DNA of 64,000 nt from an uncultured Acidobacteriota bacterium (GTDB lineage Bacteria; Acidobacteriota; Vicinamibacteria; Vicinamibacterales; UBA2999): positions 198,999 through 262,998 of the forward strand of contig CAVRUW010000009.1 of NCBI GenBank assembly GCA_963724485.1. The letters are read 5' to 3'. Below, piece after piece: positions 1 through 64,000 of this stretch (the first letter of the stretch is position 1; each line of letters opens with the position of its first letter). The notes under the pieces are model-generated. The model was not told the origin of the DNA, searched no databases, and worked only from the letters and a program-made list of their open reading frames with translations. Made by a program: the position numbers and the translations under genes.

Positions 1-83
1 ATCGAGAACCCGGCGTCCGCGAGGACCTTCTGAGCTACGTGTCGCGTGATCCGGTCGTCATCAACGATCAGGATTCTGCTCAT
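1..83 (-). CDS. response regulator receiver protein (N-terminal part only; runs off the window start)
   Basis: The minus-strand ATG at 83..81 overlaps the TGA of the upstream histidine kinase (ATGA). The translation [27 protein letters not shown] is a canonical CheY-like receiver N-terminus. Confidence 0.6.
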
Positions 84-3076
84 GAGCGCTTTCGCTTTCT
101 CGTAGACGATGAACTGCGAGGCTTTCGAATCGGGGAAGCGAGCCCAGCCCGAAGGAACTCCTGCTCGAGAAACGTGACCTGTCGGCTCAATGACTCGAGA
201 AACGGAGCTGCATCCGCGACGCGATGCGCACGCCCCAGCCGTTCGAGCTCGGCCGCCAGCCGACGCCCCTCTTGCCCGCCAATCGTCGCGATCGATCCCT
301 TCAAAGCATGCGCGGCCAGCGCGAGCGCTTCGTCATCACCCTTGTCGATCGCGCGCTTGATGGCTCGTAGCGACTTCGGACTGTCGGAGCGAAACAACGC
401 GACGATTTCCTTGAGCAATTCTCGATCGCCACCGGTATGCAGCAACGCCGCTTCTTCGTCGAAGATGACGGCCGAACGCTGGTCTGCCTCAGCAGGTTCA
501 GGGTCCTCGATGGGCTGGCGAGCGAATCCCTCGACCGTTGCAATGAGCTGATTCACGTCGATCGGTTTCGGAAGGTAGCCATCCATCCCGGCGTCGAGAC
601 AGCGCTCGCGGTCGCCCTTCATGGCATGCGCAGTGAGCGCGATGATTGGCAGGCGTGATGAGGTTGGGTGTTCGTTCGCGCGGATCGCGCGGGTCGCCTC
701 GATGCCGCCCATTTCCGGCATCTGAACGTCCATCAGGACGAGGTCGATGTCCTCTCTCGCCCTGCCGTCCAACGCGGCGAGGGCTTCGCGCCCATTCTCG
801 ACGGAACGGACGTCGTGACCACGCTTCTCGAGAAGCGTCGTCACGAGTTTCCGATTCACCAGATTGTCCTCGGCAACCAGTATCCGCAGCCGACGCTTCG
901 GCGCCTTGGCCGCTTGCGCCAGCGCTTGACTCACAATCTCGTCTTCCAAGGGCCGCCGCGTTGAAACGCCCACGCTGGAGGACAACGCCTCGAGAAGGTC
1001 GGAATGCTTGACTGGCTTGGTGAGGATGGCATCGACGCCGATGCGTCGACACCTTGCCGCATCTTCGGGACGGCCCACAGACGTCAGCATGACGATGGGT
1101 GTTTTCTCGAGGTCCTCATCGTCTTTGATGCTGCGAGCGAGTGCGAACCCGTCGACGTCGGGCATCTGGCAGTCGCAAACCACCACGTGAATCGGCTCGG
1201 CACGGAGCGCTTGACGCAGCCTGATCAGGGCCGTTGCCGAATCGGCCACTGATGCCGGCCGCATGTGCCAGCTCGCCAGCATCTCTTCGAGAATGCGTCG
1301 GTTCGTCGAGTTGTCGTCGACGATCAGCACTCTCAGCCCCTCGAGCGCCGCTGGACGGTCGATGACCGGGATCGCCGATGTGCGCTCGCGATCGAACACT
1401 GCGGTGAAATGAAACGTGCTGCCCTTTCCGACCGCGCTCTCGACCCACAGTCGACCACCCATCAGATCCACTAGCTTCCGCGCTATCGCGAGGCCGAGAC
1501 CCGTGCCGCCGTAGCGTCGGGTCGTCGAGCTATCGGCCTGGGTGAAGGCCTGGAAGATCTCTTCCTGTTTTTCCGGATCGATGCCTATTCCGGTGTCACG
1601 AACGCTAAACAACAGCGTGGCACTGGTCGGCATGAGCTTGCCGACTGACACCGAGAGCACTACCTCACCCTTGGACGTGAACTTGACGGCGTTACCAAGG
1701 ACGTTGATCAGGACCTGACGTAGTCGGCCCGCGTCTCCGACGAGGGCATTCGGAGCGCTCGCAGCGATGTCGACCGCCAGCTCGATCCCTTTTTCCGATG
1801 CGCGCAATGCCAACAGCTTCGCGGCATCGCCCACTGTTTCGCGCAAGTCGAACTCTTCGTGTTCGAGGTCGAGACGGCGGGCCTCGATCTTCGAAAAGTC
1901 GAGGATGTCGTTGATGATTTCGAGCAGCGACTCGCCGGAGGACCGGACCGTATTCAAGTATTCCTGTTGTTCGCCAGTGAGCGAGGTCCTGAGCGCCAGG
2001 TCTGTCATTCCGAGGATGGCATTGAGCGGCGTGCGGATCTCGTGGCTCATGTTGGCGAGAAACGCGCTTTTGGTTTCCGCTGCCTCTTCGGCCCGTCGTT
2101 TTGCGATCTCGAGCTCCTTGACGAGCTGAGCGAGCTCGACATGCGACGCTTCGAGGTCATGGGCATACCGCGACATCGTCTGCTCGGCAGCCTTGCGCTC
2201 GGTGATGTCGCGTGCCGCCGCGTAGAGCGCCTTCAACTCGGGAAACGTTGCGACCGACCACAGCAGCCAGCGGACGGTGCCGTCCTTGTGAAGGTAGCGA
2301 TTCTCGAAATAGACGAGGTCCTTTCCTTCGCGTAACCCTTGGGCGGCGGCCAGCGTCGCTTCGCGATCGTCGGGATGAACGAAGTCCATGTAGGGACGCG
2401 TGAGCAGATCCTCTTCGGTCCATCCGAGGACGCGTTCCCAAACCGGATTGACGCGTTTGAAATAGCCATCGAAGTCGGCGACACACAGCATGTCGAGGGA
2501 AAGTCTGAAGAACCGGTCGAGCTCGTCCTGCGCTCGGCGTCGATCGATGAACATCCCGATCTGATTGCCGACGGTCGTGAGCATCGCCAACAATTCTTGG
2601 TCGGGCTCGCGAATCTCGCGGCTGAAGAACTCCATGACGCCCAGGACCTCGTCGCGCAGCAGCACGGGAAATCCAAACGCCGCGTGGAGTCCCTCACGCG
2701 CACCAACGACAGCGCGAGGGAAGTTGGTGTCACGGGCGACGTCGGGAATCCACGCCGGTTCTGCAGTCGCCCAGACACGGCCGGGAAGGCCGATGCCGCG
2801 AGCAAACGTCATGCGGCGACTGACGGCGTTGAACTCGGGAAAGGCGGCAGACGCCGTCGTCCAAATCTCGGCGCAGCGCAGGGTGTCGGTTTCACGGTCG
2901 ACGATCCATAGCGCGCCGTGCTCCCAGCCGAGGGTCGAGCAGATGGTTTCGAGGATCTTGGGCGCTGCTTCCTCGAAGCTCGTCGCGTCGAGGAGGACAC
3001 GAGCGGCGACATACTCAGCGGTCAGCCGCCGCTCAGAAAACCGAGGGTCGCCGGGCCGTGCTGCCTCGCGGGTCAT
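80..3076 (-). CDS. hybrid sensor histidine kinase (GAF-PAS-HisKA-HATPase-REC-REC-HPt)
   Basis: 998-aa ORF with a GAF-like N-terminus and a PAS domain ([31 protein letters not shown]). It has the H-box [19 protein letters not shown] and ATPase boxes DTGIGI / GGTGLGLAI. Two receiver domains follow ([13 protein letters not shown]; [13 protein letters not shown]...[13 protein letters not shown]), then a C-terminal HPt motif HALKGS. Confidence 0.9.
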
Positions 3077-3118
3077 GTCAAACGCTTACGCCTTCTCTCA
3101 GATTCTGCGACGACGGGC

Positions 3119-3147
3119 GCATAAAAGGGGACTGTCCCCTTTTATGC
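3119..3147. repeat. 29-nt perfect palindrome GCATAAAAGGGGAC-T-GTCCCCTTTTATGC (copy 1 of 3)
   Basis: Read directly from the sequence. The same 25-nt core ATAAAAGGGGACNGTCCCCTTTTAT recurs at 8963..8991 and 9010..9040. It lies between a minus-strand stop (3188) and the next minus-strand start (3076). Confidence 0.85.
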
Positions 3148-3187
3148 AGTTGACACTCTTTGTCACACAGCGTGTCGGCGGGGGCGG

Positions 3188-4438
3188 CTATTGCGACCGC
3201 CCGCGTGCGGTCACGGGCCAGACCCCGACGACGCGATCATTTCGGGTCACGTACATTTGGTCGTAGAGATTCACGACCGGGTCGCAGTGAGGAACGATCA
3301 GCTCGAGCCGGTCGCCGATCTTGTAGCTCTTCGACGCCTCTTTCACGGTGATGACGCCAAACTCGTCGGACCCCGCGTTGTAGTCCATGTGCGGCTCGCC
3401 GATGACGCCCGCCCGCGGCGTGTTGAGCGTGAGCGCCTTGGCACCCGCATCGGTCGTCAGTCGGCCAGGGAATCGGTTGTTGAGAATCGTCGTCAACACG
3501 GTCAGCGACGTCGCGAAGTCGTTGTAGGTCGGTGAGCCATCCTCGCTGCCGATCGCGAGGTACTGCATGTCCATGAAGACATAGCTGCCAACCTGGACGT
3601 CGGTGAACCCGGGCGTCAGATGCTGCACGCTGTAGGTACCCGTGCCGCCGCCGCTGAAGATTTCCATGTTGAGACCGCCGGCTTTCAGCGCCTCGAACGT
3701 CTTCGCGTTCTCCTCCATGTTCTTCAGCGCCCGCTCCTTGCGCGCGGCGAATCCATCGACGTGTTGAGTCCCGCCGTCATACGACAGGACGCCGCGCAGT
3801 TTCAGATTCGGGAGCGTGTCGATCAGTTTGGCTAAAGCGATGGCGCCATCACCTGCGGGAATTCCGCTCCGCGTTCCGACTGCGACATCGATGACCACGT
3901 CGGCAACGACATCAGCTTCTTTCGCCGCCGCTGACAGATCCCGGGCATTCTGCTCTTCGTCGACCGCTTGAATGAAATGGGGAAAACGTTTCCGCAACTG
4001 CATCGCACGACGAATCTTGCTGACCGAGGGATTGCTGGTCGTCATGCAGATCCGGTCGATCCCGGCGCTGAGCAGCGACTCGGCTTCGCTGACCTTGGCG
4101 GTGCAAATGCCAATCGCCCCGGCCGCCAGCTGCAGCCGGGCGATGTCGGCTGACTTGTGGGTCTTCGCGTGCGGTCGAGTCGCGATGCCGTTCTTCTTCA
4201 CCACCGCCTGCATCTTGGCGATGTTGGCTTCGATCCGATCGAGATCGACACACAGCGCTGGCGTGTCCAGATCCCATTTCGAGATGCCAGTCTCGGCGCC
4301 CGTGGCACGAGCGAGCGCGGCTTGAACATCGCCGACGGAGTATCCGTTAACGACTCGAGGCATGTGCATAAGCGGGGCGACAACGACCGACGATGAGAGG
4401 AACGCGCGCCGTGAGATCGACCAGGATCCTGTGCTCAT
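3188..4438 (-). CDS. Tat-signal PLP enzyme, alanine-racemase-fold D-threonine aldolase / D-serine dehydratase (DSD1-like) family
   Basis: ORF 3188..4642 trimmed to the ATG at 4438, giving MSTGSWSISRRAFLSSS, a twin-arginine motif. The PLP-lysine motif RPHAKTHK and the C-terminal HCDPVVNLYD are typical of this family. Confidence 0.75.
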   Translation of the reverse strand: MSTGSWSISRRAFLSSSVVVAPLMHMPRVVNGYSVGDVQAALARATGAETGISKWDLDTPALCVDLDRIEANIAKMQAVVKKNGIATRPHAKTHKSADIARLQLAAGAIGICTAKVSEAESLLSAGIDRICMTTSNPSVSKIRRAMQLRKRFPHFIQAVDEEQNARDLSAAAKEADVVADVVIDVAVGTRSGIPAGDGAIALAKLIDTLPNLKLRGVLSYDGGTQHVDGFAARKERALKNMEENAKTFEALKAGGLNMEIFSGGGTGTYSVQHLTPGFTDVQVGSYVFMDMQYLAIGSEDGSPTYNDFATSLTVLTTILNNRFPGRLTTDAGAKALTLNTPRAGVIGEPHMDYNAGSDEFGVITVKEASKSYKIGDRLELIVPHCDPVVNLYDQMYVTRNDRVVGVWPVTARGRSQ

Positions 4439-4497
4439 CTGCGACCTCCTGCGAAGCAGGGTCATCTTAACGCGAGCCGAGTCGTGAACGACCCGGT

Positions 4498-4995
4498 TCA
4501 AGCCATCTCTGGATTCAGCCGGAGATGATCGACTTGGTACTGAGCGTAGCGGCCATCGCTCAGGAAGATGGTGAAGATCTCGTGAACGATGTTGACCGCC
4601 TTCCGCACCCCGTATGCGGCGTGGTCGCCCTTGAGCGTGCAAACGAGTGAGACCACACCGCCGCGGTTGAGAATCTGAACGTGGAGCTTGCGGCGATCGA
4701 TCCGGCGATGCTCCGGACGCGCGCGAGAGTGCTGTTCGTGCAAAAACCCTCGTAAATCCTTGTCCATGGCCGATCTAGGCGGCACACCCGGAAAGAGGTC
4801 CTGAAAGACCAACCGGCGGGAGGCCGGCACGAACGTGACGGTGAACGCCAGATCGCGGAACCACGTGAAGCGAAACACCGAGACGCGGCCACGTGGGGCC
4901 GCCTCCGCGAAGCTGCGAAACGTACCGAGGTTTGCGTAGTGCTCGAGACTGTGACGAACGACGGCCTGGTCACGGCCCGCGGCACGAATCGCCAT
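4498..4995 (-). CDS. hypothetical protein (165 aa, Arg-rich, no recognised motif)
   Basis: The only long non-repetitive ORF filling the gap between two supported genes. There are no motifs I can name. Confidence 0.45.
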   Translation of the reverse strand: MAIRAAGRDQAVVRHSLEHYANLGTFRSFAEAAPRGRVSVFRFTWFRDLAFTVTFVPASRRLVFQDLFPGVPPRSAMDKDLRGFLHEQHSRARPEHRRIDRRKLHVQILNRGGVVSLVCTLKGDHAAYGVRKAVNIVHEIFTIFLSDGRYAQYQVDHLRLNPEMA

Positions 4996-5084
4996 CCCGT
5001 AACAACCTTACCCGAACATTACGTGACGGAATCCGTCCTCTTGACCGATACTGGTAGTCACAAACTTTTGCAATAGAGGAACCC

Positions 5085-6461
5085 ATGACTCGAGCGATCG
5101 CGGGAATTTCGGCGGTTTTCGGGATTGTCTTGGCCGGCACGCTGGCCGTGACCGCGCAGGGCCAGGCGACTGGTCAGGCGGCAGCCAGCCGGCCGGCGCA
5201 GTCCACGGCCGCCAATGCTCCCACCTACAGCAAGGACGTCGCACCCGTCCTATACAAGCACTGCACCACGTGCCATCGACCGGGCGAGATTGCGCCCATG
5301 TCGCTGATGACCTACGAAGAGGCACGGCCCTGGGCTCGCGCCATTCGCGAGAATGTCGTCAGCGGCGCGATGCCGCCGTGGCACGCGGATCCGGCTCACG
5401 GCAAGTGGCTCAACGATCGTCGTTTGTCCGATGCAGAGAAAGATGTCATCAGTCGCTGGGTCGCGGCTGGCGCGCCACAGGGCGATCCGAAGGATCTGCC
5501 GGCGAAGCCGGTGTACGCGGAGGGCTGGGCGATCGGCGAACCGGATCTCGTCGCGAAGATGGAAACCGCATTCGAAGTGCCCGTAAGCGGCACCATCCCT
5601 TACCAGTACTTTGAAGTGCCGACGAACCTCACCGAAGACAAATGGGTCGAAGCACTCGAAGTGCGTGCTGGCGATCGCTCGGTGGTCCATCACGTGTTGG
5701 TCTACGTGCGTCATCCTGGAATGACGGCACCGACGGTAGCCTTCCGGCCAGCGAATCCTCCGGGAGGTCCAGCGCCGCCGCAGCAAGAGGATCCGTCGCA
5801 ACTCACCGGTTCGTCGCGCCCTCCTTCCGGAGCGCGTCGCGGTCCACTCATGACGCAAATCGCGCCCGGGACGCCGCCGACCGTCTACGTCCCTGGAACC
5901 GGGCTCTTGCTCAAAGCAGGCTCCGTGCTCACGTTCCAGATTCACTACACGACCAACGGCAAGGCAGCATCGGATCGCAGCATGGTCGGTTTCAGGTTTT
6001 CGAAGGAACGTCCCACGATTGAAGTGCGAACCAACGCGATGATGAACCCACGCTTCATGATTCCAGCGGGAGCGGAAAATCATCCGGTCGAATCCGGGGT
6101 TTCATTTGTCGAAGACGTGACGATTTACGGACTGATCCCGCACACTCATCTGCGCGGCAAGAGCTGGAACTACACAATGACGTGGCCCGACGGCAAGACG
6201 GAGACGATTCTCGCCGTTCCGAAGTACGACTTCGATTGGCAGACCGAGTACGTGTTTGCGACGCCACTTCGCGTGCCGAAGGGTTCGGTCCTGAAGGCAG
6301 TCGCGGTCTACGACAACTCGAAGAACAACAAGTCGAACCCCGATTCGACCAAGGACGTCTACTGGGGCGACCAGACGTGGGAAGAGATGCAGTACACCGG
6401 CATCACTTTCAGCATCGACAAGGAACGCGCCACGACGACCGCATCGGGACAGAAGCAGTAG
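5085..6461 (+). CDS. exported cytochrome c domain fused to a PHM/DBH-like type II copper monooxygenase fold
   Basis: GAGGA lies 5 nt before the ATG, and there is a signal peptide. The heme-c motif is CTTCH. Copper-ligand-like motifs are HHVLVY, FQIHYT, PHTHLRGK and EEMQY, matching the CuH His3 / CuM His2Met pattern. Confidence 0.7.
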   Translation: MTRAIAGISAVFGIVLAGTLAVTAQGQATGQAAASRPAQSTAANAPTYSKDVAPVLYKHCTTCHRPGEIAPMSLMTYEEARPWARAIRENVVSGAMPPWHADPAHGKWLNDRRLSDAEKDVISRWVAAGAPQGDPKDLPAKPVYAEGWAIGEPDLVAKMETAFEVPVSGTIPYQYFEVPTNLTEDKWVEALEVRAGDRSVVHHVLVYVRHPGMTAPTVAFRPANPPGGPAPPQQEDPSQLTGSSRPPSGARRGPLMTQIAPGTPPTVYVPGTGLLLKAGSVLTFQIHYTTNGKAASDRSMVGFRFSKERPTIEVRTNAMMNPRFMIPAGAENHPVESGVSFVEDVTIYGLIPHTHLRGKSWNYTMTWPDGKTETILAVPKYDFDWQTEYVFATPLRVPKGSVLKAVAVYDNSKNNKSNPDSTKDVYWGDQTWEEMQYTGITFSIDKERATTTASGQKQ

Positions 6462-6468
6462 AACCTAC

Positions 6469-6625
6469 AGGCCTCAGAAACACAGAGATCAGAGAGGGGA
6501 AGGGATAGCCACGAAGGACACGAAGTCACGACGACAGATCCAAATGGTTCTTCGTGCTCTTCGTGTTCTTCGTGGTTTCGTTTTGTACCGTTCCGTGGTC
6601 TCTGTGTCTCTTAGGTCTGAGGCCT
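6469..6625. repeat. nested word-repeat hairpin element (outer CACAGAG-type arms, inner CACGAAG-type arms)
   Basis: The termini AGGCCTCAG (6469) and CTGAGGCCT (6625) are perfect inverted repeats. The outer arm cacagagatcagagag pairs with tctctgtgtctct. The inner arm gccacgaaggacacgaagtcacg pairs with ttcgtgctcttcgtgttcttcgtgg. Confidence 0.85.
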
Positions 6626-6646
6626 GATCCGTTTTAGAATGACTCG

Positions 6647-7867
6647 ATGACCAACCGGGTGGCCGCGTGGATGACCTTTGCGGCTGCGGCGCTCGCCGCG
6701 GTCATCGTGCTGAGCCCCTCTCCCGTCTACTCGCACAAGCCAATTACCACGAGTGTTCTCTTCAAGAACGAGATCGCGCAGATCTTCCAGCGCAAGTGTT
6801 TCCAGTGCCACTCCGAGAACAACCTCGGCGTTTCGCTGACGACCTATACCGATGCCAGGCCGTGGGCCCGCGCGATCCGGGAAGAGATTCTCGAGCGAAA
6901 GATGCCGCCCTGGACCGCCGTGCCCGGGTACGGGCACTTCTCGAATGACATCAGCCTCAGCGCGCGCGAGATGGAGATCGTTCTCTCGTGGACGGATGGC
7001 GGTGCACCAAGCGGAGTCCTCAAAGTCGACGAATCGACACCGCCGGTGTACGTGCCACCGGCACCCGCATGGGATCGAGGCACGCCGGACAAGGTAGTAC
7101 CGATCGGCGGCGGTCAATCCATCGACGCTGGCGCCCCCTTCGAGGTCAAACGCTTCGTCGTCGACACGGGGTTTGATGCTGCGAAACGTGTGCGTGCACT
7201 TGCGTTGAAGCAAGGCGACAGGCGCGTGGTTCGTCACGCCGCTTTCTACGAGAACGCAACCGGCCGATGGCTCGGCGCATGGACACCCTGGCAAACGATC
7301 GCGACTCTCCCCGAGGCCGGTGCGTATCGACTTCCGGCACGGGCTCAGATCCTGGTTGAGATCGGGTACTCAGGCACAACGGAAGCAGTCACCGACAAGA
7401 GCGAGCTGGGGTTGTACTTCGACACCGGTTCGGGTCCCAGCGTCGACTCGATGGCGCTGCGCTCGCCGGAAACTTCATTGCCCGCGGGTGCGACGGCGCA
7501 TCGGGTTCGGACGGAGACGAAGATCTCGGCCGCGGTTTCGGTCGTCGCGCTGTGGCCGACACCAACGGATGGCGCGCGCTCGATCGAGATCGCCACGACC
7601 TCGCCGGATGGCGTGGTCTCGCCGTTGCTGTGGATCAAGGATTTCCGACCGGAGTGGCGCTCGCCCTACGTCCTGTCCTCGCCGGTTTCGCTGCCCGTGG
7701 GGACCCGCGTCACGATGACGACGTACTTCGACAACCCCTCCGACAAGACGAGCGTCGCACGAGCCCAGGCGTGGCTGGCGGTGGTGGCGAGTGGGACGGG
7801 AGGGACGGGTAGGTCGGGTGGGGCAGGTAGGGCTAGTGGGTCGGCTCGGTCCGGCCTACTGCGGTGA
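6647..7867 (+). CDS. paralog of 5085..6461: cytochrome c domain plus a degenerate (ligand-less) PHM-like domain
   Basis: CFQCH, ARPWARAIREE, MPPW and SWTDGGAPSG align with the upstream gene. The Cu-ligand positions read RH / EIGY / LWPT instead. The 3' end overlaps the convergent gene by 12 nt. Confidence 0.65.
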   Translation: MTNRVAAWMTFAAAALAAVIVLSPSPVYSHKPITTSVLFKNEIAQIFQRKCFQCHSENNLGVSLTTYTDARPWARAIREEILERKMPPWTAVPGYGHFSNDISLSAREMEIVLSWTDGGAPSGVLKVDESTPPVYVPPAPAWDRGTPDKVVPIGGGQSIDAGAPFEVKRFVVDTGFDAAKRVRALALKQGDRRVVRHAAFYENATGRWLGAWTPWQTIATLPEAGAYRLPARAQILVEIGYSGTTEAVTDKSELGLYFDTGSGPSVDSMALRSPETSLPAGATAHRVRTETKISAAVSVVALWPTPTDGARSIEIATTSPDGVVSPLLWIKDFRPEWRSPYVLSSPVSLPVGTRVTMTTYFDNPSDKTSVARAQAWLAVVASGTGGTGRSGGAGRASGSARSGLLR

Positions 7868-8920
7868 CGCGTCACCAGGTCGCGGCGCCGCAAAGGTAAA
7901 CGACACCGTCGACAACCGATCGTTGCGTTGGAACTGCAGCCACGCGCGGTAGCGGCCCGGCTTCGGCAGCAGCGCATCGAAGATCACTTCCGGGCCACCG
8001 GTGGGACCAGCATTCGGATCCGGCTGCGTCTCCTCGCGCGGGTGCGCGTGCACGTAATCGGTCATGTCTTCGCTCAGGATCAACAGGTGACCCCAGGCGC
8101 CTAGGTATCGTTGGAGATCCGTGATCGGCGCATCGGTCTTTGCGTCGTTGAAACGGAAGACCAAATCGATCTCTTCACCACCAAGAAACTGCGTCTGCTC
8201 GTTGAGCAGCGAAACCTTCACACCATCGGCGGTCCTGACCCACGGCATGTCCGGCTTCAGCTTGGCTTGCGCGGCGGTGATATCGGGATCCGCACCGGCC
8301 GTCACGATCGGAGTCGCCGTGATCTGCGCACCGCCACCGCGAGCGAGAAAGTCCGAGAAGAGCACGTAGTGACCGGGCTTCGGCAACGTGTGCTCGATCG
8401 TGAACGAGCCGTCTTTGTGCGGCTCCGGATGAATGTGCGCGAACTCCTCGAGATCGCGGCTGATCACGAATAGATGAAACAGCTTGTCGTGCACGGTAGC
8501 GAACTCGCTCGCCTGTTCGCCGGTGATCGGATGATGGGCGGTGAAACGGAACTTGATCGGTGTCCCGGCTTTGATCACCTTCGGCGTCGTCTCGACGCGG
8601 AGACGGAAATCCGGCATCGTGATCGGGCTGCCGGCGACAAGCTCCATGTCGCAGCGAGGGCACCTGCCAGGCGTTGCCGACATGACGTCAGGGTGCATAG
8701 GACAGACGTACACGCTCGCCGGGGCGGCCACGAGCTCCATGCCACATCGCGGGCACTTGCCCGGGACGGCCGACATGACGTCCGGGTGCATGGGGCAAAC
8801 ATAAACGGCGGCCGTCTGCCCTTCGCCGATGGGTGCCTGCTGGCTGGCGTGGCTGTGGACTGACAGGGCCGACGCGCCGATCGTCGCCACGAGCAGGAGA
8901 CTGGCCCAAACTTGTCGCAC
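7856..8920 (-). CDS. exported heavy-metal-binding-domain protein (two CPMHP...CPRC modules)
   Basis: ORF 7856..9010, whose first 30 codons read through the palindromic repeats. The in-frame GTG at 8920 gives the signal peptide VRQVWASLLLVATIGASALSVHSHA. It has tandem VYVCPMHPDVMS..PG.CPRC.MELV modules and then two His-rich repeats (FAHIHPEPH, YVHAHPRE). Confidence 0.7.
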   Translation of the reverse strand: MRQVWASLLLVATIGASALSVHSHASQQAPIGEGQTAAVYVCPMHPDVMSAVPGKCPRCGMELVAAPASVYVCPMHPDVMSATPGRCPRCDMELVAGSPITMPDFRLRVETTPKVIKAGTPIKFRFTAHHPITGEQASEFATVHDKLFHLFVISRDLEEFAHIHPEPHKDGSFTIEHTLPKPGHYVLFSDFLARGGGAQITATPIVTAGADPDITAAQAKLKPDMPWVRTADGVKVSLLNEQTQFLGGEEIDLVFRFNDAKTDAPITDLQRYLGAWGHLLILSEDMTDYVHAHPREETQPDPNAGPTGGPEVIFDALLPKPGRYRAWLQFQRNDRLSTVSFTFAAPRPGDASPQ

Positions 8921-8962
8921 TATCTGCTGATTGTAGGAACTTTCCGCCAGCCGCGCCAACTT

Positions 8963-8991
8963 GCATAAAAGGGGACAGTCCCCTTTTATGC
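8963..8991. repeat. 29-nt perfect palindrome GCATAAAAGGGGAC-A-GTCCCCTTTTATGC (copy 2)
   Basis: Read directly from the sequence. Identical to copy 1 except for the central base. Confidence 0.85.
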
Positions 8992-9009
8992 AGGTGACCA
9001 GTTTCGTCA

Positions 9010-9040
9010 ATGAATAAAAGGGGACAGTCCCCTTTTATTC
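9010..9040. repeat. 31-nt perfect palindrome TGAATAAAAGGGGAC-A-GTCCCCTTTTATTCA (copy 3)
   Basis: Read directly from the sequence. It lies 18 nt from copy 2 and has the same 25-nt core. Confidence 0.85.
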
Positions 9041-9070
9041 ATTCGTAGTGCGCGGGGACGATGACGGAGA

Positions 9071-9823
9071 TCACCGCGGGCGGCGGACCTCGACTTCGAC
9101 GACCTCGGCATCGCCGCCAACGCTGGCGATGGTGTGCTCCGCGTCCCCGTCGAACCAGGCGAACTGACCAGGCTTGTCGAGTGCCTTCGTCGAAGGTCCA
9201 CCAGCTGAAGCGCGACCGGTGATCAAGACGACGGCGACCGGATTGCGATGGCGATGGGGCTTGGCGTCGGCCGTGAGCGCCCATCGATAGCCTCGGAACC
9301 AGCGGTTGGTGATCTCAGGCTTCGCATCAAACCCCTCGCTGGGTGCTTCGGTCTCGTCTCCCGCGGAACGATTCAGGATGCCGATCAGCCGAAAGAGGCC
9401 TTGACCCACGTTGTTGACACGATGCGTGAGCGGTTGCTTTGCATAACTGGTCGTGCTCGTCATGCGACCTACGGCAGGTGCCGCAGGTGCCCCGGGTGCC
9501 GCAGCGGCACCGGACGACGGCTTGGCGCCAGCACCCTGGGCAGAATCGCCACCCGACCACTCGCCGCCGAGACTTTGTGATCTCGTTCGAGACTGGCTCA
9601 TCGAGACGTACAAGATCGGGTCGCTGTGCGTGTGGAACAGCGTTGTGTCGCCGGCGGGAATCTGCACGTCGAGAATTCGCGTCGCCGGCGCTTCGAACAC
9701 GAGATGATGACGAGGCTCTTCATGAACCGGTACAACTTTCTCGGATTGCGCAACACTGACGGGAACACGCAACACCAAGAAACACGCGACAACGGCTGCG
9801 TAACAGGCTGCTCGACGACCCAT
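9071..9823 (-). CDS. exported hypothetical protein with two cupin-like halves
   Basis: ORF 9071..9847 trimmed to the ATG at 9823, which is preceded by GAGGGAGG. It has a signal peptide and the motifs LFHTHSDP and FDGDAEHT. The function is unknown. Confidence 0.5.
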   Translation of the reverse strand: MGRRAACYAAVVACFLVLRVPVSVAQSEKVVPVHEEPRHHLVFEAPATRILDVQIPAGDTTLFHTHSDPILYVSMSQSRTRSQSLGGEWSGGDSAQGAGAKPSSGAAAAPGAPAAPAVGRMTSTTSYAKQPLTHRVNNVGQGLFRLIGILNRSAGDETEAPSEGFDAKPEITNRWFRGYRWALTADAKPHRHRNPVAVVLITGRASAGGPSTKALDKPGQFAWFDGDAEHTIASVGGDAEVVEVEVRRPR

Positions 9824-9849
9824 GATCAATGCCTCCCTCGAATCCACCG

Positions 9850-11361
9850 CTATTGCTTGGGCGATCCCGCTTTTGGCGGCACACGAACCTCAAAAACACG
9901 GTTGCGCCACTTCTTGAGATCAATCGCAACACTGGAGATTATCGTCTCGGTCCCCGGACGCTTGATTCGCACTTCGGCGTACACCTGAGTCACCATTGGG
10001 ACGGCAAAGTGTACCGGCAGATCGTTCTGCGAGTTGTAGCCGCTGCCAGCATCGACGAGCCGCGCACCCATCGGAACCTTCGAGCCGTTGATGAAAACGC
10101 TCACCTCCGCGCCAGGAAGCGTCGCACGTCCAGCTTCGTCGACGACACGAACGAAGAAAGCGTTGCTGGTTGGTGCCGTCGTCAGCGTGTTCCGCAGTAA
10201 CCAGTGCATCGCGTCCTTCTGAACGCCAGTCAGGGCGAGGTCTAGATCGCCATCACGGTCGTAGTCGGCCCATTGCGCGCCGTGGTCCCCGGCTGGTGAC
10301 CCGATCTCCGCCGGCGTCACATCCTCGAAAGCCTTGCCGCTGTTGCGAAACAGGTGGTCGCGGTAGCTCTGGCCACCCGTCACCGTACCGTTGACGTAGA
10401 GATCCAGGTTGCCGTCGTTGTCCATGTCACCGAAAACGCACGTGTCGTAGCGGGCGTCGATGGCAACCCCCCAGGCGCTCGATGCGTCCTCGAACTTCCC
10501 CTTGCCTCGATTAAGAAACAAGCCGTTCTTCCCATAGTTGGCGAAGAACAAGTCGAGATGTCGATCGTTGTTCACGTCGGCGACGCAAGGCCTCACGGTC
10601 CCGTTGGCTTTGTCGTTCGGTGTCCGTCCCCCCCAGGCAACGCCAACCGTTTCGGCGACGTCCACGAATCGACCGTCGGCATAGCTGTAGAGCCCGTTCG
10701 CATCCCCGTCCATGTTGCCGGTTATGACGTCGAGGTCGCCGTCCTCGTCGTGGTCGAACCAGACCGCGCCCACCGTTCGGCGCGGGTCTGCGAGACCGAC
10801 CTGTGGCGCTACGTCGACGAACTTCGCACTCTGATTCCGAAAGAGTGCGTTTGCCTTGTCGCGAAACGCGACGAACAAATCGAGGTCGTGGTCACCGTCG
10901 TAGTCGACCCACACGGGTTGGCGAACTGCACCAGTCGCGACCGTCAACCCGGCAGCCGTCGTGGAGTCGACGAACTTCCCTCCATCGTTGCGATACAAAC
11001 GTAGCAACGACGCGCCATCGGGCGAGGGGGTGAATCCGACGACCAAGTCCGGATCTCCATCCGCATCCGCGTCGCCCCATGCCACCGCACGCGTTGGTCG
11101 CGCATCGGCGATGCCAGCGGCGCCGGCGGCGTCCACGAACGTGCCGTTGTCGTTACGATACAAGCGATTGGGCATCCCGTCGAAGCCGACAAACAGGTCG
11201 GGATCGCCATCGGCATCGTAATCGGCCCAGGCATTGACGAACGACGACCCCGCCGCGAACAGATCCTTCTGCACATGCTCGAATCGAGCGCCCTGGGCGT
11301 TCGCGATCAGGAGTGCGCAGCATAGAATTCCCGACGTGACGCGAACTGTCATTCTCAGCAT
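9850..11361 (-). CDS. CRTAC1-type FG-GAP/VCBS repeat protein with a C-terminal ASPIC/UnbV-like module
   Basis: Repeated Ca-binding motifs: DYDADGDPDL, DYDGDHDLDL, DHDEDGDLDV, DMDNDGNLDL, DYDRDGDLDL. The C-terminal region reads FFVRVVDEAGRATLPGAEVSV...GSGYNSQND. The start is the ATG at 11361 or 11352 (signal MLRMTVRVTSGILCCALLIANAQG). Confidence 0.8.
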   Translation of the reverse strand: MLRMTVRVTSGILCCALLIANAQGARFEHVQKDLFAAGSSFVNAWADYDADGDPDLFVGFDGMPNRLYRNDNGTFVDAAGAAGIADARPTRAVAWGDADADGDPDLVVGFTPSPDGASLLRLYRNDGGKFVDSTTAAGLTVATGAVRQPVWVDYDGDHDLDLFVAFRDKANALFRNQSAKFVDVAPQVGLADPRRTVGAVWFDHDEDGDLDVITGNMDGDANGLYSYADGRFVDVAETVGVAWGGRTPNDKANGTVRPCVADVNNDRHLDLFFANYGKNGLFLNRGKGKFEDASSAWGVAIDARYDTCVFGDMDNDGNLDLYVNGTVTGGQSYRDHLFRNSGKAFEDVTPAEIGSPAGDHGAQWADYDRDGDLDLALTGVQKDAMHWLLRNTLTTAPTSNAFFVRVVDEAGRATLPGAEVSVFINGSKVPMGARLVDAGSGYNSQNDLPVHFAVPMVTQVYAEVRIKRPGTETIISSVAIDLKKWRNRVFEVRVPPKAGSPKQ

Positions 11362-12886
11362 TCTTCTACTCGTCTCCGCCGTAGGTTCCGCCCAGACGCC
11401 CCCGGCCTTTCGCGTCGAAGAGGTCAGCATCGCGGAGATCCACGCGGCGCTCAAAACCGGGCGGGTCACCTGCCGCGGGCTGGTCGAACACTATCTCCGT
11501 CGCATCGACACGTTCGACAAGAACGGCCCAGGAATCAACGCCATTGTCCTCACCAACCCGGAAGCGGTGCAGCAAGCCGACGCCCTCGACGCGCGAGCCA
11601 AACAGGGCAGCTTTGTTGGCCCCCTCCACTGCATCCCGGTGATCGTGAAGGATAACTTCGAGACGATTGGTTTGCAGAGTGCCAATGGTTCGCTGGCCCT
11701 GTCGGGGTTTGTCTCTGCCAAGGACGCCTTTCAGGTGCGGCGCGTCAAAGACGCCGGGGCTATCGTCCTGGCCAAGTCGAACATGGCGGAATGGGCGTTC
11801 ACCCCCTATGAAACACTCAGTTCCATCCTGCCGGGTTACACGAAGAACCCGTACGCCCTTGACCGAGTGACGGCCGGCTCCAGCGGCGGTACCGCCGCCG
11901 CCATTGCGGCCAGCTTTGGCGCTGTTGGATTGGGATCGGATACGGGCAATTCAATCCGCGGACCCTCATCGCATCAGGCGCTCGCCGGCATTCGCTCGAC
12001 GATGGGCCTGACGAGCCGGGCGGGGGTGATGCCCCTCAACCTGTTGGCCGACATCGCCGGGCCAATGGCGCGAACGGTCGCCGACGCCGTCGCGGTCTTC
12101 CAGGTGATCGTCGGAGAGGACCCTGATGATCCCGCGACAGCCGCAGCACGGAATCGCAAGCCAGAAAACTATGCTGCCGCCCTGGTCGCGGATGGCCTGC
12201 GTGGTGCTCGCATTGGCGTGCTGAGGCAAGCCTACGAGCGTGACACGACAGATGCCGAGATCGGGCAGGTTTTCATGAAGGCGGTCGAGGACCTTCGACG
12301 CGCTGGCGCCACCATCATCGATCCGGCCCGTGTTGATGGACTGGACAGCATTCGTCGTGCGCAAGGGATAGGACCGTGCATGGGGTTCAAGTACGACATC
12401 AATCGCTACCTTGCCTCACACGGCGACAAGATTCCGGTGAAGTCGCTAGCCGAGATCGTCAAGTCGGGGCGTTTTCATCCAACCGTGCAGCGGCGACTGG
12501 AGCAAGCGAATGACGGCGCCGAAAACGGTCCCGACACTCCGTCGTGCAAGGCTGAAACGGACTACCGCGAGCAGGTGCGCGCCGCGGTACTCAAGATGAT
12601 GGACGCGCAAAAGCTCGACGCGCTCGTCTATCCCACGTGGAGCAATCCACCGCGGTTGATTGGCGATCTCAACACACCGCACGGAGACAACAGCCAGTTC
12701 TTCTCGCCAACGACCGGGTTTCCGTCGATTCAAGTGCCGATGGGCTACACGCGAGGCGTGCTGCCGGCGGGAATCACGTTCTTCGGGCGTGCATGGTCGG
12801 AAGCGACACTGATACGGCTCGCGTATTCGTATGAGCAGGCCACACATCACCGAGTGTCGCCGTCCAGCACGCCGCCACTGCGGTGA
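11336..12886 (+). CDS. exported amidase (amidase-signature family)
   Basis: Amidase signature AGSSGGTAAAIAASFGAVGLGSDTGNSIRGPS. ORF 11234..12886 trimmed to the GTG at 11336, giving the signal peptide VTRTVILSILLLVSAVGSAQ. Confidence 0.8.
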   Translation: MTRTVILSILLLVSAVGSAQTPPAFRVEEVSIAEIHAALKTGRVTCRGLVEHYLRRIDTFDKNGPGINAIVLTNPEAVQQADALDARAKQGSFVGPLHCIPVIVKDNFETIGLQSANGSLALSGFVSAKDAFQVRRVKDAGAIVLAKSNMAEWAFTPYETLSSILPGYTKNPYALDRVTAGSSGGTAAAIAASFGAVGLGSDTGNSIRGPSSHQALAGIRSTMGLTSRAGVMPLNLLADIAGPMARTVADAVAVFQVIVGEDPDDPATAAARNRKPENYAAALVADGLRGARIGVLRQAYERDTTDAEIGQVFMKAVEDLRRAGATIIDPARVDGLDSIRRAQGIGPCMGFKYDINRYLASHGDKIPVKSLAEIVKSGRFHPTVQRRLEQANDGAENGPDTPSCKAETDYREQVRAAVLKMMDAQKLDALVYPTWSNPPRLIGDLNTPHGDNSQFFSPTTGFPSIQVPMGYTRGVLPAGITFFGRAWSEATLIRLAYSYEQATHHRVSPSSTPPLR

Positions 12887-12902
12887 GCAGCGAGCGCGAT
12901 GG

Positions 12903-13089
12903 GGGGATGCGGACCATTTGCTTCGGAAACCGGTTACGCAGGCCGGAAAAACGCTGCTCCGGCGTCTCGTCTCTGTTCAAGCGCGTGGGGACCCCCATCC
13001 CCACGCGGTGATACTCACCTGCGCAGCGTTTTTCGTGTCGCCTGACGGCCTGCTCCACACGGTTTCCTGCGCAAACGGTCCGCATCCCC
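12903..13089. repeat. 187-nt imperfect inverted repeat (rod-like multi-stem hairpin) in a convergent intergenic gap
   Basis: Complementary blocks: ggggatgcggacc 12903-15 / ggtccgcatcccc 13077-89; ggaaaccg 12925-32 / cggtttcc 13060-67; gcaggccg 12938-45 / cggcctgc 13046-53; gaaaaacgctgc 12946-57 / gcagcgtttttc 13023-34. The apical stem is cgcgtgggga 12982-91 / tccccacgcg 12998-13007. Confidence 0.8.
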
Positions 13090-13119
13090 TACCGCGAGGA
13101 CCGCACCCGTGCCGGCGAA

Positions 13120-14097
13120 TTATCTCGCCATCACGCCTCGCACCGCGGCGGCAATCATGCGATTGACGGCGGCGATCGAAAGGCCGCCTTCATCGGTCGG
13201 CGGAATCGTCGCAAAGCCAATCGCCGACGCTTTGTCGTAGCGCTTGAAGATCTCTTCGAACACTCGCGCCAACTGTTCACTCGACGGTCCGTTCGGCACT
13301 TTGTTGCCATGTGCCATGACCTCGCGAGGGTCGAGGACGTCCATGTCGATGTGAATGTAGATCTTGTCGGTCAGGCGGTTCAGCCGATCGAGTTGTGTCC
13401 AGATTGCAGGCGTCATGGTGCGCAGATCGTCGACGCTAATCTGCTCGATCATCGAGTTGTCGAGCAGGTGCTGCTCCAGCGGATCGGTGAGCCGTACACC
13501 GGCCATCACGATGTGACGATCGGGAAGCGGCGGATCGAGCTTGGCGTCGAGACGCATCACCTGCAACGCGCGCCCGGTGGCCACTGCGACCGGCATGCCG
13601 CCGAGCGATCCGCTGCGCGTGGTCTCCGGAGTGTTGAAGTCGGGATGTGCGTCGAGCCACAGCATGCCGATCTTCAGCGGCTCACGGGTAGACCCCGATC
13701 GTTGTAGTCCGGCAACCAGCCCTGGCATCGACGGGCACGTGGCCAGCAGTCCAACCGTGAAGTACCCGTCCCGCTCGTTCTTCGTCACGATGTCCGCGAA
13801 GTGACCGAGCGCCATGCCCAACCGCTTCCACCCGCCATACTCGGTGTCTTCCTCGGCGGTCAGGCGGGCTTCGTCGATTCGAATCGTCGCGCCGAGATCG
13901 GCAAGGATCTTCTGGATCCCTCCATCCGCCATCGTGGCCGGTCCCTTCGAGAGACCGTTGGGCGAGAACGGCTGCTTCGCGAGCGCGACGCGAAGTTTCC
14001 CATCCGGCCCTTGATACTTCTTCTGCTCAGCATTTGGCGATACGCCCAGGGTGACCGACAGAACAAAAGCGAGGAGAACGGGACCATGCCGTTTCAT
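13120..14097 (-). CDS. exported arginase/agmatinase/formiminoglutamase-family ureohydrolase
   Basis: Signal peptide MKRHGPVLLAFVLSVTLG. Mn-binding motifs LWLDAHPDFNTP and IHIDMDVLDP. Confidence 0.8.
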   Translation of the reverse strand: MKRHGPVLLAFVLSVTLGVSPNAEQKKYQGPDGKLRVALAKQPFSPNGLSKGPATMADGGIQKILADLGATIRIDEARLTAEEDTEYGGWKRLGMALGHFADIVTKNERDGYFTVGLLATCPSMPGLVAGLQRSGSTREPLKIGMLWLDAHPDFNTPETTRSGSLGGMPVAVATGRALQVMRLDAKLDPPLPDRHIVMAGVRLTDPLEQHLLDNSMIEQISVDDLRTMTPAIWTQLDRLNRLTDKIYIHIDMDVLDPREVMAHGNKVPNGPSSEQLARVFEEIFKRYDKASAIGFATIPPTDEGGLSIAAVNRMIAAAVRGVMAR

Positions 14098-14128
14098 CGG
14101 AAACTCCGTGGAGAACGATTGGAAGCCA

Positions 14129-15313
14129 TCACCGGCGTGACGAGCGAGCCTTGGGTTTGCCCGCGAGTCGCCAGAACTGCTCCTCGTTCAGGATCGTGAT
14201 TCGGTGACCTTTCTCGCGTAACCGCTTGATCTCCATCAACTTGATGCCAGCATCCCGGCCAGCCGCTTGAAGCTTGTTCGGACGTCCACGAATCACCACG
14301 GACGTCCGGGCCGACGGACCACTGTGCACGATCGCTCCAGCCTTTCGCGCCGCCTTTGCGGCCTCGCTGCGCAACGTGCTCAATATTCCCGTGAATGCGA
14401 CGTGCACGCCCTTTAGGGTTCGCAGCGCGCCAGCTTTGAGCGACGCCGGCGGATTCGTCAAGGCATCGATCAGTTCGTCCGCGTTTTCGTATCGCTTTCT
14501 CCGCTCACCGATGCAGCGATAGATGATCTCCTTCAGGTGGTCACTGCAGGGGAATCCTCGGACCTCCGGCGCCCGGATGCGGGCATGCGCGTCGCCCTTC
14601 ACCAGCATCCCCAGCAACTGACCGACCTGATACACGTCATCACGCGCCTGCCACTTGGGTGCGGCGCCATCGAAGATGTCGCTGGGCGCCATGTGCGGGT
14701 TGAGCGTGCGCGCGGTCACCCCGCGTCGATCGCTTTGCTGACGGACGATACCGAAGTCACCAAGTTTGAGGTGTGTCTGGTCGCAGACGAACACGTTGAG
14801 CGGGGTGAGATCGCGATGCAGCAGCTGCCCGCGGTGCAGCTTGACGAGGACCTGGAGGATCCCCGCAATCTCACGTCGGACAATCGTTTCCGCCCAGCGC
14901 TTGCTCGTCCGACGGAGGTAGCTGCTGAGGTCGCCTTCGCGCGCATACTCGAGCGCCAGGCAATAGAGCATTTGACCGTCACTCGTGATCAAGGGGAAGG
15001 CGTCGTACATCCTGATGGCGCGAGGATGTTCGCCCAGCAACTGTCCGAAGTAGGCCTCACGCAACCACCCGTCGATCCGCTCGCTGGCTTTGATGCAAAC
15101 GACTTCTGGAACGGACGCCGATCGGCCAAGCCGCGTCGACAAGTAGACCTGACCGAATCCACCCTGGCCGAGCAGCGGGCCTATCCGGTAACGCACACGC
15201 GACTCGGGACTCTCGATGACTTCCGCTTGATTCAACAGCAGTTGTCGGGGGCCGCCATTGCCTCGCGTCACACCTCGCGTGCGCGTGGTGGCGGCGCTGA
15301 TGCTTTTCACCAT
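14129..15313 (-). CDS. Hanks-type Ser/Thr protein kinase fused to a C-terminal BRCT-like domain
   Basis: Kinase motifs GQGGFGQVY, VCIK, HRDLTPLN and LGDFG. The C-terminal sequence GVHVAFTGILSTLRSEAAKAARKAGAIVHSGPSARTSVVIRG...ITILNEEQFWRL resembles the LigA-type BRCT. Confidence 0.75.
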   Translation of the reverse strand: MVKSISAATTRTRGVTRGNGGPRQLLLNQAEVIESPESRVRYRIGPLLGQGGFGQVYLSTRLGRSASVPEVVCIKASERIDGWLREAYFGQLLGEHPRAIRMYDAFPLITSDGQMLYCLALEYAREGDLSSYLRRTSKRWAETIVRREIAGILQVLVKLHRGQLLHRDLTPLNVFVCDQTHLKLGDFGIVRQQSDRRGVTARTLNPHMAPSDIFDGAAPKWQARDDVYQVGQLLGMLVKGDAHARIRAPEVRGFPCSDHLKEIIYRCIGERRKRYENADELIDALTNPPASLKAGALRTLKGVHVAFTGILSTLRSEAAKAARKAGAIVHSGPSARTSVVIRGRPNKLQAAGRDAGIKLMEIKRLREKGHRITILNEEQFWRLAGKPKARSSRR

Positions 15314-15389
15314 GAAGACTTCCCACCATCATATTCACAGATGACCGCCCATGACGCTTCGCGAGTCGCGATCGTCGTGACGGCTTCCC

Positions 15390-16964
15390 TCAGCGGCGCG
15401 ACTGATTGATAGCGTCCATGTTTCGACGCGCGTTCTCATGACGAGGATTGATGCGGAGGGCTTCGGCAAGATGTGCCCGCGCGGATTCCAGATCACCGAC
15501 ACGAGCACGGATGACACCAAGATTGGCATGCGCATCGGCGTGTGCCGGGTCAACGTCGATAGCCGTTCGCAACAGCTGCTCCGCGTCTTGAATCTTGCCC
15601 AGCTGCAGCAGGACGACCGAGAGATTCGAATAGGCGTCTGGCGAACCAGGGTCGAGCCGAATGGACTCCCGAAGATGACTCTCCGCTTCGCTCAACCGCT
15701 CGCTGCGCGCCAGGAGCAACCCGAGGTTGTTGCGAGCGCTCGCGAGCCCTGGGCCGAGCGATACCGCACGCCGGTAGCTGGCTTCGGCTTCCTGCAGGCG
15801 ATCACCGCGCTCGAGCACGAGCCCAAGGTTGTAGTAACCCACGGCATCGTCTCCCGCGGCTAAAGCCTCCCTGAGCGAGCGCTCGGCCTCGTCCAATCGG
15901 CCGAGATCGGTATAGCACTTGCCCAACTGGATCAACGACTGCTGGTCTCCCGGGACCATGCCGAGATGCTGCGTGAGATACGGCACTGCATCAGCGGGCC
16001 GGCCAAGCTGCTGCAACAGGGACGCGAGCTCGGAGAGGACGTCCGGATTGTCGCGATCGACTTCGACGGCGCGGCGAACCAGTTGTTCGCGACGGGCGGC
16101 GGACTGCCGGAGATCCAACGAGGCGGCGTGGCGGAGCAGAAAGACACTGCTGTGCGACTGATCCGCGAGCGCTTCGATCAAAGGGTCTCGTGGCGCCGTG
16201 TAGGCGCGTAGCGTTGCCGCCCGCGCTGCTCGTCGCTCCGCATCCTCTGGTCGGCCGATCGCACGGTAGGCATCCGCGAGTACGCGATGGATGGCGCCCA
16301 GACGTGGCCAGTCACCCGCCAGCTTCTCGAGAATCGCGATCGCACTCTTCGCATCTCCCTTGTTCAAGGCAATTCGTGCCTGGCCGACCGTCGCAAGAGG
16401 AACAAACTCGGCTTCCTCTTGAACCTGCGGCGGCTGCGACGCCGCCTGCTTGTAGGCAGCCTCCGCTTCGTCAAACTTTGCCTGCTTGAACGCGCTCTCT
16501 CCAGCACGCCACCAGGCGAGCCCGAACTGCGGTCGTGCTTGGACCACATCTCGCAGTGCATTGCTCGCCAGCGCCGCGTCGCCTCGCTCCAGGTGAACCA
16601 GGGCGCTGTAGTACGTCCAGCGCCAGTTCGAGGGCTCCAGCCTTGTGGCCTCGGCATACGCGGCGAGCGCCTCCTGGTAGAAGAGATCGGCGTGATAAGC
16701 CATGCCGAGAGCTCCGACCAGGGCGGGATCCCGCGGTGAACTCCGCGCTGCGGCGTCGGCAGTGGTCACGTGTTGCACAAGCGCCGGCGGCGCACCCGCC
16801 AGCGTCGGGGGCGCCGGCAATCGCGCAGCCGCCATGGACCTCTCGCGCTCGAGCCACGCGTAAGCCCCGCCAGCGGCCACGATGGCCGCGACAACGAACC
16901 AGACCAGCGGGCCGCGCGCGCGCTTTTTCGGAGCTTCAGCGGGACGTTGCCGCTGCCTGGCCAT
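15390..16964 (-). CDS. membrane-anchored TPR repeat protein
   Basis: 524 aa. An N-terminal hydrophobic segment (LVWFVVAAIVAAGGAYAW) is followed by more than 10 TPR-like 34-aa repeats. Confidence 0.8.
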   Translation of the reverse strand: MARQRQRPAEAPKKRARGPLVWFVVAAIVAAGGAYAWLERERSMAAARLPAPPTLAGAPPALVQHVTTADAAARSSPRDPALVGALGMAYHADLFYQEALAAYAEATRLEPSNWRWTYYSALVHLERGDAALASNALRDVVQARPQFGLAWWRAGESAFKQAKFDEAEAAYKQAASQPPQVQEEAEFVPLATVGQARIALNKGDAKSAIAILEKLAGDWPRLGAIHRVLADAYRAIGRPEDAERRAARAATLRAYTAPRDPLIEALADQSHSSVFLLRHAASLDLRQSAARREQLVRRAVEVDRDNPDVLSELASLLQQLGRPADAVPYLTQHLGMVPGDQQSLIQLGKCYTDLGRLDEAERSLREALAAGDDAVGYYNLGLVLERGDRLQEAEASYRRAVSLGPGLASARNNLGLLLARSERLSEAESHLRESIRLDPGSPDAYSNLSVVLLQLGKIQDAEQLLRTAIDVDPAHADAHANLGVIRARVGDLESARAHLAEALRINPRHENARRNMDAINQSRR

Positions 16965-18234
16965 GATTCCAGAGCGTAATGCGAGAAAGGCGGTCGAATG
17001 GCCGATTCATGTGCAGCCCGCCGGTTACGAGCTCGTCGCGGCCATCGCCGGTGAAGTCAGCAGCGCCCACCGAGATCAAGTGCGTTGGCGATCCCGCAAT
17101 CGGTCGGAGGGCAAACGTCATGTTGCCGGTGTTTTCGAGCCAGACGAGACTCTGCGCCGAGGGGTTGTCCCAGTCGTTGTAGGCGCTGACGACCGCGACG
17201 TCGAGATCGCCGTCTCCGTCGAGATCGACCGGCTGAGGGCTCGACGCGCCAGAGAACTCGGCAATGCGACGCACGGTGAAAACCAGGCCGCCGTTGTTCT
17301 CGATCCACTGCACTCCGTGCCAGGGTCGTCCGCCGCCCGTGGCATAGTCGAAACCGTCACCGTTGCTATAGAGGAAATCGATATCGCCGTCGCGATCGAG
17401 ATCGGTTGCGGTCAGCCAGCTCGAACCGAAGTCGTCGTTCGTCGATCCCCAGATCAACTTCGAGGTGAAGCGCCCTTTGCCGTCATTGACGTGAGCGTAG
17501 ACCTCTTCCCACTCCTGACTGACCAGTGAGGCGATATCCTGATCGCCGTCCTTGTCCAAGTCGACGATCTCCACGTTTATCGGACCCGAAAGGCTCTGCA
17601 AGACGGTGCTGGTGAATCGCCATCCGCCATCGTTGCGCATCCATCGCGTCTCGCCTTCGTTGTAGCCGAACTCCGCGACCGCGAGATCGAGATCGCCATC
17701 GCCGTCGAGATCGCCGGCTCGAACGTCAGAAACCCGTGCGATCTGATCGACCAGAACGCGGTTGACGAACTGTCCGTTGCCCCGATTCTCGAGCACCACC
17801 ACCGAACCGATCTTTGCGTTGTTCGGGAACAGCACTCCAAGGCTGGCAACCAGCACGTCGAGATCGCCGTCGCGATCGATATCGGCGGCTTCAGCATGGG
17901 CAGGCGCCAGGACGGTGTCACCCAAGATCGCTTCCGTGAACACGCCGCGTGGTGATTGTCGAATCCACACCACGCGGTGCTGAACGAGATCGCACGCCAG
18001 GACGTCCATCATGCCGTCTCGATCGAGATCGATAGGCTTGACGTGCGCAATTTGTGGTCGATCGCGCGGTGTAAAGGACTGGCCAATCGGCTGAGGCGCG
18101 AGTTTGAGGGATGGCGGTGTCGGCGCAGCTGGCCGCGGCCCACCGGACGGAACCGCCGGTGAGTCGCAAGCGGCCGCAAACATCAGACCGGCGACAAGCG
18201 ACGCCCAATGGGGCTTACGACGACGTTCGAGCAA
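16936..18234 (-). CDS. FG-GAP/VCBS repeat lipoprotein
   Basis: Lipobox-like LMFAAAC. Repeats: DLDRDGMMDV, DIDRDGDLDV, DLDGDGDLDL, DLDKDGDQDI, DLDRDGDIDF, DLDGDGDLDV. Confidence 0.75.
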   Translation of the reverse strand: MLERRRKPHWASLVAGLMFAAACDSPAVPSGGPRPAAPTPPSLKLAPQPIGQSFTPRDRPQIAHVKPIDLDRDGMMDVLACDLVQHRVVWIRQSPRGVFTEAILGDTVLAPAHAEAADIDRDGDLDVLVASLGVLFPNNAKIGSVVVLENRGNGQFVNRVLVDQIARVSDVRAGDLDGDGDLDLAVAEFGYNEGETRWMRNDGGWRFTSTVLQSLSGPINVEIVDLDKDGDQDIASLVSQEWEEVYAHVNDGKGRFTSKLIWGSTNDDFGSSWLTATDLDRDGDIDFLYSNGDGFDYATGGGRPWHGVQWIENNGGLVFTVRRIAEFSGASSPQPVDLDGDGDLDVAVVSAYNDWDNPSAQSLVWLENTGNMTFALRPIAGSPTHLISVGAADFTGDGRDELVTGGLHMNRPFDRLSRITLWNHGQAAATSR

Positions 18235-18826
18235 CCTTCAGGATCTTGATCGGCGGGGTCAGTCGTTGTGCTTCGGCGTTCGTCTGCCGATCAGCCGACG
18301 AAGGCGCCATCTGGATCTTGCGGACGACGTCCATCCCCGACACGACGCGCCCGAAGGCCGCAAACCCCTGACCATCGGGGTTGCGCTTGCCGCCGAAATC
18401 CAGCGAGGGTTGATCGTTGATGCATATGAACCATCCCGACGTGGCGCTGTCCGGCTCTCCACGAGCCATCGAGACGACACCGTCCTTGTGAAGAATCCCG
18501 GTTACGCTCGTGCGTTCGATCGGAATGGGCGGGAACCCGCTCTTCGCGACCTCCTGATTGACCCCAGCCTGGATCACTTCGATCTTCACGTCGCTCTGCG
18601 GCTGGTTGTCCATCTTCACGGTGCGATGGAACGTGCCACCGTTGTAATGACCGGCTTCGACGTACTTCAGGAAGTTCGCCGTGGTTCCTGGCGCCTTGGC
18701 GGCGTCAACCTCGATGACGATGTTGCCAAGTTCGGTCTGGACGAGCACACGAACAGGCTTGGTCTGCGCCCAGATGGGAGCCGACATCAGCGATACGGCG
18801 ATAAGGATGACAAGTCTTGGGATCAT
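18215..18826 (-). CDS. exported cyclophilin-type peptidyl-prolyl cis-trans isomerase
   Basis: Motifs GTFHRTV, GVVSMARG, GWFICINDQPSLD and FGRVVSGMDVVRKI. The ORF-track start at 18844 is a GTG inside the repeat element. The ATG at 18826 gives the signal MIPRLVILIAVSLMSAPIWAQ. Confidence 0.85.
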   Translation of the reverse strand: MIPRLVILIAVSLMSAPIWAQTKPVRVLVQTELGNIVIEVDAAKAPGTTANFLKYVEAGHYNGGTFHRTVKMDNQPQSDVKIEVIQAGVNQEVAKSGFPPIPIERTSVTGILHKDGVVSMARGEPDSATSGWFICINDQPSLDFGGKRNPDGQGFAAFGRVVSGMDVVRKIQMAPSSADRQTNAEAQRLTPPIKILKVARTSS

Positions 18827-18839
18827 TGGGAATACGTTA

Positions 18840-18908
18840 GCCACGAAGCACGAAGAACACGAAGGAAACGAATCAATGTTGTCTTCGTGTCTTCGTGCCC
18901 TTCGTGGC
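18840..18908. repeat. CACGAAG-family word-repeat hairpin
   Basis: The left arm gccacgaagcacgaagaacacgaagg pairs with the right arm gtcttcgtgtcttcgtgcccttcgtggc. Confidence 0.85.
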
Positions 18909-18921
18909 TACGTTCTACGAA

Positions 18922-21744
18922 TCAGAAGCGATACGTGCCGGCAAACTGGAACTGACGCCCCGGTAAGACGTTGGAGCCCCCCGAATGCTGGCCGAATCGC
19001 GCGTTCCCGACCAAGGCGAGCGTCTGGTAGCCGCCCGAGAGCAGGTTCTGGTTGTTGAACGCGTTGAACATCTCGGCGCGCACCTCGATCTTGTCTGTTC
19101 CCACAGCGAACACTCGGGCCAGCGACACGTCCGCGTAGTTGATGAATTTGCCGCGCTCCGTGTTCCGGGCTCCGGGCTGACTGAACTGGCAACCACGCGA
19201 GCTGCAGCCACCGGTCAATCCACCCCCCGTCGGGTCGCCCGCGTACCGGATCGTATAGGGGCTACCGCTCTGGTGGTGCGACACCGAGCTCAAGCGCCAG
19301 CCGCTCAGCACAGGGCCGCTGCCTGGCAGGTTCCATGTGATGCTGGTCACCAGATTGTGTGGCGTGTCGGCGCCCGTGGGCCCGCGATCGAGCTCCGGAT
19401 CGGCGCTGTTTTCTGGAGAGAACCAGTGGTTGAGACGGTCTTCCGAGTTGGAGAGCGTATAGGACGCCGTCAGCATGAGAGGGTTCGTCCGATGCTGGAC
19501 GGCGAACCGGATGCCCTCGTACCAGGACCGGCCTTCGTTGGTCAGCAGGTCCATTCGCCTGAAGCCGTTCGGGCCGGGCGCAATCGGGCGAGTCGCATCG
19601 GCCTGCGCCTGTGTCCGAATCGCGGCGTTGGGATTCGGAGCCAATGCTGCGTTCAGGACATCCTTGGGAATCGGCGCCGCCTGGTTCATGTCGAGGAACC
19701 CGTGCTTGACGCCGCGATTGATATTGGCGTCCACGGCGAGGCTGGTCCGCGGACCGAGTAGCCGCTGGAATCCCAAACTGGCCGTCCACGCGTGCTCATT
19801 CTCGAGATCGGGCGAGATCTCCTGGATGTCGCGCGCTGGCAGCACTGCTCCCGGCGGGAACGCCGGCAACGCATTCGGGAACGTTGGGAACAACGGATCC
19901 GTCGGCGTGAGTGACAAAGTGACCTGACCGTTGCGGCCGCCAACACCGCCCTTGACGATGGTGAAGATCGCGTATTGCTGGGTGAATCGACCGAAGCCGC
20001 CGCGAACTGACCATTTCTGATCACCCTTGGGGTCCCAGGCGAACCCGACACGAGGGTCGACATTATTCATGTCCGTCCCAGCCGGCCAGTCGGGGATGCC
20101 CTTGACGATCTCAACGTCGTAGCGGAGTCCGAGGTTGAGCGTCAGGTTGTTGCGCACGCGCCAGTCGTCCTGAATAAAGCTCGCGATCACGTAAGCCTTC
20201 GGGAACATCAGCGCGGCTTCCGGAACTAGCGCGAACGACTGCTGGAACTGGAACGGGTTGGGCGCTGCCGCAGGGCTGCCGGTGAAGCGGTACACGCCGT
20301 TTTGCAGCGGTTGATACAACTGCTCGGTCACGTCATAGGTGAACGATGCGCCGGTTTTGATCGAGTGGTTGCCCTTCCACAGCGACACCGTGTCCGAAAT
20401 GTCGTAGGTCTCCTCAGGCAACACGCCCCACGTGCCGAAATCGTACCCGCCAGTGGTGGCGTATCCAGCCCGCTGAATCGACACGCAGTCGCATTTCGCG
20501 GCGCGACGATCCGTGTATCGCGAGTATTGACCGCGGACCTCGTTCAGGAACCGATCGGAGACAACGGTCAAAAACGTGCCGTGGATAGTGTCCACGTTGT
20601 TGTCCCACAGGAAACCCGTGCCGGGGAGGTTCAACCCGCCAGTCTCGTTGTCCTTCTTCCACCTCACCATGTTGTAACGCACACCGAGCGTGTTCATTTC
20701 CGAGAACCGGATGTCGCCCTTGAAGTGACCCTGATGCTCGTCAGCCGGCGTCGGCACGACGAGGCCAAGCGCTTCCTGCGAGGTCACGATGACCTCGCTG
20801 CGCTCGCGACGACGCTCGTAACTGCCGAAGTAGAACGCTTTGTCCTTGATGAGTGGACCGCCAACGGTGCCGCCGAACTGTTGCTGGTTGTACGGCGCCT
20901 TGGTCTTCTCTCCATTCACGATGGGCGCCAGCGGCGGCGCCGCGTCCCAGTCGCCAGGCCGCACCATCACGAATGCCGACCCGTTCAGCTCGTTGGTGCC
21001 GCTCTTGGTGATCATGCTGGCCACGCCAGCGGAATGCCCACCGAACTCGGCGGAAAACTGGTTGGTAATGATCTGGACCTCTTTGACCGTTTCGATCGCG
21101 AACCCGCTGGAGCCAAGCTGTGGCGCCCGCTGCAGCGTCAGCCACTTCGAGTGGTTGTTCGTGCCGTCAACGTAAGTGCCGAAGTTCCACACTTCCTGGC
21201 CGCCGACATTCACCGCGTTCGAGCCGGTTCCGGTCGCGACGACGTTGGAGTCGAGGGTGAGGAGCCTGAAGTAGTTGCGCTCCTTGGCCGGAAGAGTCTC
21301 GAACGCCGTGCGGTCGATGGTGGTTGACACCTCCGCCGACGTCGTTTGCACGAGCGGCGACTCGCCGGCGACCGTGATGGTCTCCTGCACCGAGGACACC
21401 TTCAGCGTGAAATTGAGCACGACGTTCTGGCCGGCGTTGAAGACCAGGCCCTCCCGTCGCTCGGTCGCGAACCCAGGGATCTCGACCTGCACGTTGTAAC
21501 GGCCCTCGGGCGGCAGCGCCCGGACCACGAAGCGCCCGCCGTCGTCGGTCGTGACGGTGCGCGTCAGGCCGGTCGCCGTGTTTTGGACCGTGACGGTCGC
21601 GCCCGGCAGGACCGCCTGCTGCGCGTCGACGACAACGCCCTCGAGGGCGAATGTGGGGTTCTGGGCATACGCGATGTGACTCGCGCCCAAAGCCAGGAAC
21701 AGACCGATCGCGAGACCGAATCGTGGCAGCCTCAATTTGCGCAT
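18922..21744 (-). CDS. TonB-dependent receptor with an N-terminal carboxypeptidase-regulatory-like domain
   Basis: The ATG at 21744 is preceded by GGAGG, and there is a signal peptide. The sequence GVVVDAQQAVLPGATVTVQNTATGLTRTVTTDDGGRFVV is a CarboxypepD_reg-like domain. The protein is of barrel length and ends in a terminal aromatic (AGTYRF). Confidence 0.85.
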   Translation of the reverse strand: MRKLRLPRFGLAIGLFLALGASHIAYAQNPTFALEGVVVDAQQAVLPGATVTVQNTATGLTRTVTTDDGGRFVVRALPPEGRYNVQVEIPGFATERREGLVFNAGQNVVLNFTLKVSSVQETITVAGESPLVQTTSAEVSTTIDRTAFETLPAKERNYFRLLTLDSNVVATGTGSNAVNVGGQEVWNFGTYVDGTNNHSKWLTLQRAPQLGSSGFAIETVKEVQIITNQFSAEFGGHSAGVASMITKSGTNELNGSAFVMVRPGDWDAAPPLAPIVNGEKTKAPYNQQQFGGTVGGPLIKDKAFYFGSYERRRERSEVIVTSQEALGLVVPTPADEHQGHFKGDIRFSEMNTLGVRYNMVRWKKDNETGGLNLPGTGFLWDNNVDTIHGTFLTVVSDRFLNEVRGQYSRYTDRRAAKCDCVSIQRAGYATTGGYDFGTWGVLPEETYDISDTVSLWKGNHSIKTGASFTYDVTEQLYQPLQNGVYRFTGSPAAAPNPFQFQQSFALVPEAALMFPKAYVIASFIQDDWRVRNNLTLNLGLRYDVEIVKGIPDWPAGTDMNNVDPRVGFAWDPKGDQKWSVRGGFGRFTQQYAIFTIVKGGVGGRNGQVTLSLTPTDPLFPTFPNALPAFPPGAVLPARDIQEISPDLENEHAWTASLGFQRLLGPRTSLAVDANINRGVKHGFLDMNQAAPIPKDVLNAALAPNPNAAIRTQAQADATRPIAPGPNGFRRMDLLTNEGRSWYEGIRFAVQHRTNPLMLTASYTLSNSEDRLNHWFSPENSADPELDRGPTGADTPHNLVTSITWNLPGSGPVLSGWRLSSVSHHQSGSPYTIRYAGDPTGGGLTGGCSSRGCQFSQPGARNTERGKFINYADVSLARVFAVGTDKIEVRAEMFNAFNNQNLLSGGYQTLALVGNARFGQHSGGSNVLPGRQFQFAGTYRF

Positions 21745-21964
21745 GGCGCGCCTCCGCTGGGCGAAAAACAAGCAAGTTGGAGCAAACAGCTGAGGATGCT
21801 ACCACCAATGGGGGTGGATCGGCGCCATGGCCATCACTGGGATGGGCGCATTTCGCGAGGGGCCGGTGGCGGTGGCTCTCGAGGAGGAAGGAGTTGGGTG
21901 CAGTGCACACTCGGTGAAGCAAAGCTAGGACGCCTACTCCTGGGGCCGGCCGAACAAAACGAAA

Positions 21965-21990
21965 GGGCACAGGATCCATCTCCTGTGCCC
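21965..21990 (-). terminator. intrinsic terminator-like hairpin downstream of the aminotransferase gene
   Basis: GGGCACAGGA-tccatc-TCCTGTGCCC is flanked by an A-run on one side and TTTT on the other. On the minus strand it is followed by TTTCGTTTTG. Confidence 0.55.
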
Positions 21991-22027
21991 TTTTCAACTC
22001 TGCCCTAGGCCCGAGGCCCTACCCAAT

Positions 22028-23224
22028 TCAGCCGCGGCTCGCCGTCGTCGTCGGAGCGCCCATGACCTTCTTGAAGGCGACCATGAACCGATCCATCTCT
22101 TCCGGAGTCCCGACCGAGACGCGGAGATGCTGCGTCATCGGTGGGAAGGGACGGCCGACCAACACGCCTTCTTCGCGGAAGGCCTGAATCACTGGCTGCA
22201 CGTCACGACGCAGGTGGACCATGAAGAAATTGGTCTGCGACGGGATGACGTCGTAGCCGAGCGCCTTCAGGTCCTTGGCCGCCTTGTCGCGGCCAGCGAT
22301 CGTCTTGGCCTTCACTTCCGCCATCGCCGCCTTGTTCTTCAGTGCAGCGACGCCGCCGTACTGCGCGAGCACGTTGACGCTGCCGGTCGAGAACGGACGC
22401 ATCTTCTGCAGGAGGTCTGGCGTCGCCACGGCGTAGCCCAGGCGCATTGCCGCCATACCGGCGATCTTGGAGAACGTGCGTGCGACGATGACCGGACGTC
22501 CTTCGTTGACGTATGGCATCGCGGTCGCGTAGTTCGGATCGTCGACGTAGTGGTGATACGCCTCATCGATCAGGACGGGCATGTCCGCCGGAATATTGGC
22601 CAACAGCTCCTTGATCTCGTCCTTGGTGACGATCACGCCAGTCGGGTTGTTGGGGTTGCAGATGTAGACGAACCCGATCTCGCTGGCGCGCTTCTTGGCC
22701 GTATCGATGATCACGGCCATATCCTGGCGGTAATCCTTCGTCAGCGGCAGCTTGATCGCTTCGCTCTTGATAGTCGTCGCGTGTGAGTAAACGGAGTTGT
22801 ACGACGGCTCGACGCCGAGGACCTTCTTGCCTCCGAGCAGGAACGTGGTGCCCACCACCTGCAGCACTTCGCCGCTGCCAGCCGTAATCATCACGTTCTC
22901 GGACTTCACGCCATCGAATTCAGCGATGGCCTGTTGAATCCCGGCATTGGGGTAGCCGTAGCGACCAGCGTACTTCCAGGCGCCTTCCATGGCCTTCATC
23001 ACCGAGTCGGGTATGCCCCAGTTGTTCTCGTTGTTGGCCAGCTTGGCCAGCGCGTCGTAATCCGCCGCGGTCTGCTGCGGACGCGGTGCTCCACTTGGCC
23101 GTCCCTGTCCGGCGGCGCGCCCCTGTGCGAACACATCGAGACCAGTTCCGGCACTGACGTAGCCGAGTGCGGCTGCCAGTCCGCCCACGAACCTGCGTCG
23201 TGAAACCGCGTGCTTGAACTCCAT
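22028..23224 (-). CDS. Tat-signal class I/II aminotransferase (HisC-like)
   Basis: The ATG at 23224 has GGAGG 5 nt upstream. MEFKHAVSRRRFVGGLAAALG is a twin-arginine signal. Motifs NENNWG, NPNNPTG and FSKIAGMAAMRLGY (PLP Lys). Confidence 0.8.
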   Translation of the reverse strand: MEFKHAVSRRRFVGGLAAALGYVSAGTGLDVFAQGRAAGQGRPSGAPRPQQTAADYDALAKLANNENNWGIPDSVMKAMEGAWKYAGRYGYPNAGIQQAIAEFDGVKSENVMITAGSGEVLQVVGTTFLLGGKKVLGVEPSYNSVYSHATTIKSEAIKLPLTKDYRQDMAVIIDTAKKRASEIGFVYICNPNNPTGVIVTKDEIKELLANIPADMPVLIDEAYHHYVDDPNYATAMPYVNEGRPVIVARTFSKIAGMAAMRLGYAVATPDLLQKMRPFSTGSVNVLAQYGGVAALKNKAAMAEVKAKTIAGRDKAAKDLKALGYDVIPSQTNFFMVHLRRDVQPVIQAFREEGVLVGRPFPPMTQHLRVSVGTPEEMDRFMVAFKKVMGAPTTTASRG

Positions 23225-23274
23225 GAATTCCTCCGGTTTTTTGAGCCGACCTCGCATTCTACACCCGTTTAATT

Positions 23275-23577
23275 GCCACGATTGGGTGATTGGGCGAGTG
23301 AGGTGATTGCAGTGCGTGATTGGGGGATTGGGTGATTGCAGTAGGGGATTGGGTGATTACAGTGGGTGATTTGGTGATTGCAGGGGTGATTTGGTGATTG
23401 CGGGGATGGCCAGTGAGGGTAGCGGATAGGCAACTGGACGATTGAGAAACTGGGCAGTTCGAGGATAGCCGGTTTGGGCGAACCGGGCATTCTGCCTCAA
23501 TCGCTCAATCCAACCACCCAATCACTCAATCGCCATTGCAATCACCCACTCACCCACTCACCCAATCAATCAGTGTT
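23275..23577. repeat. about 300-bp composite inverted repeat built from about 20-nt GGTGATTGGGTGATTGCAG-type units
   Basis: The left arm (23275-23405) has about 6 degenerate tandem units. The right arm (23497-23577) is their reverse complement (caatcacccactcacccactcacccaatc). The central section is about 90 nt and contains the hairpin ccggtttgggcgaaccgg. Confidence 0.8.
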
Positions 23578-23578
23578 T

Positions 23579-25483
23579 CTAGGGCACTATGCGGAACGGC
23601 ACGTGCTGCTCCGCTTGCCGGTCCGCGGTGCGTGCTCTCACGCGGAGCACGTACACCGCGGGGGCGAGACTCTGAAGCGGAATCTCGAAGCGAACCTTGT
23701 TGTCGACAGCTGCCGGCACAGGAAGCGTGACGAGTGACTCGCCTTTTTGATTGAGTAGCTCGGTCACGAGCTCTGGAGCCCCACCGGCACTGTAATACTC
23801 GAGTTCCACGAGTAGCCGATCGGTCTTGCGCAGACGTCGCGACGCCGTCGGCGACGCCTCGGGAGCCTCACGAAGGCCACGCAGCTCGAACGCCGAGCGG
23901 GCGGCGAAAAACCGTGGCGTCGCCAGCGATAACGGATCCTTCGCGATCGCGGGCACGGTGAGTTCAGCTAACCATCGATCCAGAACCTCGCCTCGCGAGT
24001 CGTAGCTGGTCAGCCGAAAGTGAGTCTTTCCGGGGTTGAGCGCAAAGCGGGCCGCCGCGGTCGCCGCGGGCGAGTCTCGTCGATCGATCGATTGCGCCGC
24101 GCCGGTGACGGTTCCATCGCTCTGCACTTGCTGCACGTCGAGACGCGTTGCCGCAGACGATCCCGTTCTGGTCGTCGGATCCCAGGTGATCGTGAGGTCA
24201 GTGAGCGCCTCGTTGCCTCGCGTGAAACCCACCCAGACTTCCGCCGTCCGCCCAAGCTTCGGCTCGACGAGGTTCGTCAATGCGTCCATGACTTCGGCGG
24301 CGACCGGCACCACGGCGGGTACGTTCAGCTCTTCCGCGCGCGGCGCATAGTAGCCGCGCCGTGCGACGACGCGCGAACCGCGCCGTTTGACCTCGACGTC
24401 GATCTTGTGGAACTTGCCGTCCGCCATCTCACGAGACGGCGCGTAACCGACCAGGTAGTACGCGCTCGCATCTTCAATCACGTCGTCGAGATGCTCCGCA
24501 TGATCGTTCGTGTTGTGGATGGCGCGGCCTCCGGTTTCATCGGAGAACCGGCGCAGCACCATGTTGCCGCCAAACTCACTCGACCCGAGCGGTCGGGGGT
24601 CGAGCGTGTGAATCGTCACGTTGCCGCGGTTCGCGGAGTTGACGACATCCTCCATACGAGGCCAATTGATACTGCGAAGACTGACCGGAGGACCCTGACT
24701 GACGAAGAGGATCGACTTGCGTCCCTCGCGAAGCCCGCCAAGATGCGTTGCGACCGCGTTGACGGCGTCGAGCGTGACGCCAGCACGCAACTCCCAGATG
24801 TTGCGCTGCGTCTGCTGCATCTCTTCAGCGGCACTCTTGACCGGGAACAACTCGCCGCGGCGGCCTTCGAACTTCGAGACCCTCTCGAGCATGGCGTTTC
24901 GGTCGCGCGTGAACTCGATATGCGTGAGCGGCGTGAGCGGATCCACAATCGCCACGAGATCGTACGGTCCCAATTTCTCGACGAACGCACGCAACGTGCG
25001 CCGCAGCGGAATGATGATCTGCGGCGCCTTGTCGATGTGGTAATCGTCCAGGAACAAGACGAACAGCCGCACATCATCTCGCGCGGCTTGCACCCGGGCA
25101 TGCTCTGGCGATCTGATCTCGATTGATTCCTTGAGATCTTCGGGCACACCACCGTTGAGTCGAATGAACTGAGCCGTCTCGACCGTTTGCACGATCCCGT
25201 CTTCCTTGACCACGAAGTCGGATGGCTCGAGCGTTTGAATCGCATGACCATCGCGATCGGTGACCGACACGTCCACGCGCACGATGTTCACCTTGGCGCG
25301 GAAGATGGGCGATTCTGGCTGTTCTGGTGTTTGATTAGTTGGTTTCTGACCGGACGGCTTCGGCTCGGGCTTCTGCTGCTCCGCCTGTGAGACGGCCGCA
25401 GCTCCTGCAGTTGAGTAGGTAATGCCGTACAGCCCAATAGCCGTGCAAAACACAGGGACCAAGGCGAATCGAACGCGCATCAT
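23579..25483 (-). CDS. VWFA-related exported protein (acidobacterial VWFA family-like)
   Basis: Start at MMRVRF (25483/25480), with a signal or anchor. VNIVRVDVSVTDRDGHAIQTLEPSDFVVKEDG is followed by a VWA-like core (LFVLFLDDYH). The family assignment is from memory. Confidence 0.7.
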   Translation of the reverse strand: MMRVRFALVPVFCTAIGLYGITYSTAGAAAVSQAEQQKPEPKPSGQKPTNQTPEQPESPIFRAKVNIVRVDVSVTDRDGHAIQTLEPSDFVVKEDGIVQTVETAQFIRLNGGVPEDLKESIEIRSPEHARVQAARDDVRLFVLFLDDYHIDKAPQIIIPLRRTLRAFVEKLGPYDLVAIVDPLTPLTHIEFTRDRNAMLERVSKFEGRRGELFPVKSAAEEMQQTQRNIWELRAGVTLDAVNAVATHLGGLREGRKSILFVSQGPPVSLRSINWPRMEDVVNSANRGNVTIHTLDPRPLGSSEFGGNMVLRRFSDETGGRAIHNTNDHAEHLDDVIEDASAYYLVGYAPSREMADGKFHKIDVEVKRRGSRVVARRGYYAPRAEELNVPAVVPVAAEVMDALTNLVEPKLGRTAEVWVGFTRGNEALTDLTITWDPTTRTGSSAATRLDVQQVQSDGTVTGAAQSIDRRDSPAATAAARFALNPGKTHFRLTSYDSRGEVLDRWLAELTVPAIAKDPLSLATPRFFAARSAFELRGLREAPEASPTASRRLRKTDRLLVELEYYSAGGAPELVTELLNQKGESLVTLPVPAAVDNKVRFEIPLQSLAPAVYVLRVRARTADRQAEQHVPFRIVP

Positions 25484-25540
25484 GGCTTCACGTTTGTGCA
25501 GGCAGGGCAACCTTCATTCTACCTGCAGGCCAGACGAAGC

Positions 25541-26023
25541 CTAGACTCCTGGTTCCGCGAGTGAGGCGAGAGCCGCGCTGTCGGTAAATGCGAGCGATTC
25601 CGAATTGACGCAGTATCTCAGGCCAGTCGGCCGTGGGCCGTCCTCGAAAACGTGGCCCAGGTGGCAGTCGCAGCGCGCGCAGAGAATCTCGACGCGACGC
25701 ATTCCGTAGGTTTGGTCCTCTTCGTTGACGACATTCTCGTCGGCGATCGGCTGGAAGAAGCTGGGCCAGCCGGTGCCCGAGTTGAACTTGGAGTCCGACG
25801 TAAACAGCGGAAGCTGACAGCAGATGCAGCTGTAGACGCCCTGCTTCTTGTTGTCGAGCAACGTGCCACAGAAGGGCCGCTCGGTGCCCTTTCCACGTGC
25901 GACCTCGTACTGCTCGCGCGTCAATTGCGCGCGCCACTCGGCGTCGCTCTTCTCGACCCGCGGCATTTCGATCGGCCCGACGAGCTGTCCGGCCGTGTTG
26001 AAGACTTTGACTCGTACGTTCAC
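25541..26023 (-). CDS. msrB: peptide-methionine (R)-S-oxide reductase
   Basis: Zn CxxC pairs (CICCQ, CARCDCHLGHVF), GWPSF, and catalytic RYCVNS. The GTG start has GGAGG 5 nt upstream. Confidence 0.9.
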   Translation of the reverse strand: MNVRVKVFNTAGQLVGPIEMPRVEKSDAEWRAQLTREQYEVARGKGTERPFCGTLLDNKKQGVYSCICCQLPLFTSDSKFNSGTGWPSFFQPIADENVVNEEDQTYGMRRVEILCARCDCHLGHVFEDGPRPTGLRYCVNSESLAFTDSAALASLAEPGV

Positions 26024-26032
26024 CGGTTCCTC

Positions 26033-27448
26033 CTAGAACAACCCGACTCTGCCGGCGACCGATGCGATCAGCTTGGCCGGGTCGAATCCCACACCACGAC
26101 GAAACACGGTCTCGACCTTGCGAATGTCAGCGATGGTCGTCGAGGGATCTCCCGCGACGACGACCAGGTCGGCCTGTTTGCCCGCCGCAATAGTTCCGAT
26201 GCTTTTCTCGCGACCGAGATACACGGCACCGTTGAGCGTGCTGATGCGGATCGCCTCGAGCGGCGTGAATCCCGCATCGACCAGCAACTCGACCTGACGT
26301 TGATTGGAGAAGCCCGGAATGACCCCACCCGCCCCTGTGGGATCCGTTCCCGCGATCAACATCCCTCCGGCCCGTGCGAACGCTCGCTCGAGCGCCATTG
26401 CCTTGGGCAGCAGCTTGACGTAGTTCGATGTCGCGTTTTTAGCGACGCGGGCATGCGTTTCCTCGAACTGCTGTTTGAGGGAAGGCGTCAGCACCTCGAG
26501 ACCTGGTGGCATCGGACGGCCGGGTGTAAACGTCTCGAACACTGTCAACGTCGATGTGAGGGCAACGCGCTTGTCGACCAGTTTCTGTACAAGCGATTTG
26601 AATGCGGCACCCGTTTCGTCGACCGCCATCAGCGCTTGCTGACCGCGGCCCTGACCAGGACAACTGTCAGGCTGTTTATCGGTCACAAAATCGGTCGCGG
26701 CGAGAAACCCATGCTCGAGATTGTCGATTCCGAGATCGGCAGCCTCGCTGTAAGTGACCGAACAGAGATGGCCGGTCACCTTCAAACCACGTTTGTGCGC
26801 TTCTTCAACGGTTGTCCCGAGAGCCGCGCGGGATATTTGCATGTACGCCTTGAACGACGTCGCACCCTGGCCCGCCCAGTACGCCACATGCTGGCGGGCA
26901 TCGTCCGCCGTTGTCACCGTGTTCATCTGCTGAAACTGGTTGCGACCGTTGACGTACGGTGCCGTGGCATCGATTGCCGGGCCGGCTTTTTCACCCGCCT
27001 CGATGGCCCGCTTCAGGTTCAAGTCCATATACCCGTTGAGATTCCCGCCGGTGCGCATTGTCGTCACGCCACCCGCGAGATAGAGACGGGTGAAGCTTTC
27101 GCCGAGTTGTCCGTAGACGCCAGGTCCCGTCGGGTAATAGAGATGCTCGTGCACCATCACGAGCCCGGGGATCACGCTCTTTCCGGTGAGGTCGATTACT
27201 TCGGCGCCTGCCGGGGGCGTCAGGCGTGATGAATCGCCGACCTCCGCGATCGTGCCGTCGCGAATGAGGATCGTTTGCTTCTCTCGCGCCGGCGCGCCCG
27301 TGCCATCGATGACGCGCGCATTGGTGAGCGCAATGATCGGGGCGCTGGTCCGCACGTACGCCTTCACTGCCTCCGAGGGTTGCGCTTGTTCGGCGCTCCC
27401 GGATGAGGTCAACAGAGCCAGCACTATGGGTGCAATCAGTCGTTTCAT
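26033..27448 (-). CDS. exported metal-dependent amidohydrolase family protein
   Basis: Signal peptide MKRLIAPIVLALLTSSGSA. It has an HxH metal motif (VMVHEHLYY) and amidohydrolase-like length and composition. Confidence 0.8.
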   Translation of the reverse strand: MKRLIAPIVLALLTSSGSAEQAQPSEAVKAYVRTSAPIIALTNARVIDGTGAPAREKQTILIRDGTIAEVGDSSRLTPPAGAEVIDLTGKSVIPGLVMVHEHLYYPTGPGVYGQLGESFTRLYLAGGVTTMRTGGNLNGYMDLNLKRAIEAGEKAGPAIDATAPYVNGRNQFQQMNTVTTADDARQHVAYWAGQGATSFKAYMQISRAALGTTVEEAHKRGLKVTGHLCSVTYSEAADLGIDNLEHGFLAATDFVTDKQPDSCPGQGRGQQALMAVDETGAAFKSLVQKLVDKRVALTSTLTVFETFTPGRPMPPGLEVLTPSLKQQFEETHARVAKNATSNYVKLLPKAMALERAFARAGGMLIAGTDPTGAGGVIPGFSNQRQVELLVDAGFTPLEAIRISTLNGAVYLGREKSIGTIAAGKQADLVVVAGDPSTTIADIRKVETVFRRGVGFDPAKLIASVAGRVGLF

Positions 27449-27454
27449 CGCTAC

Positions 27455-28153
27455 TCAGTCCAAGGCCAGGGAACCTGTATAGATCGCCATTCCGACGACT
27501 GCGTCCACGCCCATCTCATGAAGGGCGTCGATCTCCTCACGTGTCGTAATACCACCGGCGGCCGTCACCTTACGAGCGGTCGCGTCGCGCAGCACGCGAA
27601 TCGCGTCCATATCGGTGCCTTGCATCAGTCCCTCCTTGTCGACGTGTGTGTAGAGGAACTCACCGCAGTACGGATCCAGGGCCTTCACCGCCTGGACGCT
27701 CGAGATCGCCAGCGGTGTCCGCCATCCGTGAATGACAACCCGGCCTTCCCTGGCGTCAACCGCGGCGACGATCTTGTCCAGACCGACCGCATCGCGAAGG
27801 GCTTCGGCAAAGTCGAACTTGATCACGCTTCCGCCATCCGCCCCACGCCGGACGTCAAAGAACGCCGATCCCACGATCACCGCTTTCGCGCCCGCCGCCA
27901 GGACATCCTCGGCACGTCCCACCGATCGGATCCCACCACCCACGCGGCACGGAAGGCGTGTCGAAACGTGACGCACCAATTCATCATTGGTGCCCGTCCC
28001 CATCGCCGCATCCAGATCGATCAACTGGATGGCTGGAAACTTGGAGAACCGTTCGATCCAGCCGTCGAGATCATTCGATTCGATCGCGACCTTCTCACCT
28101 TGCACGAGCTGGACAACCTTACCGCCTTTGAGATCTATCGATGGAATCAGCAT
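27455..28153 (-). CDS. hisA: ProFAR isomerase (HisA)
   Basis: The N-terminus MLIPSIDLKGGKVVQLVQGE and the (beta/alpha)8 phosphate-binding motifs (GGGIRS, AAGGITT) are present. It is the last gene of the his cluster. Confidence 0.85.
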   Translation of the reverse strand: MLIPSIDLKGGKVVQLVQGEKVAIESNDLDGWIERFSKFPAIQLIDLDAAMGTGTNDELVRHVSTRLPCRVGGGIRSVGRAEDVLAAGAKAVIVGSAFFDVRRGADGGSVIKFDFAEALRDAVGLDKIVAAVDAREGRVVIHGWRTPLAISSVQAVKALDPYCGEFLYTHVDKEGLMQGTDMDAIRVLRDATARKVTAAGGITTREEIDALHEMGVDAVVGMAIYTGSLALD

Positions 28154-28161
28154 GCGTCACA

Positions 28162-28257
28162 CACGAGGCACGGAAGCACAGAAACACGGAATCAAATCTT
28201 ACGATCAGTTGACAGGGCACTTGCCTAACCAGTTCCCGTGTTTCCGTGTTTCCGTGG
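28162..28257. repeat. CACGGAA-type word-repeat hairpin inside the his operon (hisF-hisA spacer)
   Basis: The left arm cacgaggcacggaagcacagaaacacggaa pairs with the right arm ttcccgtgtttccgtgtttccgtgg. The loop is about 40 nt. Confidence 0.8.
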
Positions 28258-28272
28258 CTTGTACGTTGGTCG

Positions 28273-29031
28273 TCACAGACGCACGGGAACGCCCCTCTTG
28301 AATAGGAACTCCTTCAGCTCGCGGACGCTCTTTTCCTTGAAGTGAAAGATCGAGGCGGCCAGGGCGGCGTCGGCCCGGCCGGTGGTGAACACCTCGGCAA
28401 AGTGATCGAATGTGCCAGCCCCACCGGATGCGATCACGGGAATTGGCACGGCGCTCGAGACCGCGGCGGTCAGATCGCAGTCGAACCCCGCCTTCGTCCC
28501 GTCCCGATCGATTGACGTGAGCAGAATCTCGCCGGCGCCTCGATCGGCTGCCTCCTGCGCCCACTCGACGGCGTCGCGCCGTGTTTGATCGGTGCCGCTA
28601 CGGGCATACACGTCGTATCGACCTGACTCTCCGCGTTTGGCGTCGATCGCCACAATCACCGCCTGGCTTCCATAACGTGACGCGAGACGTGAGATCAGGG
28701 AAGGCTCGGCGAGAGCGGCGGTGTTGAGACTCACTTTGTCCGCGCCGGCTTCGACGGCGGCCGCGGCATCATCTTCCGTACGAATCCCGCCGCCAACGCA
28801 CAGAGGCAGGAAGATTTCGCGGGCTACCGCCTGGATGGTGTGGGCGCGCGCGCGGCGAGCCTCGAGTGTGGCCGTCACATCGAGGATGACGATCTCGTCG
28901 ATACCTTCGCGGTTGTATCGCGCCGCGAGAGCTGCCGGATCTCCCGCCTGCCGCAGGTCCTCGAAGTTGATCCCTTTGACCACCTGGCCGTCACGAACGT
29001 CCAGGCACGCGATGATTCGTTTAGACAGCAC
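28273..29031 (-). CDS. hisF: imidazole glycerol phosphate synthase cyclase subunit
   Basis: [23 protein letters not shown]... is typical of HisF. The GTG at 29031 overlaps the hisH 3' end. Confidence 0.9.
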
Positions 29032-29647
29032 GGAGCCAGTTGCGGAGGACTCGAAGGCCGACGTCGCCGGATTTTTCTGGATGGAATTGCACGCCGGCAA
29101 TGCGGCCGCGCTCTACCGCCGAGGCGAAGGTGACGCCGTAACTGGTGGTCGCGACCGCGACTTCGGTCACCGGGGCGACGTAGGAGTGCGTGAAATACAC
29201 CTGCGCCTCGTCCGCAATCCCCTCCATCAGCCCCGACGCCCTCGGCATCTCCACCCCGTTCCACCCAACATGGGGAATCTTGCGACCCGGGGTCGGGTCT
29301 GTTTTCGGGTTCTGCGCACCTTCCTCGGCCAAATGGCTGCAGGCGCCTGAGAAGGCGCAGAATCCGCGTATTCCTGGGGCCTCGGTGCTCCCTTCGAATA
29401 GCCACTGCATTCCGAGGCAGATCCCGAAGAGGGCGGCGCCACCATCGAGCGCCGCCTGAATCGCGACGCGCCACCGGTCATCCAGCGCCTGCGTCGCCGC
29501 AAAGTGACCGACCCCCGGGACGATGATGCCGCGTGCCTCGACGAGATCGGCGGCGACGGCGGGCGTCTTGACGTCGGCGTCGAGCGCCGCCAGCGCCTTC
29601 CGGACCGATGCGAGGTTGCCTGCACCATAGTCGATCAGCGCGATCAC
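29021..29647 (-). CDS. hisH: imidazole glycerol phosphate synthase glutaminase subunit
   Basis: [15 protein letters not shown], the catalytic GICLGMQ, and HVGWN are present. The GTG at 29647 overlaps the hisB stop (GTGA). Confidence 0.9.
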
Positions 29648-30231
29648 AGCAGACCCTTCGTGCTCGGCAACTGTTTCGCCATCCGTCGATCCTTGGCGCA
29701 CGCCACACGCAAGGCGCGACCGAAGGCCTTGAAGCACGCTTCGATCTTGTGATGATTCGAACGCCCGTACATCACCTTGATGTGGACGTTGGCGCGTGCG
29801 GCGGAGGCGAACCCCTCGAAGAAGTCATGCACGAGCTCCGTCTGGAGATCGCCCACCAACCTGACCTTCACCTTGGTATCGACAACGGTGTGTGGCCGAC
29901 CACCAAGATCGATCGCCGCAACGGCCAGCGTCTCGTCCATCGGCATGACGAAATATCCCGCGCGATTGATCCCCCGCCGAGTGCCCAGCGCCTTCGTCAC
30001 GGCTTCACCGAGAGCGATCCCGACATCCTCGACGGTGTGATGTTGATCGACATCCAGATCACCAGTCGCTCTCACCGTCAGATCGAACCCGCCATGCTTC
30101 GCGACGAGGTCGAGCATGTGATCGAGGAAGCGAACTCCTGTGCGGTTATCGAAGCGGCCTCGCCCCTCGAGATTCAACGACACTCGAATCTGCGTTTCTC
30201 GGGTGACCCGCGCGATCAGAGCCTTGCGCAC
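29644..30231 (-). CDS. hisB: imidazoleglycerol-phosphate dehydratase
   Basis: [13 protein letters not shown]...RFLDHMLDL...[16 protein letters not shown] matches the IGPD motifs. Confidence 0.9.
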
Positions 30232-31292
30232 ACCGCCTCCAGCACTTCGATGGCCTTCTGCGTGTGTTCGACCGGACCGGCCGTGATGCGAAAACAGTTG
30301 GCACAGTGTGGTTCCCTGGTGCGATCGCGAACGAGCACACCCCCAGCGATCAGGCCGTCGATCAGCGCCCGTGCGTGGGCACCACCGTCAACCAGGATGA
30401 AGTTGGCGGCACTTCGCCAGTAGCGCAGACCATGCCGATCCAGCGCCTGATAGAACATCTCCTTCGATCGCGTCGCCTGATCGACGAACCACGGTGTGAA
30501 CTCGGTATCGGCGATCGCGGCACGCAGCGCGGCCACGGCAACGACATTCAGATTGAACAGCGGCATCACCCTGCGGATCGGCTCGAGTACATCCGGCTGG
30601 GCGATCATCACGCCGGCTCTCATGCCCGCAAGGCCGTGCGCCTTGGAAAACGTTCGACCCACGATAACGTTGGAGTACGTGAGCGCTTCATCGAGAAAGT
30701 TCTCGCCCATGAAGTCCTGATATGCCTCGTCCAGAAAGATGAGCGCGTGACCGGCCTCTCTGATGACACGACGGATATCGTCCTTCGAGACGCGCTGGCC
30801 GGTGGGGTTGTTGGGATTGTTGATGTAGATCAATCGCGTGTTCGTGTTGACGGCTGATAGCAGTGCATCAACAGGAAACGCGAAATCGGGACCTGGCGGC
30901 ACCGTGACCACGCGAGCGCCCATTGGTTTCGCGGTCGAGATGTAGGTCTCGAACGCCGGCAAGGCCATGACAACTTCCGGCTGACCGGACGGCGTCACGA
31001 GGGGCGCGCCAGCTGCCACCAACGGCGCGGGCGTTCGCGCACCGAGATATGCAATTGCCGTCAGCAGCACTCCCTCGTCCAGCCCGTTGGTCAGAACCAC
31101 CCATTCCGGATCGACACCGAGAAACGACGCGGTCTCCATCACCGCGTGACGGTAATCCGGATACGTCGCTAACCCACGAGCGTCGAAACCACGTACCGCT
31201 TCCACGACTTTCGGGGAACACCCGGAAGTGTTCTCGTTGAGATGCAGACGCAGGCCGGGACCGAGGTCGGGAATTCCCTGGATTCGAGGCAT
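30216..31292 (-). CDS. hisC: histidinol-phosphate aminotransferase
   Basis: ORF trimmed to the ATG at 31292 ([10 protein letters not shown]). Motifs [17 protein letters not shown] and [14 protein letters not shown]. Confidence 0.85.
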
Positions 31293-31300
31293 GGAAGTGT

Positions 31301-32542
31301 TCACGTGGTTGAAACCCTGATTGATATCGACGCTGCGTGTGCGGCGAGCCCTTCGGCACCGGCGAGCGTCAAGACGGTGGGCGCCAGCCGCTGGAGCCCC
31401 CGTCGCGACACGCGTTGGATGGAGACCTGACGGACGAAATCGGCGGTGTTCAACCCGCCCCTGAACCGCGCCGCCCCCGCGGTGGGAAGGACATGGTTGG
31501 ATCCGATCGCATAGTCGCCGGCAACCTGCGCCGTCCACGGGCCGACGAACACCGCACCGGCCGATCTGACCTGGCCAACCAACGATTCGCGATCGACGAC
31601 CAGATGCTCGGGCGCAGCGTCGTTGGCCAAGGCCATCGCCTCTTTTAGCGTGCGCGTCACGATCACGCCACCGTGTCGGGCAATCGACGCGCGCGCCGGA
31701 CCATCGGCCGGCAGCAACCGCTCTACGCGGCTCGCCACCTGCTCCGCAAGCCGCCGACTTGGCGTGATCAGCACCGCGCGAGCGTCCGGATCGTGCTCCG
31801 CCTGCGCCACCAGGTCCGCGGCAATCCAGTCGGCCGGTCCTGTCGCCGCCACTATGACGATTTCCGTCGGGCCGGCGTAGAAATCAATCGCGCAATCCGG
31901 GCTGACCAACGCTTTGGCCGCTGATACCCACTTGTTGCCCGGACCAACGATCTTGTCGACACGCGGCACCGTTGCAGTGCCGTAAGCCAGCGCCGCGACG
32001 GCATGGGCGCCGCCGACGCCGAACACGCGATCAACACCCGCCTCCATCGCCGCGGCCAGCACGACCGGATGAGGCTTGGGGCAGGTCACAACCACCTCGC
32101 CGACTCCAGCGACTCTCGCTGGGATCGCCGTCATCAACAAGGATGAAGGAAGTGGATAGCGGCCTCCTGGCACGTAACAGCCGACTCGGTCCAGTGCAAT
32201 CACTCGTTGTTGGACGACGACACCGGGTCTGACGGTTGTTCGAAACTCACGGGGCCGCTGAGCGCGAGCGACGTGACGAATGTTCCGGGCCGCACTTCGA
32301 ACCGCGCGGCGCACGCTAGGCGAGAGTGAAGCCGCCGCACGCTCCCAGGTTGTTGGAGGTATTTCCAGCGGCCCCTCCAAGTCGTCAAGAGCGACGGCAT
32401 ATCGCCTCAGGGCGCGATCCCCATTGCGGCGAACGTCGGCCACGATACGTCCCACGCGACGCTCGACGGACGCGTCGCGGGTCCGGCTGGCGGACAGGAG
32501 GGCGCGGACTGCGGCACGATTGCTGGAAGCGATGATCCGCAT
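31301..32542 (-). CDS. hisD: histidinol dehydrogenase
   Basis: ORF trimmed to the ATG at 32542 (MRIIASS). Motifs CYVPGGRYPLPSSLLM, QAEHD and NHVLPT. Confidence 0.9.
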   Translation of the reverse strand: MRIIASSNRAAVRALLSASRTRDASVERRVGRIVADVRRNGDRALRRYAVALDDLEGPLEIPPTTWERAAASLSPSVRRAVRSAARNIRHVARAQRPREFRTTVRPGVVVQQRVIALDRVGCYVPGGRYPLPSSLLMTAIPARVAGVGEVVVTCPKPHPVVLAAAMEAGVDRVFGVGGAHAVAALAYGTATVPRVDKIVGPGNKWVSAAKALVSPDCAIDFYAGPTEIVIVAATGPADWIAADLVAQAEHDPDARAVLITPSRRLAEQVASRVERLLPADGPARASIARHGGVIVTRTLKEAMALANDAAPEHLVVDRESLVGQVRSAGAVFVGPWTAQVAGDYAIGSNHVLPTAGAARFRGGLNTADFVRQVSIQRVSRRGLQRLAPTVLTLAGAEGLAAHAASISIRVSTT

Positions 32543-32547
32543 GCGAG

Positions 32548-33435
32548 TTACAGCACGATCTTGTTCAACGGATATTCGACGATGCCTTGACCACCAGCGA
32601 TCTTCAGCTTGGGAATGAGATCGCGGACGGTCCGCTCTTCGATGATCGTGTTGACCGCCACCCATTCGGGATCGCTCAGCGACGAAATCGTCGGTCGCTG
32701 CAAGGCCGGCAGCAAGCCAAGGACCGACAGCAGATCGGTCTGCCTCACGTTGAGCATCAGCCCGACCCGGCCCTGCGCCTCGATGGCGGCTTGGAGTAGC
32801 AGCGCGATGTTTTCAATCTTGGTGCGCTTCCAGGAGTCACCGAGCGCCGTCTGGTTGCCAATCAGCTGCGTGTTCGATTCGATGACGGTGTCGAGAATTC
32901 GCAGCCGATTGGCCCGCAGCGTCGACCCCGTTTCAGTCGCTTCGACAATCGCGTCTGCCAACACGGGTGGTTTGACCTCGGTCGCGCCCCACGAGAATTC
33001 GACGTCGACAGTCATCCCCTTCCGCGTGAAGTAGTTCTTCGTCACGCGAACAAGTTCGGTCGCTATCCGTTTGCCGTTGAGATCCTCAGCGCTCTTGAAC
33101 GGGGAGTCTTCGGGCGCGGCGAGAACCCAACGCACCTTGCCAAAACTCTGTTTCGCATAGATCAGGTTCGCCACCGGGATGAGCGGAACCTGCTCAGGGT
33201 GGCCGAGCTGATGCTCCTCGATCCAATCAGCCCCCGTGAGCCCCGCATCGAGGACGCCATCCGCGACATAGCGCGCCATCTCCTGAGCGCGAATGAGCAT
33301 GCATTCGATCTCGGGGTCGTCGATTGCGGGAAAGTACGATCGCGTGCTGACGAGCACATTGAACCCGGCACGCTGGAACAGCTGCACCGTCGCGGCTTCC
33401 AGCGACCCTTTGGGGATTCCCAACCGCAGCTTCAT
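32548..33435 (-). CDS. hisG: ATP phosphoribosyltransferase, long form
   Basis: ORF trimmed to the ATG at 33435 ([20 protein letters not shown]), which overlaps the hisI stop (ATGA). About 295 aa including a C-terminal regulatory domain. Confidence 0.9.
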
Positions 33436-33743
33436 CGGGGTAACTCCACGAAGCAGGAACGCGCGCCGGTATGACAGACGTTGCCATCGCCCTCGCGGTG
33501 GGCCTTGATCAACACCGTGTCCTCGTCGCAATCGACCAGCAGTTGTGCGACCGCCAGTCGATTTCCCGACGTCTCGCCCTTGGTCCACAGCCGGTTTCGC
33601 GTCCGGCTGAAGAAGGTGACGTAGCCAGTTTCCTGAGTAATCTCCCACGCCCGTTCGTTCATGAAACCGACCATCAGCACTTCGCTGCTGACGGCGTCCT
33701 GGACGACGGCCGGGATCAATCCATCGAGTTTGCTGAAATCCAT
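33432..33743 (-). CDS. hisI: phosphoribosyl-AMP cyclohydrolase (monofunctional, no HisE domain)
   Basis: LIPAVVQD...[11 protein letters not shown]...[18 protein letters not shown]...DCDEDTVL...CHTG. Confidence 0.9.
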
Positions 33744-33750
33744 AGCCCTG

Positions 33751-33781
33751 AAAACAAAAAGCCCGCCGGGTTCGGCGGGCC
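33751..33781 (-). terminator. attenuator terminator of the his leader
   Basis: On the minus strand it reads GCCCGCCG-AACC-CGGCGGGC followed by TTTTTGTTTT, ending 7 nt before the hisI ATG. No upstream co-directional gene exists for it to terminate. Confidence 0.65.
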
Positions 33782-33811
33782 TGTGCTTCTCACGAAACGG
33801 TCGCGTTTGCC

Positions 33812-33883
33812 TTACACGCGCAGCCCTGCCGACCCGCTCGTGGAGCGGTGGTGATGGGTATGGTGCGCGTGGACGGGAAACAT
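33812..33883 (-). CDS. putative his operon leader peptide (hisL-like), MFPVHAHHTHHHRSTSGSAGLRV
   Basis: 24-codon ORF (ATG 33883, TAA 33814-33812) with 6 His codons in an 8-codon stretch. It lies between a candidate promoter and the terminator hairpin. Confidence 0.6.
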   Translation of the reverse strand: MFPVHAHHTHHHRSTSGSAGLRV

Positions 33884-33892
33884 GGAAGCCCC

Positions 33893-33921
33893 AGCCTATC
33901 CGAACCGCATCGAGAGATCAA
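33893..33921 (-). promoter_or_regulatory. candidate sigma70-like promoter for the his leader (TTGATC-17 nt-TAGGCT)
   Basis: Hexamers read on the minus strand, with the -10 ending 9 nt before the leader ATG. The match is weak and it is a visual call only. Confidence 0.25.
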
Positions 33922-33972
33922 ACGCGGCTGGTGCTCCAGTCTGCTAGAGTGTCGGCGAAGTCCTTCGTCGCC

Positions 33973-36900
33973 ATGCTCACGGCTGGCCAAACCCTTTCCC
34001 ACTTCAGGATCCTCGGCGAAATCAGCCGCGGCGGCATGGGGATCGTCTATCGCGCCTTCGACACGCGCCTCGAGCGGGAGATTGCGTTGAAGGTGCTGCC
34101 GCCGGCGCTCCTCGCCGACCCCGACCGCAAGCGGCGATTCGTCCAGGAAGCCCGCGCCGCGGCAGCCCTCAACCATCCCCACATCGGCGTCGTTCACGAG
34201 ATCGACGAAGACAGCGGCGTGACCTTCATCGCCATGGAGCTGATTGAAGGGCGCCTGCTCACCGACACGATGAGGCGCGAACGGTTGACGATCGGACGCA
34301 TCCTGACACTGGCGATCGAGATCGCCGGCGGGCTGACACGCGCGCACGAGAAAGGAATCGTGCACCGCGACCTCAAACCCGGCAACGTGATGGTGACCGA
34401 GGAAGGCCACTCCAAGATCATCGACTTCGGCCTGGCCAAGCTGGTCGAAACGCCCGAACAGCCAGAGACGGAGCGTGGAGAAACCACTGTCGCACATCGC
34501 ACGCAGCCCGGCGTGGTCATGGGGACCACGGCCTACATGTCGCCGGAGCAGGCGCGTGGCGACCCCGTGGACTACCGAACGGACGTGTGGAGCTTCGGCG
34601 TGCTGCTCTACGAGATGGTGACGGGGAGCCTTCCTTTTCAAGGTCGCACCGGCACCGACGTGGTCAGCGCGATCCTTCGCGATCCCACGCCACGATTTCC
34701 CACCGTCGGCGACGAGGTGCCGCGCGGGACCTTGGAACAGCTGCAGCGCGTGGTCGACCGCTGCCTCGAGAAGAATCCGCGCGAACGCTATCAGAACATG
34801 CGGGACACGGTCCTCGATCTGCGAGCGATCGATCGGCACTCGGATGCATCGATGGCTTCGCACGTTGTCGATCGACGAGCTCCGTCGCGCACGGTGGTGT
34901 GGGCGGCCATCGCCGGTGCCGCGCTATTGGCGCTCGGTGGCTGGTTGTTCATGACCAGAGCACCGAGGGAAGGCGTAGATGCGGAAAACGCTCGACCGGC
35001 GGCAACGTTCCGTCGATCGGTGGCGGTGATGGAGTTCCAGAACTTGTCGGGACGGCCCGAAGCCGATTGGCTTTCAACCGCACTCTCGGAGCTGTTCTCC
35101 TCCGAGCTGGCCGCGGGCGAGACGCTGCGCACGATCCCTGGCGAAACCGTCGCGCGGGGACGGATCGAACTCGCGCTCGCGCGCAACGAGAGCTTCGGGC
35201 GCGAAACGTTGGCGCGCATCCGGACGAATCTGGGATGTGACATCGTGCTGGTCGGTTCGTACCTGTCGATGGGAGAAGCGGGCGGGCGCAAACTCCGGCT
35301 CGACCTTCGTCTCCAGGATGCGGTCATGGGCGAAACGGTGGCGTCCATCACTGACCTCGGCAACGAGTCGGATCTGCTCGAGCTCGTGTCACGCACGGGG
35401 GCTCGACTGCGCGAACGCCTCGGTGTCGCCGGCCTCTCCGCCGAGTCTGTCGCCACGGTTCGCGCGTCGCTGCCGGCGAACCAGGAAGCCACGCGTCTCT
35501 ATGCCGAAGGGCTCTCGCGACTTCGGCAGTTCGAGACCATGAAGGCGCGCGATCTTCTCCAGCAGGCGGCGACGGCTGACCCGAAGCACTCGTTGATCCG
35601 GTCGGCGCTCAGCGAAGCCTGGTCGGGCCTTGGATACGAAGCCACAGCTCGCCGTGAAGCGCAGGTCGCATTCGATCTTTCCGGCCCCCTCTCACGCGAG
35701 AACAAGCTGCTGGTCGAAGCCCGCTATCGCGTCGTCACTCGCGATTGGGACCGGGCCATCGCGATCTTCGGGACCCTCGTCGAGTTCTTCCCTGACAATC
35801 TCGAGTACGGCCTGGGACTCGCCAGTGCCCAAACATCCGCATCCAGGGCCCAGGCCGCTATGGGAACGGTCGAGAAGCTGCGTCAATTGCCGACGCCGGC
35901 CTCGCTCGACCCCCGCATCGATCTCGCCGAGGCCTCCGCTGCCTATTCGCTGTCCGACTACAAACGGGCAGAAACGGCGGCCGCGCGGGCCGCAACGAAG
36001 GGTGCGGCACACGGTGCTCCGCTGCTCGTCGCCCGGGCGAAGCTGCAACTGGGCAACGCGACCGATCGGCTGGGCGACAAAAAGAGCGCCGTCGCGGCCG
36101 CGGCCGAAGCCCGGCAACTGTTCGCCTCGGCAGGCGATGTCGCTGGTGTCGCCCGCTCGCAATTCCTCCAGGCCGTGATCCTTCGCGCGCAGGGGAATCT
36201 GACCGAGGCGAAGGCACTGGCCGAACAGATTCTCGCCACCGGACGCGAGACCGGCGATCAGCGGGTGATGGGGAACGTGCTCACCCAGCTGGGCATCATT
36301 CAGTCGCAACAGGGCGACATCGCGGGCTCGCTCGTCCCGCTGCGCGAGGCGCTCGCGCTATATCGAAAGCTCGGTGACAACAACGCATTGGCCAGAGCGT
36401 TGAACAACCTCGCCGCATCGCTTCAGTTGAGCGGGCAGCTGGACGAAGCGGCGACGATGTACGACGAGAGTCTGACGCTCTACCGCGGGTCCGGCGAACT
36501 TAGCGGCGTGGGTTACGCGCTGAACAACCTGGCCGAGGTTCGCGAGACGAAGGCAGAACTCAAGGAAGCCAGGCGCCTGTACGAAGAGGCGTTGACCATT
36601 CGGCGCGATCTGGGCTTCAAGGAAGGGATTGGATACACCGGCACGCGGCTGGGTGCGCTGCTGATTGCGCAGGATGACTTCGCGGGTGCACGGGCGAGGC
36701 TCGAGGAGGCAATCAAGGTTCGCACCGACCTCAACGCCGAGGGCGACGTCGCCGACACTCGATTGTTTCTCGGGACGCTGGCCATCGAGGAGCGTCGCCC
36801 GGCCGAAGCCGAGCAACTGGCACGACAGGCGGCGCAGGTGTTCGAGAAGGAACGCATGACCGATCGCTCAGCGGCGGCACATGACCTGCTCGCACGCGCC

Positions 36901-37248
36901 CTGCTGGCCCAGAAAAAGAACGCCGAGGCGCGCGCGGTGATCGATCGTGGTCGCACGCTAGCCGGTGACACGCAGGATCGATACGTGCAATTCGCCGTTC
37001 GACTCACCGCCGCACGGGTGCAAGCCGAAGAAGGTCAGCTCAAGGAAGCGCATACTGCGCTTCAGGCACTCCTGGCGGATACGCAGAAAGCCGGCTTTAC
37101 AGAGGTCGGGCTGCACGTCCAGTACGCGCTGGGTGAACTCGAGTCACGACTCGGACAAGGTCGTGGCCGTTTGACGGCGCTGCAAAAGGACGCCGCCAAT
37201 CGAGGCTATTTGCTCATCGCTCGAAAGGCCGGCCAGCCGCGCTCCTGA
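33973..37248 (+). CDS. Hanks-type Ser/Thr protein kinase with a TM segment and a long C-terminal TPR region
   Basis: Start at the ATG at 33973 (MLTAGQTLSHFRILGEISRGGMGIVYRA). Motifs ALKVL, HRDLKPGNVMV, DFGLAK and YMSPEQ. The TM segment is VVWAAIAGAALLALGGWLF, followed by about 600 aa of TPR. Confidence 0.85.
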   Translation: MLTAGQTLSHFRILGEISRGGMGIVYRAFDTRLEREIALKVLPPALLADPDRKRRFVQEARAAAALNHPHIGVVHEIDEDSGVTFIAMELIEGRLLTDTMRRERLTIGRILTLAIEIAGGLTRAHEKGIVHRDLKPGNVMVTEEGHSKIIDFGLAKLVETPEQPETERGETTVAHRTQPGVVMGTTAYMSPEQARGDPVDYRTDVWSFGVLLYEMVTGSLPFQGRTGTDVVSAILRDPTPRFPTVGDEVPRGTLEQLQRVVDRCLEKNPRERYQNMRDTVLDLRAIDRHSDASMASHVVDRRAPSRTVVWAAIAGAALLALGGWLFMTRAPREGVDAENARPAATFRRSVAVMEFQNLSGRPEADWLSTALSELFSSELAAGETLRTIPGETVARGRIELALARNESFGRETLARIRTNLGCDIVLVGSYLSMGEAGGRKLRLDLRLQDAVMGETVASITDLGNESDLLELVSRTGARLRERLGVAGLSAESVATVRASLPANQEATRLYAEGLSRLRQFETMKARDLLQQAATADPKHSLIRSALSEAWSGLGYEATARREAQVAFDLSGPLSRENKLLVEARYRVVTRDWDRAIAIFGTLVEFFPDNLEYGLGLASAQTSASRAQAAMGTVEKLRQLPTPASLDPRIDLAEASAAYSLSDYKRAETAAARAATKGAAHGAPLLVARAKLQLGNATDRLGDKKSAVAAAAEARQLFASAGDVAGVARSQFLQAVILRAQGNLTEAKALAEQILATGRETGDQRVMGNVLTQLGIIQSQQGDIAGSLVPLREALALYRKLGDNNALARALNNLAASLQLSGQLDEAATMYDESLTLYRGSGELSGVGYALNNLAEVRETKAELKEARRLYEEALTIRRDLGFKEGIGYTGTRLGALLIAQDDFAGARARLEEAIKVRTDLNAEGDVADTRLFLGTLAIEERRPAEAEQLARQAAQVFEKERMTDRSAAAHDLLARALLAQKKNAEARAVIDRGRTLAGDTQDRYVQFAVRLTAARVQAEEGQLKEAHTALQALLADTQKAGFTEVGLHVQYALGELESRLGQGRGRLTALQKDAANRGYLLIARKAGQPRS

Positions 37249-37251
37249 TGC

Positions 37252-38848
37252 TCATTGTGTCGCCGGTCGTCCCGCGATGACCTTTCGGGGAAGCTTCTCC
37301 GGCCAATTCGCGGTGTACCACGCGAAGACTGCCGCGACGGTCGCCTGCTGAATGAGATCGTCCCGCTGAACCCGATCCACGAAATCCATGTTGGAGTGAT
37401 GCGTCCGCGAGTTGTATTCGAGCCGTTCCTGGATGAACTGGAAACCCGGGATGCCAGCCGAATCAAACGACGAGTGATCGGTCGCACCGACCGAACGCGG
37501 ACCGACGAGCTCGGCATCGAGATCCTCGACTGCCTCGATCCATTCGCGGAACAGCGCCATCGCGCCGAGATTGCCTTGACCCCAGATGCCGCGGATCTTT
37601 CCGGTGCCATTATCGAGGTTGTAGTACGCCGCCACCTTCGCATGGGCCGGCTTCGGGCTGGTCTCGGTCCCGTAATGCTCTGCGACGTAGGCACGTGATC
37701 CCAGGAGCCCCTGTTCCTCACCACCCCACAGCGCGACGCGAATCGTGCGGCGAGGACGCAGCCCGAGGCTCTTGATGATGCGGACCGCTTCCATCATCGC
37801 CGCCGATCCCGTCGCATTGTCGGTGGCGCCCGTGGCGCCGGTCGTCGTGTCGAAGTGCGCGCCCATGATCACCACTTCGTCCGCGAGATCGGTTCCAGGG
37901 ATCTCGGCGAGCGTGTTGATCCCGTTCGGTGTCCCCGCGGCTTCAGGATAGAACGTCGCTTGAATGTTCATCTCGACGCGAACCGGAATGTTCTTCTCGA
38001 GAATGCGAACCATTCGGTTGTAGTGCTCGACGGCAATCGTCGCCGATGGCACCTGGGCCGGGATCTTGGGATCGCGGCTGCCGCCACCACTCGGGAAGAT
38101 CGTGCCGCCATCGATGCGTTGCGTCTGCCACGACAGGTCGCTGCCGCCCGCCGACATGTCGCTATCGGAGCCGCGCTCGAGAACCGCGGCCACGCCTTCG
38201 GCCACGTAGAACTGCGCGATGCGCTCGCTTGTCAGAGGCGCAGCCCCACTCGCCCCAGTAGCCCCACCAGCTCGCACCGGTCCCACCAGCCGAAGGGATC
38301 GGCGTCGAAAGCGCTTCGGCGATGTCTTCCTCATTCATCCGAAGAATGATTCGGTCCTCGAGCATCCGCACGCGACGAACCGGCTGCGGCAGGACGATCT
38401 TGTCCTTGAGCGTGCCCTTGTACTTGGCGAGATCCGCTTCGCTGCGGATGTCGACACGAATGACGTCGCCGCTGATGGTGCCCTTGGTCGAGGGCGAGAA
38501 CGTACGCGGATAGCCGATGATCGGCTGCGGCTCGGGCGCAATCATGTGCACCGAAAACCGCTCGACGCGCCAGCCCTGGCCAAACGCAAAACGTTCCTGA
38601 TGAACGTTGGCCAGCCCCCACTCGGTGAGCTGCTTCATCGCCCATTCGCTGGCCCGCTGAAAGTTCGGCGTGCCCGTGACCCGCGGCCCGTAAACGTCGC
38701 TCATCCAGCCGACGTGTTCCATCACCCGCGAGCGCGTCAGGGCTTCCTGCTTGATGCGCGAGATAGTGCCAAGATCGATGGGGGCCTGCGCAGGAACTGT
38801 TACGACGGCTAACGCCAGGCCGGCAAGCAGAGCAAACGCGCGTTTCAT
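37252..38848 (-). pseudogene. M28-family (PA-domain) aminopeptidase interrupted by a +1 frameshift near 38250-38290
   Basis: The N-terminal part is in frame 38848 (signal MKRAFALLAGLALAVV, running to ...MNEEDIAEALSTPIPSAGGTGAS). The C-terminal part is in frame 38334 (GGATGASGAAPLTSERIAQFY...HFDTTTGATGATDNATGSAAMMEA...WGGEEQGLLGS). The join lies in the G-rich gctggtgggg repeats. Confidence 0.7.
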
Positions 38849-38889
38849 CTGAGTCCTCGAACGAAGAAACCGGGCCAATAAAAAAGACA

Positions 38890-38957
38890 GCCACGAAGGG
38901 CACGAAGTCACGAAGGAGGATCCAACCATTTCTTCGTGTTCTTCGTGCCTTCGTGGC
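38890..38957. repeat. CACGAAG-family word-repeat hairpin
   Basis: The left arm gccacgaagggcacgaagtcacgaagga pairs with the right arm cttcgtgttcttcgtgccttcgtggc. Confidence 0.85.
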
Positions 38958-38987
38958 TACGTTTTTCGGGAGCCGCCGTCTCCCTGC

Positions 38988-41024
38988 CTACTGCTGCTGC
39001 GCGGTCGTTGTGACCGCCGGCGATCTCTTGTGCTTCTCGAACCAATGCCGCAGATATAACTGCGTGCGAATGAAGTTCGACGGCCGTGACGTCGTGCCGT
39101 GCCACTCCTCGTTGAAGCGAATCATCGCCGTTGGCACCTTCAGCAGCTTCAGCGCGCTGTAGAACTGCTCGGTCTGCGGCATCGGCGTGCGCAGGTCCTG
39201 CACGCCGGTCATCAACATCGTCGGCGTCTTGACGTTGCCAACGTAGGTGAGCGGGGAGCGTCGCAGGTGCTCCGACGGGTCTTCCCACGGCAGCTTCTCG
39301 AAGTTGTAGTACCAGCTCGCACCGTCGGTCGTTCCGACGAAACTGACCCAGTCGATGACGGGACAGTTGGAGGATGCCGCGGCAAAGCGATCGGTGTGAC
39401 CAACGACCCACGCCGTGAGCACGCCACCGCCGCTGCAACCGGTCACGAACATGTTGCGGGGATCGACGAAGCCCTTCTTCAACAGCTCGTCCACACCAGC
39501 CATCAGGTCGTCGTAGTCCTTGCTCGGATACGCGCGCATGATCTGGTTGCCAAACGAGCTGCCATAACCCGTGCTGCCTCGCGGGTTCGTGTAGAGAATC
39601 ACATAGCCATTGGCAGCGTGTTCTTGCCAGCCGTAGTTGAAGCCGACGCCGTACATGCTGTGCGGCCCGCCATGGATGTGCAGCTGCATTGGGTACTTCT
39701 TGGCGGGATCGAAATCCGGCGGCGTGACGTACCAACCCTGAACTTTCAGGCCGTCCGGCGCCGTGTACCACATCTCAGTGACCTGGCCGAGCTTCTTGCC
39801 AGCAAGAATGTCGTCGTTGACGGACGTCAACTGCTTCACCTGCCCGGGCGCGCTCAAGTCGTAGCTGACGATGTCAGCGGGCTTCTGCGGTGAGGACAGT
39901 GTGCCAACCGCTTTGCCTTTGGCCATGCTCGACGTCGTGAGCATGTGCGTGCCCTTGGTGACGACCTGAACCTCGTCGGGCCGGCTTCCAGCCAACGGCA
40001 GGAAGTACAAGTTTTGCGAGCCCGAGTCCTGCGCGGTGAAATACAGGCCCGTGCCGTCTTCCTTCCACATCACGCTCTGCGGCGAACGATCCCAGGCGCC
40101 GGAGACCATCCGTGGACTACCGCCGTCGATGTTCATGACGTACAGCTTGCTGTCCTGCCACGTGTCCTTCGACCAGTCGTTGCCGGTGTAGGCAATGCGC
40201 TTGCCGTCCGGTGACACCTGCGGATTGCCGTCGGGACCCTTTCGTTTCGTCAGCTGCGTGATCGCACCGGTCTCGGTGTTGACGGAGTAGATCTCCGACT
40301 CGCGCCACTGGTATTCAGCGTCCTCGGTGCGCAGCGAGCCAAAGAGGATCTGCTTGCCGTCCGGGGTCCACTCGACCCCGTTGTGGTGCCAGTTGCCATC
40401 GGTGAGCTGGCGGGGCGTCCCGCCGGTCGCGGGCACGACAAAGATGTGCCGATACACATCGTCATCAAAGCCCGTGCCGTCCTGCCGATAGTCGAGCCGT
40501 TCGACAATGCGCGGGGTTTCGACCCAGCGAGCGCCTTCGGGAGCTCGCGGCATCTTGATCGGCCACGACACTTTCGATTCGACGTTCATCACGAACCCGA
40601 CACGCGTGCCATCAGGCGACCAGGCGATTGCACTCGGCGCCTTTTCAACGCGTGTGATCTGCGATGTAGCGCCTTCCGCATCCATGTAGCGAACGAAAAT
40701 CTGCGAACCGCGCGGCTCGCCGGTGGCCGTGTAGGCGATTCGGTCGCCGCTTGGCGACCATCGGGCGTTGCTGCCTCGAACCAGGAAGCGGTTCTTGGTG
40801 CCGTCCGCATTCATGATCCAGAGCGAGGTCTCGCGGCGGTCCGCCTGTTTGTCGACCCAGCCGCGGGTATAGATGATTTGCGTGCCGTCCGGTGAGACTT
40901 GCGGATCGGTCACGGTTTCCAGCTCGAGATACAGGTCGAGGTTCAGGCGGTCCGAACCGGGTGCCTGAGCTGCGATCAATGTCGGCAAGCACGCGAGCGC
41001 GAAGGCTCCCGCCAGTCGCTTCAT
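38988..41024 (-). CDS. exported S9-family serine peptidase with a TolB-like propeller
   Basis: The ATG at 41024 is preceded by GGGGGAGGG. Propeller motifs VSPDGTQIIY, WSPSGDRIAY, WSPDGTRVGF, WTPDGKQILF and VSPDGKRIAY. The nucleophile elbow is GCSGGG. Confidence 0.85.
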   Translation of the reverse strand: MKRLAGAFALACLPTLIAAQAPGSDRLNLDLYLELETVTDPQVSPDGTQIIYTRGWVDKQADRRETSLWIMNADGTKNRFLVRGSNARWSPSGDRIAYTATGEPRGSQIFVRYMDAEGATSQITRVEKAPSAIAWSPDGTRVGFVMNVESKVSWPIKMPRAPEGARWVETPRIVERLDYRQDGTGFDDDVYRHIFVVPATGGTPRQLTDGNWHHNGVEWTPDGKQILFGSLRTEDAEYQWRESEIYSVNTETGAITQLTKRKGPDGNPQVSPDGKRIAYTGNDWSKDTWQDSKLYVMNIDGGSPRMVSGAWDRSPQSVMWKEDGTGLYFTAQDSGSQNLYFLPLAGSRPDEVQVVTKGTHMLTTSSMAKGKAVGTLSSPQKPADIVSYDLSAPGQVKQLTSVNDDILAGKKLGQVTEMWYTAPDGLKVQGWYVTPPDFDPAKKYPMQLHIHGGPHSMYGVGFNYGWQEHAANGYVILYTNPRGSTGYGSSFGNQIMRAYPSKDYDDLMAGVDELLKKGFVDPRNMFVTGCSGGGVLTAWVVGHTDRFAAASSNCPVIDWVSFVGTTDGASWYYNFEKLPWEDPSEHLRRSPLTYVGNVKTPTMLMTGVQDLRTPMPQTEQFYSALKLLKVPTAMIRFNEEWHGTTSRPSNFIRTQLYLRHWFEKHKRSPAVTTTAQQQ

Positions 41025-41128
41025 AAACCCTCCCCCTTTTTCTGGCGCAGATTGTAGCGCGGGTGCCCATGCCTGGAACCGGCTCAAAGCGTCCGCCCTG
41101 GCGCTCGAAGTCATACTAAACTGCTTAG

Positions 41129-41908
41129 GTGGCGACCAGCGCGCGTCGAATGCTCATGTTCGGGCTGCTCGTGGCATTTGCCGCCAGCCCTGCCGCGCAG
41201 CGACCAGTGCGCAAGGAGCTGCTCGTTGCCGCCGCTGCCAGTCTGAGCGTTCTAGGACCACAACTCGCGAAAGCACTACACGACGCGACTGCGATCGACG
41301 TGCGGTTCAACTTCGCTGGATCGAACACCCTGGCGCGTCAGATCATCGAAGGCGCTCGAATCGAGATATTCATCAGCGCTGATCCGACGCAAATGGACGT
41401 CGTTGAACGCGCCGGGCGGCTCGTACCCCACACGCGCGTCGACGTCATCAGCAACCAACTCGTGGTGATCACGTCGGTCGGACAACGACCGCAGCAGTGG
41501 CCGGACGCGTTGGGATCCCCGGCGATCCCTCGTGTCGCGATGGGCGATCCGGCGGCAGTGCCGGCTGGCGTGTACGGCCGTCAGTGGCTCGAGACCGTCC
41601 GACTCTGGCCGGCTGTCGGTTCGAAGGTGGTGCCGCTTCCCACGAGCCCGGCCGTGTTTGCTGCGGTTCGTGCCGGAGGCGCGCAAGCGGGCATCCTCTA
41701 CTCGACCGATGTCCCTTCTGGAGAGCAATCGCAAGGCGTCTCAATCGTGCATCGTGTCTCCGATGCCGATGCTCCGGAGATTGTGTATCCGGCGGCCGCG
41801 ATAGTCGGCGGCCGCGTATCCGAGGCGCGAAAAGTCGTCGAGTTCCTCCGTACCAAGGAAGCGCTCGAGGTTTTCGTTGCCGCGGGGTTTCGGCCGCTCT
41901 CCCGCTGA
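41129..41908 (+). CDS. modA: molybdate ABC transporter substrate-binding protein
   Basis: LLVAAAASLSVLGPQLAKA...RFNFAGSNTLARQIIEGARIEIFISAD is typical of ModA. The start may instead be the ATG at 41150. Confidence 0.85.
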   Translation: MATSARRMLMFGLLVAFAASPAAQRPVRKELLVAAAASLSVLGPQLAKALHDATAIDVRFNFAGSNTLARQIIEGARIEIFISADPTQMDVVERAGRLVPHTRVDVISNQLVVITSVGQRPQQWPDALGSPAIPRVAMGDPAAVPAGVYGRQWLETVRLWPAVGSKVVPLPTSPAVFAAVRAGGAQAGILYSTDVPSGEQSQGVSIVHRVSDADAPEIVYPAAAIVGGRVSEARKVVEFLRTKEALEVFVAAGFRPLSR

Positions 41909-42209
41909 ATGAGCGCGCCTGCCCTCGGCATTGCGGGTTTCAGTGCCCTGGTGGCATTGGTCGCGACGCCGTCGTCCTGCCACCGGGTGTCACGCTCGGA
42001 TGGGCAAGCAGTTTCCCGGTCGCACAATCGTTGAAACGCTCGCGATGCTCCCGATGGTGATGCCACCGGTAGCGACTGGTCTCATCCTGCTGCATTTGTT
42101 TGGTCGACGAAATGCACTCGGACCTCTCGTTCGAAATTCGGCTCGAGCAAGGCGAGTTCGTCTTGCGCGCAGGTTCGCCGTCACAGGTGCTATAGCCGGG
42201 CGGCGACGT
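41909..42209 (+). pseudogene. decayed modB (and possibly a modC N-terminal fragment)
   Basis: ModB-like segments lie in three different frames: MSAPALGIAGFSALVALVATP; PPGVTLGWA; KQFPGRTIVETLAMLPMVMPPVATGLILLHLFGRRNALGPL. A short DLSFEIRLEQGEFVLRAG piece then ends in a stop. Confidence 0.55.
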
Positions 42210-43382
42210 ATGCTAGATGGCAGGAACGTGCTGACAAGAGGCATTCCACATCTCGTGATGGGGATGGGACTCGCGGCTTGGATGTCCGTCGCGGCGCAGG
42301 CCCAGCAACCCGCCGATGGGCCGAAAGCTGTCGTGCTGGTCAAGACCTTTGCCGACGGTCGAATCACTCGCACGGTCGTCAGCGCCCGCAAGACCGGATC
42401 GTGGACGCCGTTTTTCCCGCGACTCAAGAGCTGGACGCCACCGCCTGGGAAAGCGCCGATCAGCGCTCTGCGGGTGTCGCACGTTCTCACCGAACAAGGC
42501 GTGCTCGTGCAGGTCTCGATCCTGCGCGGATCCCCGCATCAGGAGGAAGAACAAGTCGAGTCCGTGACCGTGCGGGCGGATCAACCCACGGTCGTTGAAC
42601 GACTGCGCGACTTTGGTCTCGAACCAGTAACGTTCTCCTTGATCCCGCTCGATGCGACGACGCTGGTTCCTCCTCGAGTGGACAACCAGACAGCAGGACT
42701 TTCGGTTGAAAACATCGAAATGGTCCTCGATCCCGACCCAAGGTATCGCGTGACGGTCAGGAACCTGACGCAGAAACCCGCGATCATGTTTTTCGTGAAG
42801 ACGTTCGTGGCCGATCAACTGACCTCGAGCGGGCGGCAAGGCAACCAAGACGGCACTGCCTTGATCGGCCCTGGAGACGCCTTTGAATTCCTTGTTAGTG
42901 GGTCGAGCCGTTCGAACCCCACGGCGAGCGGCTGGTCACCCGGTTCGCTCGACGCGATTGAGCTCGCGGCGGTGCTGTGGGATGACGGCACGTTCGAAGG
43001 AGAGCCCGAACATGTCGCGACCTCTCTTCTGCTGTACGTGGGTCGTCGCGCCCAGCTTCGGCGAGTGGTCGACATCATGAACGCCGCGATGGATCCGGCG
43101 GACGCGGTAAAGACAATTACCCGCCTGCGGACGCAGTTCGAGGCGCTGCCCGTAAGGGTAGACGCAACGACACGCGAAGCGGCTCTCGAGCGACTCAAGA
43201 TGGTTCTTTCAACGCCGCCGGCGGACTACGAGCAAATCATCGAAGCTGCACTGGCCTCTGTGAGGACTGGTGCCCTTCGAGACGTCGGCGACGCACCAAC
43301 GTCCTCACCGGCATTTTCACAGTGGCATCGCGAGATGGTGGCGCAGTACAACACCGCCCGAGCCAATTTGGCGAGGCGCTGA
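42210..43382 (+). CDS. hypothetical exported protein
   Basis: In-frame ATG at 42210, with alternative Met codons in VMGMGLAAWMSVAAQAQQ giving a signal peptide. There is no recognisable motif. Confidence 0.5.
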   Translation: MLDGRNVLTRGIPHLVMGMGLAAWMSVAAQAQQPADGPKAVVLVKTFADGRITRTVVSARKTGSWTPFFPRLKSWTPPPGKAPISALRVSHVLTEQGVLVQVSILRGSPHQEEEQVESVTVRADQPTVVERLRDFGLEPVTFSLIPLDATTLVPPRVDNQTAGLSVENIEMVLDPDPRYRVTVRNLTQKPAIMFFVKTFVADQLTSSGRQGNQDGTALIGPGDAFEFLVSGSSRSNPTASGWSPGSLDAIELAAVLWDDGTFEGEPEHVATSLLLYVGRRAQLRRVVDIMNAAMDPADAVKTITRLRTQFEALPVRVDATTREAALERLKMVLSTPPADYEQIIEAALASVRTGALRDVGDAPTSSPAFSQWHREMVAQYNTARANLARR

Positions 43383-43384
43383 TC

Positions 43385-43885
43385 TTGCCTGTGATTTTGG
43401 AAAAAGCACACGCTCAAGACGTCCCGGGCATCGCCGCTCTTCGAACAGCGGTCGCCGAGCGTCTGACCCGCGATTTCGGTAAGGGACACTGGTCACAGGG
43501 CGGCACCGAGAGCGGCGTCATCCGGGATATGGCCATCCCCGGCCTCTATGTCGCGCGGGATGGTGGAAAGTTGATCGCAAGCCTGCGGCTGGCTGCCAAG
43601 AAGCCATGGGCGATCGATCCCGCCTACTTCAGCGCCAGCCAGTCGCCGCTCTACCTGACCAGTATGGCCGTGGATCCGGATCGGCAACGTCAGGGGGTTG
43701 GTCGCGGCTGCATGATCGACGCGCTACGGATTGCGCGCGAGCGCTCTGCCAACGCGATTCGTCTCGATGCCTACGACAGCGTGGCCGGCGCCGGGGGTTT
43801 TTACGAAAAGTGCGGATTTCGCGAGGTCGGTCGCGTCGTCTATCGAAACACCCCGCTCATCTACTACGAGATGTTAATCGGATAG
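43385..43885 (+). CDS. GNAT-family N-acetyltransferase
   Basis: The acetyl-CoA motif is RQRQGVGRGCMIDALRIA and the length is GNAT-like. The start is the TTG at 43385 (GAGG 8 nt upstream) or the GTG at 43391. Confidence 0.7.
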   Translation: MPVILEKAHAQDVPGIAALRTAVAERLTRDFGKGHWSQGGTESGVIRDMAIPGLYVARDGGKLIASLRLAAKKPWAIDPAYFSASQSPLYLTSMAVDPDRQRQGVGRGCMIDALRIARERSANAIRLDAYDSVAGAGGFYEKCGFREVGRVVYRNTPLIYYEMLIG

Positions 43886-43964
43886 TTACAAGTTCCAAGT
43901 TACAAGTTACCAACCAAGGAACTCTGAACTGAACTTGTAACTTGTAACTTGTAACTTGTAACTT
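43885..43964. repeat. CAAGTTAC-family word-repeat hairpin
   Basis: The left arm gttacaagttccaagttacaagttacc pairs with the right arm gaacttgtaacttgtaacttgtaacttgtaactt. It ends 6 nt before the next ATG. Confidence 0.85.
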
Positions 43965-43970
43965 ATCGCC

Positions 43971-45371
43971 ATGATCCACTCACCACCGGTGATCGCTCTC
44001 TTCTTCACGCTGATCGTTAGCAGCGATGCGTTCGCGCAGCGAACGATGCGCTTCGACTACTTCCACACCGGAAATGCGAAGCAGGAGATGTTCAGCGTCG
44101 ACCGCGTGGTGATCGAACCGCTCGAATGGCCGGGCAGCCCCTCGAAGACCATCGATCGCACGAACCTTGGCAAGTACTTCTTCGAGGTTCAGGATCGCGG
44201 GAGCGGTCGCGTCCACTACTCGCGCGGCTTTGCGTCGGTCTACGGCGAGTGGGAGACGACAGACGAGGCGCAGAAGGTCAATCGAACCTTCCACGAGTCA
44301 CTACGATTTCCCGAACCCTCTGGACCCGTACGGATTGTCGTCCGGAAGCGCGACGCGAAGAATCAGTTTCAGGAAGTGTGGAGCGCCGAGGTCGATCCCA
44401 AGGACATGTTCGTGGATCCCTCGACGCCGCCGTCGCCAGGCCCGCTCATCACGATCGAACGAAACGGCGACCCCTCGACGAAAGTGGATTTCCTGCTGCT
44501 TGGCGATGGCTACACCGCCGCCGAACGCGGCAAGTTCGAACGTGATGCGCGCAGGATGGTCGACATTCTCTTTGCCACATCACCCTTCAAGGAGCGTCGC
44601 CGCGACTTCAACATTTGGGGGCTGGTGCCGGCCTCGGCCGACTCCGGCATCTCTCGCCCCTCCACGAACGTCCATCGTGCCTCGCCGATCGGTACGACTT
44701 ACGACGCTTTTGGTTCTGAACGCTACATCCTGACATTCAACAACCGTGCGTTCCGCGACATCGCGGCATTTGCGCCCTATGAGTTCGTGGAGATTCTGAC
44801 CAACACCCGGACCTATGGCGGCGGTGGCATCTTCGGACAATACGGAACGGTCGCCGCGGACAGCGACCAGGCGCCCTATGTGTTCGTCCACGAGTTCGCT
44901 CATCACTTTGCCGCGCTCGCGGACGAGTACTACACGTCGCCGGTCGCGTATGCGGCTGCGACGGGCCCCCGCATCGAGCCGTGGGAACCCAACGTCACGG
45001 CTCTCCTCGATCCCAAGACATTGAAGTGGCGCGATTTGGCAGAACCGGGAACTCCCCTGCCCACACCATGGTTGAAGGAGGAGTTCGAGAAGGCCTCGCG
45101 GGCGTTTCAGGAACGGCGCGGGAAGATCCGAGCCGAGAATCGTCCGGAGTCCGAGATGGAGGCGCTGTTTGCCGAGGTCCGCGGCTTCGAGCTGAAGCTT
45201 TTCGCGCGCGAGAAATATGCAGGGAAGGTTGGGGCCTTCGAAGGTGCCAACTACGAGGCCACCGGCTATTTCCGGCCCGAGGTCGATTGCATCATGTTCA
45301 CGCGTAGCCCGGCGTTTTGCGCCGTCTGCAAACGCGCGATCGAGAGCATCATCGCGATGTATACAAACTGA
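43971..45371 (+). CDS. M64-family (IgA-peptidase-like) zinc metallopeptidase
   Basis: HEFAHHFAALADEY is the zinc motif. The N-terminal FDYFHTGN module is present. Confidence 0.8.
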   Translation: MIHSPPVIALFFTLIVSSDAFAQRTMRFDYFHTGNAKQEMFSVDRVVIEPLEWPGSPSKTIDRTNLGKYFFEVQDRGSGRVHYSRGFASVYGEWETTDEAQKVNRTFHESLRFPEPSGPVRIVVRKRDAKNQFQEVWSAEVDPKDMFVDPSTPPSPGPLITIERNGDPSTKVDFLLLGDGYTAAERGKFERDARRMVDILFATSPFKERRRDFNIWGLVPASADSGISRPSTNVHRASPIGTTYDAFGSERYILTFNNRAFRDIAAFAPYEFVEILTNTRTYGGGGIFGQYGTVAADSDQAPYVFVHEFAHHFAALADEYYTSPVAYAAATGPRIEPWEPNVTALLDPKTLKWRDLAEPGTPLPTPWLKEEFEKASRAFQERRGKIRAENRPESEMEALFAEVRGFELKLFAREKYAGKVGAFEGANYEATGYFRPEVDCIMFTRSPAFCAVCKRAIESIIAMYTN

Positions 45372-45376
45372 CGGAC

Positions 45377-45482
45377 GAGCCTCAGAGACTCAGAGAGTAA
45401 TCAAGTTACGAGAATTGAGCCACGAAGGGCACGAAGTCACGTCCTTCGTGGCTGACTTCGTCCTGTGTCTCTTACTCAGTGA
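45377..45482. repeat. composite word-repeat element (outer CTCAGAG arms, inner CACGAAG arms) between convergent genes
   Basis: The outer arm gagcctcagagactcagagagtaa pairs with cctgtgtctcttactcagtga. The inner segments are ccacgaagg (45420-28), acgaagtca (45431-39), ccttcgtgg (45443-51) and tgacttcgt (45453-61). Confidence 0.8.
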
Positions 45483-47042
45483 TCACTGCTGCGTCGTCGG
45501 TGTCGCGCTCTTCCGCTTCGAATCGAAAAAGTCGAAAGCCTTCGGAATATTCGGCACCACCATGTCGGTGTGATTGCCGCCAGGCACTTCGATGTAGACG
45601 TGGTCGACACCAAGCTTCTTCATCTCGGCCACCATCGTGCGCGATCCGGAGACATTGACGGTTGGATCCGCATCACCGTGCACGACGATTTGCGGGATGT
45701 GCTTGAACGTCGCAATCGTCGAAGGATTGCCAAGCCCTGAAAACGGCGCCAATGCCGCCCAGATGGTCGGATGCTTCGCGGCAATGGCCCAAGTGCCGAT
45801 GGCGCCCATCGAATGGCCCATCAAGTAAATGCGTGATTCGTCGATCTTGTAGTCGGCGCGTGCTCGCTTCAGTACTTCCATCACATCCTGCTCGCTCAGC
45901 TCCACGCGCCGGCGATCCGCTGGCGATGCATCCGTCGGCAGGCTGAACCCATAGAAGCCATCGACTCGGAATCCCAGCGGCGCTACGACGATGTAGCCGC
46001 GCTGCTCGGCGAGGGTGGGAACGGTCTTGGCGTAGCCGTCCATGAACGAGTCTTCGTTGGCGCCGAGGCCATGGAGCGCGACGATCAGCGGGTATGGCTT
46101 GCTGCCGTTGTAGCTGGTGGGGATGTACACGCGGTACGGCATGATCTCTTTCGCGGCGTCCAGCACGTAGTGGCGTTCGAAACCTCCTGTCCGGCCAACG
46201 AACGGATTCTTGCCACCCTTGGCCGCCGCTGCGATCGACTCTGCGGCTGCGATTTCGGTCGCGACGTTGAACTGACCCAACTCCACGGCGCCGCGATTGA
46301 TCTTCCGGATGTAGTCGGCCGGGTAATGAAGGTCGTCACGGATCTCGGCCGGCGCCGCCGCCACGGCGGCCTCGATCTGACGCAATCTGGCGTCGAGACC
46401 CCTCTGGAGCGACATCCTGAGGCTGACCGTTCCGAGCGATCGCTCACCGTCCCTGACCTCGACACTCAATACCTGGGGGCCGTCGGCAATCTTCGAGAAA
46501 TCCAGATCCATCGCGTAGGGCGATTCGCGCAGATCGCGAGCCACCTGTTCGAACTTGCCGATCTCTGTTCCCGGTTCGCTCGTAGCTGGTTGTCCAGGAG
46601 GGCCTGGAGCAGCAGGCGGCCGGATCGTGGCGATGGCCGTCAGCGGTTTCGTGAGCGTCGTCGCGGGCGCGAAGATCTGCTCGATCCGGACCGTCTGGGG
46701 CTGCGAGGAGTCCAGGACGACGTTGCTCGTCCGAAGCACCAGCGAGCTCTGGAACTCCTCGACCTCGGTCCAGGGGCGGCCCGCCAGTAAGGCGAGACCC
46801 TTCGCGAAGAGTCTTCGTACGTCGCCGGTCCGGCCTGCACGCGTGGCCTCCGCCAGCTCCTTGTCGACCTGATCGAGCTGTACTTTGAGCTCGCCGTCAG
46901 GCTTGGTCGTACTTTTCTGCGTGTTGTAACGAACACGCAAGGAGTTCAGGTTGGGGAGCGCCTGCGCCCACGCACTGGTCGACCCGACGAGAAGAGCAAT
47001 CAAGGGAAGCGCAGCCGTCCAAGTCTTCAAACGTGTGGACAT
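45483..47042 (-). CDS. exported protein with a C-terminal alpha/beta-hydrolase (esterase/peptidase) domain
   Basis: Start at the ATG at 47042 (MSTRLKTWTAALPLIALLVGSTSAWA). Motifs LIVALHGLGANE, GHSMGA and VVHGDADPTV. Confidence 0.75.
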   Translation of the reverse strand: MSTRLKTWTAALPLIALLVGSTSAWAQALPNLNSLRVRYNTQKSTTKPDGELKVQLDQVDKELAEATRAGRTGDVRRLFAKGLALLAGRPWTEVEEFQSSLVLRTSNVVLDSSQPQTVRIEQIFAPATTLTKPLTAIATIRPPAAPGPPGQPATSEPGTEIGKFEQVARDLRESPYAMDLDFSKIADGPQVLSVEVRDGERSLGTVSLRMSLQRGLDARLRQIEAAVAAAPAEIRDDLHYPADYIRKINRGAVELGQFNVATEIAAAESIAAAAKGGKNPFVGRTGGFERHYVLDAAKEIMPYRVYIPTSYNGSKPYPLIVALHGLGANEDSFMDGYAKTVPTLAEQRGYIVVAPLGFRVDGFYGFSLPTDASPADRRRVELSEQDVMEVLKRARADYKIDESRIYLMGHSMGAIGTWAIAAKHPTIWAALAPFSGLGNPSTIATFKHIPQIVVHGDADPTVNVSGSRTMVAEMKKLGVDHVYIEVPGGNHTDMVVPNIPKAFDFFDSKRKSATPTTQQ

Positions 47043-47046
47043 CGGT

Positions 47047-49002
47047 CTACTCCAGGCTGAAAGCGACGAGCTCGGCGTTGAGTCCGCCACCAATGGCAAT
47101 CACCACGAATTGGCGGCCCTGATAGAGATACGTCATTGGGGCGTGAGCCGGCGACAGCGGCATCTCGTGCTCCCACACAATGGCACCGGTCCGTTTGTCG
47201 AGCGCCCGGATCTTGGGGGTCTCGCGCGGCAACGGCTTGCTCAACGGACGACCCTGAAAGGGCTCTGCCGCTTCACCGCCGCGAAGGCCCTCGCCGCCGT
47301 GCGTGTGAAACAGCAGCGTGCGCGTCACGATTGTATATCCGCGCGCGTCGACACCCAGTGGCGGGAGCTTGAGATGCTCGATCAACGGATGATTGCGCGG
47401 GCCATCGCCGGTTGCCGTCATCCACGCAATCGTGCCGGCATTGAGATCGTAGGCGGTGATGCGACTGTATGGGCCCTTCCAAATCGGCAATCCGTCGATG
47501 GTCGGCAATGATTGCACCCCGCCCCGCCGATAACGAAAGTTGCTCTTCGCTGAATCGGGCTCGACCAGTTGGACGACGATCGGACTGCGATACGACGGCA
47601 CATACAACAGGCCGGTTTCAGGGTCGAAGGCGGCGCCGCCGAAATTGGCGCCGCCCGCCCATCCCGGCATTTGCACGGCGCCTCGAAGCGACGGGGGTGT
47701 GAACAACGGGCCGTAATCGAACCGCTTGAGCAGTTCGAGCGCTTGCGAGCGTAGCTCCGGCGTGTAGTCGATCAAGTCGTCTTCGCCGAAGCCCTGCGAT
47801 TCAAAGGGTGGCGGTTTGGTTGGAAATGGCTGCGTGGCGGATAGCCGTTCACCCGGCACCGTTGAAGGTGGCACCTTGCGCTCCTCGATAGGCCACACCG
47901 GCGTGCCAGTACGGCGGTCGAAGACATATGCAAAGCCTTGCTTGCTGACCTGTATGGCGGCACGGATTCGTTTCCCACTCACCGTGATATCAGCCAACGT
48001 CGGCGCAGCCGGAAAGTCGTAGTCCCAGACACCGTGATGCACGCCTTGAAAATGCCAGACGCGCTTACCGGTGCGCGCGTCGAGCACGACCAGGCTCTCG
48101 GCAAACAGGTTGTCACCCGGTCGATGTCCGCCGTAGAAATCGTTCGTCGGCGTGCCAAACGGCAAATACACATAGCCGAGATCTTCGTCGGCGCTCATGT
48201 ACGTCCAGACGTTGGTGTTCCCCGTGTACTCCCACGATCCGTCTTCCCAGGTGTTGTGGCCGAACTCGTCCGGGCGCGGAATGGAATGAAACGTCCACAG
48301 TCGCTTGCCGGTCACCACATCGAAACCGCTGATATCGCCCTTGGGCGCCTCCTTCCTCATTGGTCCATCGCTGATGCTCGCTCCGACCACGAGCACGTTG
48401 CGACAGATCACCGGTGCGGAGGTCACCGCGTAGTTGGTTGCCCGCGTGACGTGGCTGAGGCCGTCGACGAGGTCGATTCGTCCACCCTGGCCAAAGCCTG
48501 GGTCGAGCTTTCCGGTTGTGGCATCAATCGCCAGCAGATAGGCGTCGCCCGTGCCCATGAACAGCCGCTCGCGACTGCCGTCGGTCCAGTAAGCAAGTCC
48601 GCGATGCACAAAGCCAAGATTGGTGGGCCGTCCCGCCTTCCAGCTTTCAGGATCGAAGGACCACCGCAAGGCTCCACTACCTGGATCCAGAGCGGCCACC
48701 TGTCCGAGCGAGGTCACGGTGTAGAGCAGACCGTTCGCCATGATCGGAGTGTCCTGGTAGGCACCGGGCCTGGACAACGGATTGGCGCTGACGATGGCGT
48801 TGTCCGGAGAGATCCACCGCCACGCGATCCTGAGTTTGCCGACGTTGTCCTTGGTGATTTGATCCAGCGGCGAGTACTTCTGGCTCAAAGCGTTGCCGGC
48901 GTAGTGGCGCCACTCTCCGGGCGTGCCAGAAGGATTGTTCTGTCCTTGTATGTCGAAGGTGACCAAAACGGCGAGGGTCAGAGCGAGCCTGTGTGGTCGC
49001 AT
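47047..49002 (-). CDS. PQQ-dependent dehydrogenase (8-bladed propeller quinoprotein)
   Basis: ORF trimmed to the ATG at 49002 (MRPHRLALTLAVLV). EWRHYAGNALSQKYSPLDQITKDNVGKLRIAWRW and repeated W-motif blades are present. Confidence 0.85.
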   Translation of the reverse strand: MRPHRLALTLAVLVTFDIQGQNNPSGTPGEWRHYAGNALSQKYSPLDQITKDNVGKLRIAWRWISPDNAIVSANPLSRPGAYQDTPIMANGLLYTVTSLGQVAALDPGSGALRWSFDPESWKAGRPTNLGFVHRGLAYWTDGSRERLFMGTGDAYLLAIDATTGKLDPGFGQGGRIDLVDGLSHVTRATNYAVTSAPVICRNVLVVGASISDGPMRKEAPKGDISGFDVVTGKRLWTFHSIPRPDEFGHNTWEDGSWEYTGNTNVWTYMSADEDLGYVYLPFGTPTNDFYGGHRPGDNLFAESLVVLDARTGKRVWHFQGVHHGVWDYDFPAAPTLADITVSGKRIRAAIQVSKQGFAYVFDRRTGTPVWPIEERKVPPSTVPGERLSATQPFPTKPPPFESQGFGEDDLIDYTPELRSQALELLKRFDYGPLFTPPSLRGAVQMPGWAGGANFGGAAFDPETGLLYVPSYRSPIVVQLVEPDSAKSNFRYRRGGVQSLPTIDGLPIWKGPYSRITAYDLNAGTIAWMTATGDGPRNHPLIEHLKLPPLGVDARGYTIVTRTLLFHTHGGEGLRGGEAAEPFQGRPLSKPLPRETPKIRALDKRTGAIVWEHEMPLSPAHAPMTYLYQGRQFVVIAIGGGLNAELVAFSLE

Positions 49003-49090
49003 GGCGTCCCTTCTACGCGCGCATCCTACATCACCGCGGTAAGTTACACTCTCGCGCGACTGGCCGCGGCGCCAGTATGAGGGCCTATCG

Positions 49091-49594
49091 ATGCGAACAC
49101 GCACCTTTCTGATCTCTGTGTCCCTGTGTCTCTGTGGCCTGTATGCGATCGCCGGCGCACAATCGAAGGCCAACGACTCCGAGGTGCAAAAGCGCTTTGT
49201 CGGCCACTGGCGCCTCGTCAAGTTCGAGAATTTTGACGAGAAAGGGGGCGCCCGGCTCGCTGCATACGACGGCGGCCGAATCATGTATGACACCGGCGGG
49301 AACATGTCGGCACAGCTGATGCGCTCGGAGCGGAAGCCGCTGGCGACACCGTCAACCGAGCCCGAGAGAGCTGCCGCCTATGCCACATACACGGCGTACT
49401 ACGGCAAGTACACGATCGATCCCGCGCTCGGGAAAGTGACGCACCACGTGGAAGGCGCGCTCAATCACAGCTGGGTCAAGACCGACCTCGTGCGGTACTA
49501 CGCGTTCGCGCCAGATGGCAACCAGCTGATGCTGTCGATCAAGAACGCAGAAGGTCGCGTCACCGGGACGCTCACCTGGGAGCGACTGCGCTGA
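49091..49594 (+). CDS. exported lipocalin-like domain protein
   Basis: FVGHWRLVKFENFDEKGG...GRIMYDTGGNMS resembles the lipocalin-like domain. The signal-peptide codons are repeat-derived. Confidence 0.55.
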   Translation: MRTRTFLISVSLCLCGLYAIAGAQSKANDSEVQKRFVGHWRLVKFENFDEKGGARLAAYDGGRIMYDTGGNMSAQLMRSERKPLATPSTEPERAAAYATYTAYYGKYTIDPALGKVTHHVEGALNHSWVKTDLVRYYAFAPDGNQLMLSIKNAEGRVTGTLTWERLR

Positions 49595-49615
49595 CGAAGC
49601 GGTGTCTAACGTGAC

Positions 49616-50143
49616 ATGCCCAACGAGCTCGACGACCTGAGAGAGCACCTCGATCGCTATCGCGCGGTCACGCTGCAGCACTTCGACCTGTTGTCAGATC
49701 AGGATCTCTCCTGGCGCCCGCGGCCCGATGCCTTTTCATGCGCGCAGCAGTTGCTGCACATCCTGCAGAACGAAGACTTCTACGTTCGTGGTCTGTCGAT
49801 AAACGAGTGGGACATCGAGCGCCTTCGGTTCCCTCGGCCGCTCCCATCGAAAGCCGCGCTGCGGCGGATGTTCGATGAGGTTCGACAGACGACTCACAGC
49901 TATCTCGACACGCTGACCGCCGACAGTCTCAACGAGATGCGTCGACCGGGACACGCACCCATCGATGCCACCGTACGAACATGGCTGTGGTTCGTGCTGG
50001 AGCATGAGATCCATCACAAGGCACAACTCGCCGAGTATCTCCGCGCGTTGGGACACGTGCCACCGTACTTCGGCATGCCACTGCCGCTCGGCACGCGGCC
50101 CGATATTGCTGCGCGAGAGAACCTTGGAGGGGTCGGCCAGTGA
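49616..50143 (+). CDS. DinB-family protein
   Basis: Four-helix-bundle His motifs (QQLLHILQNEDFY, LEHEIHHKAQL). Confidence 0.7.
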   Translation: MPNELDDLREHLDRYRAVTLQHFDLLSDQDLSWRPRPDAFSCAQQLLHILQNEDFYVRGLSINEWDIERLRFPRPLPSKAALRRMFDEVRQTTHSYLDTLTADSLNEMRRPGHAPIDATVRTWLWFVLEHEIHHKAQLAEYLRALGHVPPYFGMPLPLGTRPDIAARENLGGVGQ

Positions 50144-50153
50144 CCGGTGGCCG

Positions 50154-50242
50154 GTGTCAGTTGTCAGTTGCCAGTTGTCAGTTCAAAGGCAACCGAGTGC
50201 TTCTCTGAACTGGGAACTGGTAACTGATAACTGGAAACTGAC
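50154..50242. repeat. CAGTTGY-family word-repeat hairpin between convergent genes
   Basis: The left arm gtgtcagttgtcagttgccagttgtcagttcaaagg pairs with the right arm ctctgaactgggaactggtaactgataactggaaactgac. Confidence 0.85.
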
Positions 50243-50250
50243 GGCGCTAC

Positions 50251-51393
50251 CTATCGGCTTTTTGCTTTTCCGTAGGCTTTCGACTGCTGCCCGACGATCT
50301 CGACGAGGTTGCCGATCGCGAGATGGACGTCGATCAAGTGCAGGCCCCAGCTTGGTACGACCTTGCCGTTGGTGACGACGTCGCCACCGATCTCGTCGGT
50401 TCGAGGGTCGTGTGGATCTTCGTTGACCGTCACTTCGAGGTACGACCCCTGGTCGTTCGAGACGCACTGAGCCGTCAGCAATCGCGGAAGGCTGACGAAC
50501 GGTGTGTTCACTGCTTGCGGCGGCGTCACCCACTCGCGGCCGGCGGCGCTCAAGTGCGCCTTCAGCTGACCCTTTCCGCCGGCTAATGCCGCGGGATTCG
50601 TGCACGCCGCCTCCATGCCTTCGCCCTGCACCTTGCCAAATCGCGAATCGGCAGGAGGTGGAGTCGTTGAGCGGAACGACACGTATGAGATCACGCAGCC
50701 CGTCTGATCCGACGCACGGCAGAGCGGAATGCTCTTGAACGCTCCGCCCACGTCCTTGCCCTTGGGCACGGCGACATTGGAGCCGGCGAGGATGGCAGAC
50801 ACGATCTGTGACTGAATCGGCTTGCCCTCAATCTCTCGTCGGATCAGTTCAGCAAGCACGCCCGACCCTTGCGAGTGGCCAATCAGCACGATGCCCCGGC
50901 CCTGGTTGTCGTTCTTGAGGTAGTGGGTCCAGGCGTTGAGTACGTCGCTGTAAGCGAGCGGGCGGTCGTTCGCGATCGGCTTGCCGGCAGTCGCTGCGCG
51001 GAGTGACGTCAGCGTGATCTGCCGGTACAGAGGCGCGTAGAGCCGGCACGTTGCAGCAAACCGGGCGAACTGCGCACGAATGACGTTGCGCTCCTCCGCC
51101 CCTGCCGTCATGTCGCTATTGCCCGTCGCATCGAGCGAGACGGTTGGATAGACGTAGAAGCAATCGATTGGCGGACTCGAGTGAGCGGCAAACGCTTCTC
51201 TGGTGAATCGCCCATCTTCGGTGACGACCGTGGTCGTCTGATCGACGGCGCACGCATCTTGCGCGGCGGACAGGCCGGGACGGCAGAGCCACGACTCGGG
51301 CTTGCCGTAGTCGTTTGGCGGCGCGGTCGTCTGCGCGGAGACACTTGCCGCCAGAGCGAACGCGATGGGCAGAGCGGTTGCGAGTGTTCTCAT
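50251..51393 (-). CDS. exported DUF3089-like alpha/beta-hydrolase
   Basis: ORF trimmed to the ATG at 51393 (MRTLATALPIAFALAASVSAQ). Motifs WLCRPG, DCFYVYPTVS and GHSQGS. Confidence 0.7.
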   Translation of the reverse strand: MRTLATALPIAFALAASVSAQTTAPPNDYGKPESWLCRPGLSAAQDACAVDQTTTVVTEDGRFTREAFAAHSSPPIDCFYVYPTVSLDATGNSDMTAGAEERNVIRAQFARFAATCRLYAPLYRQITLTSLRAATAGKPIANDRPLAYSDVLNAWTHYLKNDNQGRGIVLIGHSQGSGVLAELIRREIEGKPIQSQIVSAILAGSNVAVPKGKDVGGAFKSIPLCRASDQTGCVISYVSFRSTTPPPADSRFGKVQGEGMEAACTNPAALAGGKGQLKAHLSAAGREWVTPPQAVNTPFVSLPRLLTAQCVSNDQGSYLEVTVNEDPHDPRTDEIGGDVVTNGKVVPSWGLHLIDVHLAIGNLVEIVGQQSKAYGKAKSR

Positions 51394-52559
51394 TTCTTTT
51401 TCGCCAGGTACGCTTTCGACTGTTTGCTCACGATATCCAGAAGATTTCCCATCGTCAGGTTGACGTCGATCAGGTGCAGCCCCCAATTCGCCTGCGGCTT
51501 CCCGGCCATCCCGAGATCGCCGGGGATATCGTCGGCGCGTGGGTCGGCTGGATCCCCGTTCACCGTGATCTTGAGGAAGTGTCCGTTCTCGTTGGTGGCG
51601 CACTCGGCGGTCAAGAGGCCGGGCACGCTGACAAACGGCGTATCAATCGCCGCGCCCGTGCTGACCCACTGGTGTTTCTGTGGTGCGCCGCTCGCGATCA
51701 GGGTGCCCACGCCGGTCAGGTACGAGTGCAAGGGAGCGCTCCCGCCGGCGAGTGCCGCCGGGTTGGTGCAAATCGCCTCCATCCCTTCACCAGGAACGCG
51801 ACCGAAGAGCGTGTTTGCCGGCGGCTGGATGGTCGAGCGGAACGACGCGAAGGAGATGACGCAGCCGGTTTGCTCGGCCGATTTGCAGGTCGGTATGGTT
51901 TTGAAGGCACCGCCGACTCCCTTGCCCTTCGCTGCAGCGACGCTCGCTCCCATCAGAATCGCGGAGATGACTCGCGGCTGCGCGGGAGAGCCCTCGATCT
52001 CGCGAGCGATGAGGCCGGTCAGCACGTACGAACCTTGCGAGTGGCCAATCAGGACAACGCCACGACCGTTGTTGTCATTTTTCAGGTAGTAGTTCCAGGC
52101 GTCCTTGACGTCGTCGTAGCCGACGCCCTGATCGAGCGACACCGTTCCCCCCGCAAGGGCGGCCCGGAGTCCCGTGAGTGAGACCTGGCGATAAAGGGGC
52201 GCGTATGGGCGGCACTGCGAAGCAAAGCGCGCGAACTGCTGACGGATCACGTTGCGCTCTTCGTTGCCCGCGGCCATATCGCTGTTGGGCGTCGGGTCAG
52301 CCGACACGGTCGGGTAGACGTAGAAGCAGTCAATGGGCGCCTTCGGATTGCCGGTCCACGTCTCTTTCGTCAGCGTCCCATCCGCCGCGACGACGGTCGT
52401 CGTCAAGTCGATGGCGCAGGCATCGTCTGTGCGTCCGGGGCGGCACAGCCAGTTCTCTGCCTTGCTGTAGTCGTTTTTCTCTGGTGGCGCTTGCGCGAAA
52501 GTGGTGCCGCCGAAGGTCGTCGCAATCAAGCTCGCCGCTATCAAAAAGTGCCGCACCAT
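51390..52559 (-). CDS. exported DUF3089-like alpha/beta-hydrolase (tandem paralog)
   Basis: ATG at 52559 (MVRHFLIAASLIATTFGGTTFAQA), with the same motif set. Its stop overlaps the downstream start (ATGA). Confidence 0.7.
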   Translation of the reverse strand: MVRHFLIAASLIATTFGGTTFAQAPPEKNDYSKAENWLCRPGRTDDACAIDLTTTVVAADGTLTKETWTGNPKAPIDCFYVYPTVSADPTPNSDMAAGNEERNVIRQQFARFASQCRPYAPLYRQVSLTGLRAALAGGTVSLDQGVGYDDVKDAWNYYLKNDNNGRGVVLIGHSQGSYVLTGLIAREIEGSPAQPRVISAILMGASVAAAKGKGVGGAFKTIPTCKSAEQTGCVISFASFRSTIQPPANTLFGRVPGEGMEAICTNPAALAGGSAPLHSYLTGVGTLIASGAPQKHQWVSTGAAIDTPFVSVPGLLTAECATNENGHFLKITVNGDPADPRADDIPGDLGMAGKPQANWGLHLIDVNLTMGNLLDIVSKQSKAYLAKKK

Positions 52560-52579
52560 CGGGATTTCCTTTCGACTGG

Positions 52580-52672
52580 GAGTTGCAAGTTCCACAGTTC
52601 CAAGTTACAAGTTCAGTTTGCCAGTTGCGCAGCGCACGCGGTTTGTAACTTGAAACTTGTAACTTGTAACTA
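52580..52672. repeat. CAAGTTAC-family word-repeat hairpin
   Basis: The left arm gagttgcaagttccacagttccaagttacaagttcag pairs with the right arm gtttgtaacttgaaacttgtaacttgtaacta. Confidence 0.85.
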
Positions 52673-52687
52673 TCCCCACCACTCACT

Positions 52688-53509
52688 CTAGTGGGTCATT
52701 GAATAAAGAACGACGTTGATCCCCACCGCATAACCATCGATCGCGAAGTGATAGAAGTAATTGGGATCATCGCCTTCGCGCTCCCAGGAATCGCCGACGT
52801 CGGTGTTATGCGTCATCAGCACCATCATGCGACCGCCTTCGTCGAATATCGCGCGCGCCGTGGGCGTTGCACTATCGGCGCCGCGCTCTGATGTATCACC
52901 ACCGCTGCCCATCCAATAGTTGATCGATGGTATCTGCGGGACCTTCTGCACCACGAAGTGCGTGCGGAAGAGTGGATGATCAAGCGGCAGTTCAACGATT
53001 GGATATTGCCCTGACGGGAAGACGCGTCGGATCTGGTTCTCCCACGACTGCCAGGCATAGCTTCCCCAGAAGTCATCAGCCCAGAGAAATCCGCCCTTCA
53101 ACAGATACGCCCGCAGTTTTTCGACTTCCTCATCATCGAAGTAAGTTGCCCCCACTTCGGTCATCATCACGAACGGGCACTGAAACAGCGCTTCGTCCGT
53201 GAGCCGTACGACGAGGTGATTCGGATCGCGATTGGTGTCGAAGCTGACGGGTGTGCGCGTGAGCTCGGACAATCGAATCGATAGATTGACGTCGGCCTGC
53301 GGATAGTCGACGCCCCAGCCTCCGCCGTCGCCGCGTCCGCTGCGATAGGCGGCGCGGCAGAAATGAAAGGCGCCATCGGAGTCGGTGACTTCCGCCATCC
53401 GTACCGATGACGTGAACCGGCCACGGCGTTGCGCTTCGCCGTCGGATACGCCGGCGAGCAGCGCCACTAGTATCAATCCCGGAATAGCACGGGAGGCCGA
53501 CACAGGCAC
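52688..53509 (-). CDS. exported DUF4159-like protein
   Basis: It has a signal peptide. FHFCRAAYRSGRGDGGGWGVDYPQADVNLSIRLSELTRTPV resembles DUF4159 (from memory). Confidence 0.55.
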   Translation of the reverse strand: MPVSASRAIPGLILVALLAGVSDGEAQRRGRFTSSVRMAEVTDSDGAFHFCRAAYRSGRGDGGGWGVDYPQADVNLSIRLSELTRTPVSFDTNRDPNHLVVRLTDEALFQCPFVMMTEVGATYFDDEEVEKLRAYLLKGGFLWADDFWGSYAWQSWENQIRRVFPSGQYPIVELPLDHPLFRTHFVVQKVPQIPSINYWMGSGGDTSERGADSATPTARAIFDEGGRMMVLMTHNTDVGDSWEREGDDPNYFYHFAIDGYAVGINVVLYSMTH

Positions 53510-53532
53510 AGTCTATTCCGGTTTGCGGTTAG

Positions 53533-54042
53533 GTGGCCGGTCGCCAGTCGGCCCGCGGCGCGAGTGCTTCTGTCCGATCCGGACCGACTACACTCCTCAC
53601 GGTGGCTGACGACTCGACGGCGCGGACACTCAGGGCTTTGCTTCTGCTCCTGACGGGCGGCGGGACGCTTGCCGTTTGCACCGATCTGCTGCTGCTCGGT
53701 CACTACAAGGACTCCAATCAGCTCATCCCTCTGACCGTCGCGGCCGCCGGCCTGCTCAGCATCGCCTGGGTCGCCACAGCGCCGCGTCCTGGCTCGCTGC
53801 GAACCTTCCAGTTTGTGATGTTGTGCTTCATTGGCACCGGCCTCATTGGCGTCACTCTGCACAGCAAAGGCGGCATCACAGCCCAGCGCGAAGTCGATCC
53901 GTCACTCGAGGGGCGAAATCTGTTCTGGAAAGTGGTGGCTGCCCCCGACCCACCCGTCCTGTCGCCGGGCATCATGGTGCAGCTGGGCCTCCTTGGGCTC
54001 GCCTATACGTATCGCCACCCGGGGCTGCGGGAGCGGGACTAG
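53533..54042 (+). CDS. hypothetical membrane protein (about 4 TM segments)
   Basis: Hydrophobic segments: ALLLLLTGGGTLAVCTDLLLL, LIPLTVAAAGLLSIAWV, FVMLCFIGTGLIGV, MVQLGLLGLAY. GTG start, which is uncertain. Confidence 0.5.
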   Translation: MAGRQSARGASASVRSGPTTLLTVADDSTARTLRALLLLLTGGGTLAVCTDLLLLGHYKDSNQLIPLTVAAAGLLSIAWVATAPRPGSLRTFQFVMLCFIGTGLIGVTLHSKGGITAQREVDPSLEGRNLFWKVVAAPDPPVLSPGIMVQLGLLGLAYTYRHPGLRERD

Positions 54043-54047
54043 ACCCA

Positions 54048-54134
54048 CAGTTTCCAGTTACCAGTTACCAGTTCAAAGGGGGTTGCGAGTTAGCCTGAAC
54101 GTCTCTTTGAACTGACAACTGGCAACTGACAAAC
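54048..54134. repeat. CAGTTAC-family word-repeat hairpin
   Basis: The left arm cagtttccagttaccagttaccagttcaaagg pairs with the right arm ctctttgaactgacaactggcaactgacaaac. Confidence 0.85.
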
Positions 54135-54269
54135 GCTTCCGCCTATGCCCTTTGCAGATGGTACGCATCGACATTCGAGTTGCCGTGGCGTAAAGTCGCC
54201 CTGCTGAGCGTTTTCTCGCGCTCGACGCGTTGACGCGGCGCGGCTGCTTAGGCTATACGGAGGCTTCTC

Positions 54270-56453
54270 ATGAACTCGCGGCCCGCCCCTCCCGCTCAAC
54301 GTGTCTCGCGACGCCGGTTCCTGCGCGACGCGACGGTCGGCGCGGGTTCGGTGGCCGCTGCGTCCAGCGCCCTCGAGGCGAAGCAGGCCACACGCCAGAG
54401 CAGGGCCGCCGGTGCCCTCGACCGGACGGCCAGAACCACTACGCCACCCGCCGCCCTCGACATTCGAATTCCCGATGAGCTGACCTCAGGATCCAACGCC
54501 GCCGCGAGCGAGATCCAATTCCCCATGACCGGCGCGCAGGTCTTTGCCCGGGCATGCAAGGAAGAAGGCGTGGCCGCGCTGTTTTGTTGCCCCGGCAACT
54601 ATGGCGTCATCCATGCAATCGCGAGCGCGGGGATTCCGACCTACTCGGGAAGGCACGAAGGCGCAATGACCCACGCGGCGGACGCGTTCATTCGCGTGAC
54701 CGGCGAGATTGCGGTGGCCTCCGGGACCGAAGGGCCGGGGTTCACCGACATGATTTGCGGCATCGCCTGTGCGAACGCCGCCCGCACGCCATTGCTCGTC
54801 GTCGCCAGCAACATGGCGCTGTTCCAGGAAGATACCGAGGCCGGCATCCAGCTCGCCTATCAGCAGCCCACCACGGTCGGGATGAAGAAGTACGGCAAGC
54901 GGTTGGTCACCCCCGGCCGTGTGCACGAGTACGCCGCGTATGCCTTCCGGCAGTTGCGAAGCGGCGTGCCGGGACCTGTGCATCTCGACTTTCCTGCTGA
55001 AGTCGCCTCTGCGCGATTCAAGGACGCCAGCGAGCTGTCCTATTACTTCGAGAAAGGCAAATACCGCACGGAGAGCTGGCCGCACCCGTCGCCCAAGCAA
55101 ATTGACGCCGCGGTCGCAATGCTCAAGGCCGCCGAGCGGCCGATCATCGTCTCCAGCAATGGTGTCTTCTATCGCCGCGGATGGGACGCACTGAAGCGTC
55201 TCGCCGAGAAGGCTCAGATTCCGGTCGTCGAATCGGGGGCGATGAAGGGGCAGTTCTCCGACGCGCACCCGCTCAGCGCGAACACGGCTCCAACCGCGCT
55301 CGCCAGCGCGGATGTCGTGGTGCTCGTTGGACAGCACTGCATGCCGACGGTCGGCGAGTTCGCGTTCGGCCCCGACGCCCGCTACATCCGCATCGATCAG
55401 TCGCATGAAGACATCGGTCGCAACCTGCCCATCGAGCTTGGCATCGTGAGTTGCGAGAAGGCAGCGCTCGAAGCATTGGCCGATGCGATGCCAGCAACGC
55501 GGCATGACGCATGGGTGGCGGAAATTGCAGCCGCGCGGGACAAGTTCGAGGCGCAAAACGACGAGTACTACAAGATCGGCGCGAGTTATACCGACGCGCT
55601 TCATCCGGCCGTGATCGCGAAGGAGCTATCGGATTTCTTGTATCGCGGCAGCATTCCTCGCGAACAGGTGACAATCGCGTCCGGCGGCTACGGGATTGCG
55701 CGCTACACGCGGCGCTGGCTGCGGGGCTATCGGCCCGGGCAGATCATGAATGGCGCTTATCAGTACGGCGCCATCGGACCCGATGTGGGCTACTCGTTAG
55801 GTGTGGCCGCCGCGGTTCATCACGGCATCGGACCTCAGGCGGCCGCCAAGGGCAGTCCCATTGTCTGCATTACAGGGGACGCAGGCTTCGGATACACGGC
55901 CATGGAGATGGAAACGCTGAGCAAATACCGTCTCCCGGTGATTGTGCTGGTTTACAACAACAATGCGTGGGGCACCTGGACGACGGCCCGGGAGGCCAAG
56001 GCGCTGCCATTGCATCTTTTCCAGGAGAACGTCCGATACGACAAGGTGGGCGAGGCCTTGGGCGCCCACGGAGAATACGTCACCAAACCGGGGGATTTCC
56101 GGCCCGCTCTCGAACGGGCCTGGCAAGTTGCCATCAAGGAAAGCCGCCCGTCGGTGATTAACTGTCAGGGCAAGAAGGAGTTTTGGCTTCGCGACCAGTA
56201 CCCGCCGGGGATGCTTGGCAAGATCGAGCCCGGGTGCATGTCGGTACTACCACTAGGGGCTGCCACGTTGCGGCCGCACGGTCCACGGTCCCACGGTCGC
56301 ACGGATCGAACGGTGGCTCCCGGGAGTCCTACCGTAGACCGTAGGCCCGAATTGGAGACCGGGGACCGGAGACGATGCGACGGCGCGAAGCCGCCGTCGC
56401 GAACAATGCGGCGCGCGCCTCGCCGCTGCTGGCTGATGTGCAGACGTTCGTAG
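54270..56453 (+). CDS. Tat-signal thiamine-diphosphate enzyme (acetolactate-synthase/pyruvate-oxidase superfamily)
   Basis: [26 protein letters not shown] is a twin-arginine signal. The catalytic Glu motif is GRHEGAM and the ThDP motif is [33 protein letters not shown]. The last 70 or so codons read through a repeat element. Confidence 0.8.
56277..56373. repeat. CACGGTC word-repeat region (weaker hairpin)
   Basis: gcacggtccacggtcccacggtcgcacgg has partially complementary ctaccgtagaccgtagg and ggagaccggggaccggagac downstream. It lies inside the 3' end of the ThDP ORF. Confidence 0.5.
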
Positions 56454-56510
56454 AGGTGATTCGCGTCGATGGGGGGCCCCGACGCGCGGACTCAGCGCGG
56501 TGGGGTGCAG

Positions 56511-56981
56511 ATGGATCGGTTCGCGGCGTCGTCCCGTATGGTGTGCGCAGCAGTCTTGTGGCTGGGCGCGTTCACCGTGCAGACACAGGACGCCCATCCA
56601 CCCCGCCCGCACCGTCATCCGTCAGCACAGCAGCTCGTGAATCCGGTGCCGTCGACGCCGGTGTCGATCGCAGCCGGGCGGCGCACTTACGTCACGCTCT
56701 GCGTGCGCTGCCACGGCCCGAGCGGCAAGGGTGACGGTGGTGGCGCAGGAGGCGGCGGACAACCCGCCGATTTGACCGATGAAGTCTGGGACCACGGGTC
56801 GAGCGATGGCGAGATCTTCGTGGTGCTCAGGGATGGCACGTCAGTGGACATGGAGGGATACGGCGAACGCGTCAGTGAGACCGATTTGTGGCACTTGGTG
56901 AACTACTTGAAAAGCTTGGCGGCGGCGCCCGCGACGCCTGGGTCGCGCGCCCCATTTGGAGACCGATCGATTAACCAGTAG
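56511..56981 (+). CDS. exported mono-heme c-type cytochrome
   Basis: ATG at 56511 (MDRFAASSRMVCAAVLWLGAFTVQT). Heme motif CVRCHGPSGKGDG. Confidence 0.75.
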   Translation: MDRFAASSRMVCAAVLWLGAFTVQTQDAHPPRPHRHPSAQQLVNPVPSTPVSIAAGRRTYVTLCVRCHGPSGKGDGGGAGGGGQPADLTDEVWDHGSSDGEIFVVLRDGTSVDMEGYGERVSETDLWHLVNYLKSLAAAPATPGSRAPFGDRSINQ

Positions 56982-57036
56982 CAGGCAAGCCATCGTTTCG
57001 GGCCCGCCCGTCGATGGCTCAGAAAGGGGCTGGGTG

Positions 57037-60000
57037 ATGCGTAGGTTGTGGTTGCGTACTTTCCTCGCACTGTCGTGCGTGGTAGCGCCGGCGATAGCCG
57101 CGGCGCAGACGAGTAGCATCTCGGGTCAAGTCCGTGATGCCTCTGGTGCAGTCTTGCCGGGAGTTACGGTGGAGGTCGCCAGTCCGGCGCTCATCGAAAA
57201 GGTCCGCACGGCGGTGACCAACGATGAGGGTCGTTACTCCATCGTCAGCCTTCGACCAGGCACGTATACGGTGACCTTCACGCTTCCCGGGTTCGGTGTG
57301 GTGAAGCAGGAGGGGATCGAGCTCACGTCGGACTTCACCGCCAACGTGAATGCCGACATGAAGGTCGGCACGCTCGAAGAAACGATCACGGTGACTGGTG
57401 AATCACCCATCGTCGACACCCAGGCCATCACGCAGCGCCACGTGATGACCCGCGATGTGCTCGACGCCCTGCCCACGGGCCGCAACATTCAGGCAGTCGG
57501 CATCATGATCCCTGGCACGGCGCTCGCGCTTGGCGGCGGCGGCGCGCTGTCGCGCGACGTCGGCGGATCGGGCTCATTGCAGCAATCACCGTTGCAGTAC
57601 CGCGGCTCGGGCGACACGGTGCAGACCATCGAAGGACTGCGATTGAACAACTTGTGCGCGCAAGGTGCCTACAGCGGCGTCTACTGGAACGACGCCAGCT
57701 TCGAAGAGCTGAGTTACGTCACCGGCGCCGATTCGGCGGAAATGGGCCAGGGGGGCATGCGCGTCAACATGGTGCCGCGCGATGGCGCCAACCAGTTCCG
57801 CGGCCAGCTCATGGGCAACTTCGCCGGAGACTGGGGCTCTGACAACTGCGATTCGGGCGGAATCGGGCAGGCGTGCTCGCGATCGAACCTGAGCGGCAGC
57901 CGATCGTTCAATGCGAACAATTTCCTGACCAACGTCAGCGTGATCGAGAAGATCTGGGACTTCAACCCGTCGTTGGGCGGCCCGATCCTGCGCGACAAGC
58001 TGTGGTTCAACTACACGTTCCGCCACCAGGGCGTCGAGAAGACGGTCGCCAACAGCTACGCCGACTTGAATCCGTCACAGTTCATTTACGAGCCGGACTT
58101 CTCGAGCCCCGGTATCGACGACGGGCGAATCGTCAGCAATGCCGTTCGCGTGTCGTGGGCCGCTTCCGGCAAGGACAAGCTGTCCGTGTATCACGACAAC
58201 CAGCGTAAGTATCGCGACCACTGGGGCATCAACGCGACGCGCCCGCCGGACGCGACCGCCATTCAGGTCACACCGACCAGCTTCGTGAACGTCACGAAGT
58301 GGACCCGCACGCACACCAATCGCTTGCTGCTCGAAGCTGGCTTCGGCATCTACAACCAGGAATACACCGAGTTGTATCAGCCGATCGTCACTGGTCTCGA
58401 AGAAAAGGTGTGGGACCTCGAGGCGATTCGGAGATCGACCGTCTACAACGTGATCGACACGTCGAACAACCAGCAGACCAACGCGTTCTCCGCGCCTGCG
58501 GACCACTTCTCGGTGCTGCGGACGTTCATGGGCGCGGCATCCTACGTCACTGGTTCACACAACTTCCGGTTCGGCGCGACGCTGAGCAATGGCGACTGGC
58601 GCCTGATCGAAGCGTGGACCGGCGACGTGCAGCCGATCAACTTCAACGGTGGCGCGCCACAGTCGGCCACGCTGCGTCTGCCGAGGGATATGCGCAACGG
58701 CATCAAGCGCGATCTCGGCCTGTTCGTGCAGGATCGCTGGACCTTTAGTCGCATCACGCTGAACCTTGGGCTGCGGTACGACCAATTCATCGGCGAGACG
58801 CGCGAGAGTGAAGTCCTGCCGAATCGTTTCACCTTCACGGACCTGGCCAATGGCGTGAAGTACGGAGAATGCCCGGACGGCAAGGCGGGGCGCGGCTGCT
58901 ACGGCGAGGTGCAGAACTGGAAGGACATCTCTCCTCGCGTTGGCTTTGCGATGGACGTTTTCGGCGATGGCCGCACAGCTCTGAAAGCCAGCGTCGCTCG
59001 GTACGTCGCCGGCCAGAACGTCGCGGTGGCGCGAGAGATCAATCCTGTCGAAGGCCTCACTTCCACCGATACCCGCACGTGGACCGATCGGGACGGCAAC
59101 CGTCTGCCACTCGATGCCAGTGGTGCAATTCAGATCGACGAACTCGCACCCTCGACGTCAACGGCCACTTTCGGACGCAACGTGTCGACGACGTCCTACG
59201 ATCCTGGTGTGCTCAACGGCTGGCACAAGCGCGGCTACAACATGGAGTACACGATCGCGGCTCAGCATCAGCTCGCGGATCGAGTATCGGTGAACGGTGG
59301 CTATTACCGCCGCGAGTTCGGAAACCAGACGTTCACCGACGACCTGCGTTTCGATGCCAGCAGCTACAACTACTTCTGCCTCAACGCTCCGAGCGATGGC
59401 GATCTGCCCGGCGGCGGTGGCTATCAAGTGTGTGGACTCCCGGATTTGAAGCCGGAGATCTTTGCCCTGAACCTTCCGCAGAATAGCTTGATTCGCTTCT
59501 CCGATGACGTTGGCGGCGAAACCAACATCTATCAGGGATTCGACATCAACCTCGAGGGTCGATTCCGCAACGGCGCCTTCCTGAAAGGCGGCATCGGGGC
59601 AACCACGCGCACCTTCGACCAGTGCAATCTGCTCGCGGCTGGTCCGGAAGCCACAACGGTGGCGTTGACATCTCTTGGGACCGAGACGTACAGCGACGGC
59701 ACCAACTATTGTCACCGCGAGTACCCCTATCGGCCCGATGTGAAGCTCTCAGGCAACTATCCGTTGCCGTGGGGTATCCAGCTGGCCGGCACGTACCAGT
59801 TCAGCCGCGGTGTTCAGACTGGTGGCGCTGGACCTGCCATTCTTGCCAGCTACACGCTGAGCAACGCGCTGGTCACTCCGATCAAGGGGAGTGCGTGGAC
59901 CGGCGTGGCATCACGAACCGTCGCGTTGATTCGTGAAGGCCTCGAGTACGGCGAGCACAATTTGAGCCAGCTCGATATTCGACTCGGCAAGCGTTTCGAA

Positions 60001-60171
60001 GTTGGTCGCGCCCGTCTGCGCGTGGACTTCGATCTCTACAACGTCTTCAACAGCAGCTGGCCCTACACCGTGACGAACACCTACTCGGCGACGGCAACCA
60101 GCCAGTGGCTGCGTCCGACCAACGTGCTGCAGCACCGCTTCTTCAAGTTTGGAGGGCAGTTGTCATTCTGA
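57037..60171 (+). CDS. TonB-dependent receptor with an N-terminal carboxypeptidase-regulatory-like domain
   Basis: ATG at 57037 (MRRLWLRTFLALSCVVAPAIAAAQT). ISGQVRDASGAVLPGVTVEVASPALIEKVRTAVTNDEGRYSI is the CarboxypepD_reg-like domain. The protein ends in a terminal Phe (GGQLSF). Confidence 0.85.
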   Translation: MRRLWLRTFLALSCVVAPAIAAAQTSSISGQVRDASGAVLPGVTVEVASPALIEKVRTAVTNDEGRYSIVSLRPGTYTVTFTLPGFGVVKQEGIELTSDFTANVNADMKVGTLEETITVTGESPIVDTQAITQRHVMTRDVLDALPTGRNIQAVGIMIPGTALALGGGGALSRDVGGSGSLQQSPLQYRGSGDTVQTIEGLRLNNLCAQGAYSGVYWNDASFEELSYVTGADSAEMGQGGMRVNMVPRDGANQFRGQLMGNFAGDWGSDNCDSGGIGQACSRSNLSGSRSFNANNFLTNVSVIEKIWDFNPSLGGPILRDKLWFNYTFRHQGVEKTVANSYADLNPSQFIYEPDFSSPGIDDGRIVSNAVRVSWAASGKDKLSVYHDNQRKYRDHWGINATRPPDATAIQVTPTSFVNVTKWTRTHTNRLLLEAGFGIYNQEYTELYQPIVTGLEEKVWDLEAIRRSTVYNVIDTSNNQQTNAFSAPADHFSVLRTFMGAASYVTGSHNFRFGATLSNGDWRLIEAWTGDVQPINFNGGAPQSATLRLPRDMRNGIKRDLGLFVQDRWTFSRITLNLGLRYDQFIGETRESEVLPNRFTFTDLANGVKYGECPDGKAGRGCYGEVQNWKDISPRVGFAMDVFGDGRTALKASVARYVAGQNVAVAREINPVEGLTSTDTRTWTDRDGNRLPLDASGAIQIDELAPSTSTATFGRNVSTTSYDPGVLNGWHKRGYNMEYTIAAQHQLADRVSVNGGYYRREFGNQTFTDDLRFDASSYNYFCLNAPSDGDLPGGGGYQVCGLPDLKPEIFALNLPQNSLIRFSDDVGGETNIYQGFDINLEGRFRNGAFLKGGIGATTRTFDQCNLLAAGPEATTVALTSLGTETYSDGTNYCHREYPYRPDVKLSGNYPLPWGIQLAGTYQFSRGVQTGGAGPAILASYTLSNALVTPIKGSAWTGVASRTVALIREGLEYGEHNLSQLDIRLGKRFEVGRARLRVDFDLYNVFNSSWPYTVTNTYSATATSQWLRPTNVLQHRFFKFGGQLSF

Positions 60172-60181
60172 GGGCCGAGAA

Positions 60182-60241
60182 CAGGGAGATCGGGGAGATC
60201 AGGGAGTTGGAATTTTCTCCCTGAACTCCCTGAACTCCCAG
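60182..60241. repeat. GGGAGAT/CAGGGAGTT word-repeat hairpin
   Basis: The left arm cagggagatcggggagatcagggagttgg pairs with the right arm ttctccctgaactccctgaactcccag. Confidence 0.85.
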
Positions 60242-60307
60242 TCCTCGTCCCGCGTTAGGCTGGTAGGGCGGGTGGGCCAGTTCGGTCCACTCGCCCTTTC
60301 TCTTCGT

Positions 60308-61921
60308 ATGAAACGTCCCGGGCTACTACGGCCTTCCTGCCTCGTCCTCGTTGTCCTCGCTCTCGCACCTTCGGCTGTTGCGCAGCACGCGGCGCATCGC
60401 CTCGCGCCGATTGCGTTGGAGATTCTCGAACGGCCGCTCTCCATTCGAACCGCGATCGGGCGCGCGCCCGACGCTGTGTCGACGACGTCGAAGGACGCAC
60501 AGGCGTTTTACGATCAAGGGCTCGCTTTCCTTCATTCGTTTACGTGGATTGAAGCCGCCAGGTCATTCCACACAGCACTCCGGCACGACCCGAAACTGGC
60601 ATTGGCGCACGTCGGGTTGAGTGTTGCCTACGTCGAGCTCAATCGACCGGCCGAGGCGCGCAAGGCAATCGACACCGCGCGTGCAATGGCGGGAACACTC
60701 CCCGATCACGATCGTCGTCACGTGGACGCGCGCGAACTGCAAATGCGCGCGGAGGATGCGCCCGGTGACGCTTCGCGGCTCGCCGCGTATCGCAAGTCGC
60801 TCGACGACGCGATCGCGGCGTTGCCGAAAGACGTCGAGTTTCTCTTGCTGCGCGGCATCGCGGAGTCGCCTGATCCAGCGGACCGCGGTCAAGGCAGCGT
60901 CGCGACGGCCATGCCGTATTACGAGAAAGCCCTCGCGATTGCGCCGGGCTCGTTCGCCGCGCATCACTACATGGCGCACGCCTACGAGAACACCAACCGT
61001 GCGGCCCAGGCCTTGCCTCACGCGAGCGCCTTTGCCAAAGAAGCATCGACGATTCCGCACGCCCGGCATATGCACGGACACAGCTTGTGGCGGCTTGGTC
61101 GTGTGTTCGAAGCCATCGCGGAGTTCGAAGCCGCAGACCGGATTCATCGCGAATACGCGAAGACCGAGAAAATTCCTCTCGAAGCGGATTGGCACGTCGA
61201 GCACAATCTCGGTCTGTTGGGAACCTCGCTTTCCTACACCGGCCAAGTGAAGCGCGCCGAGACACTCCTGAAATTCTCGTTCGCTTTGCCGACCAACCTG
61301 CTGGTGCAGGCGTACAACAAACGGGAGTGGCCGATGTTCCTGCGCGCGCGTGGGCGTTACGCCGAAGCAGAAGCCGCAGCCAAAGCGCTTCTGGCGGATC
61401 CCAACCCCGTCGTGCAGGCGACCGGTCACATCGAAGTCGGACACGTGCTGCTGGCGCAGAATCGTTGGGGCGATGCGGCCACTGCCTCGAACGCTGCACT
61501 ACGCCTCTTGCGGAACGCGCCAGGTGGCGGGATCGCCGCCGCCGCATTGCTCGCCCTTCAAGGCGAGTTCAACCTCCGCACCGCCGAACGTACGAAAGGC
61601 CGTGCGACGCTCGAGGAGGCCGTTCGTCGAATGCGTGCGGCAGCCGGGCCCGATGCTTGGGTGCAGGCGACTTTTCAGATCGAGGCCATCGCACGCGCCG
61701 CACGAGCCGTGGGCGACTGGGAACTGGCCGGAGGAATGGCCAAACAGCTGATCGATCATGATCCGTCGTACGCCGGATCGCATTACGCCATGGCTCTCGT
61801 GGCCGAGCACGATGGCGACGCCGCGGCCGCGAAGACGGAGTTTGCGTTGGCGACCAAACACTGGGCGAAGGCGGATCCGGATCTTGCGGAATTGGTGGAG
61901 TCGAGGAGGAAGGCGAAATGA
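60308..61921 (+). CDS. exported TPR repeat protein
   Basis: ATG at 60308 (MKRPGLLRPSCLVLVVLALAPSAVA). It has TPR-like repeats (AQAFYDQGLAFLHSFTWIEAARSFHTALRHDPKLALA...). Confidence 0.7.
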   Translation: MKRPGLLRPSCLVLVVLALAPSAVAQHAAHRLAPIALEILERPLSIRTAIGRAPDAVSTTSKDAQAFYDQGLAFLHSFTWIEAARSFHTALRHDPKLALAHVGLSVAYVELNRPAEARKAIDTARAMAGTLPDHDRRHVDARELQMRAEDAPGDASRLAAYRKSLDDAIAALPKDVEFLLLRGIAESPDPADRGQGSVATAMPYYEKALAIAPGSFAAHHYMAHAYENTNRAAQALPHASAFAKEASTIPHARHMHGHSLWRLGRVFEAIAEFEAADRIHREYAKTEKIPLEADWHVEHNLGLLGTSLSYTGQVKRAETLLKFSFALPTNLLVQAYNKREWPMFLRARGRYAEAEAAAKALLADPNPVVQATGHIEVGHVLLAQNRWGDAATASNAALRLLRNAPGGGIAAAALLALQGEFNLRTAERTKGRATLEEAVRRMRAAAGPDAWVQATFQIEAIARAARAVGDWELAGGMAKQLIDHDPSYAGSHYAMALVAEHDGDAAAAKTEFALATKHWAKADPDLAELVESRRKAK

Positions 61922-62842
61922 GAAAGTTGTCAGTTACCAGTAACTGGAAACTGATTCTGCCGGCGGCACTAGTTCTTTCGGGGACGCTGGCCGGAGCGCA
62001 AACCTCGCCGCCAGCGCAGCCGACCGGCTTCCACCATCTCCACCTGAACTCCACAGACCCCCCGGCTGCCATCGCCTGGTACACCAAGACCTTCGCCGTG
62101 ACCTCTCGCGCGACGGTGGCGGGATTCGAGGGCATCGCGACCGAGAAGATTCATTTGCTGTTCACGCGAACTGACAAAGCGCCTAGCAGCGCACTGGACT
62201 CGCCAATCTGGCATTTCGGTTGGGGCAGCCCGGACATGCCGGGCGACTTTGCGATGCATCAAACCAACGGCGTGAAGTTCGCGACCCCCCTCAGCAAGCT
62301 CGCGCAGGGGACGGTGTTTGCCTACATGAACGCGCCCGATGGCGCGCTCGTCGAAATCAATTCGGCTCAGAGCCGCGCCTTTGTACACGTCCACCTGTAC
62401 AGCGAGCATCCGGTGTGTGCGGCTGACTGGTATGTGACGCACCTCGGGGCGGCACGACGCGGCGCTGCACGGGAGGTGCCCCTCGACTTCGCTCGGGACA
62501 AGCCCCTCGACTCCGCTAGGGGCAAGCCCCTGCGAGGCGCCTTATGCCGCGCCGAGCGAACCGCTGGCCGTCATCCGCTCGCCTGCCGCGACCGTGCGTT
62601 TTGACGACATCAGCCTCATAATCTACCCACGCCAGCGGCCCGGGGCGCTGGTTTCCTCAGCCGGACACGTTGTCGACCATCTCGCTCTTTCGGTGGCGGA
62701 TCTTGCCGCGACCGTCAAGCGTCTGGAAGCCACAGGCGTGAAGGTGCTGCGCGGCGTGCATCCGTTTGGCAGTGGACAGGGCAAGGCAGCGTTGATAGAA
62801 GGTCCAGACTCGATCGTCATTGAACTTGTGGAGCAGCCATGA
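61918..62842 (+). pseudogene. exported four-module VOC (glyoxalase/dioxygenase-fold) protein split by a +1 frameshift
   Basis: Modules 1-3 are in frame 61918 (GFHHLHLNS..., IWHFGWGS..., FVHVHLYSEHPVCAADWYVTHLGA). The rest of module 3 plus module 4 is in frame 62594 (TVRFDDISLIIYP..., HVVDHLALSVADLAATVKRLE...). A 24-nt tandem repeat lies at the junction. Confidence 0.6.
62478..62531. repeat. 24-nt tandem repeat (2.25 copies) gcccctcgacttcgctcgggacaa / gcccctcgactccgctaggggcaa / gcccct
   Basis: Read directly from the sequence. Copies start at 62478, 62502 and 62526. Confidence 0.85.
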
Positions 62843-63225
62843 CCAGACGTTTTCTCTTCGTCGTTGTAGTAGGACTCTTGACAGCAATACCGATGGCGAT
62901 GGGCACCTCAGCCCAGGCCAAGATTGACGTGAGCGGAGAATGGGCCTTCGAGGTCCAAACCGACGGCGGCGCCGGCAGCCCGACCTTTGTGTTCAATCAG
63001 GCTGGCGACAAGCTGACCGGAAAGTACAAAGGCACGTTTGGTGAGGCCGATCTCGCTGGCACGGTCACCGGTAAGACCATCAAGTTTTCGATCAAAGTCG
63101 ACGCGCAGGGTACGCCGTTGACGATCGTTTACGACGGTGAGGTCGAGAGCAACACCGCCATGAAAGGCAAGGTCGATCTCGGCGGGATGGGCGCCGGGAC
63201 CTTTACGGGAAAGCGAACCAAGTGA
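62839..63225 (+). CDS. small exported hypothetical protein (128 aa, beta-rich)
   Basis: The ATG overlaps the upstream stop (ATGA). Signal peptide MTRRFLFVVVVGLLTAIPMAMGTSAQA. Non-repetitive composition. Confidence 0.6.
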   Translation: MTRRFLFVVVVGLLTAIPMAMGTSAQAKIDVSGEWAFEVQTDGGAGSPTFVFNQAGDKLTGKYKGTFGEADLAGTVTGKTIKFSIKVDAQGTPLTIVYDGEVESNTAMKGKVDLGGMGAGTFTGKRTK

Positions 63226-64000
63226 TGTCGCGCCGCGCCGTTTCGCTCGGGCTGCTCGGCGCAGTCGTGACGCTCTCGGCGGTGGTGCTGAGCGCCACAA
63301 TCGGGTCGCCTGAACGAACAGCCTCACTGGAGGGACGGGGCTTTAGCCCCGTCGATTCCGTCCAGGCCGCCGACGGCGCTCGCGTCTACAACGAACGGTG
63401 CGCGACCTGCCACGATGCGCCCGACAGTACACGCTCGCCCGGGCGAGAGCAGTTACGCACGCGAACGGTCGCGCAAATCGTCGCAGCGCTCGATTCGGGT
63501 GGCGTGATGGCCGCACAGGGTCAACCGCTCTCGCCGGCTGAGAGACAATCCGTCGCTGCGTTCCTGGCGACGATGACCGACGCGGCCGCGGCGACAACAG
63601 CCAAACCAACGCCACCGGCGACACCACCAGCCGCACCCGCGGCTGCTGCGGTTGATCCCGCAGTCGGCGCTTGCGCGCCCTCCATGATGAACTCATCGTT
63701 GCCAAATCTCTCCGCTCACCCGATGTGGAACGGTTGGGGCAACGATCTGGCGAACACGCGATTCCAACCCGCCAAGGCTGCCGGGTTGACCGCCACCGAT
63801 GTCCCCAAGCTCACGTTGAAATGGGCATTCGGTTTTGCCGGCACGGCCGCTTCGTCAGGACAACCAACCGTCGCGGGCGGGCGAGTGTTCGTGGGAAATC
63901 CCAACGGGTTCGTGTACTCGCTCGACGCGACTACGGGATGCACCTATTGGTCGTTCAAGGCGGATGGCGGCGTTCGTACCGCGGTCAGCATCGCGCCCAT
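63225..64000 (+). CDS. exported cytochrome c domain fused to a PQQ-type beta-propeller (5' part; open to the window end)
   Basis: The ATG at 63225 shares one base with the upstream TGA. Heme motif CATCH, then a Pro/Ala linker. The propeller start is LKWAFGFAGTAASSGQPTVAGGRVFVGNPNGFVYSLDATTGCTYWSF. It is not in the ORF track because no stop is reached. Confidence 0.75.
   Translation, partial: MSRRAVSLGLLGAVVTLSAVVLSATIGSPERTASLEGRGFSPVDSVQAADGARVYNERCATCHDAPDSTRSPGREQLRTRTVAQIVAALDSGGVMAAQGQPLSPAERQSVAAFLATMTDAAAATTAKPTPPATPPAAPAAAAVDPAVGACAPSMMNSSLPNLSAHPMWNGWGNDLANTRFQPAKAAGLTATDVPKLTLKWAFGFAGTAASSGQPTVAGGRVFVGNPNGFVYSLDATTGCTYWSFKADGGVRTAVSIAP

Follow-up and report, generated by a model that had tools for sequence, protein, structure and literature searches.

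What might a thiamine diphosphate (ThDP) enzyme do in the periplasm, and where might its electrons go? ThDP enzymes are textbook catalysts of the cytoplasm or of organelles. In the DNA analysed here, a 64,000-nucleotide stretch of the genome of a soil acidobacterium (the window), a gene for such an enzyme, called T, begins with a twin-arginine (Tat) leader and is followed by the gene of a c-type cytochrome, C. The original prediction had proposed from this arrangement a possible periplasmic ThDP oxidoreductase module; its observation was confirmed and its interpretation supported, whereas the redox role is one that we only infer. With moderate confidence, T would be the catalytic subunit of a periplasmic ThDP enzyme passing electrons to C. 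The features of the locus are collected in Table 1.

Table 1. Features of the T locus and its surroundings, in window coordinates.
Feature	Position	Strand	Basis
S, the genome's only copy, about 150 aa, without signal peptide	4498..4995	-	Profile across genomes, AF2 model
M1, fusion of a Sec-exported cytochrome c domain with a two-copper monooxygenase core of the PHM/DBH-like type (HH...H / HxH...M)	5085..6461	+	AF2, Foldseek
Degenerate M paralogue, cytochrome c domain kept, copper ligands lost	6647..7867	+	Sequence comparison
GGAGG, Shine-Dalgarno-like, 6 nt 5' of the T ATG	54259..54263	+	Read from sequence
Residues 1-37 of T, signal peptide of the twin-arginine type	54270..54380	+	S-R-R-R-F-L-R motif, homologue alignment
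Variable low-complexity linker, then conserved IRIPxE[FL] arm, residues 38-85 of T	54381..54524	+	Alignment, upstream frames of 86 loci
ThDP enzyme core of T, residues 86-638 (Pyr, middle and PP domains)	54525..56183	+	Pfam, NCBIfam, PDB sequence search, invariant columns
Conserved C-terminal tail of T and real stop, TAG 56254-56256	56184..56256	+	Alignments, DNA comparison with L007 and L008
Arg/Pro/Gly-rich tail that the 727-aa ORF gains by out-of-frame read-through, outside the T family	56245..56453	+	Alignment with homologues
Structured intergenic spacer with CACGGTC-type repeat words; position of S in most relatives	56257..56510	+	Fold z-score -2.6
C, monohaem class-I cytochrome c with Sec-type signal peptide	56511..56981	+	Pfam, NCBIfam, orthologues
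R, outer-membrane TonB-dependent-receptor-like protein with CarboxypepD_reg N-terminal domain; lineage-specific neighbour of T-C	57037..60171	+	Pfam
P, exported TPR protein; likely start an internal Met near 60308	60149..61921	+	ORF and Pfam
V, exported VOC/glyoxalase-fold protein, recurrent T neighbour (18 loci)	61918..62842	+	Pfam, locus comparison
Q, cytochrome c fused to a PQQ-type beta-propeller, recurrent T neighbour (18 loci)	63222..64000	+	Runs off the window

Leader and catalytic core of T

The leader of T carries the motif S-R-R-R-F-L-R (54306-54326), a Gly/Ala/Ser-rich h-region with a mean Kyte-Doolittle hydropathy of 1.0 and a c-region that ends in ALEA. By sequence it has the features of a Tat substrate, namely a twin-arginine motif, a moderately hydrophobic h-region and a small-x-small site; Tat h-regions have a lower hydrophobicity and more Gly (PMC7317946). 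The Tat signal proposed earlier for this ORF was recovered in essentially every homologue, with the motif present in 82 of 83 non-redundant T loci (consensus S-R-R-x-F-[ILM]-x-K) and also kept in P0122 and P0123, the 60%- and 50%-identity cluster representatives. Over the first 40 codons, T and the 91%-identical L007 differ by 17 codon changes that are synonymous and by only 4 that are not. Given this conservation and the few non-synonymous changes, the leader is not a chance feature and evolves under purifying selection. A downstream start that would remove the signal had been named as a possible objection. The next in-frame ATG is codon 86, which both the twin-arginine motif and the conserved IRIPxEF precede, so that no later start can delete the signal. 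The genome encodes one TatC (PF00902, 209 bits; G000:C19:74681-75307).

In the remainder of the protein, the Pfam domains TPP_enzyme_N, M and C were matched with 77.9, 82 and 77 bits (E 1e-21 to 1e-23), all above their cutoffs. Residues E130 (in GRHEG), G536, D537, N563, N564 and N565 are invariant in 18 aligned sequences. Glu130 is the cofactor-activating Glu of the Pyr domain, and the Mg-ThDP motif GDG-X(24-27)-NN is present as the segment GDAGFG...NNNAWG, which contains Asp537 and Asn564 and does not vary across the T family. The acetolactate synthase/pyruvate oxidase-type signatures read by the original prediction were thus upheld, and from these domains and motifs T is assigned to the three-domain ThDP enzymes of the POX/ALS/OXC ('decarboxylase-like') superfamily.

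The cytochrome c gene beside T

The presence of a mono-haem cytochrome c gene beside T was likewise borne out. Its product, C, was matched by Cytochrome_CBB3 (PF13442, 41.5 bits) and Cytochrom_C (PF00034, 34.5 bits) in Pfam, and has the features of class I: a signal peptide, a single CxxCH (CVRCH, 56700-56714) and a distal Met in GTSVDME, with the DM of GTSxDM conserved in 64 sequences. An HPPxPHRHP arm is also conserved. Orthologues of C are 43-62% identical to it, and the copies in two related loci, L007 and L008, 78-80%.

The expected co-occurrence of both genes was followed in the 72 loci with at least 1.5 kb of flank downstream of T. C adjoins T in 58 of them and is not adjacent in 14. 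It stays with T in divergent paralogue clades, where the gene orders S-C-T and C-T-S are found, and each duplicated T has a C of its own, as diverged from the main-clade Cs as its T is from the main-clade Ts. The pairwise distances of T and C are correlated (Spearman rho 0.90), a co-divergence that is partly due to common species history, and C follows the divergence of T more closely than S does. The other assignment considered at the outset, which gave the cytochrome to the downstream uptake genes, is disfavoured and was rejected: C accompanies T with or without a TonB-type receptor, tracking its divergence, and where the receptor is missing it still follows T and S.

The structured spacer between T and C is S-less in L007 and L008 too. 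No T-run terminator was found in it, and promoter and terminator scans around the T locus were uninformative.

The partner protein S

A small protein, S, which the original prediction had not included and which we regard as an obligate third partner, is encoded next to T in 69 of the 72 loci, and in many of them its gene overlaps the stop codon of T. Of 301 genomes, 15 have T, and S is present in precisely these 15; where a genome has two full copies of T, S is likewise there twice. No match to S was obtained in Pfam, NCBIfam or the PDB sequences. Foldseek returned nothing significant for its AF2 model (pLDDT 93.9), the best E being 0.03 and TM not exceeding 0.54; the model predicts a new alpha/beta fold.

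Like the Tat maturation chaperones NapD and TorD/DmsD, S is a small alpha/beta protein without signal peptide, encoded beside a Tat substrate and, as with those chaperones, often translationally coupled to it. ExsC, a type III secretion chaperone (PDB 3KXY), was among its best structural matches, none of them significant. In contrast to this likeness, S has no significant sequence or structure match to Tat or type III secretion chaperones; the modelled resemblance is only a hint, and S may act as a chaperone.

The 3' end of T

In the assembly, one G too many at 56243/56244 shifts the final three codons of T and its stop out of frame: in the DNA alignment, the window has ATGTCGGTACTACCACTAG where L007 and L008 have ATGTC-GTACTACCACTGA. 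All 17 aligned homologues of T end in ...EPG[CVLT]M/L-S/A-Y-[YNF]-H, and the same ending is found in 85 of 86 T loci, the exception, L052, being cut by a contig end. As the homologues share the end ...EPGCMSYYH followed by a stop, the real stop of T is that given in Table 1, and T has 661 aa; as assembled, its frame is without the near-invariant C-terminal YYH. On these alignments, the last approximately 70 codons of the 727-aa ORF appear to be an artefact of the one extra G, which is most likely an assembly error. No homologue of the read-through tail was found. The frameshift was absent from the original prediction, in which the cytochrome gene was rightly placed after T but at a distance of 57 nt; counted from the TAG at 56254-56256 to the ATG at 56511, the gap is 254 nt.

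If the added G were real, this copy of T would be a decaying remnant in which 69 residues of junk have taken the place of the conserved C-terminus; with S moved off and the VOC gene broken, the module would be non-functional here and functional elsewhere in the family. We regard this as possible, although unlikely. In its favour are the frameshift of T relative to L007 and L008, the VOC gene V, which is also out of frame, being split by a repeat insertion and one extra C, and the fact that S is not adjacent to T in this genome. Against a remnant, each frame break consists of one added base in a short homopolymer (GG instead of G, CCCC instead of CCC), which is how assembly errors usually show. 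What remains of T is 91-94% identical to its intact relatives and carries no further lesion. Moreover, the displacement of S, which lies 49 kb from T, is common to the genomes of L007 and L008, both of which have an intact T.

Relatives and cofactors of T

The T family is acidobacterial and sharply bounded, its full-length members ending at about 48% identity; the next matches are at most 34% identical, approximately 550 aa long and without the leader. The nearest solved relatives, oxalyl-CoA decarboxylase, 2-hydroxyacyl-CoA lyase/synthase (OXC/HACL) and benzaldehyde lyase, are flavin-free, non-redox lyases or decarboxylases. By sequence, OXC/HACL structures (PDB 8VZJ, 8VZA, 6XN8, 2Q27, 7PT1, 2C31) are the closest to whole T (E 4e-51 to 3e-30) and, like T, have the three-domain ThDP fold with the activating Glu and the GDG...NN motif. 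Nevertheless, identity is only about 30%, and T scored far below the equivalog cutoffs for these enzymes (194.4 against 557 for NF006721, 179.8 against 739.4 for TIGR03254 and 172.7 against 600 for NF058623). OXC/HACL have CoA thioesters as substrates and reside in the cytoplasm or in peroxisomes, whereas T is predicted to be periplasmic, where such substrates are not expected; they are also without the Tat leader, the ...EPGCMSYYH tail, the S partner and the cytochrome partner that characterize the T family. T also fell below the acetolactate synthase cutoffs of NCBIfam (TIGR00118 and PRK models), with scores of 225.5 against 587 for the best model (NF004516) and 181 against 538 for TIGR00118.

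A flavin had been suggested as a possible second cofactor. When the middle domain of T was searched alone, it was closest to OXC/HACL, of the ADP type (E 2e-18), followed by glyoxylate carboligase, of the FAD type (1e-7), and pyruvate oxidase (6e-5). Its glycine-rich loop is a degenerate SSNG, compared to GxG in pyruvate oxidase, and the RFDDR segment, which we take to be typical of FAD-binding anabolic AHAS, is missing from the T alignment. As the nearest solved relatives of T are flavin-free and its middle domain is most similar to that of OXC/HACL, a flavin in T is not supported, though still conceivable. Pyruvate oxidase/PoxB belongs to the same ThDP superfamily and oxidises the enamine, with electrons passing to an external acceptor; it contains FAD, resides at the cytoplasmic membrane face or in the cytoplasm and, unlike T, has no cytochrome c partner.

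An Fe-S cluster as a relay in T was rejected by inspection, as the six invariant Cys (C96, C107, C163, C357, C395 and C533) are scattered over the three domains with no CxxC-type motif; relatives have ordinary core residues at these positions. Because the closest solved relatives are non-redox and flavin-free, no built-in relay between ThDP and the haem is evident.

Genes near T and S

M1 and S are divergently transcribed in a head-to-head arrangement. The AF2 model of M1 (pLDDT 80) gave PHM or DBH as all of its top 31 Foldseek matches (E 7e-14 to 1e-9), and sequence and model together predict a two-domain beta-sandwich core with the CuH ligands H202, H203 and H287 and the CuM ligands H353, H355 and M435. 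H203 is invariant and each of the remaining five ligands is present in at least 90% of 33 M sequences. The M2 protein of locus L005 was matched by Cu2_monoox_C of Pfam (27.4 bits, cutoff 23).

A cluster M-M-DUF1579 lies beside T-S-C in 28 loci, and Q and V often cluster with T-S-C as well. M, Q and V are all missing within 7 kb of T-S-C at approximately 30 loci, most of which are labelled Vicinamibacterales. All 15 genomes with T carry M, and M is also present in 53 genomes without T; as a general rule, M as an obligate partner of T was therefore rejected. Export signals are carried by C, M, Q and V alike.

Proposed mechanism and alternatives

In the mechanism that we propose, T would fold and bind ThDP and Mg2+ in the cytoplasm, probably together with a structural ADP, as in oxalyl-CoA decarboxylase, and not FAD. 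The Tat pathway would then export it by means of the S-R-R-x-F-L leader. T would depend on S, either as a dedicated cytoplasmic maturation/Tat-proofreading chaperone or as a subunit carried out with T. Periplasmic T would attack a small carbonyl, such as a 2-oxo acid, an aldehyde or an alpha-dicarbonyl, and the ThDP-bound carbanion/enamine would be oxidised in two one-electron steps by its dedicated cytochrome C. From C, the electrons would go on to the respiratory chain or to further haem proteins of the periplasm. Against this mechanism stand the lack of an evident relay between ThDP and the haem, the 14 of 72 loci in which C does not adjoin T, the species history that partly accounts for the T-C co-divergence and, in this genome, the displaced S and the missing YYH.

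It is also conceivable, if rather doubtful, that T is a periplasmic lyase, decarboxylase or carboligase without redox function, as benzaldehyde lyase or HACL, and C a shared electron carrier for its redox neighbours, namely monooxygenases of the cytochrome c-PHM-like kind, the cytochrome c-PQQ propeller and the VOC protein, with all of these enzymes in one periplasmic catabolic pathway; C could thus serve the haem-domain neighbours M and Q instead of T. The non-oxidative, flavin-free nature of the nearest solved relatives speaks for such a function, as do the frequent clusters of T-S-C with M-M-DUF1579, Q and V, the presence of M in every T genome and the 12 of 72 loci that have T-S without an adjacent C. 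Against it, the T-S-C loci devoid of M, Q and V nearby leave C in place, and rearrangements and duplications have not separated C from T, whose divergence it follows more closely than S does. In addition, since M occurs without T in 53 genomes, it does not need cytochrome C.

An improbable extension of electron transfer from T to C is that T-S-C forms a self-contained periplasmic generator of reductant for the cytochrome c-fused PHM/DBH-type copper monooxygenases. T would oxidise a small 2-oxo acid or aldehyde, and the electrons would pass via its private C to the haem domains of M, as a bacterial substitute for the ascorbate of this enzyme class. The loop could even be closed, if the M reaction released a glyoxylate-type product that T then oxidised. 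The presence of M in 15/15 T genomes, the M-M-DUF1579 clusters at 28 loci and the head-to-head placement of M with the only S here can be put forward for it.

Very improbable is an RR segment that is not cleaved, serving as a Tat signal-anchor on the external face of the membrane or having another role in a cytoplasmic T. In its favour, the AxA-like c-region is poorly conserved among homologues, and the h-region leads into a linker that is long, variable and of low complexity, as tethered proteins have. Against it, nearly all loci agree with the Tat consensus in five positions of the motif, and the partners C, M, Q and V carry export signals; since an anchored T would still be extracytoplasmic, only the cytoplasmic version contradicts periplasmic electron transfer from T to C.

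Comparable systems and implications

The proposed T-C architecture is like that of the two-subunit periplasmic modules SorAB, a sulfite dehydrogenase, and the flavocytochromes c (FccAB, PchCF), in which a Tat-exported catalytic subunit, loaded with its cofactor in the cytoplasm, adjoins a small Sec-exported monohaem cytochrome c as the acceptor. Their cofactor is molybdopterin or FAD and not ThDP; they are not homologous to T and lack a third protein comparable to S. In acetic acid bacteria, the flavoprotein-cytochrome c dehydrogenases for fructose, gluconate and sorbitol resemble T-S-C in being trios of a large catalytic subunit, a small subunit and a cytochrome c, in which one subunit crosses on the Tat signal of its partner. 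In contrast to T-S-C, the Tat signal of these enzymes is on the small subunit, the cytochrome is membrane-bound with three haems and the cofactor is FAD, and none of the subunits is homologous to T, S or C. Fructose dehydrogenase is bound to the membrane and has three subunits, with FAD and haem c (PMC8601194).

Full-text literature searches, in which absence is no proof, revealed no Tat-exported or periplasmic ThDP enzyme, and no published counterpart of T-S-C was found in the literature searched. To our knowledge, ThDP is not among the recognised cofactors of Tat substrates. Thiamine is not mentioned in a review of the Tat pathway (PMC7317946). The locus points to an undescribed enzyme system outside the cytoplasm, which, if the proposed reading is true, would represent a new cofactor class for Tat biology and either a periplasmic dehydrogenase of a new type or a new enzyme that cleaves C-C bonds, with S as a new family of partner proteins. 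It would also hint at the extracellular oxidation of small carbonyls by abundant soil Acidobacteria (Vicinamibacteria, Blastocatellia). The split locus of this genome is a natural variant in which S is linked to the genes of cytochrome c-fused copper monooxygenases.

A ThDP enzyme outside the curated families

The coordinates of the genes discussed here are collected in the table. The ThDP enzyme gene (T) has a GGAGG motif 6 nt 5' of its ATG, and its product contains three ThDP-enzyme domains (residues 86-183, 278-403 and 482-632), each above the Pfam cutoff, which bears out the enzyme class given in the original prediction. In NCBIfam, 51 ThDP families matched T, the best being an acetolactate synthase model, oxalyl-CoA decarboxylase and relatives. 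As all scores were less than half of the curated cutoffs, T is a member of the ThDP superfamily outside every curated family.

Among 5.8 billion proteins searched, more than 1,800 were relatives, and the best 120 of them were 71-94% identical to T and mostly 640-665 aa long. Across 1.84 billion cluster representatives, the family proved to be sharply bounded: full-length members were seen at 60%, 50% and 48% identity, all three with related C-termini and the first two with RR leaders, and the next matches, at 34% identity or less, were leaderless and of ~550 aa.

Features of the window and of compared loci
Feature	Coordinates	Strand	Basis or remark
S, partner protein	4498-4995	-	only copy in genome
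M1, cytochrome c-fused PHM/DBH-like copper monooxygenase	5085-6461	+	
Degenerate M paralogue	6647-7867	+	copper ligands lost
Two tandem DUF3089 alpha/beta-hydrolase-like paralogues and DUF4159 protein	50251-52595, 52688-53509	-	upstream of T
T, ORF as assembled	54270-56453	+	727 aa; ORF reading
C, monohaem class-I cytochrome c	56469/56511-56981	+	Pfam, NCBIfam
V, VOC/glyoxalase-fold protein	61918-62842	+	split into two frames; single ORF in L007, L008, L009
Q, cytochrome c + PQQ-type beta-propeller, quinohaemoprotein-like dehydrogenase	63222-64000	+	runs off window end
Loci with LLM (luciferase-like monooxygenase) insertion	L028:8957-11249, L040, L041:8915-9751, L043, L044, L046, L062, L077		

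A frameshift at the 3' end of T

All homologues in an 18-sequence alignment ended in ...EPGCMSYYH, whereas the ORF in the window runs 69 residues past this stop with an Arg/Pro/Gly-rich extension. DNA alignment revealed ATGTCGGTAC in the window compared to ATGTC-GTAC in the two nearest genomic relatives, with one extra G at 56243/56244. The frame-corrected T has 661 aa and a TAG stop at 56254-56256, and the distance to the cytochrome gene, originally put at 57 nt, becomes 254 nt. The V gene is also broken, 6 kb downstream, by one extra C (CCCC for a CCC homopolymer), and carries an in-frame insertion of ~17 codons of a 24-nt tandem repeat compared to the homologous loci L007, L008 and L009. 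Since two +1 homopolymer errors fall within 8.5 kb, both frame breaks are probably assembly errors rather than real decay.

The repeat words CACGGTC / CCGTAGACCGTAGG are found in the spacer after the corrected T (56257-56420), which is strongly structured, with a folding energy of -86.5 kcal/mol (z -2.6). Most relatives have their S gene in this place, and L007 (a 91%-identical relative) and L008 have a similar spacer.

Conservation of the Tat leader

An RR motif upstream of the T core was present in 84 of 86 fetched loci and in 82/83 loci of the non-redundant set, with the consensus S(67)-R-R-x-F(73)-[I/L/M]-x-K(45), so the twin-arginine signal first noticed in the window is conserved in homologues. 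Of the first 40 codons, 19 are the same as in L007, 17 differ synonymously and 4 non-synonymously, so the leader segment is translated and under selection. A variable linker follows the leader, and then a conserved IRIPxEF arm that still precedes the first internal Met (codon 86); the downstream start envisaged as a possible refutation is thus not able to take the signal away. The genome contains one TatC gene.

Two probable dedicated partners of T

Gene context was followed by tblastn in 6 loci selected by exact protein identity and 80 from species-representative genomes, and partners were counted in those 72 non-redundant loci whose sequence extends at least 1.5 kb beyond the 3' end of T. 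The ~150-aa protein S was encoded near T in 69/72 loci, with a median gap of 97 nt and often overlapping the T stop codon. A homologue of C was near T in 58/72, so that the proposed check for co-occurrence of enzyme and cytochrome came out positive; the median S-to-C gap was 59 nt, and both partners were near T in 56/72. The usual gene order is T-S-C, and it is S-C-T or C-T-S in a ~55%-identical paralogous T clade and in a 61% clade, so the trio remains linked despite rearrangement and duplication. Pairwise distances correlated better for T-C than for T-S (Spearman 0.90 vs 0.65), and in the paralogous sets C has diverged from its main-clade counterparts to the same degree as T has.

The C protein has a Sec-type signal peptide and a CVRCH motif at 56700-56714. 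Its likely start is ATG 56511, because a purine-rich GGUGGGG just upstream is conserved in L007 and L008.

In an even sample of 301 Acidobacteriota genomes, the 15 with T (9/185 genera) were exactly those with S, and S was likewise present in two copies in the four genomes that contain T in two full copies. S has no signal peptide, and no match to it was found in Pfam, NCBIfam or PDB sequences. Its AlphaFold2 model, built from 47 sequences (pLDDT 93.9; topology alpha-beta4-alpha-beta2-alpha2), gave nothing significant against the PDB in Foldseek; the best small-protein matches, to the type III secretion chaperone ExsC and PA14_16140, were non-significant (E 0.03-0.04, TM 0.40-0.54). On these grounds, S represents a new protein family. 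It strictly co-occurs with T, is translationally coupled to it and carries no export signal, and these three facts suggest that S acts as a dedicated chaperone of T or else as a subunit exported together with T.

Taken together, the comparative data strongly support the view that T is a ThDP enzyme exported by Tat, with S and C as its dedicated partners, and it is highly probable that the enzyme is extracytoplasmic with S as an obligate partner. No described counterpart of this system was found in full-text literature searches or in a Tat review; the frameshift diagnosis and the exact phyletic match of T and S, including copy number, are new here.

In one complete genome (G110:C1:3528166-3530075), the match to T consisted of two abutting parts, which cover residues 9-369 and 363-661 and represent either a frameshifted or a split copy; the adjoining S gene is intact.

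Cofactors and possible chemistry

By sequence, the solved structures nearest to T fall into four groups: oxalyl-CoA decarboxylase with 2-hydroxyacyl-CoA lyase/synthase (E 4e-51 to 3e-30), benzaldehyde lyase with formolase (~1e-35), glyoxylate carboligase (1e-29), and acetolactate synthases. The middle domain alone matched the ADP-binding OXC/HACL group (oxalyl-CoA decarboxylase/2-hydroxyacyl-CoA lyase) first (2e-18), compared to 1e-7 for glyoxylate carboligase, 2e-6 for cyclohexanedione hydrolase and 6e-5 for pyruvate oxidase, all FAD enzymes. Because of this affinity and of its glycine-rich loop, SSNG, the flavin allowed for in the original prediction is not supported. CoA thioesters would be unlikely substrates in the periplasm.

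The best-supported mechanism would have C as the electron acceptor of T, in which case electrons would pass directly from the ThDP enamine to the haem. Such a step would have precedents in pyruvate:ferredoxin oxidoreductase and in artificial-acceptor side reactions of ThDP decarboxylases. The main rival, that T is a non-redox periplasmic lyase inside a haem-rich catabolic cluster, seems rather unlikely, and we moderately favour the whole reading of a Tat-exported T with S and C as partners and C as acceptor.

Displacement of S to PHM-like copper monooxygenase genes

S is absent between T and C in the window and in L007 and L008, its nearest relatives. As S is also on T's contig, ~47 kb from T, in the L007 and L008 genomes, the split is real and lineage-wide; in the congeneric genome G208, T is still directly followed by S. 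The displaced S is head-to-head with M1, a placement newly described here, as is the structural identification of the M genes. M proteins combine a Sec signal peptide, a class-I cytochrome c domain and the full PHM/DBH ligand set (HH...H and HxH...M). The top 31 Foldseek matches of the M1 model (pLDDT 80) were all PHM (peptidylglycine alpha-hydroxylating monooxygenase) or dopamine beta-hydroxylase (best E 7e-14), and the presence of a haem domain in the fusion suggests that electrons come from a cytochrome and not from ascorbate. M is far more widespread than T, being present in 68/301 Acidobacteriota genomes, usually multicopy and often in 5-9 copies, and in 15/15 of those bearing T. Next to T-S-C, 28 loci have a tandem M-M-DUF1579 set (e.g. 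M1-M2 at L005:3978-6847).

Other neighbours

The DUF3089 paralogues and DUF4159 gene were not conserved beside T in other genomes. In some Blastocatellia-labelled loci, an LLM gene lies between T and S, in some cases together with GNAT acetyltransferase and nucleotidyltransferase genes; the inserted proteins appear to be without export signals. Q and V recur beside T-S-C in 18 loci each, Q for example at L028:12188-14074.
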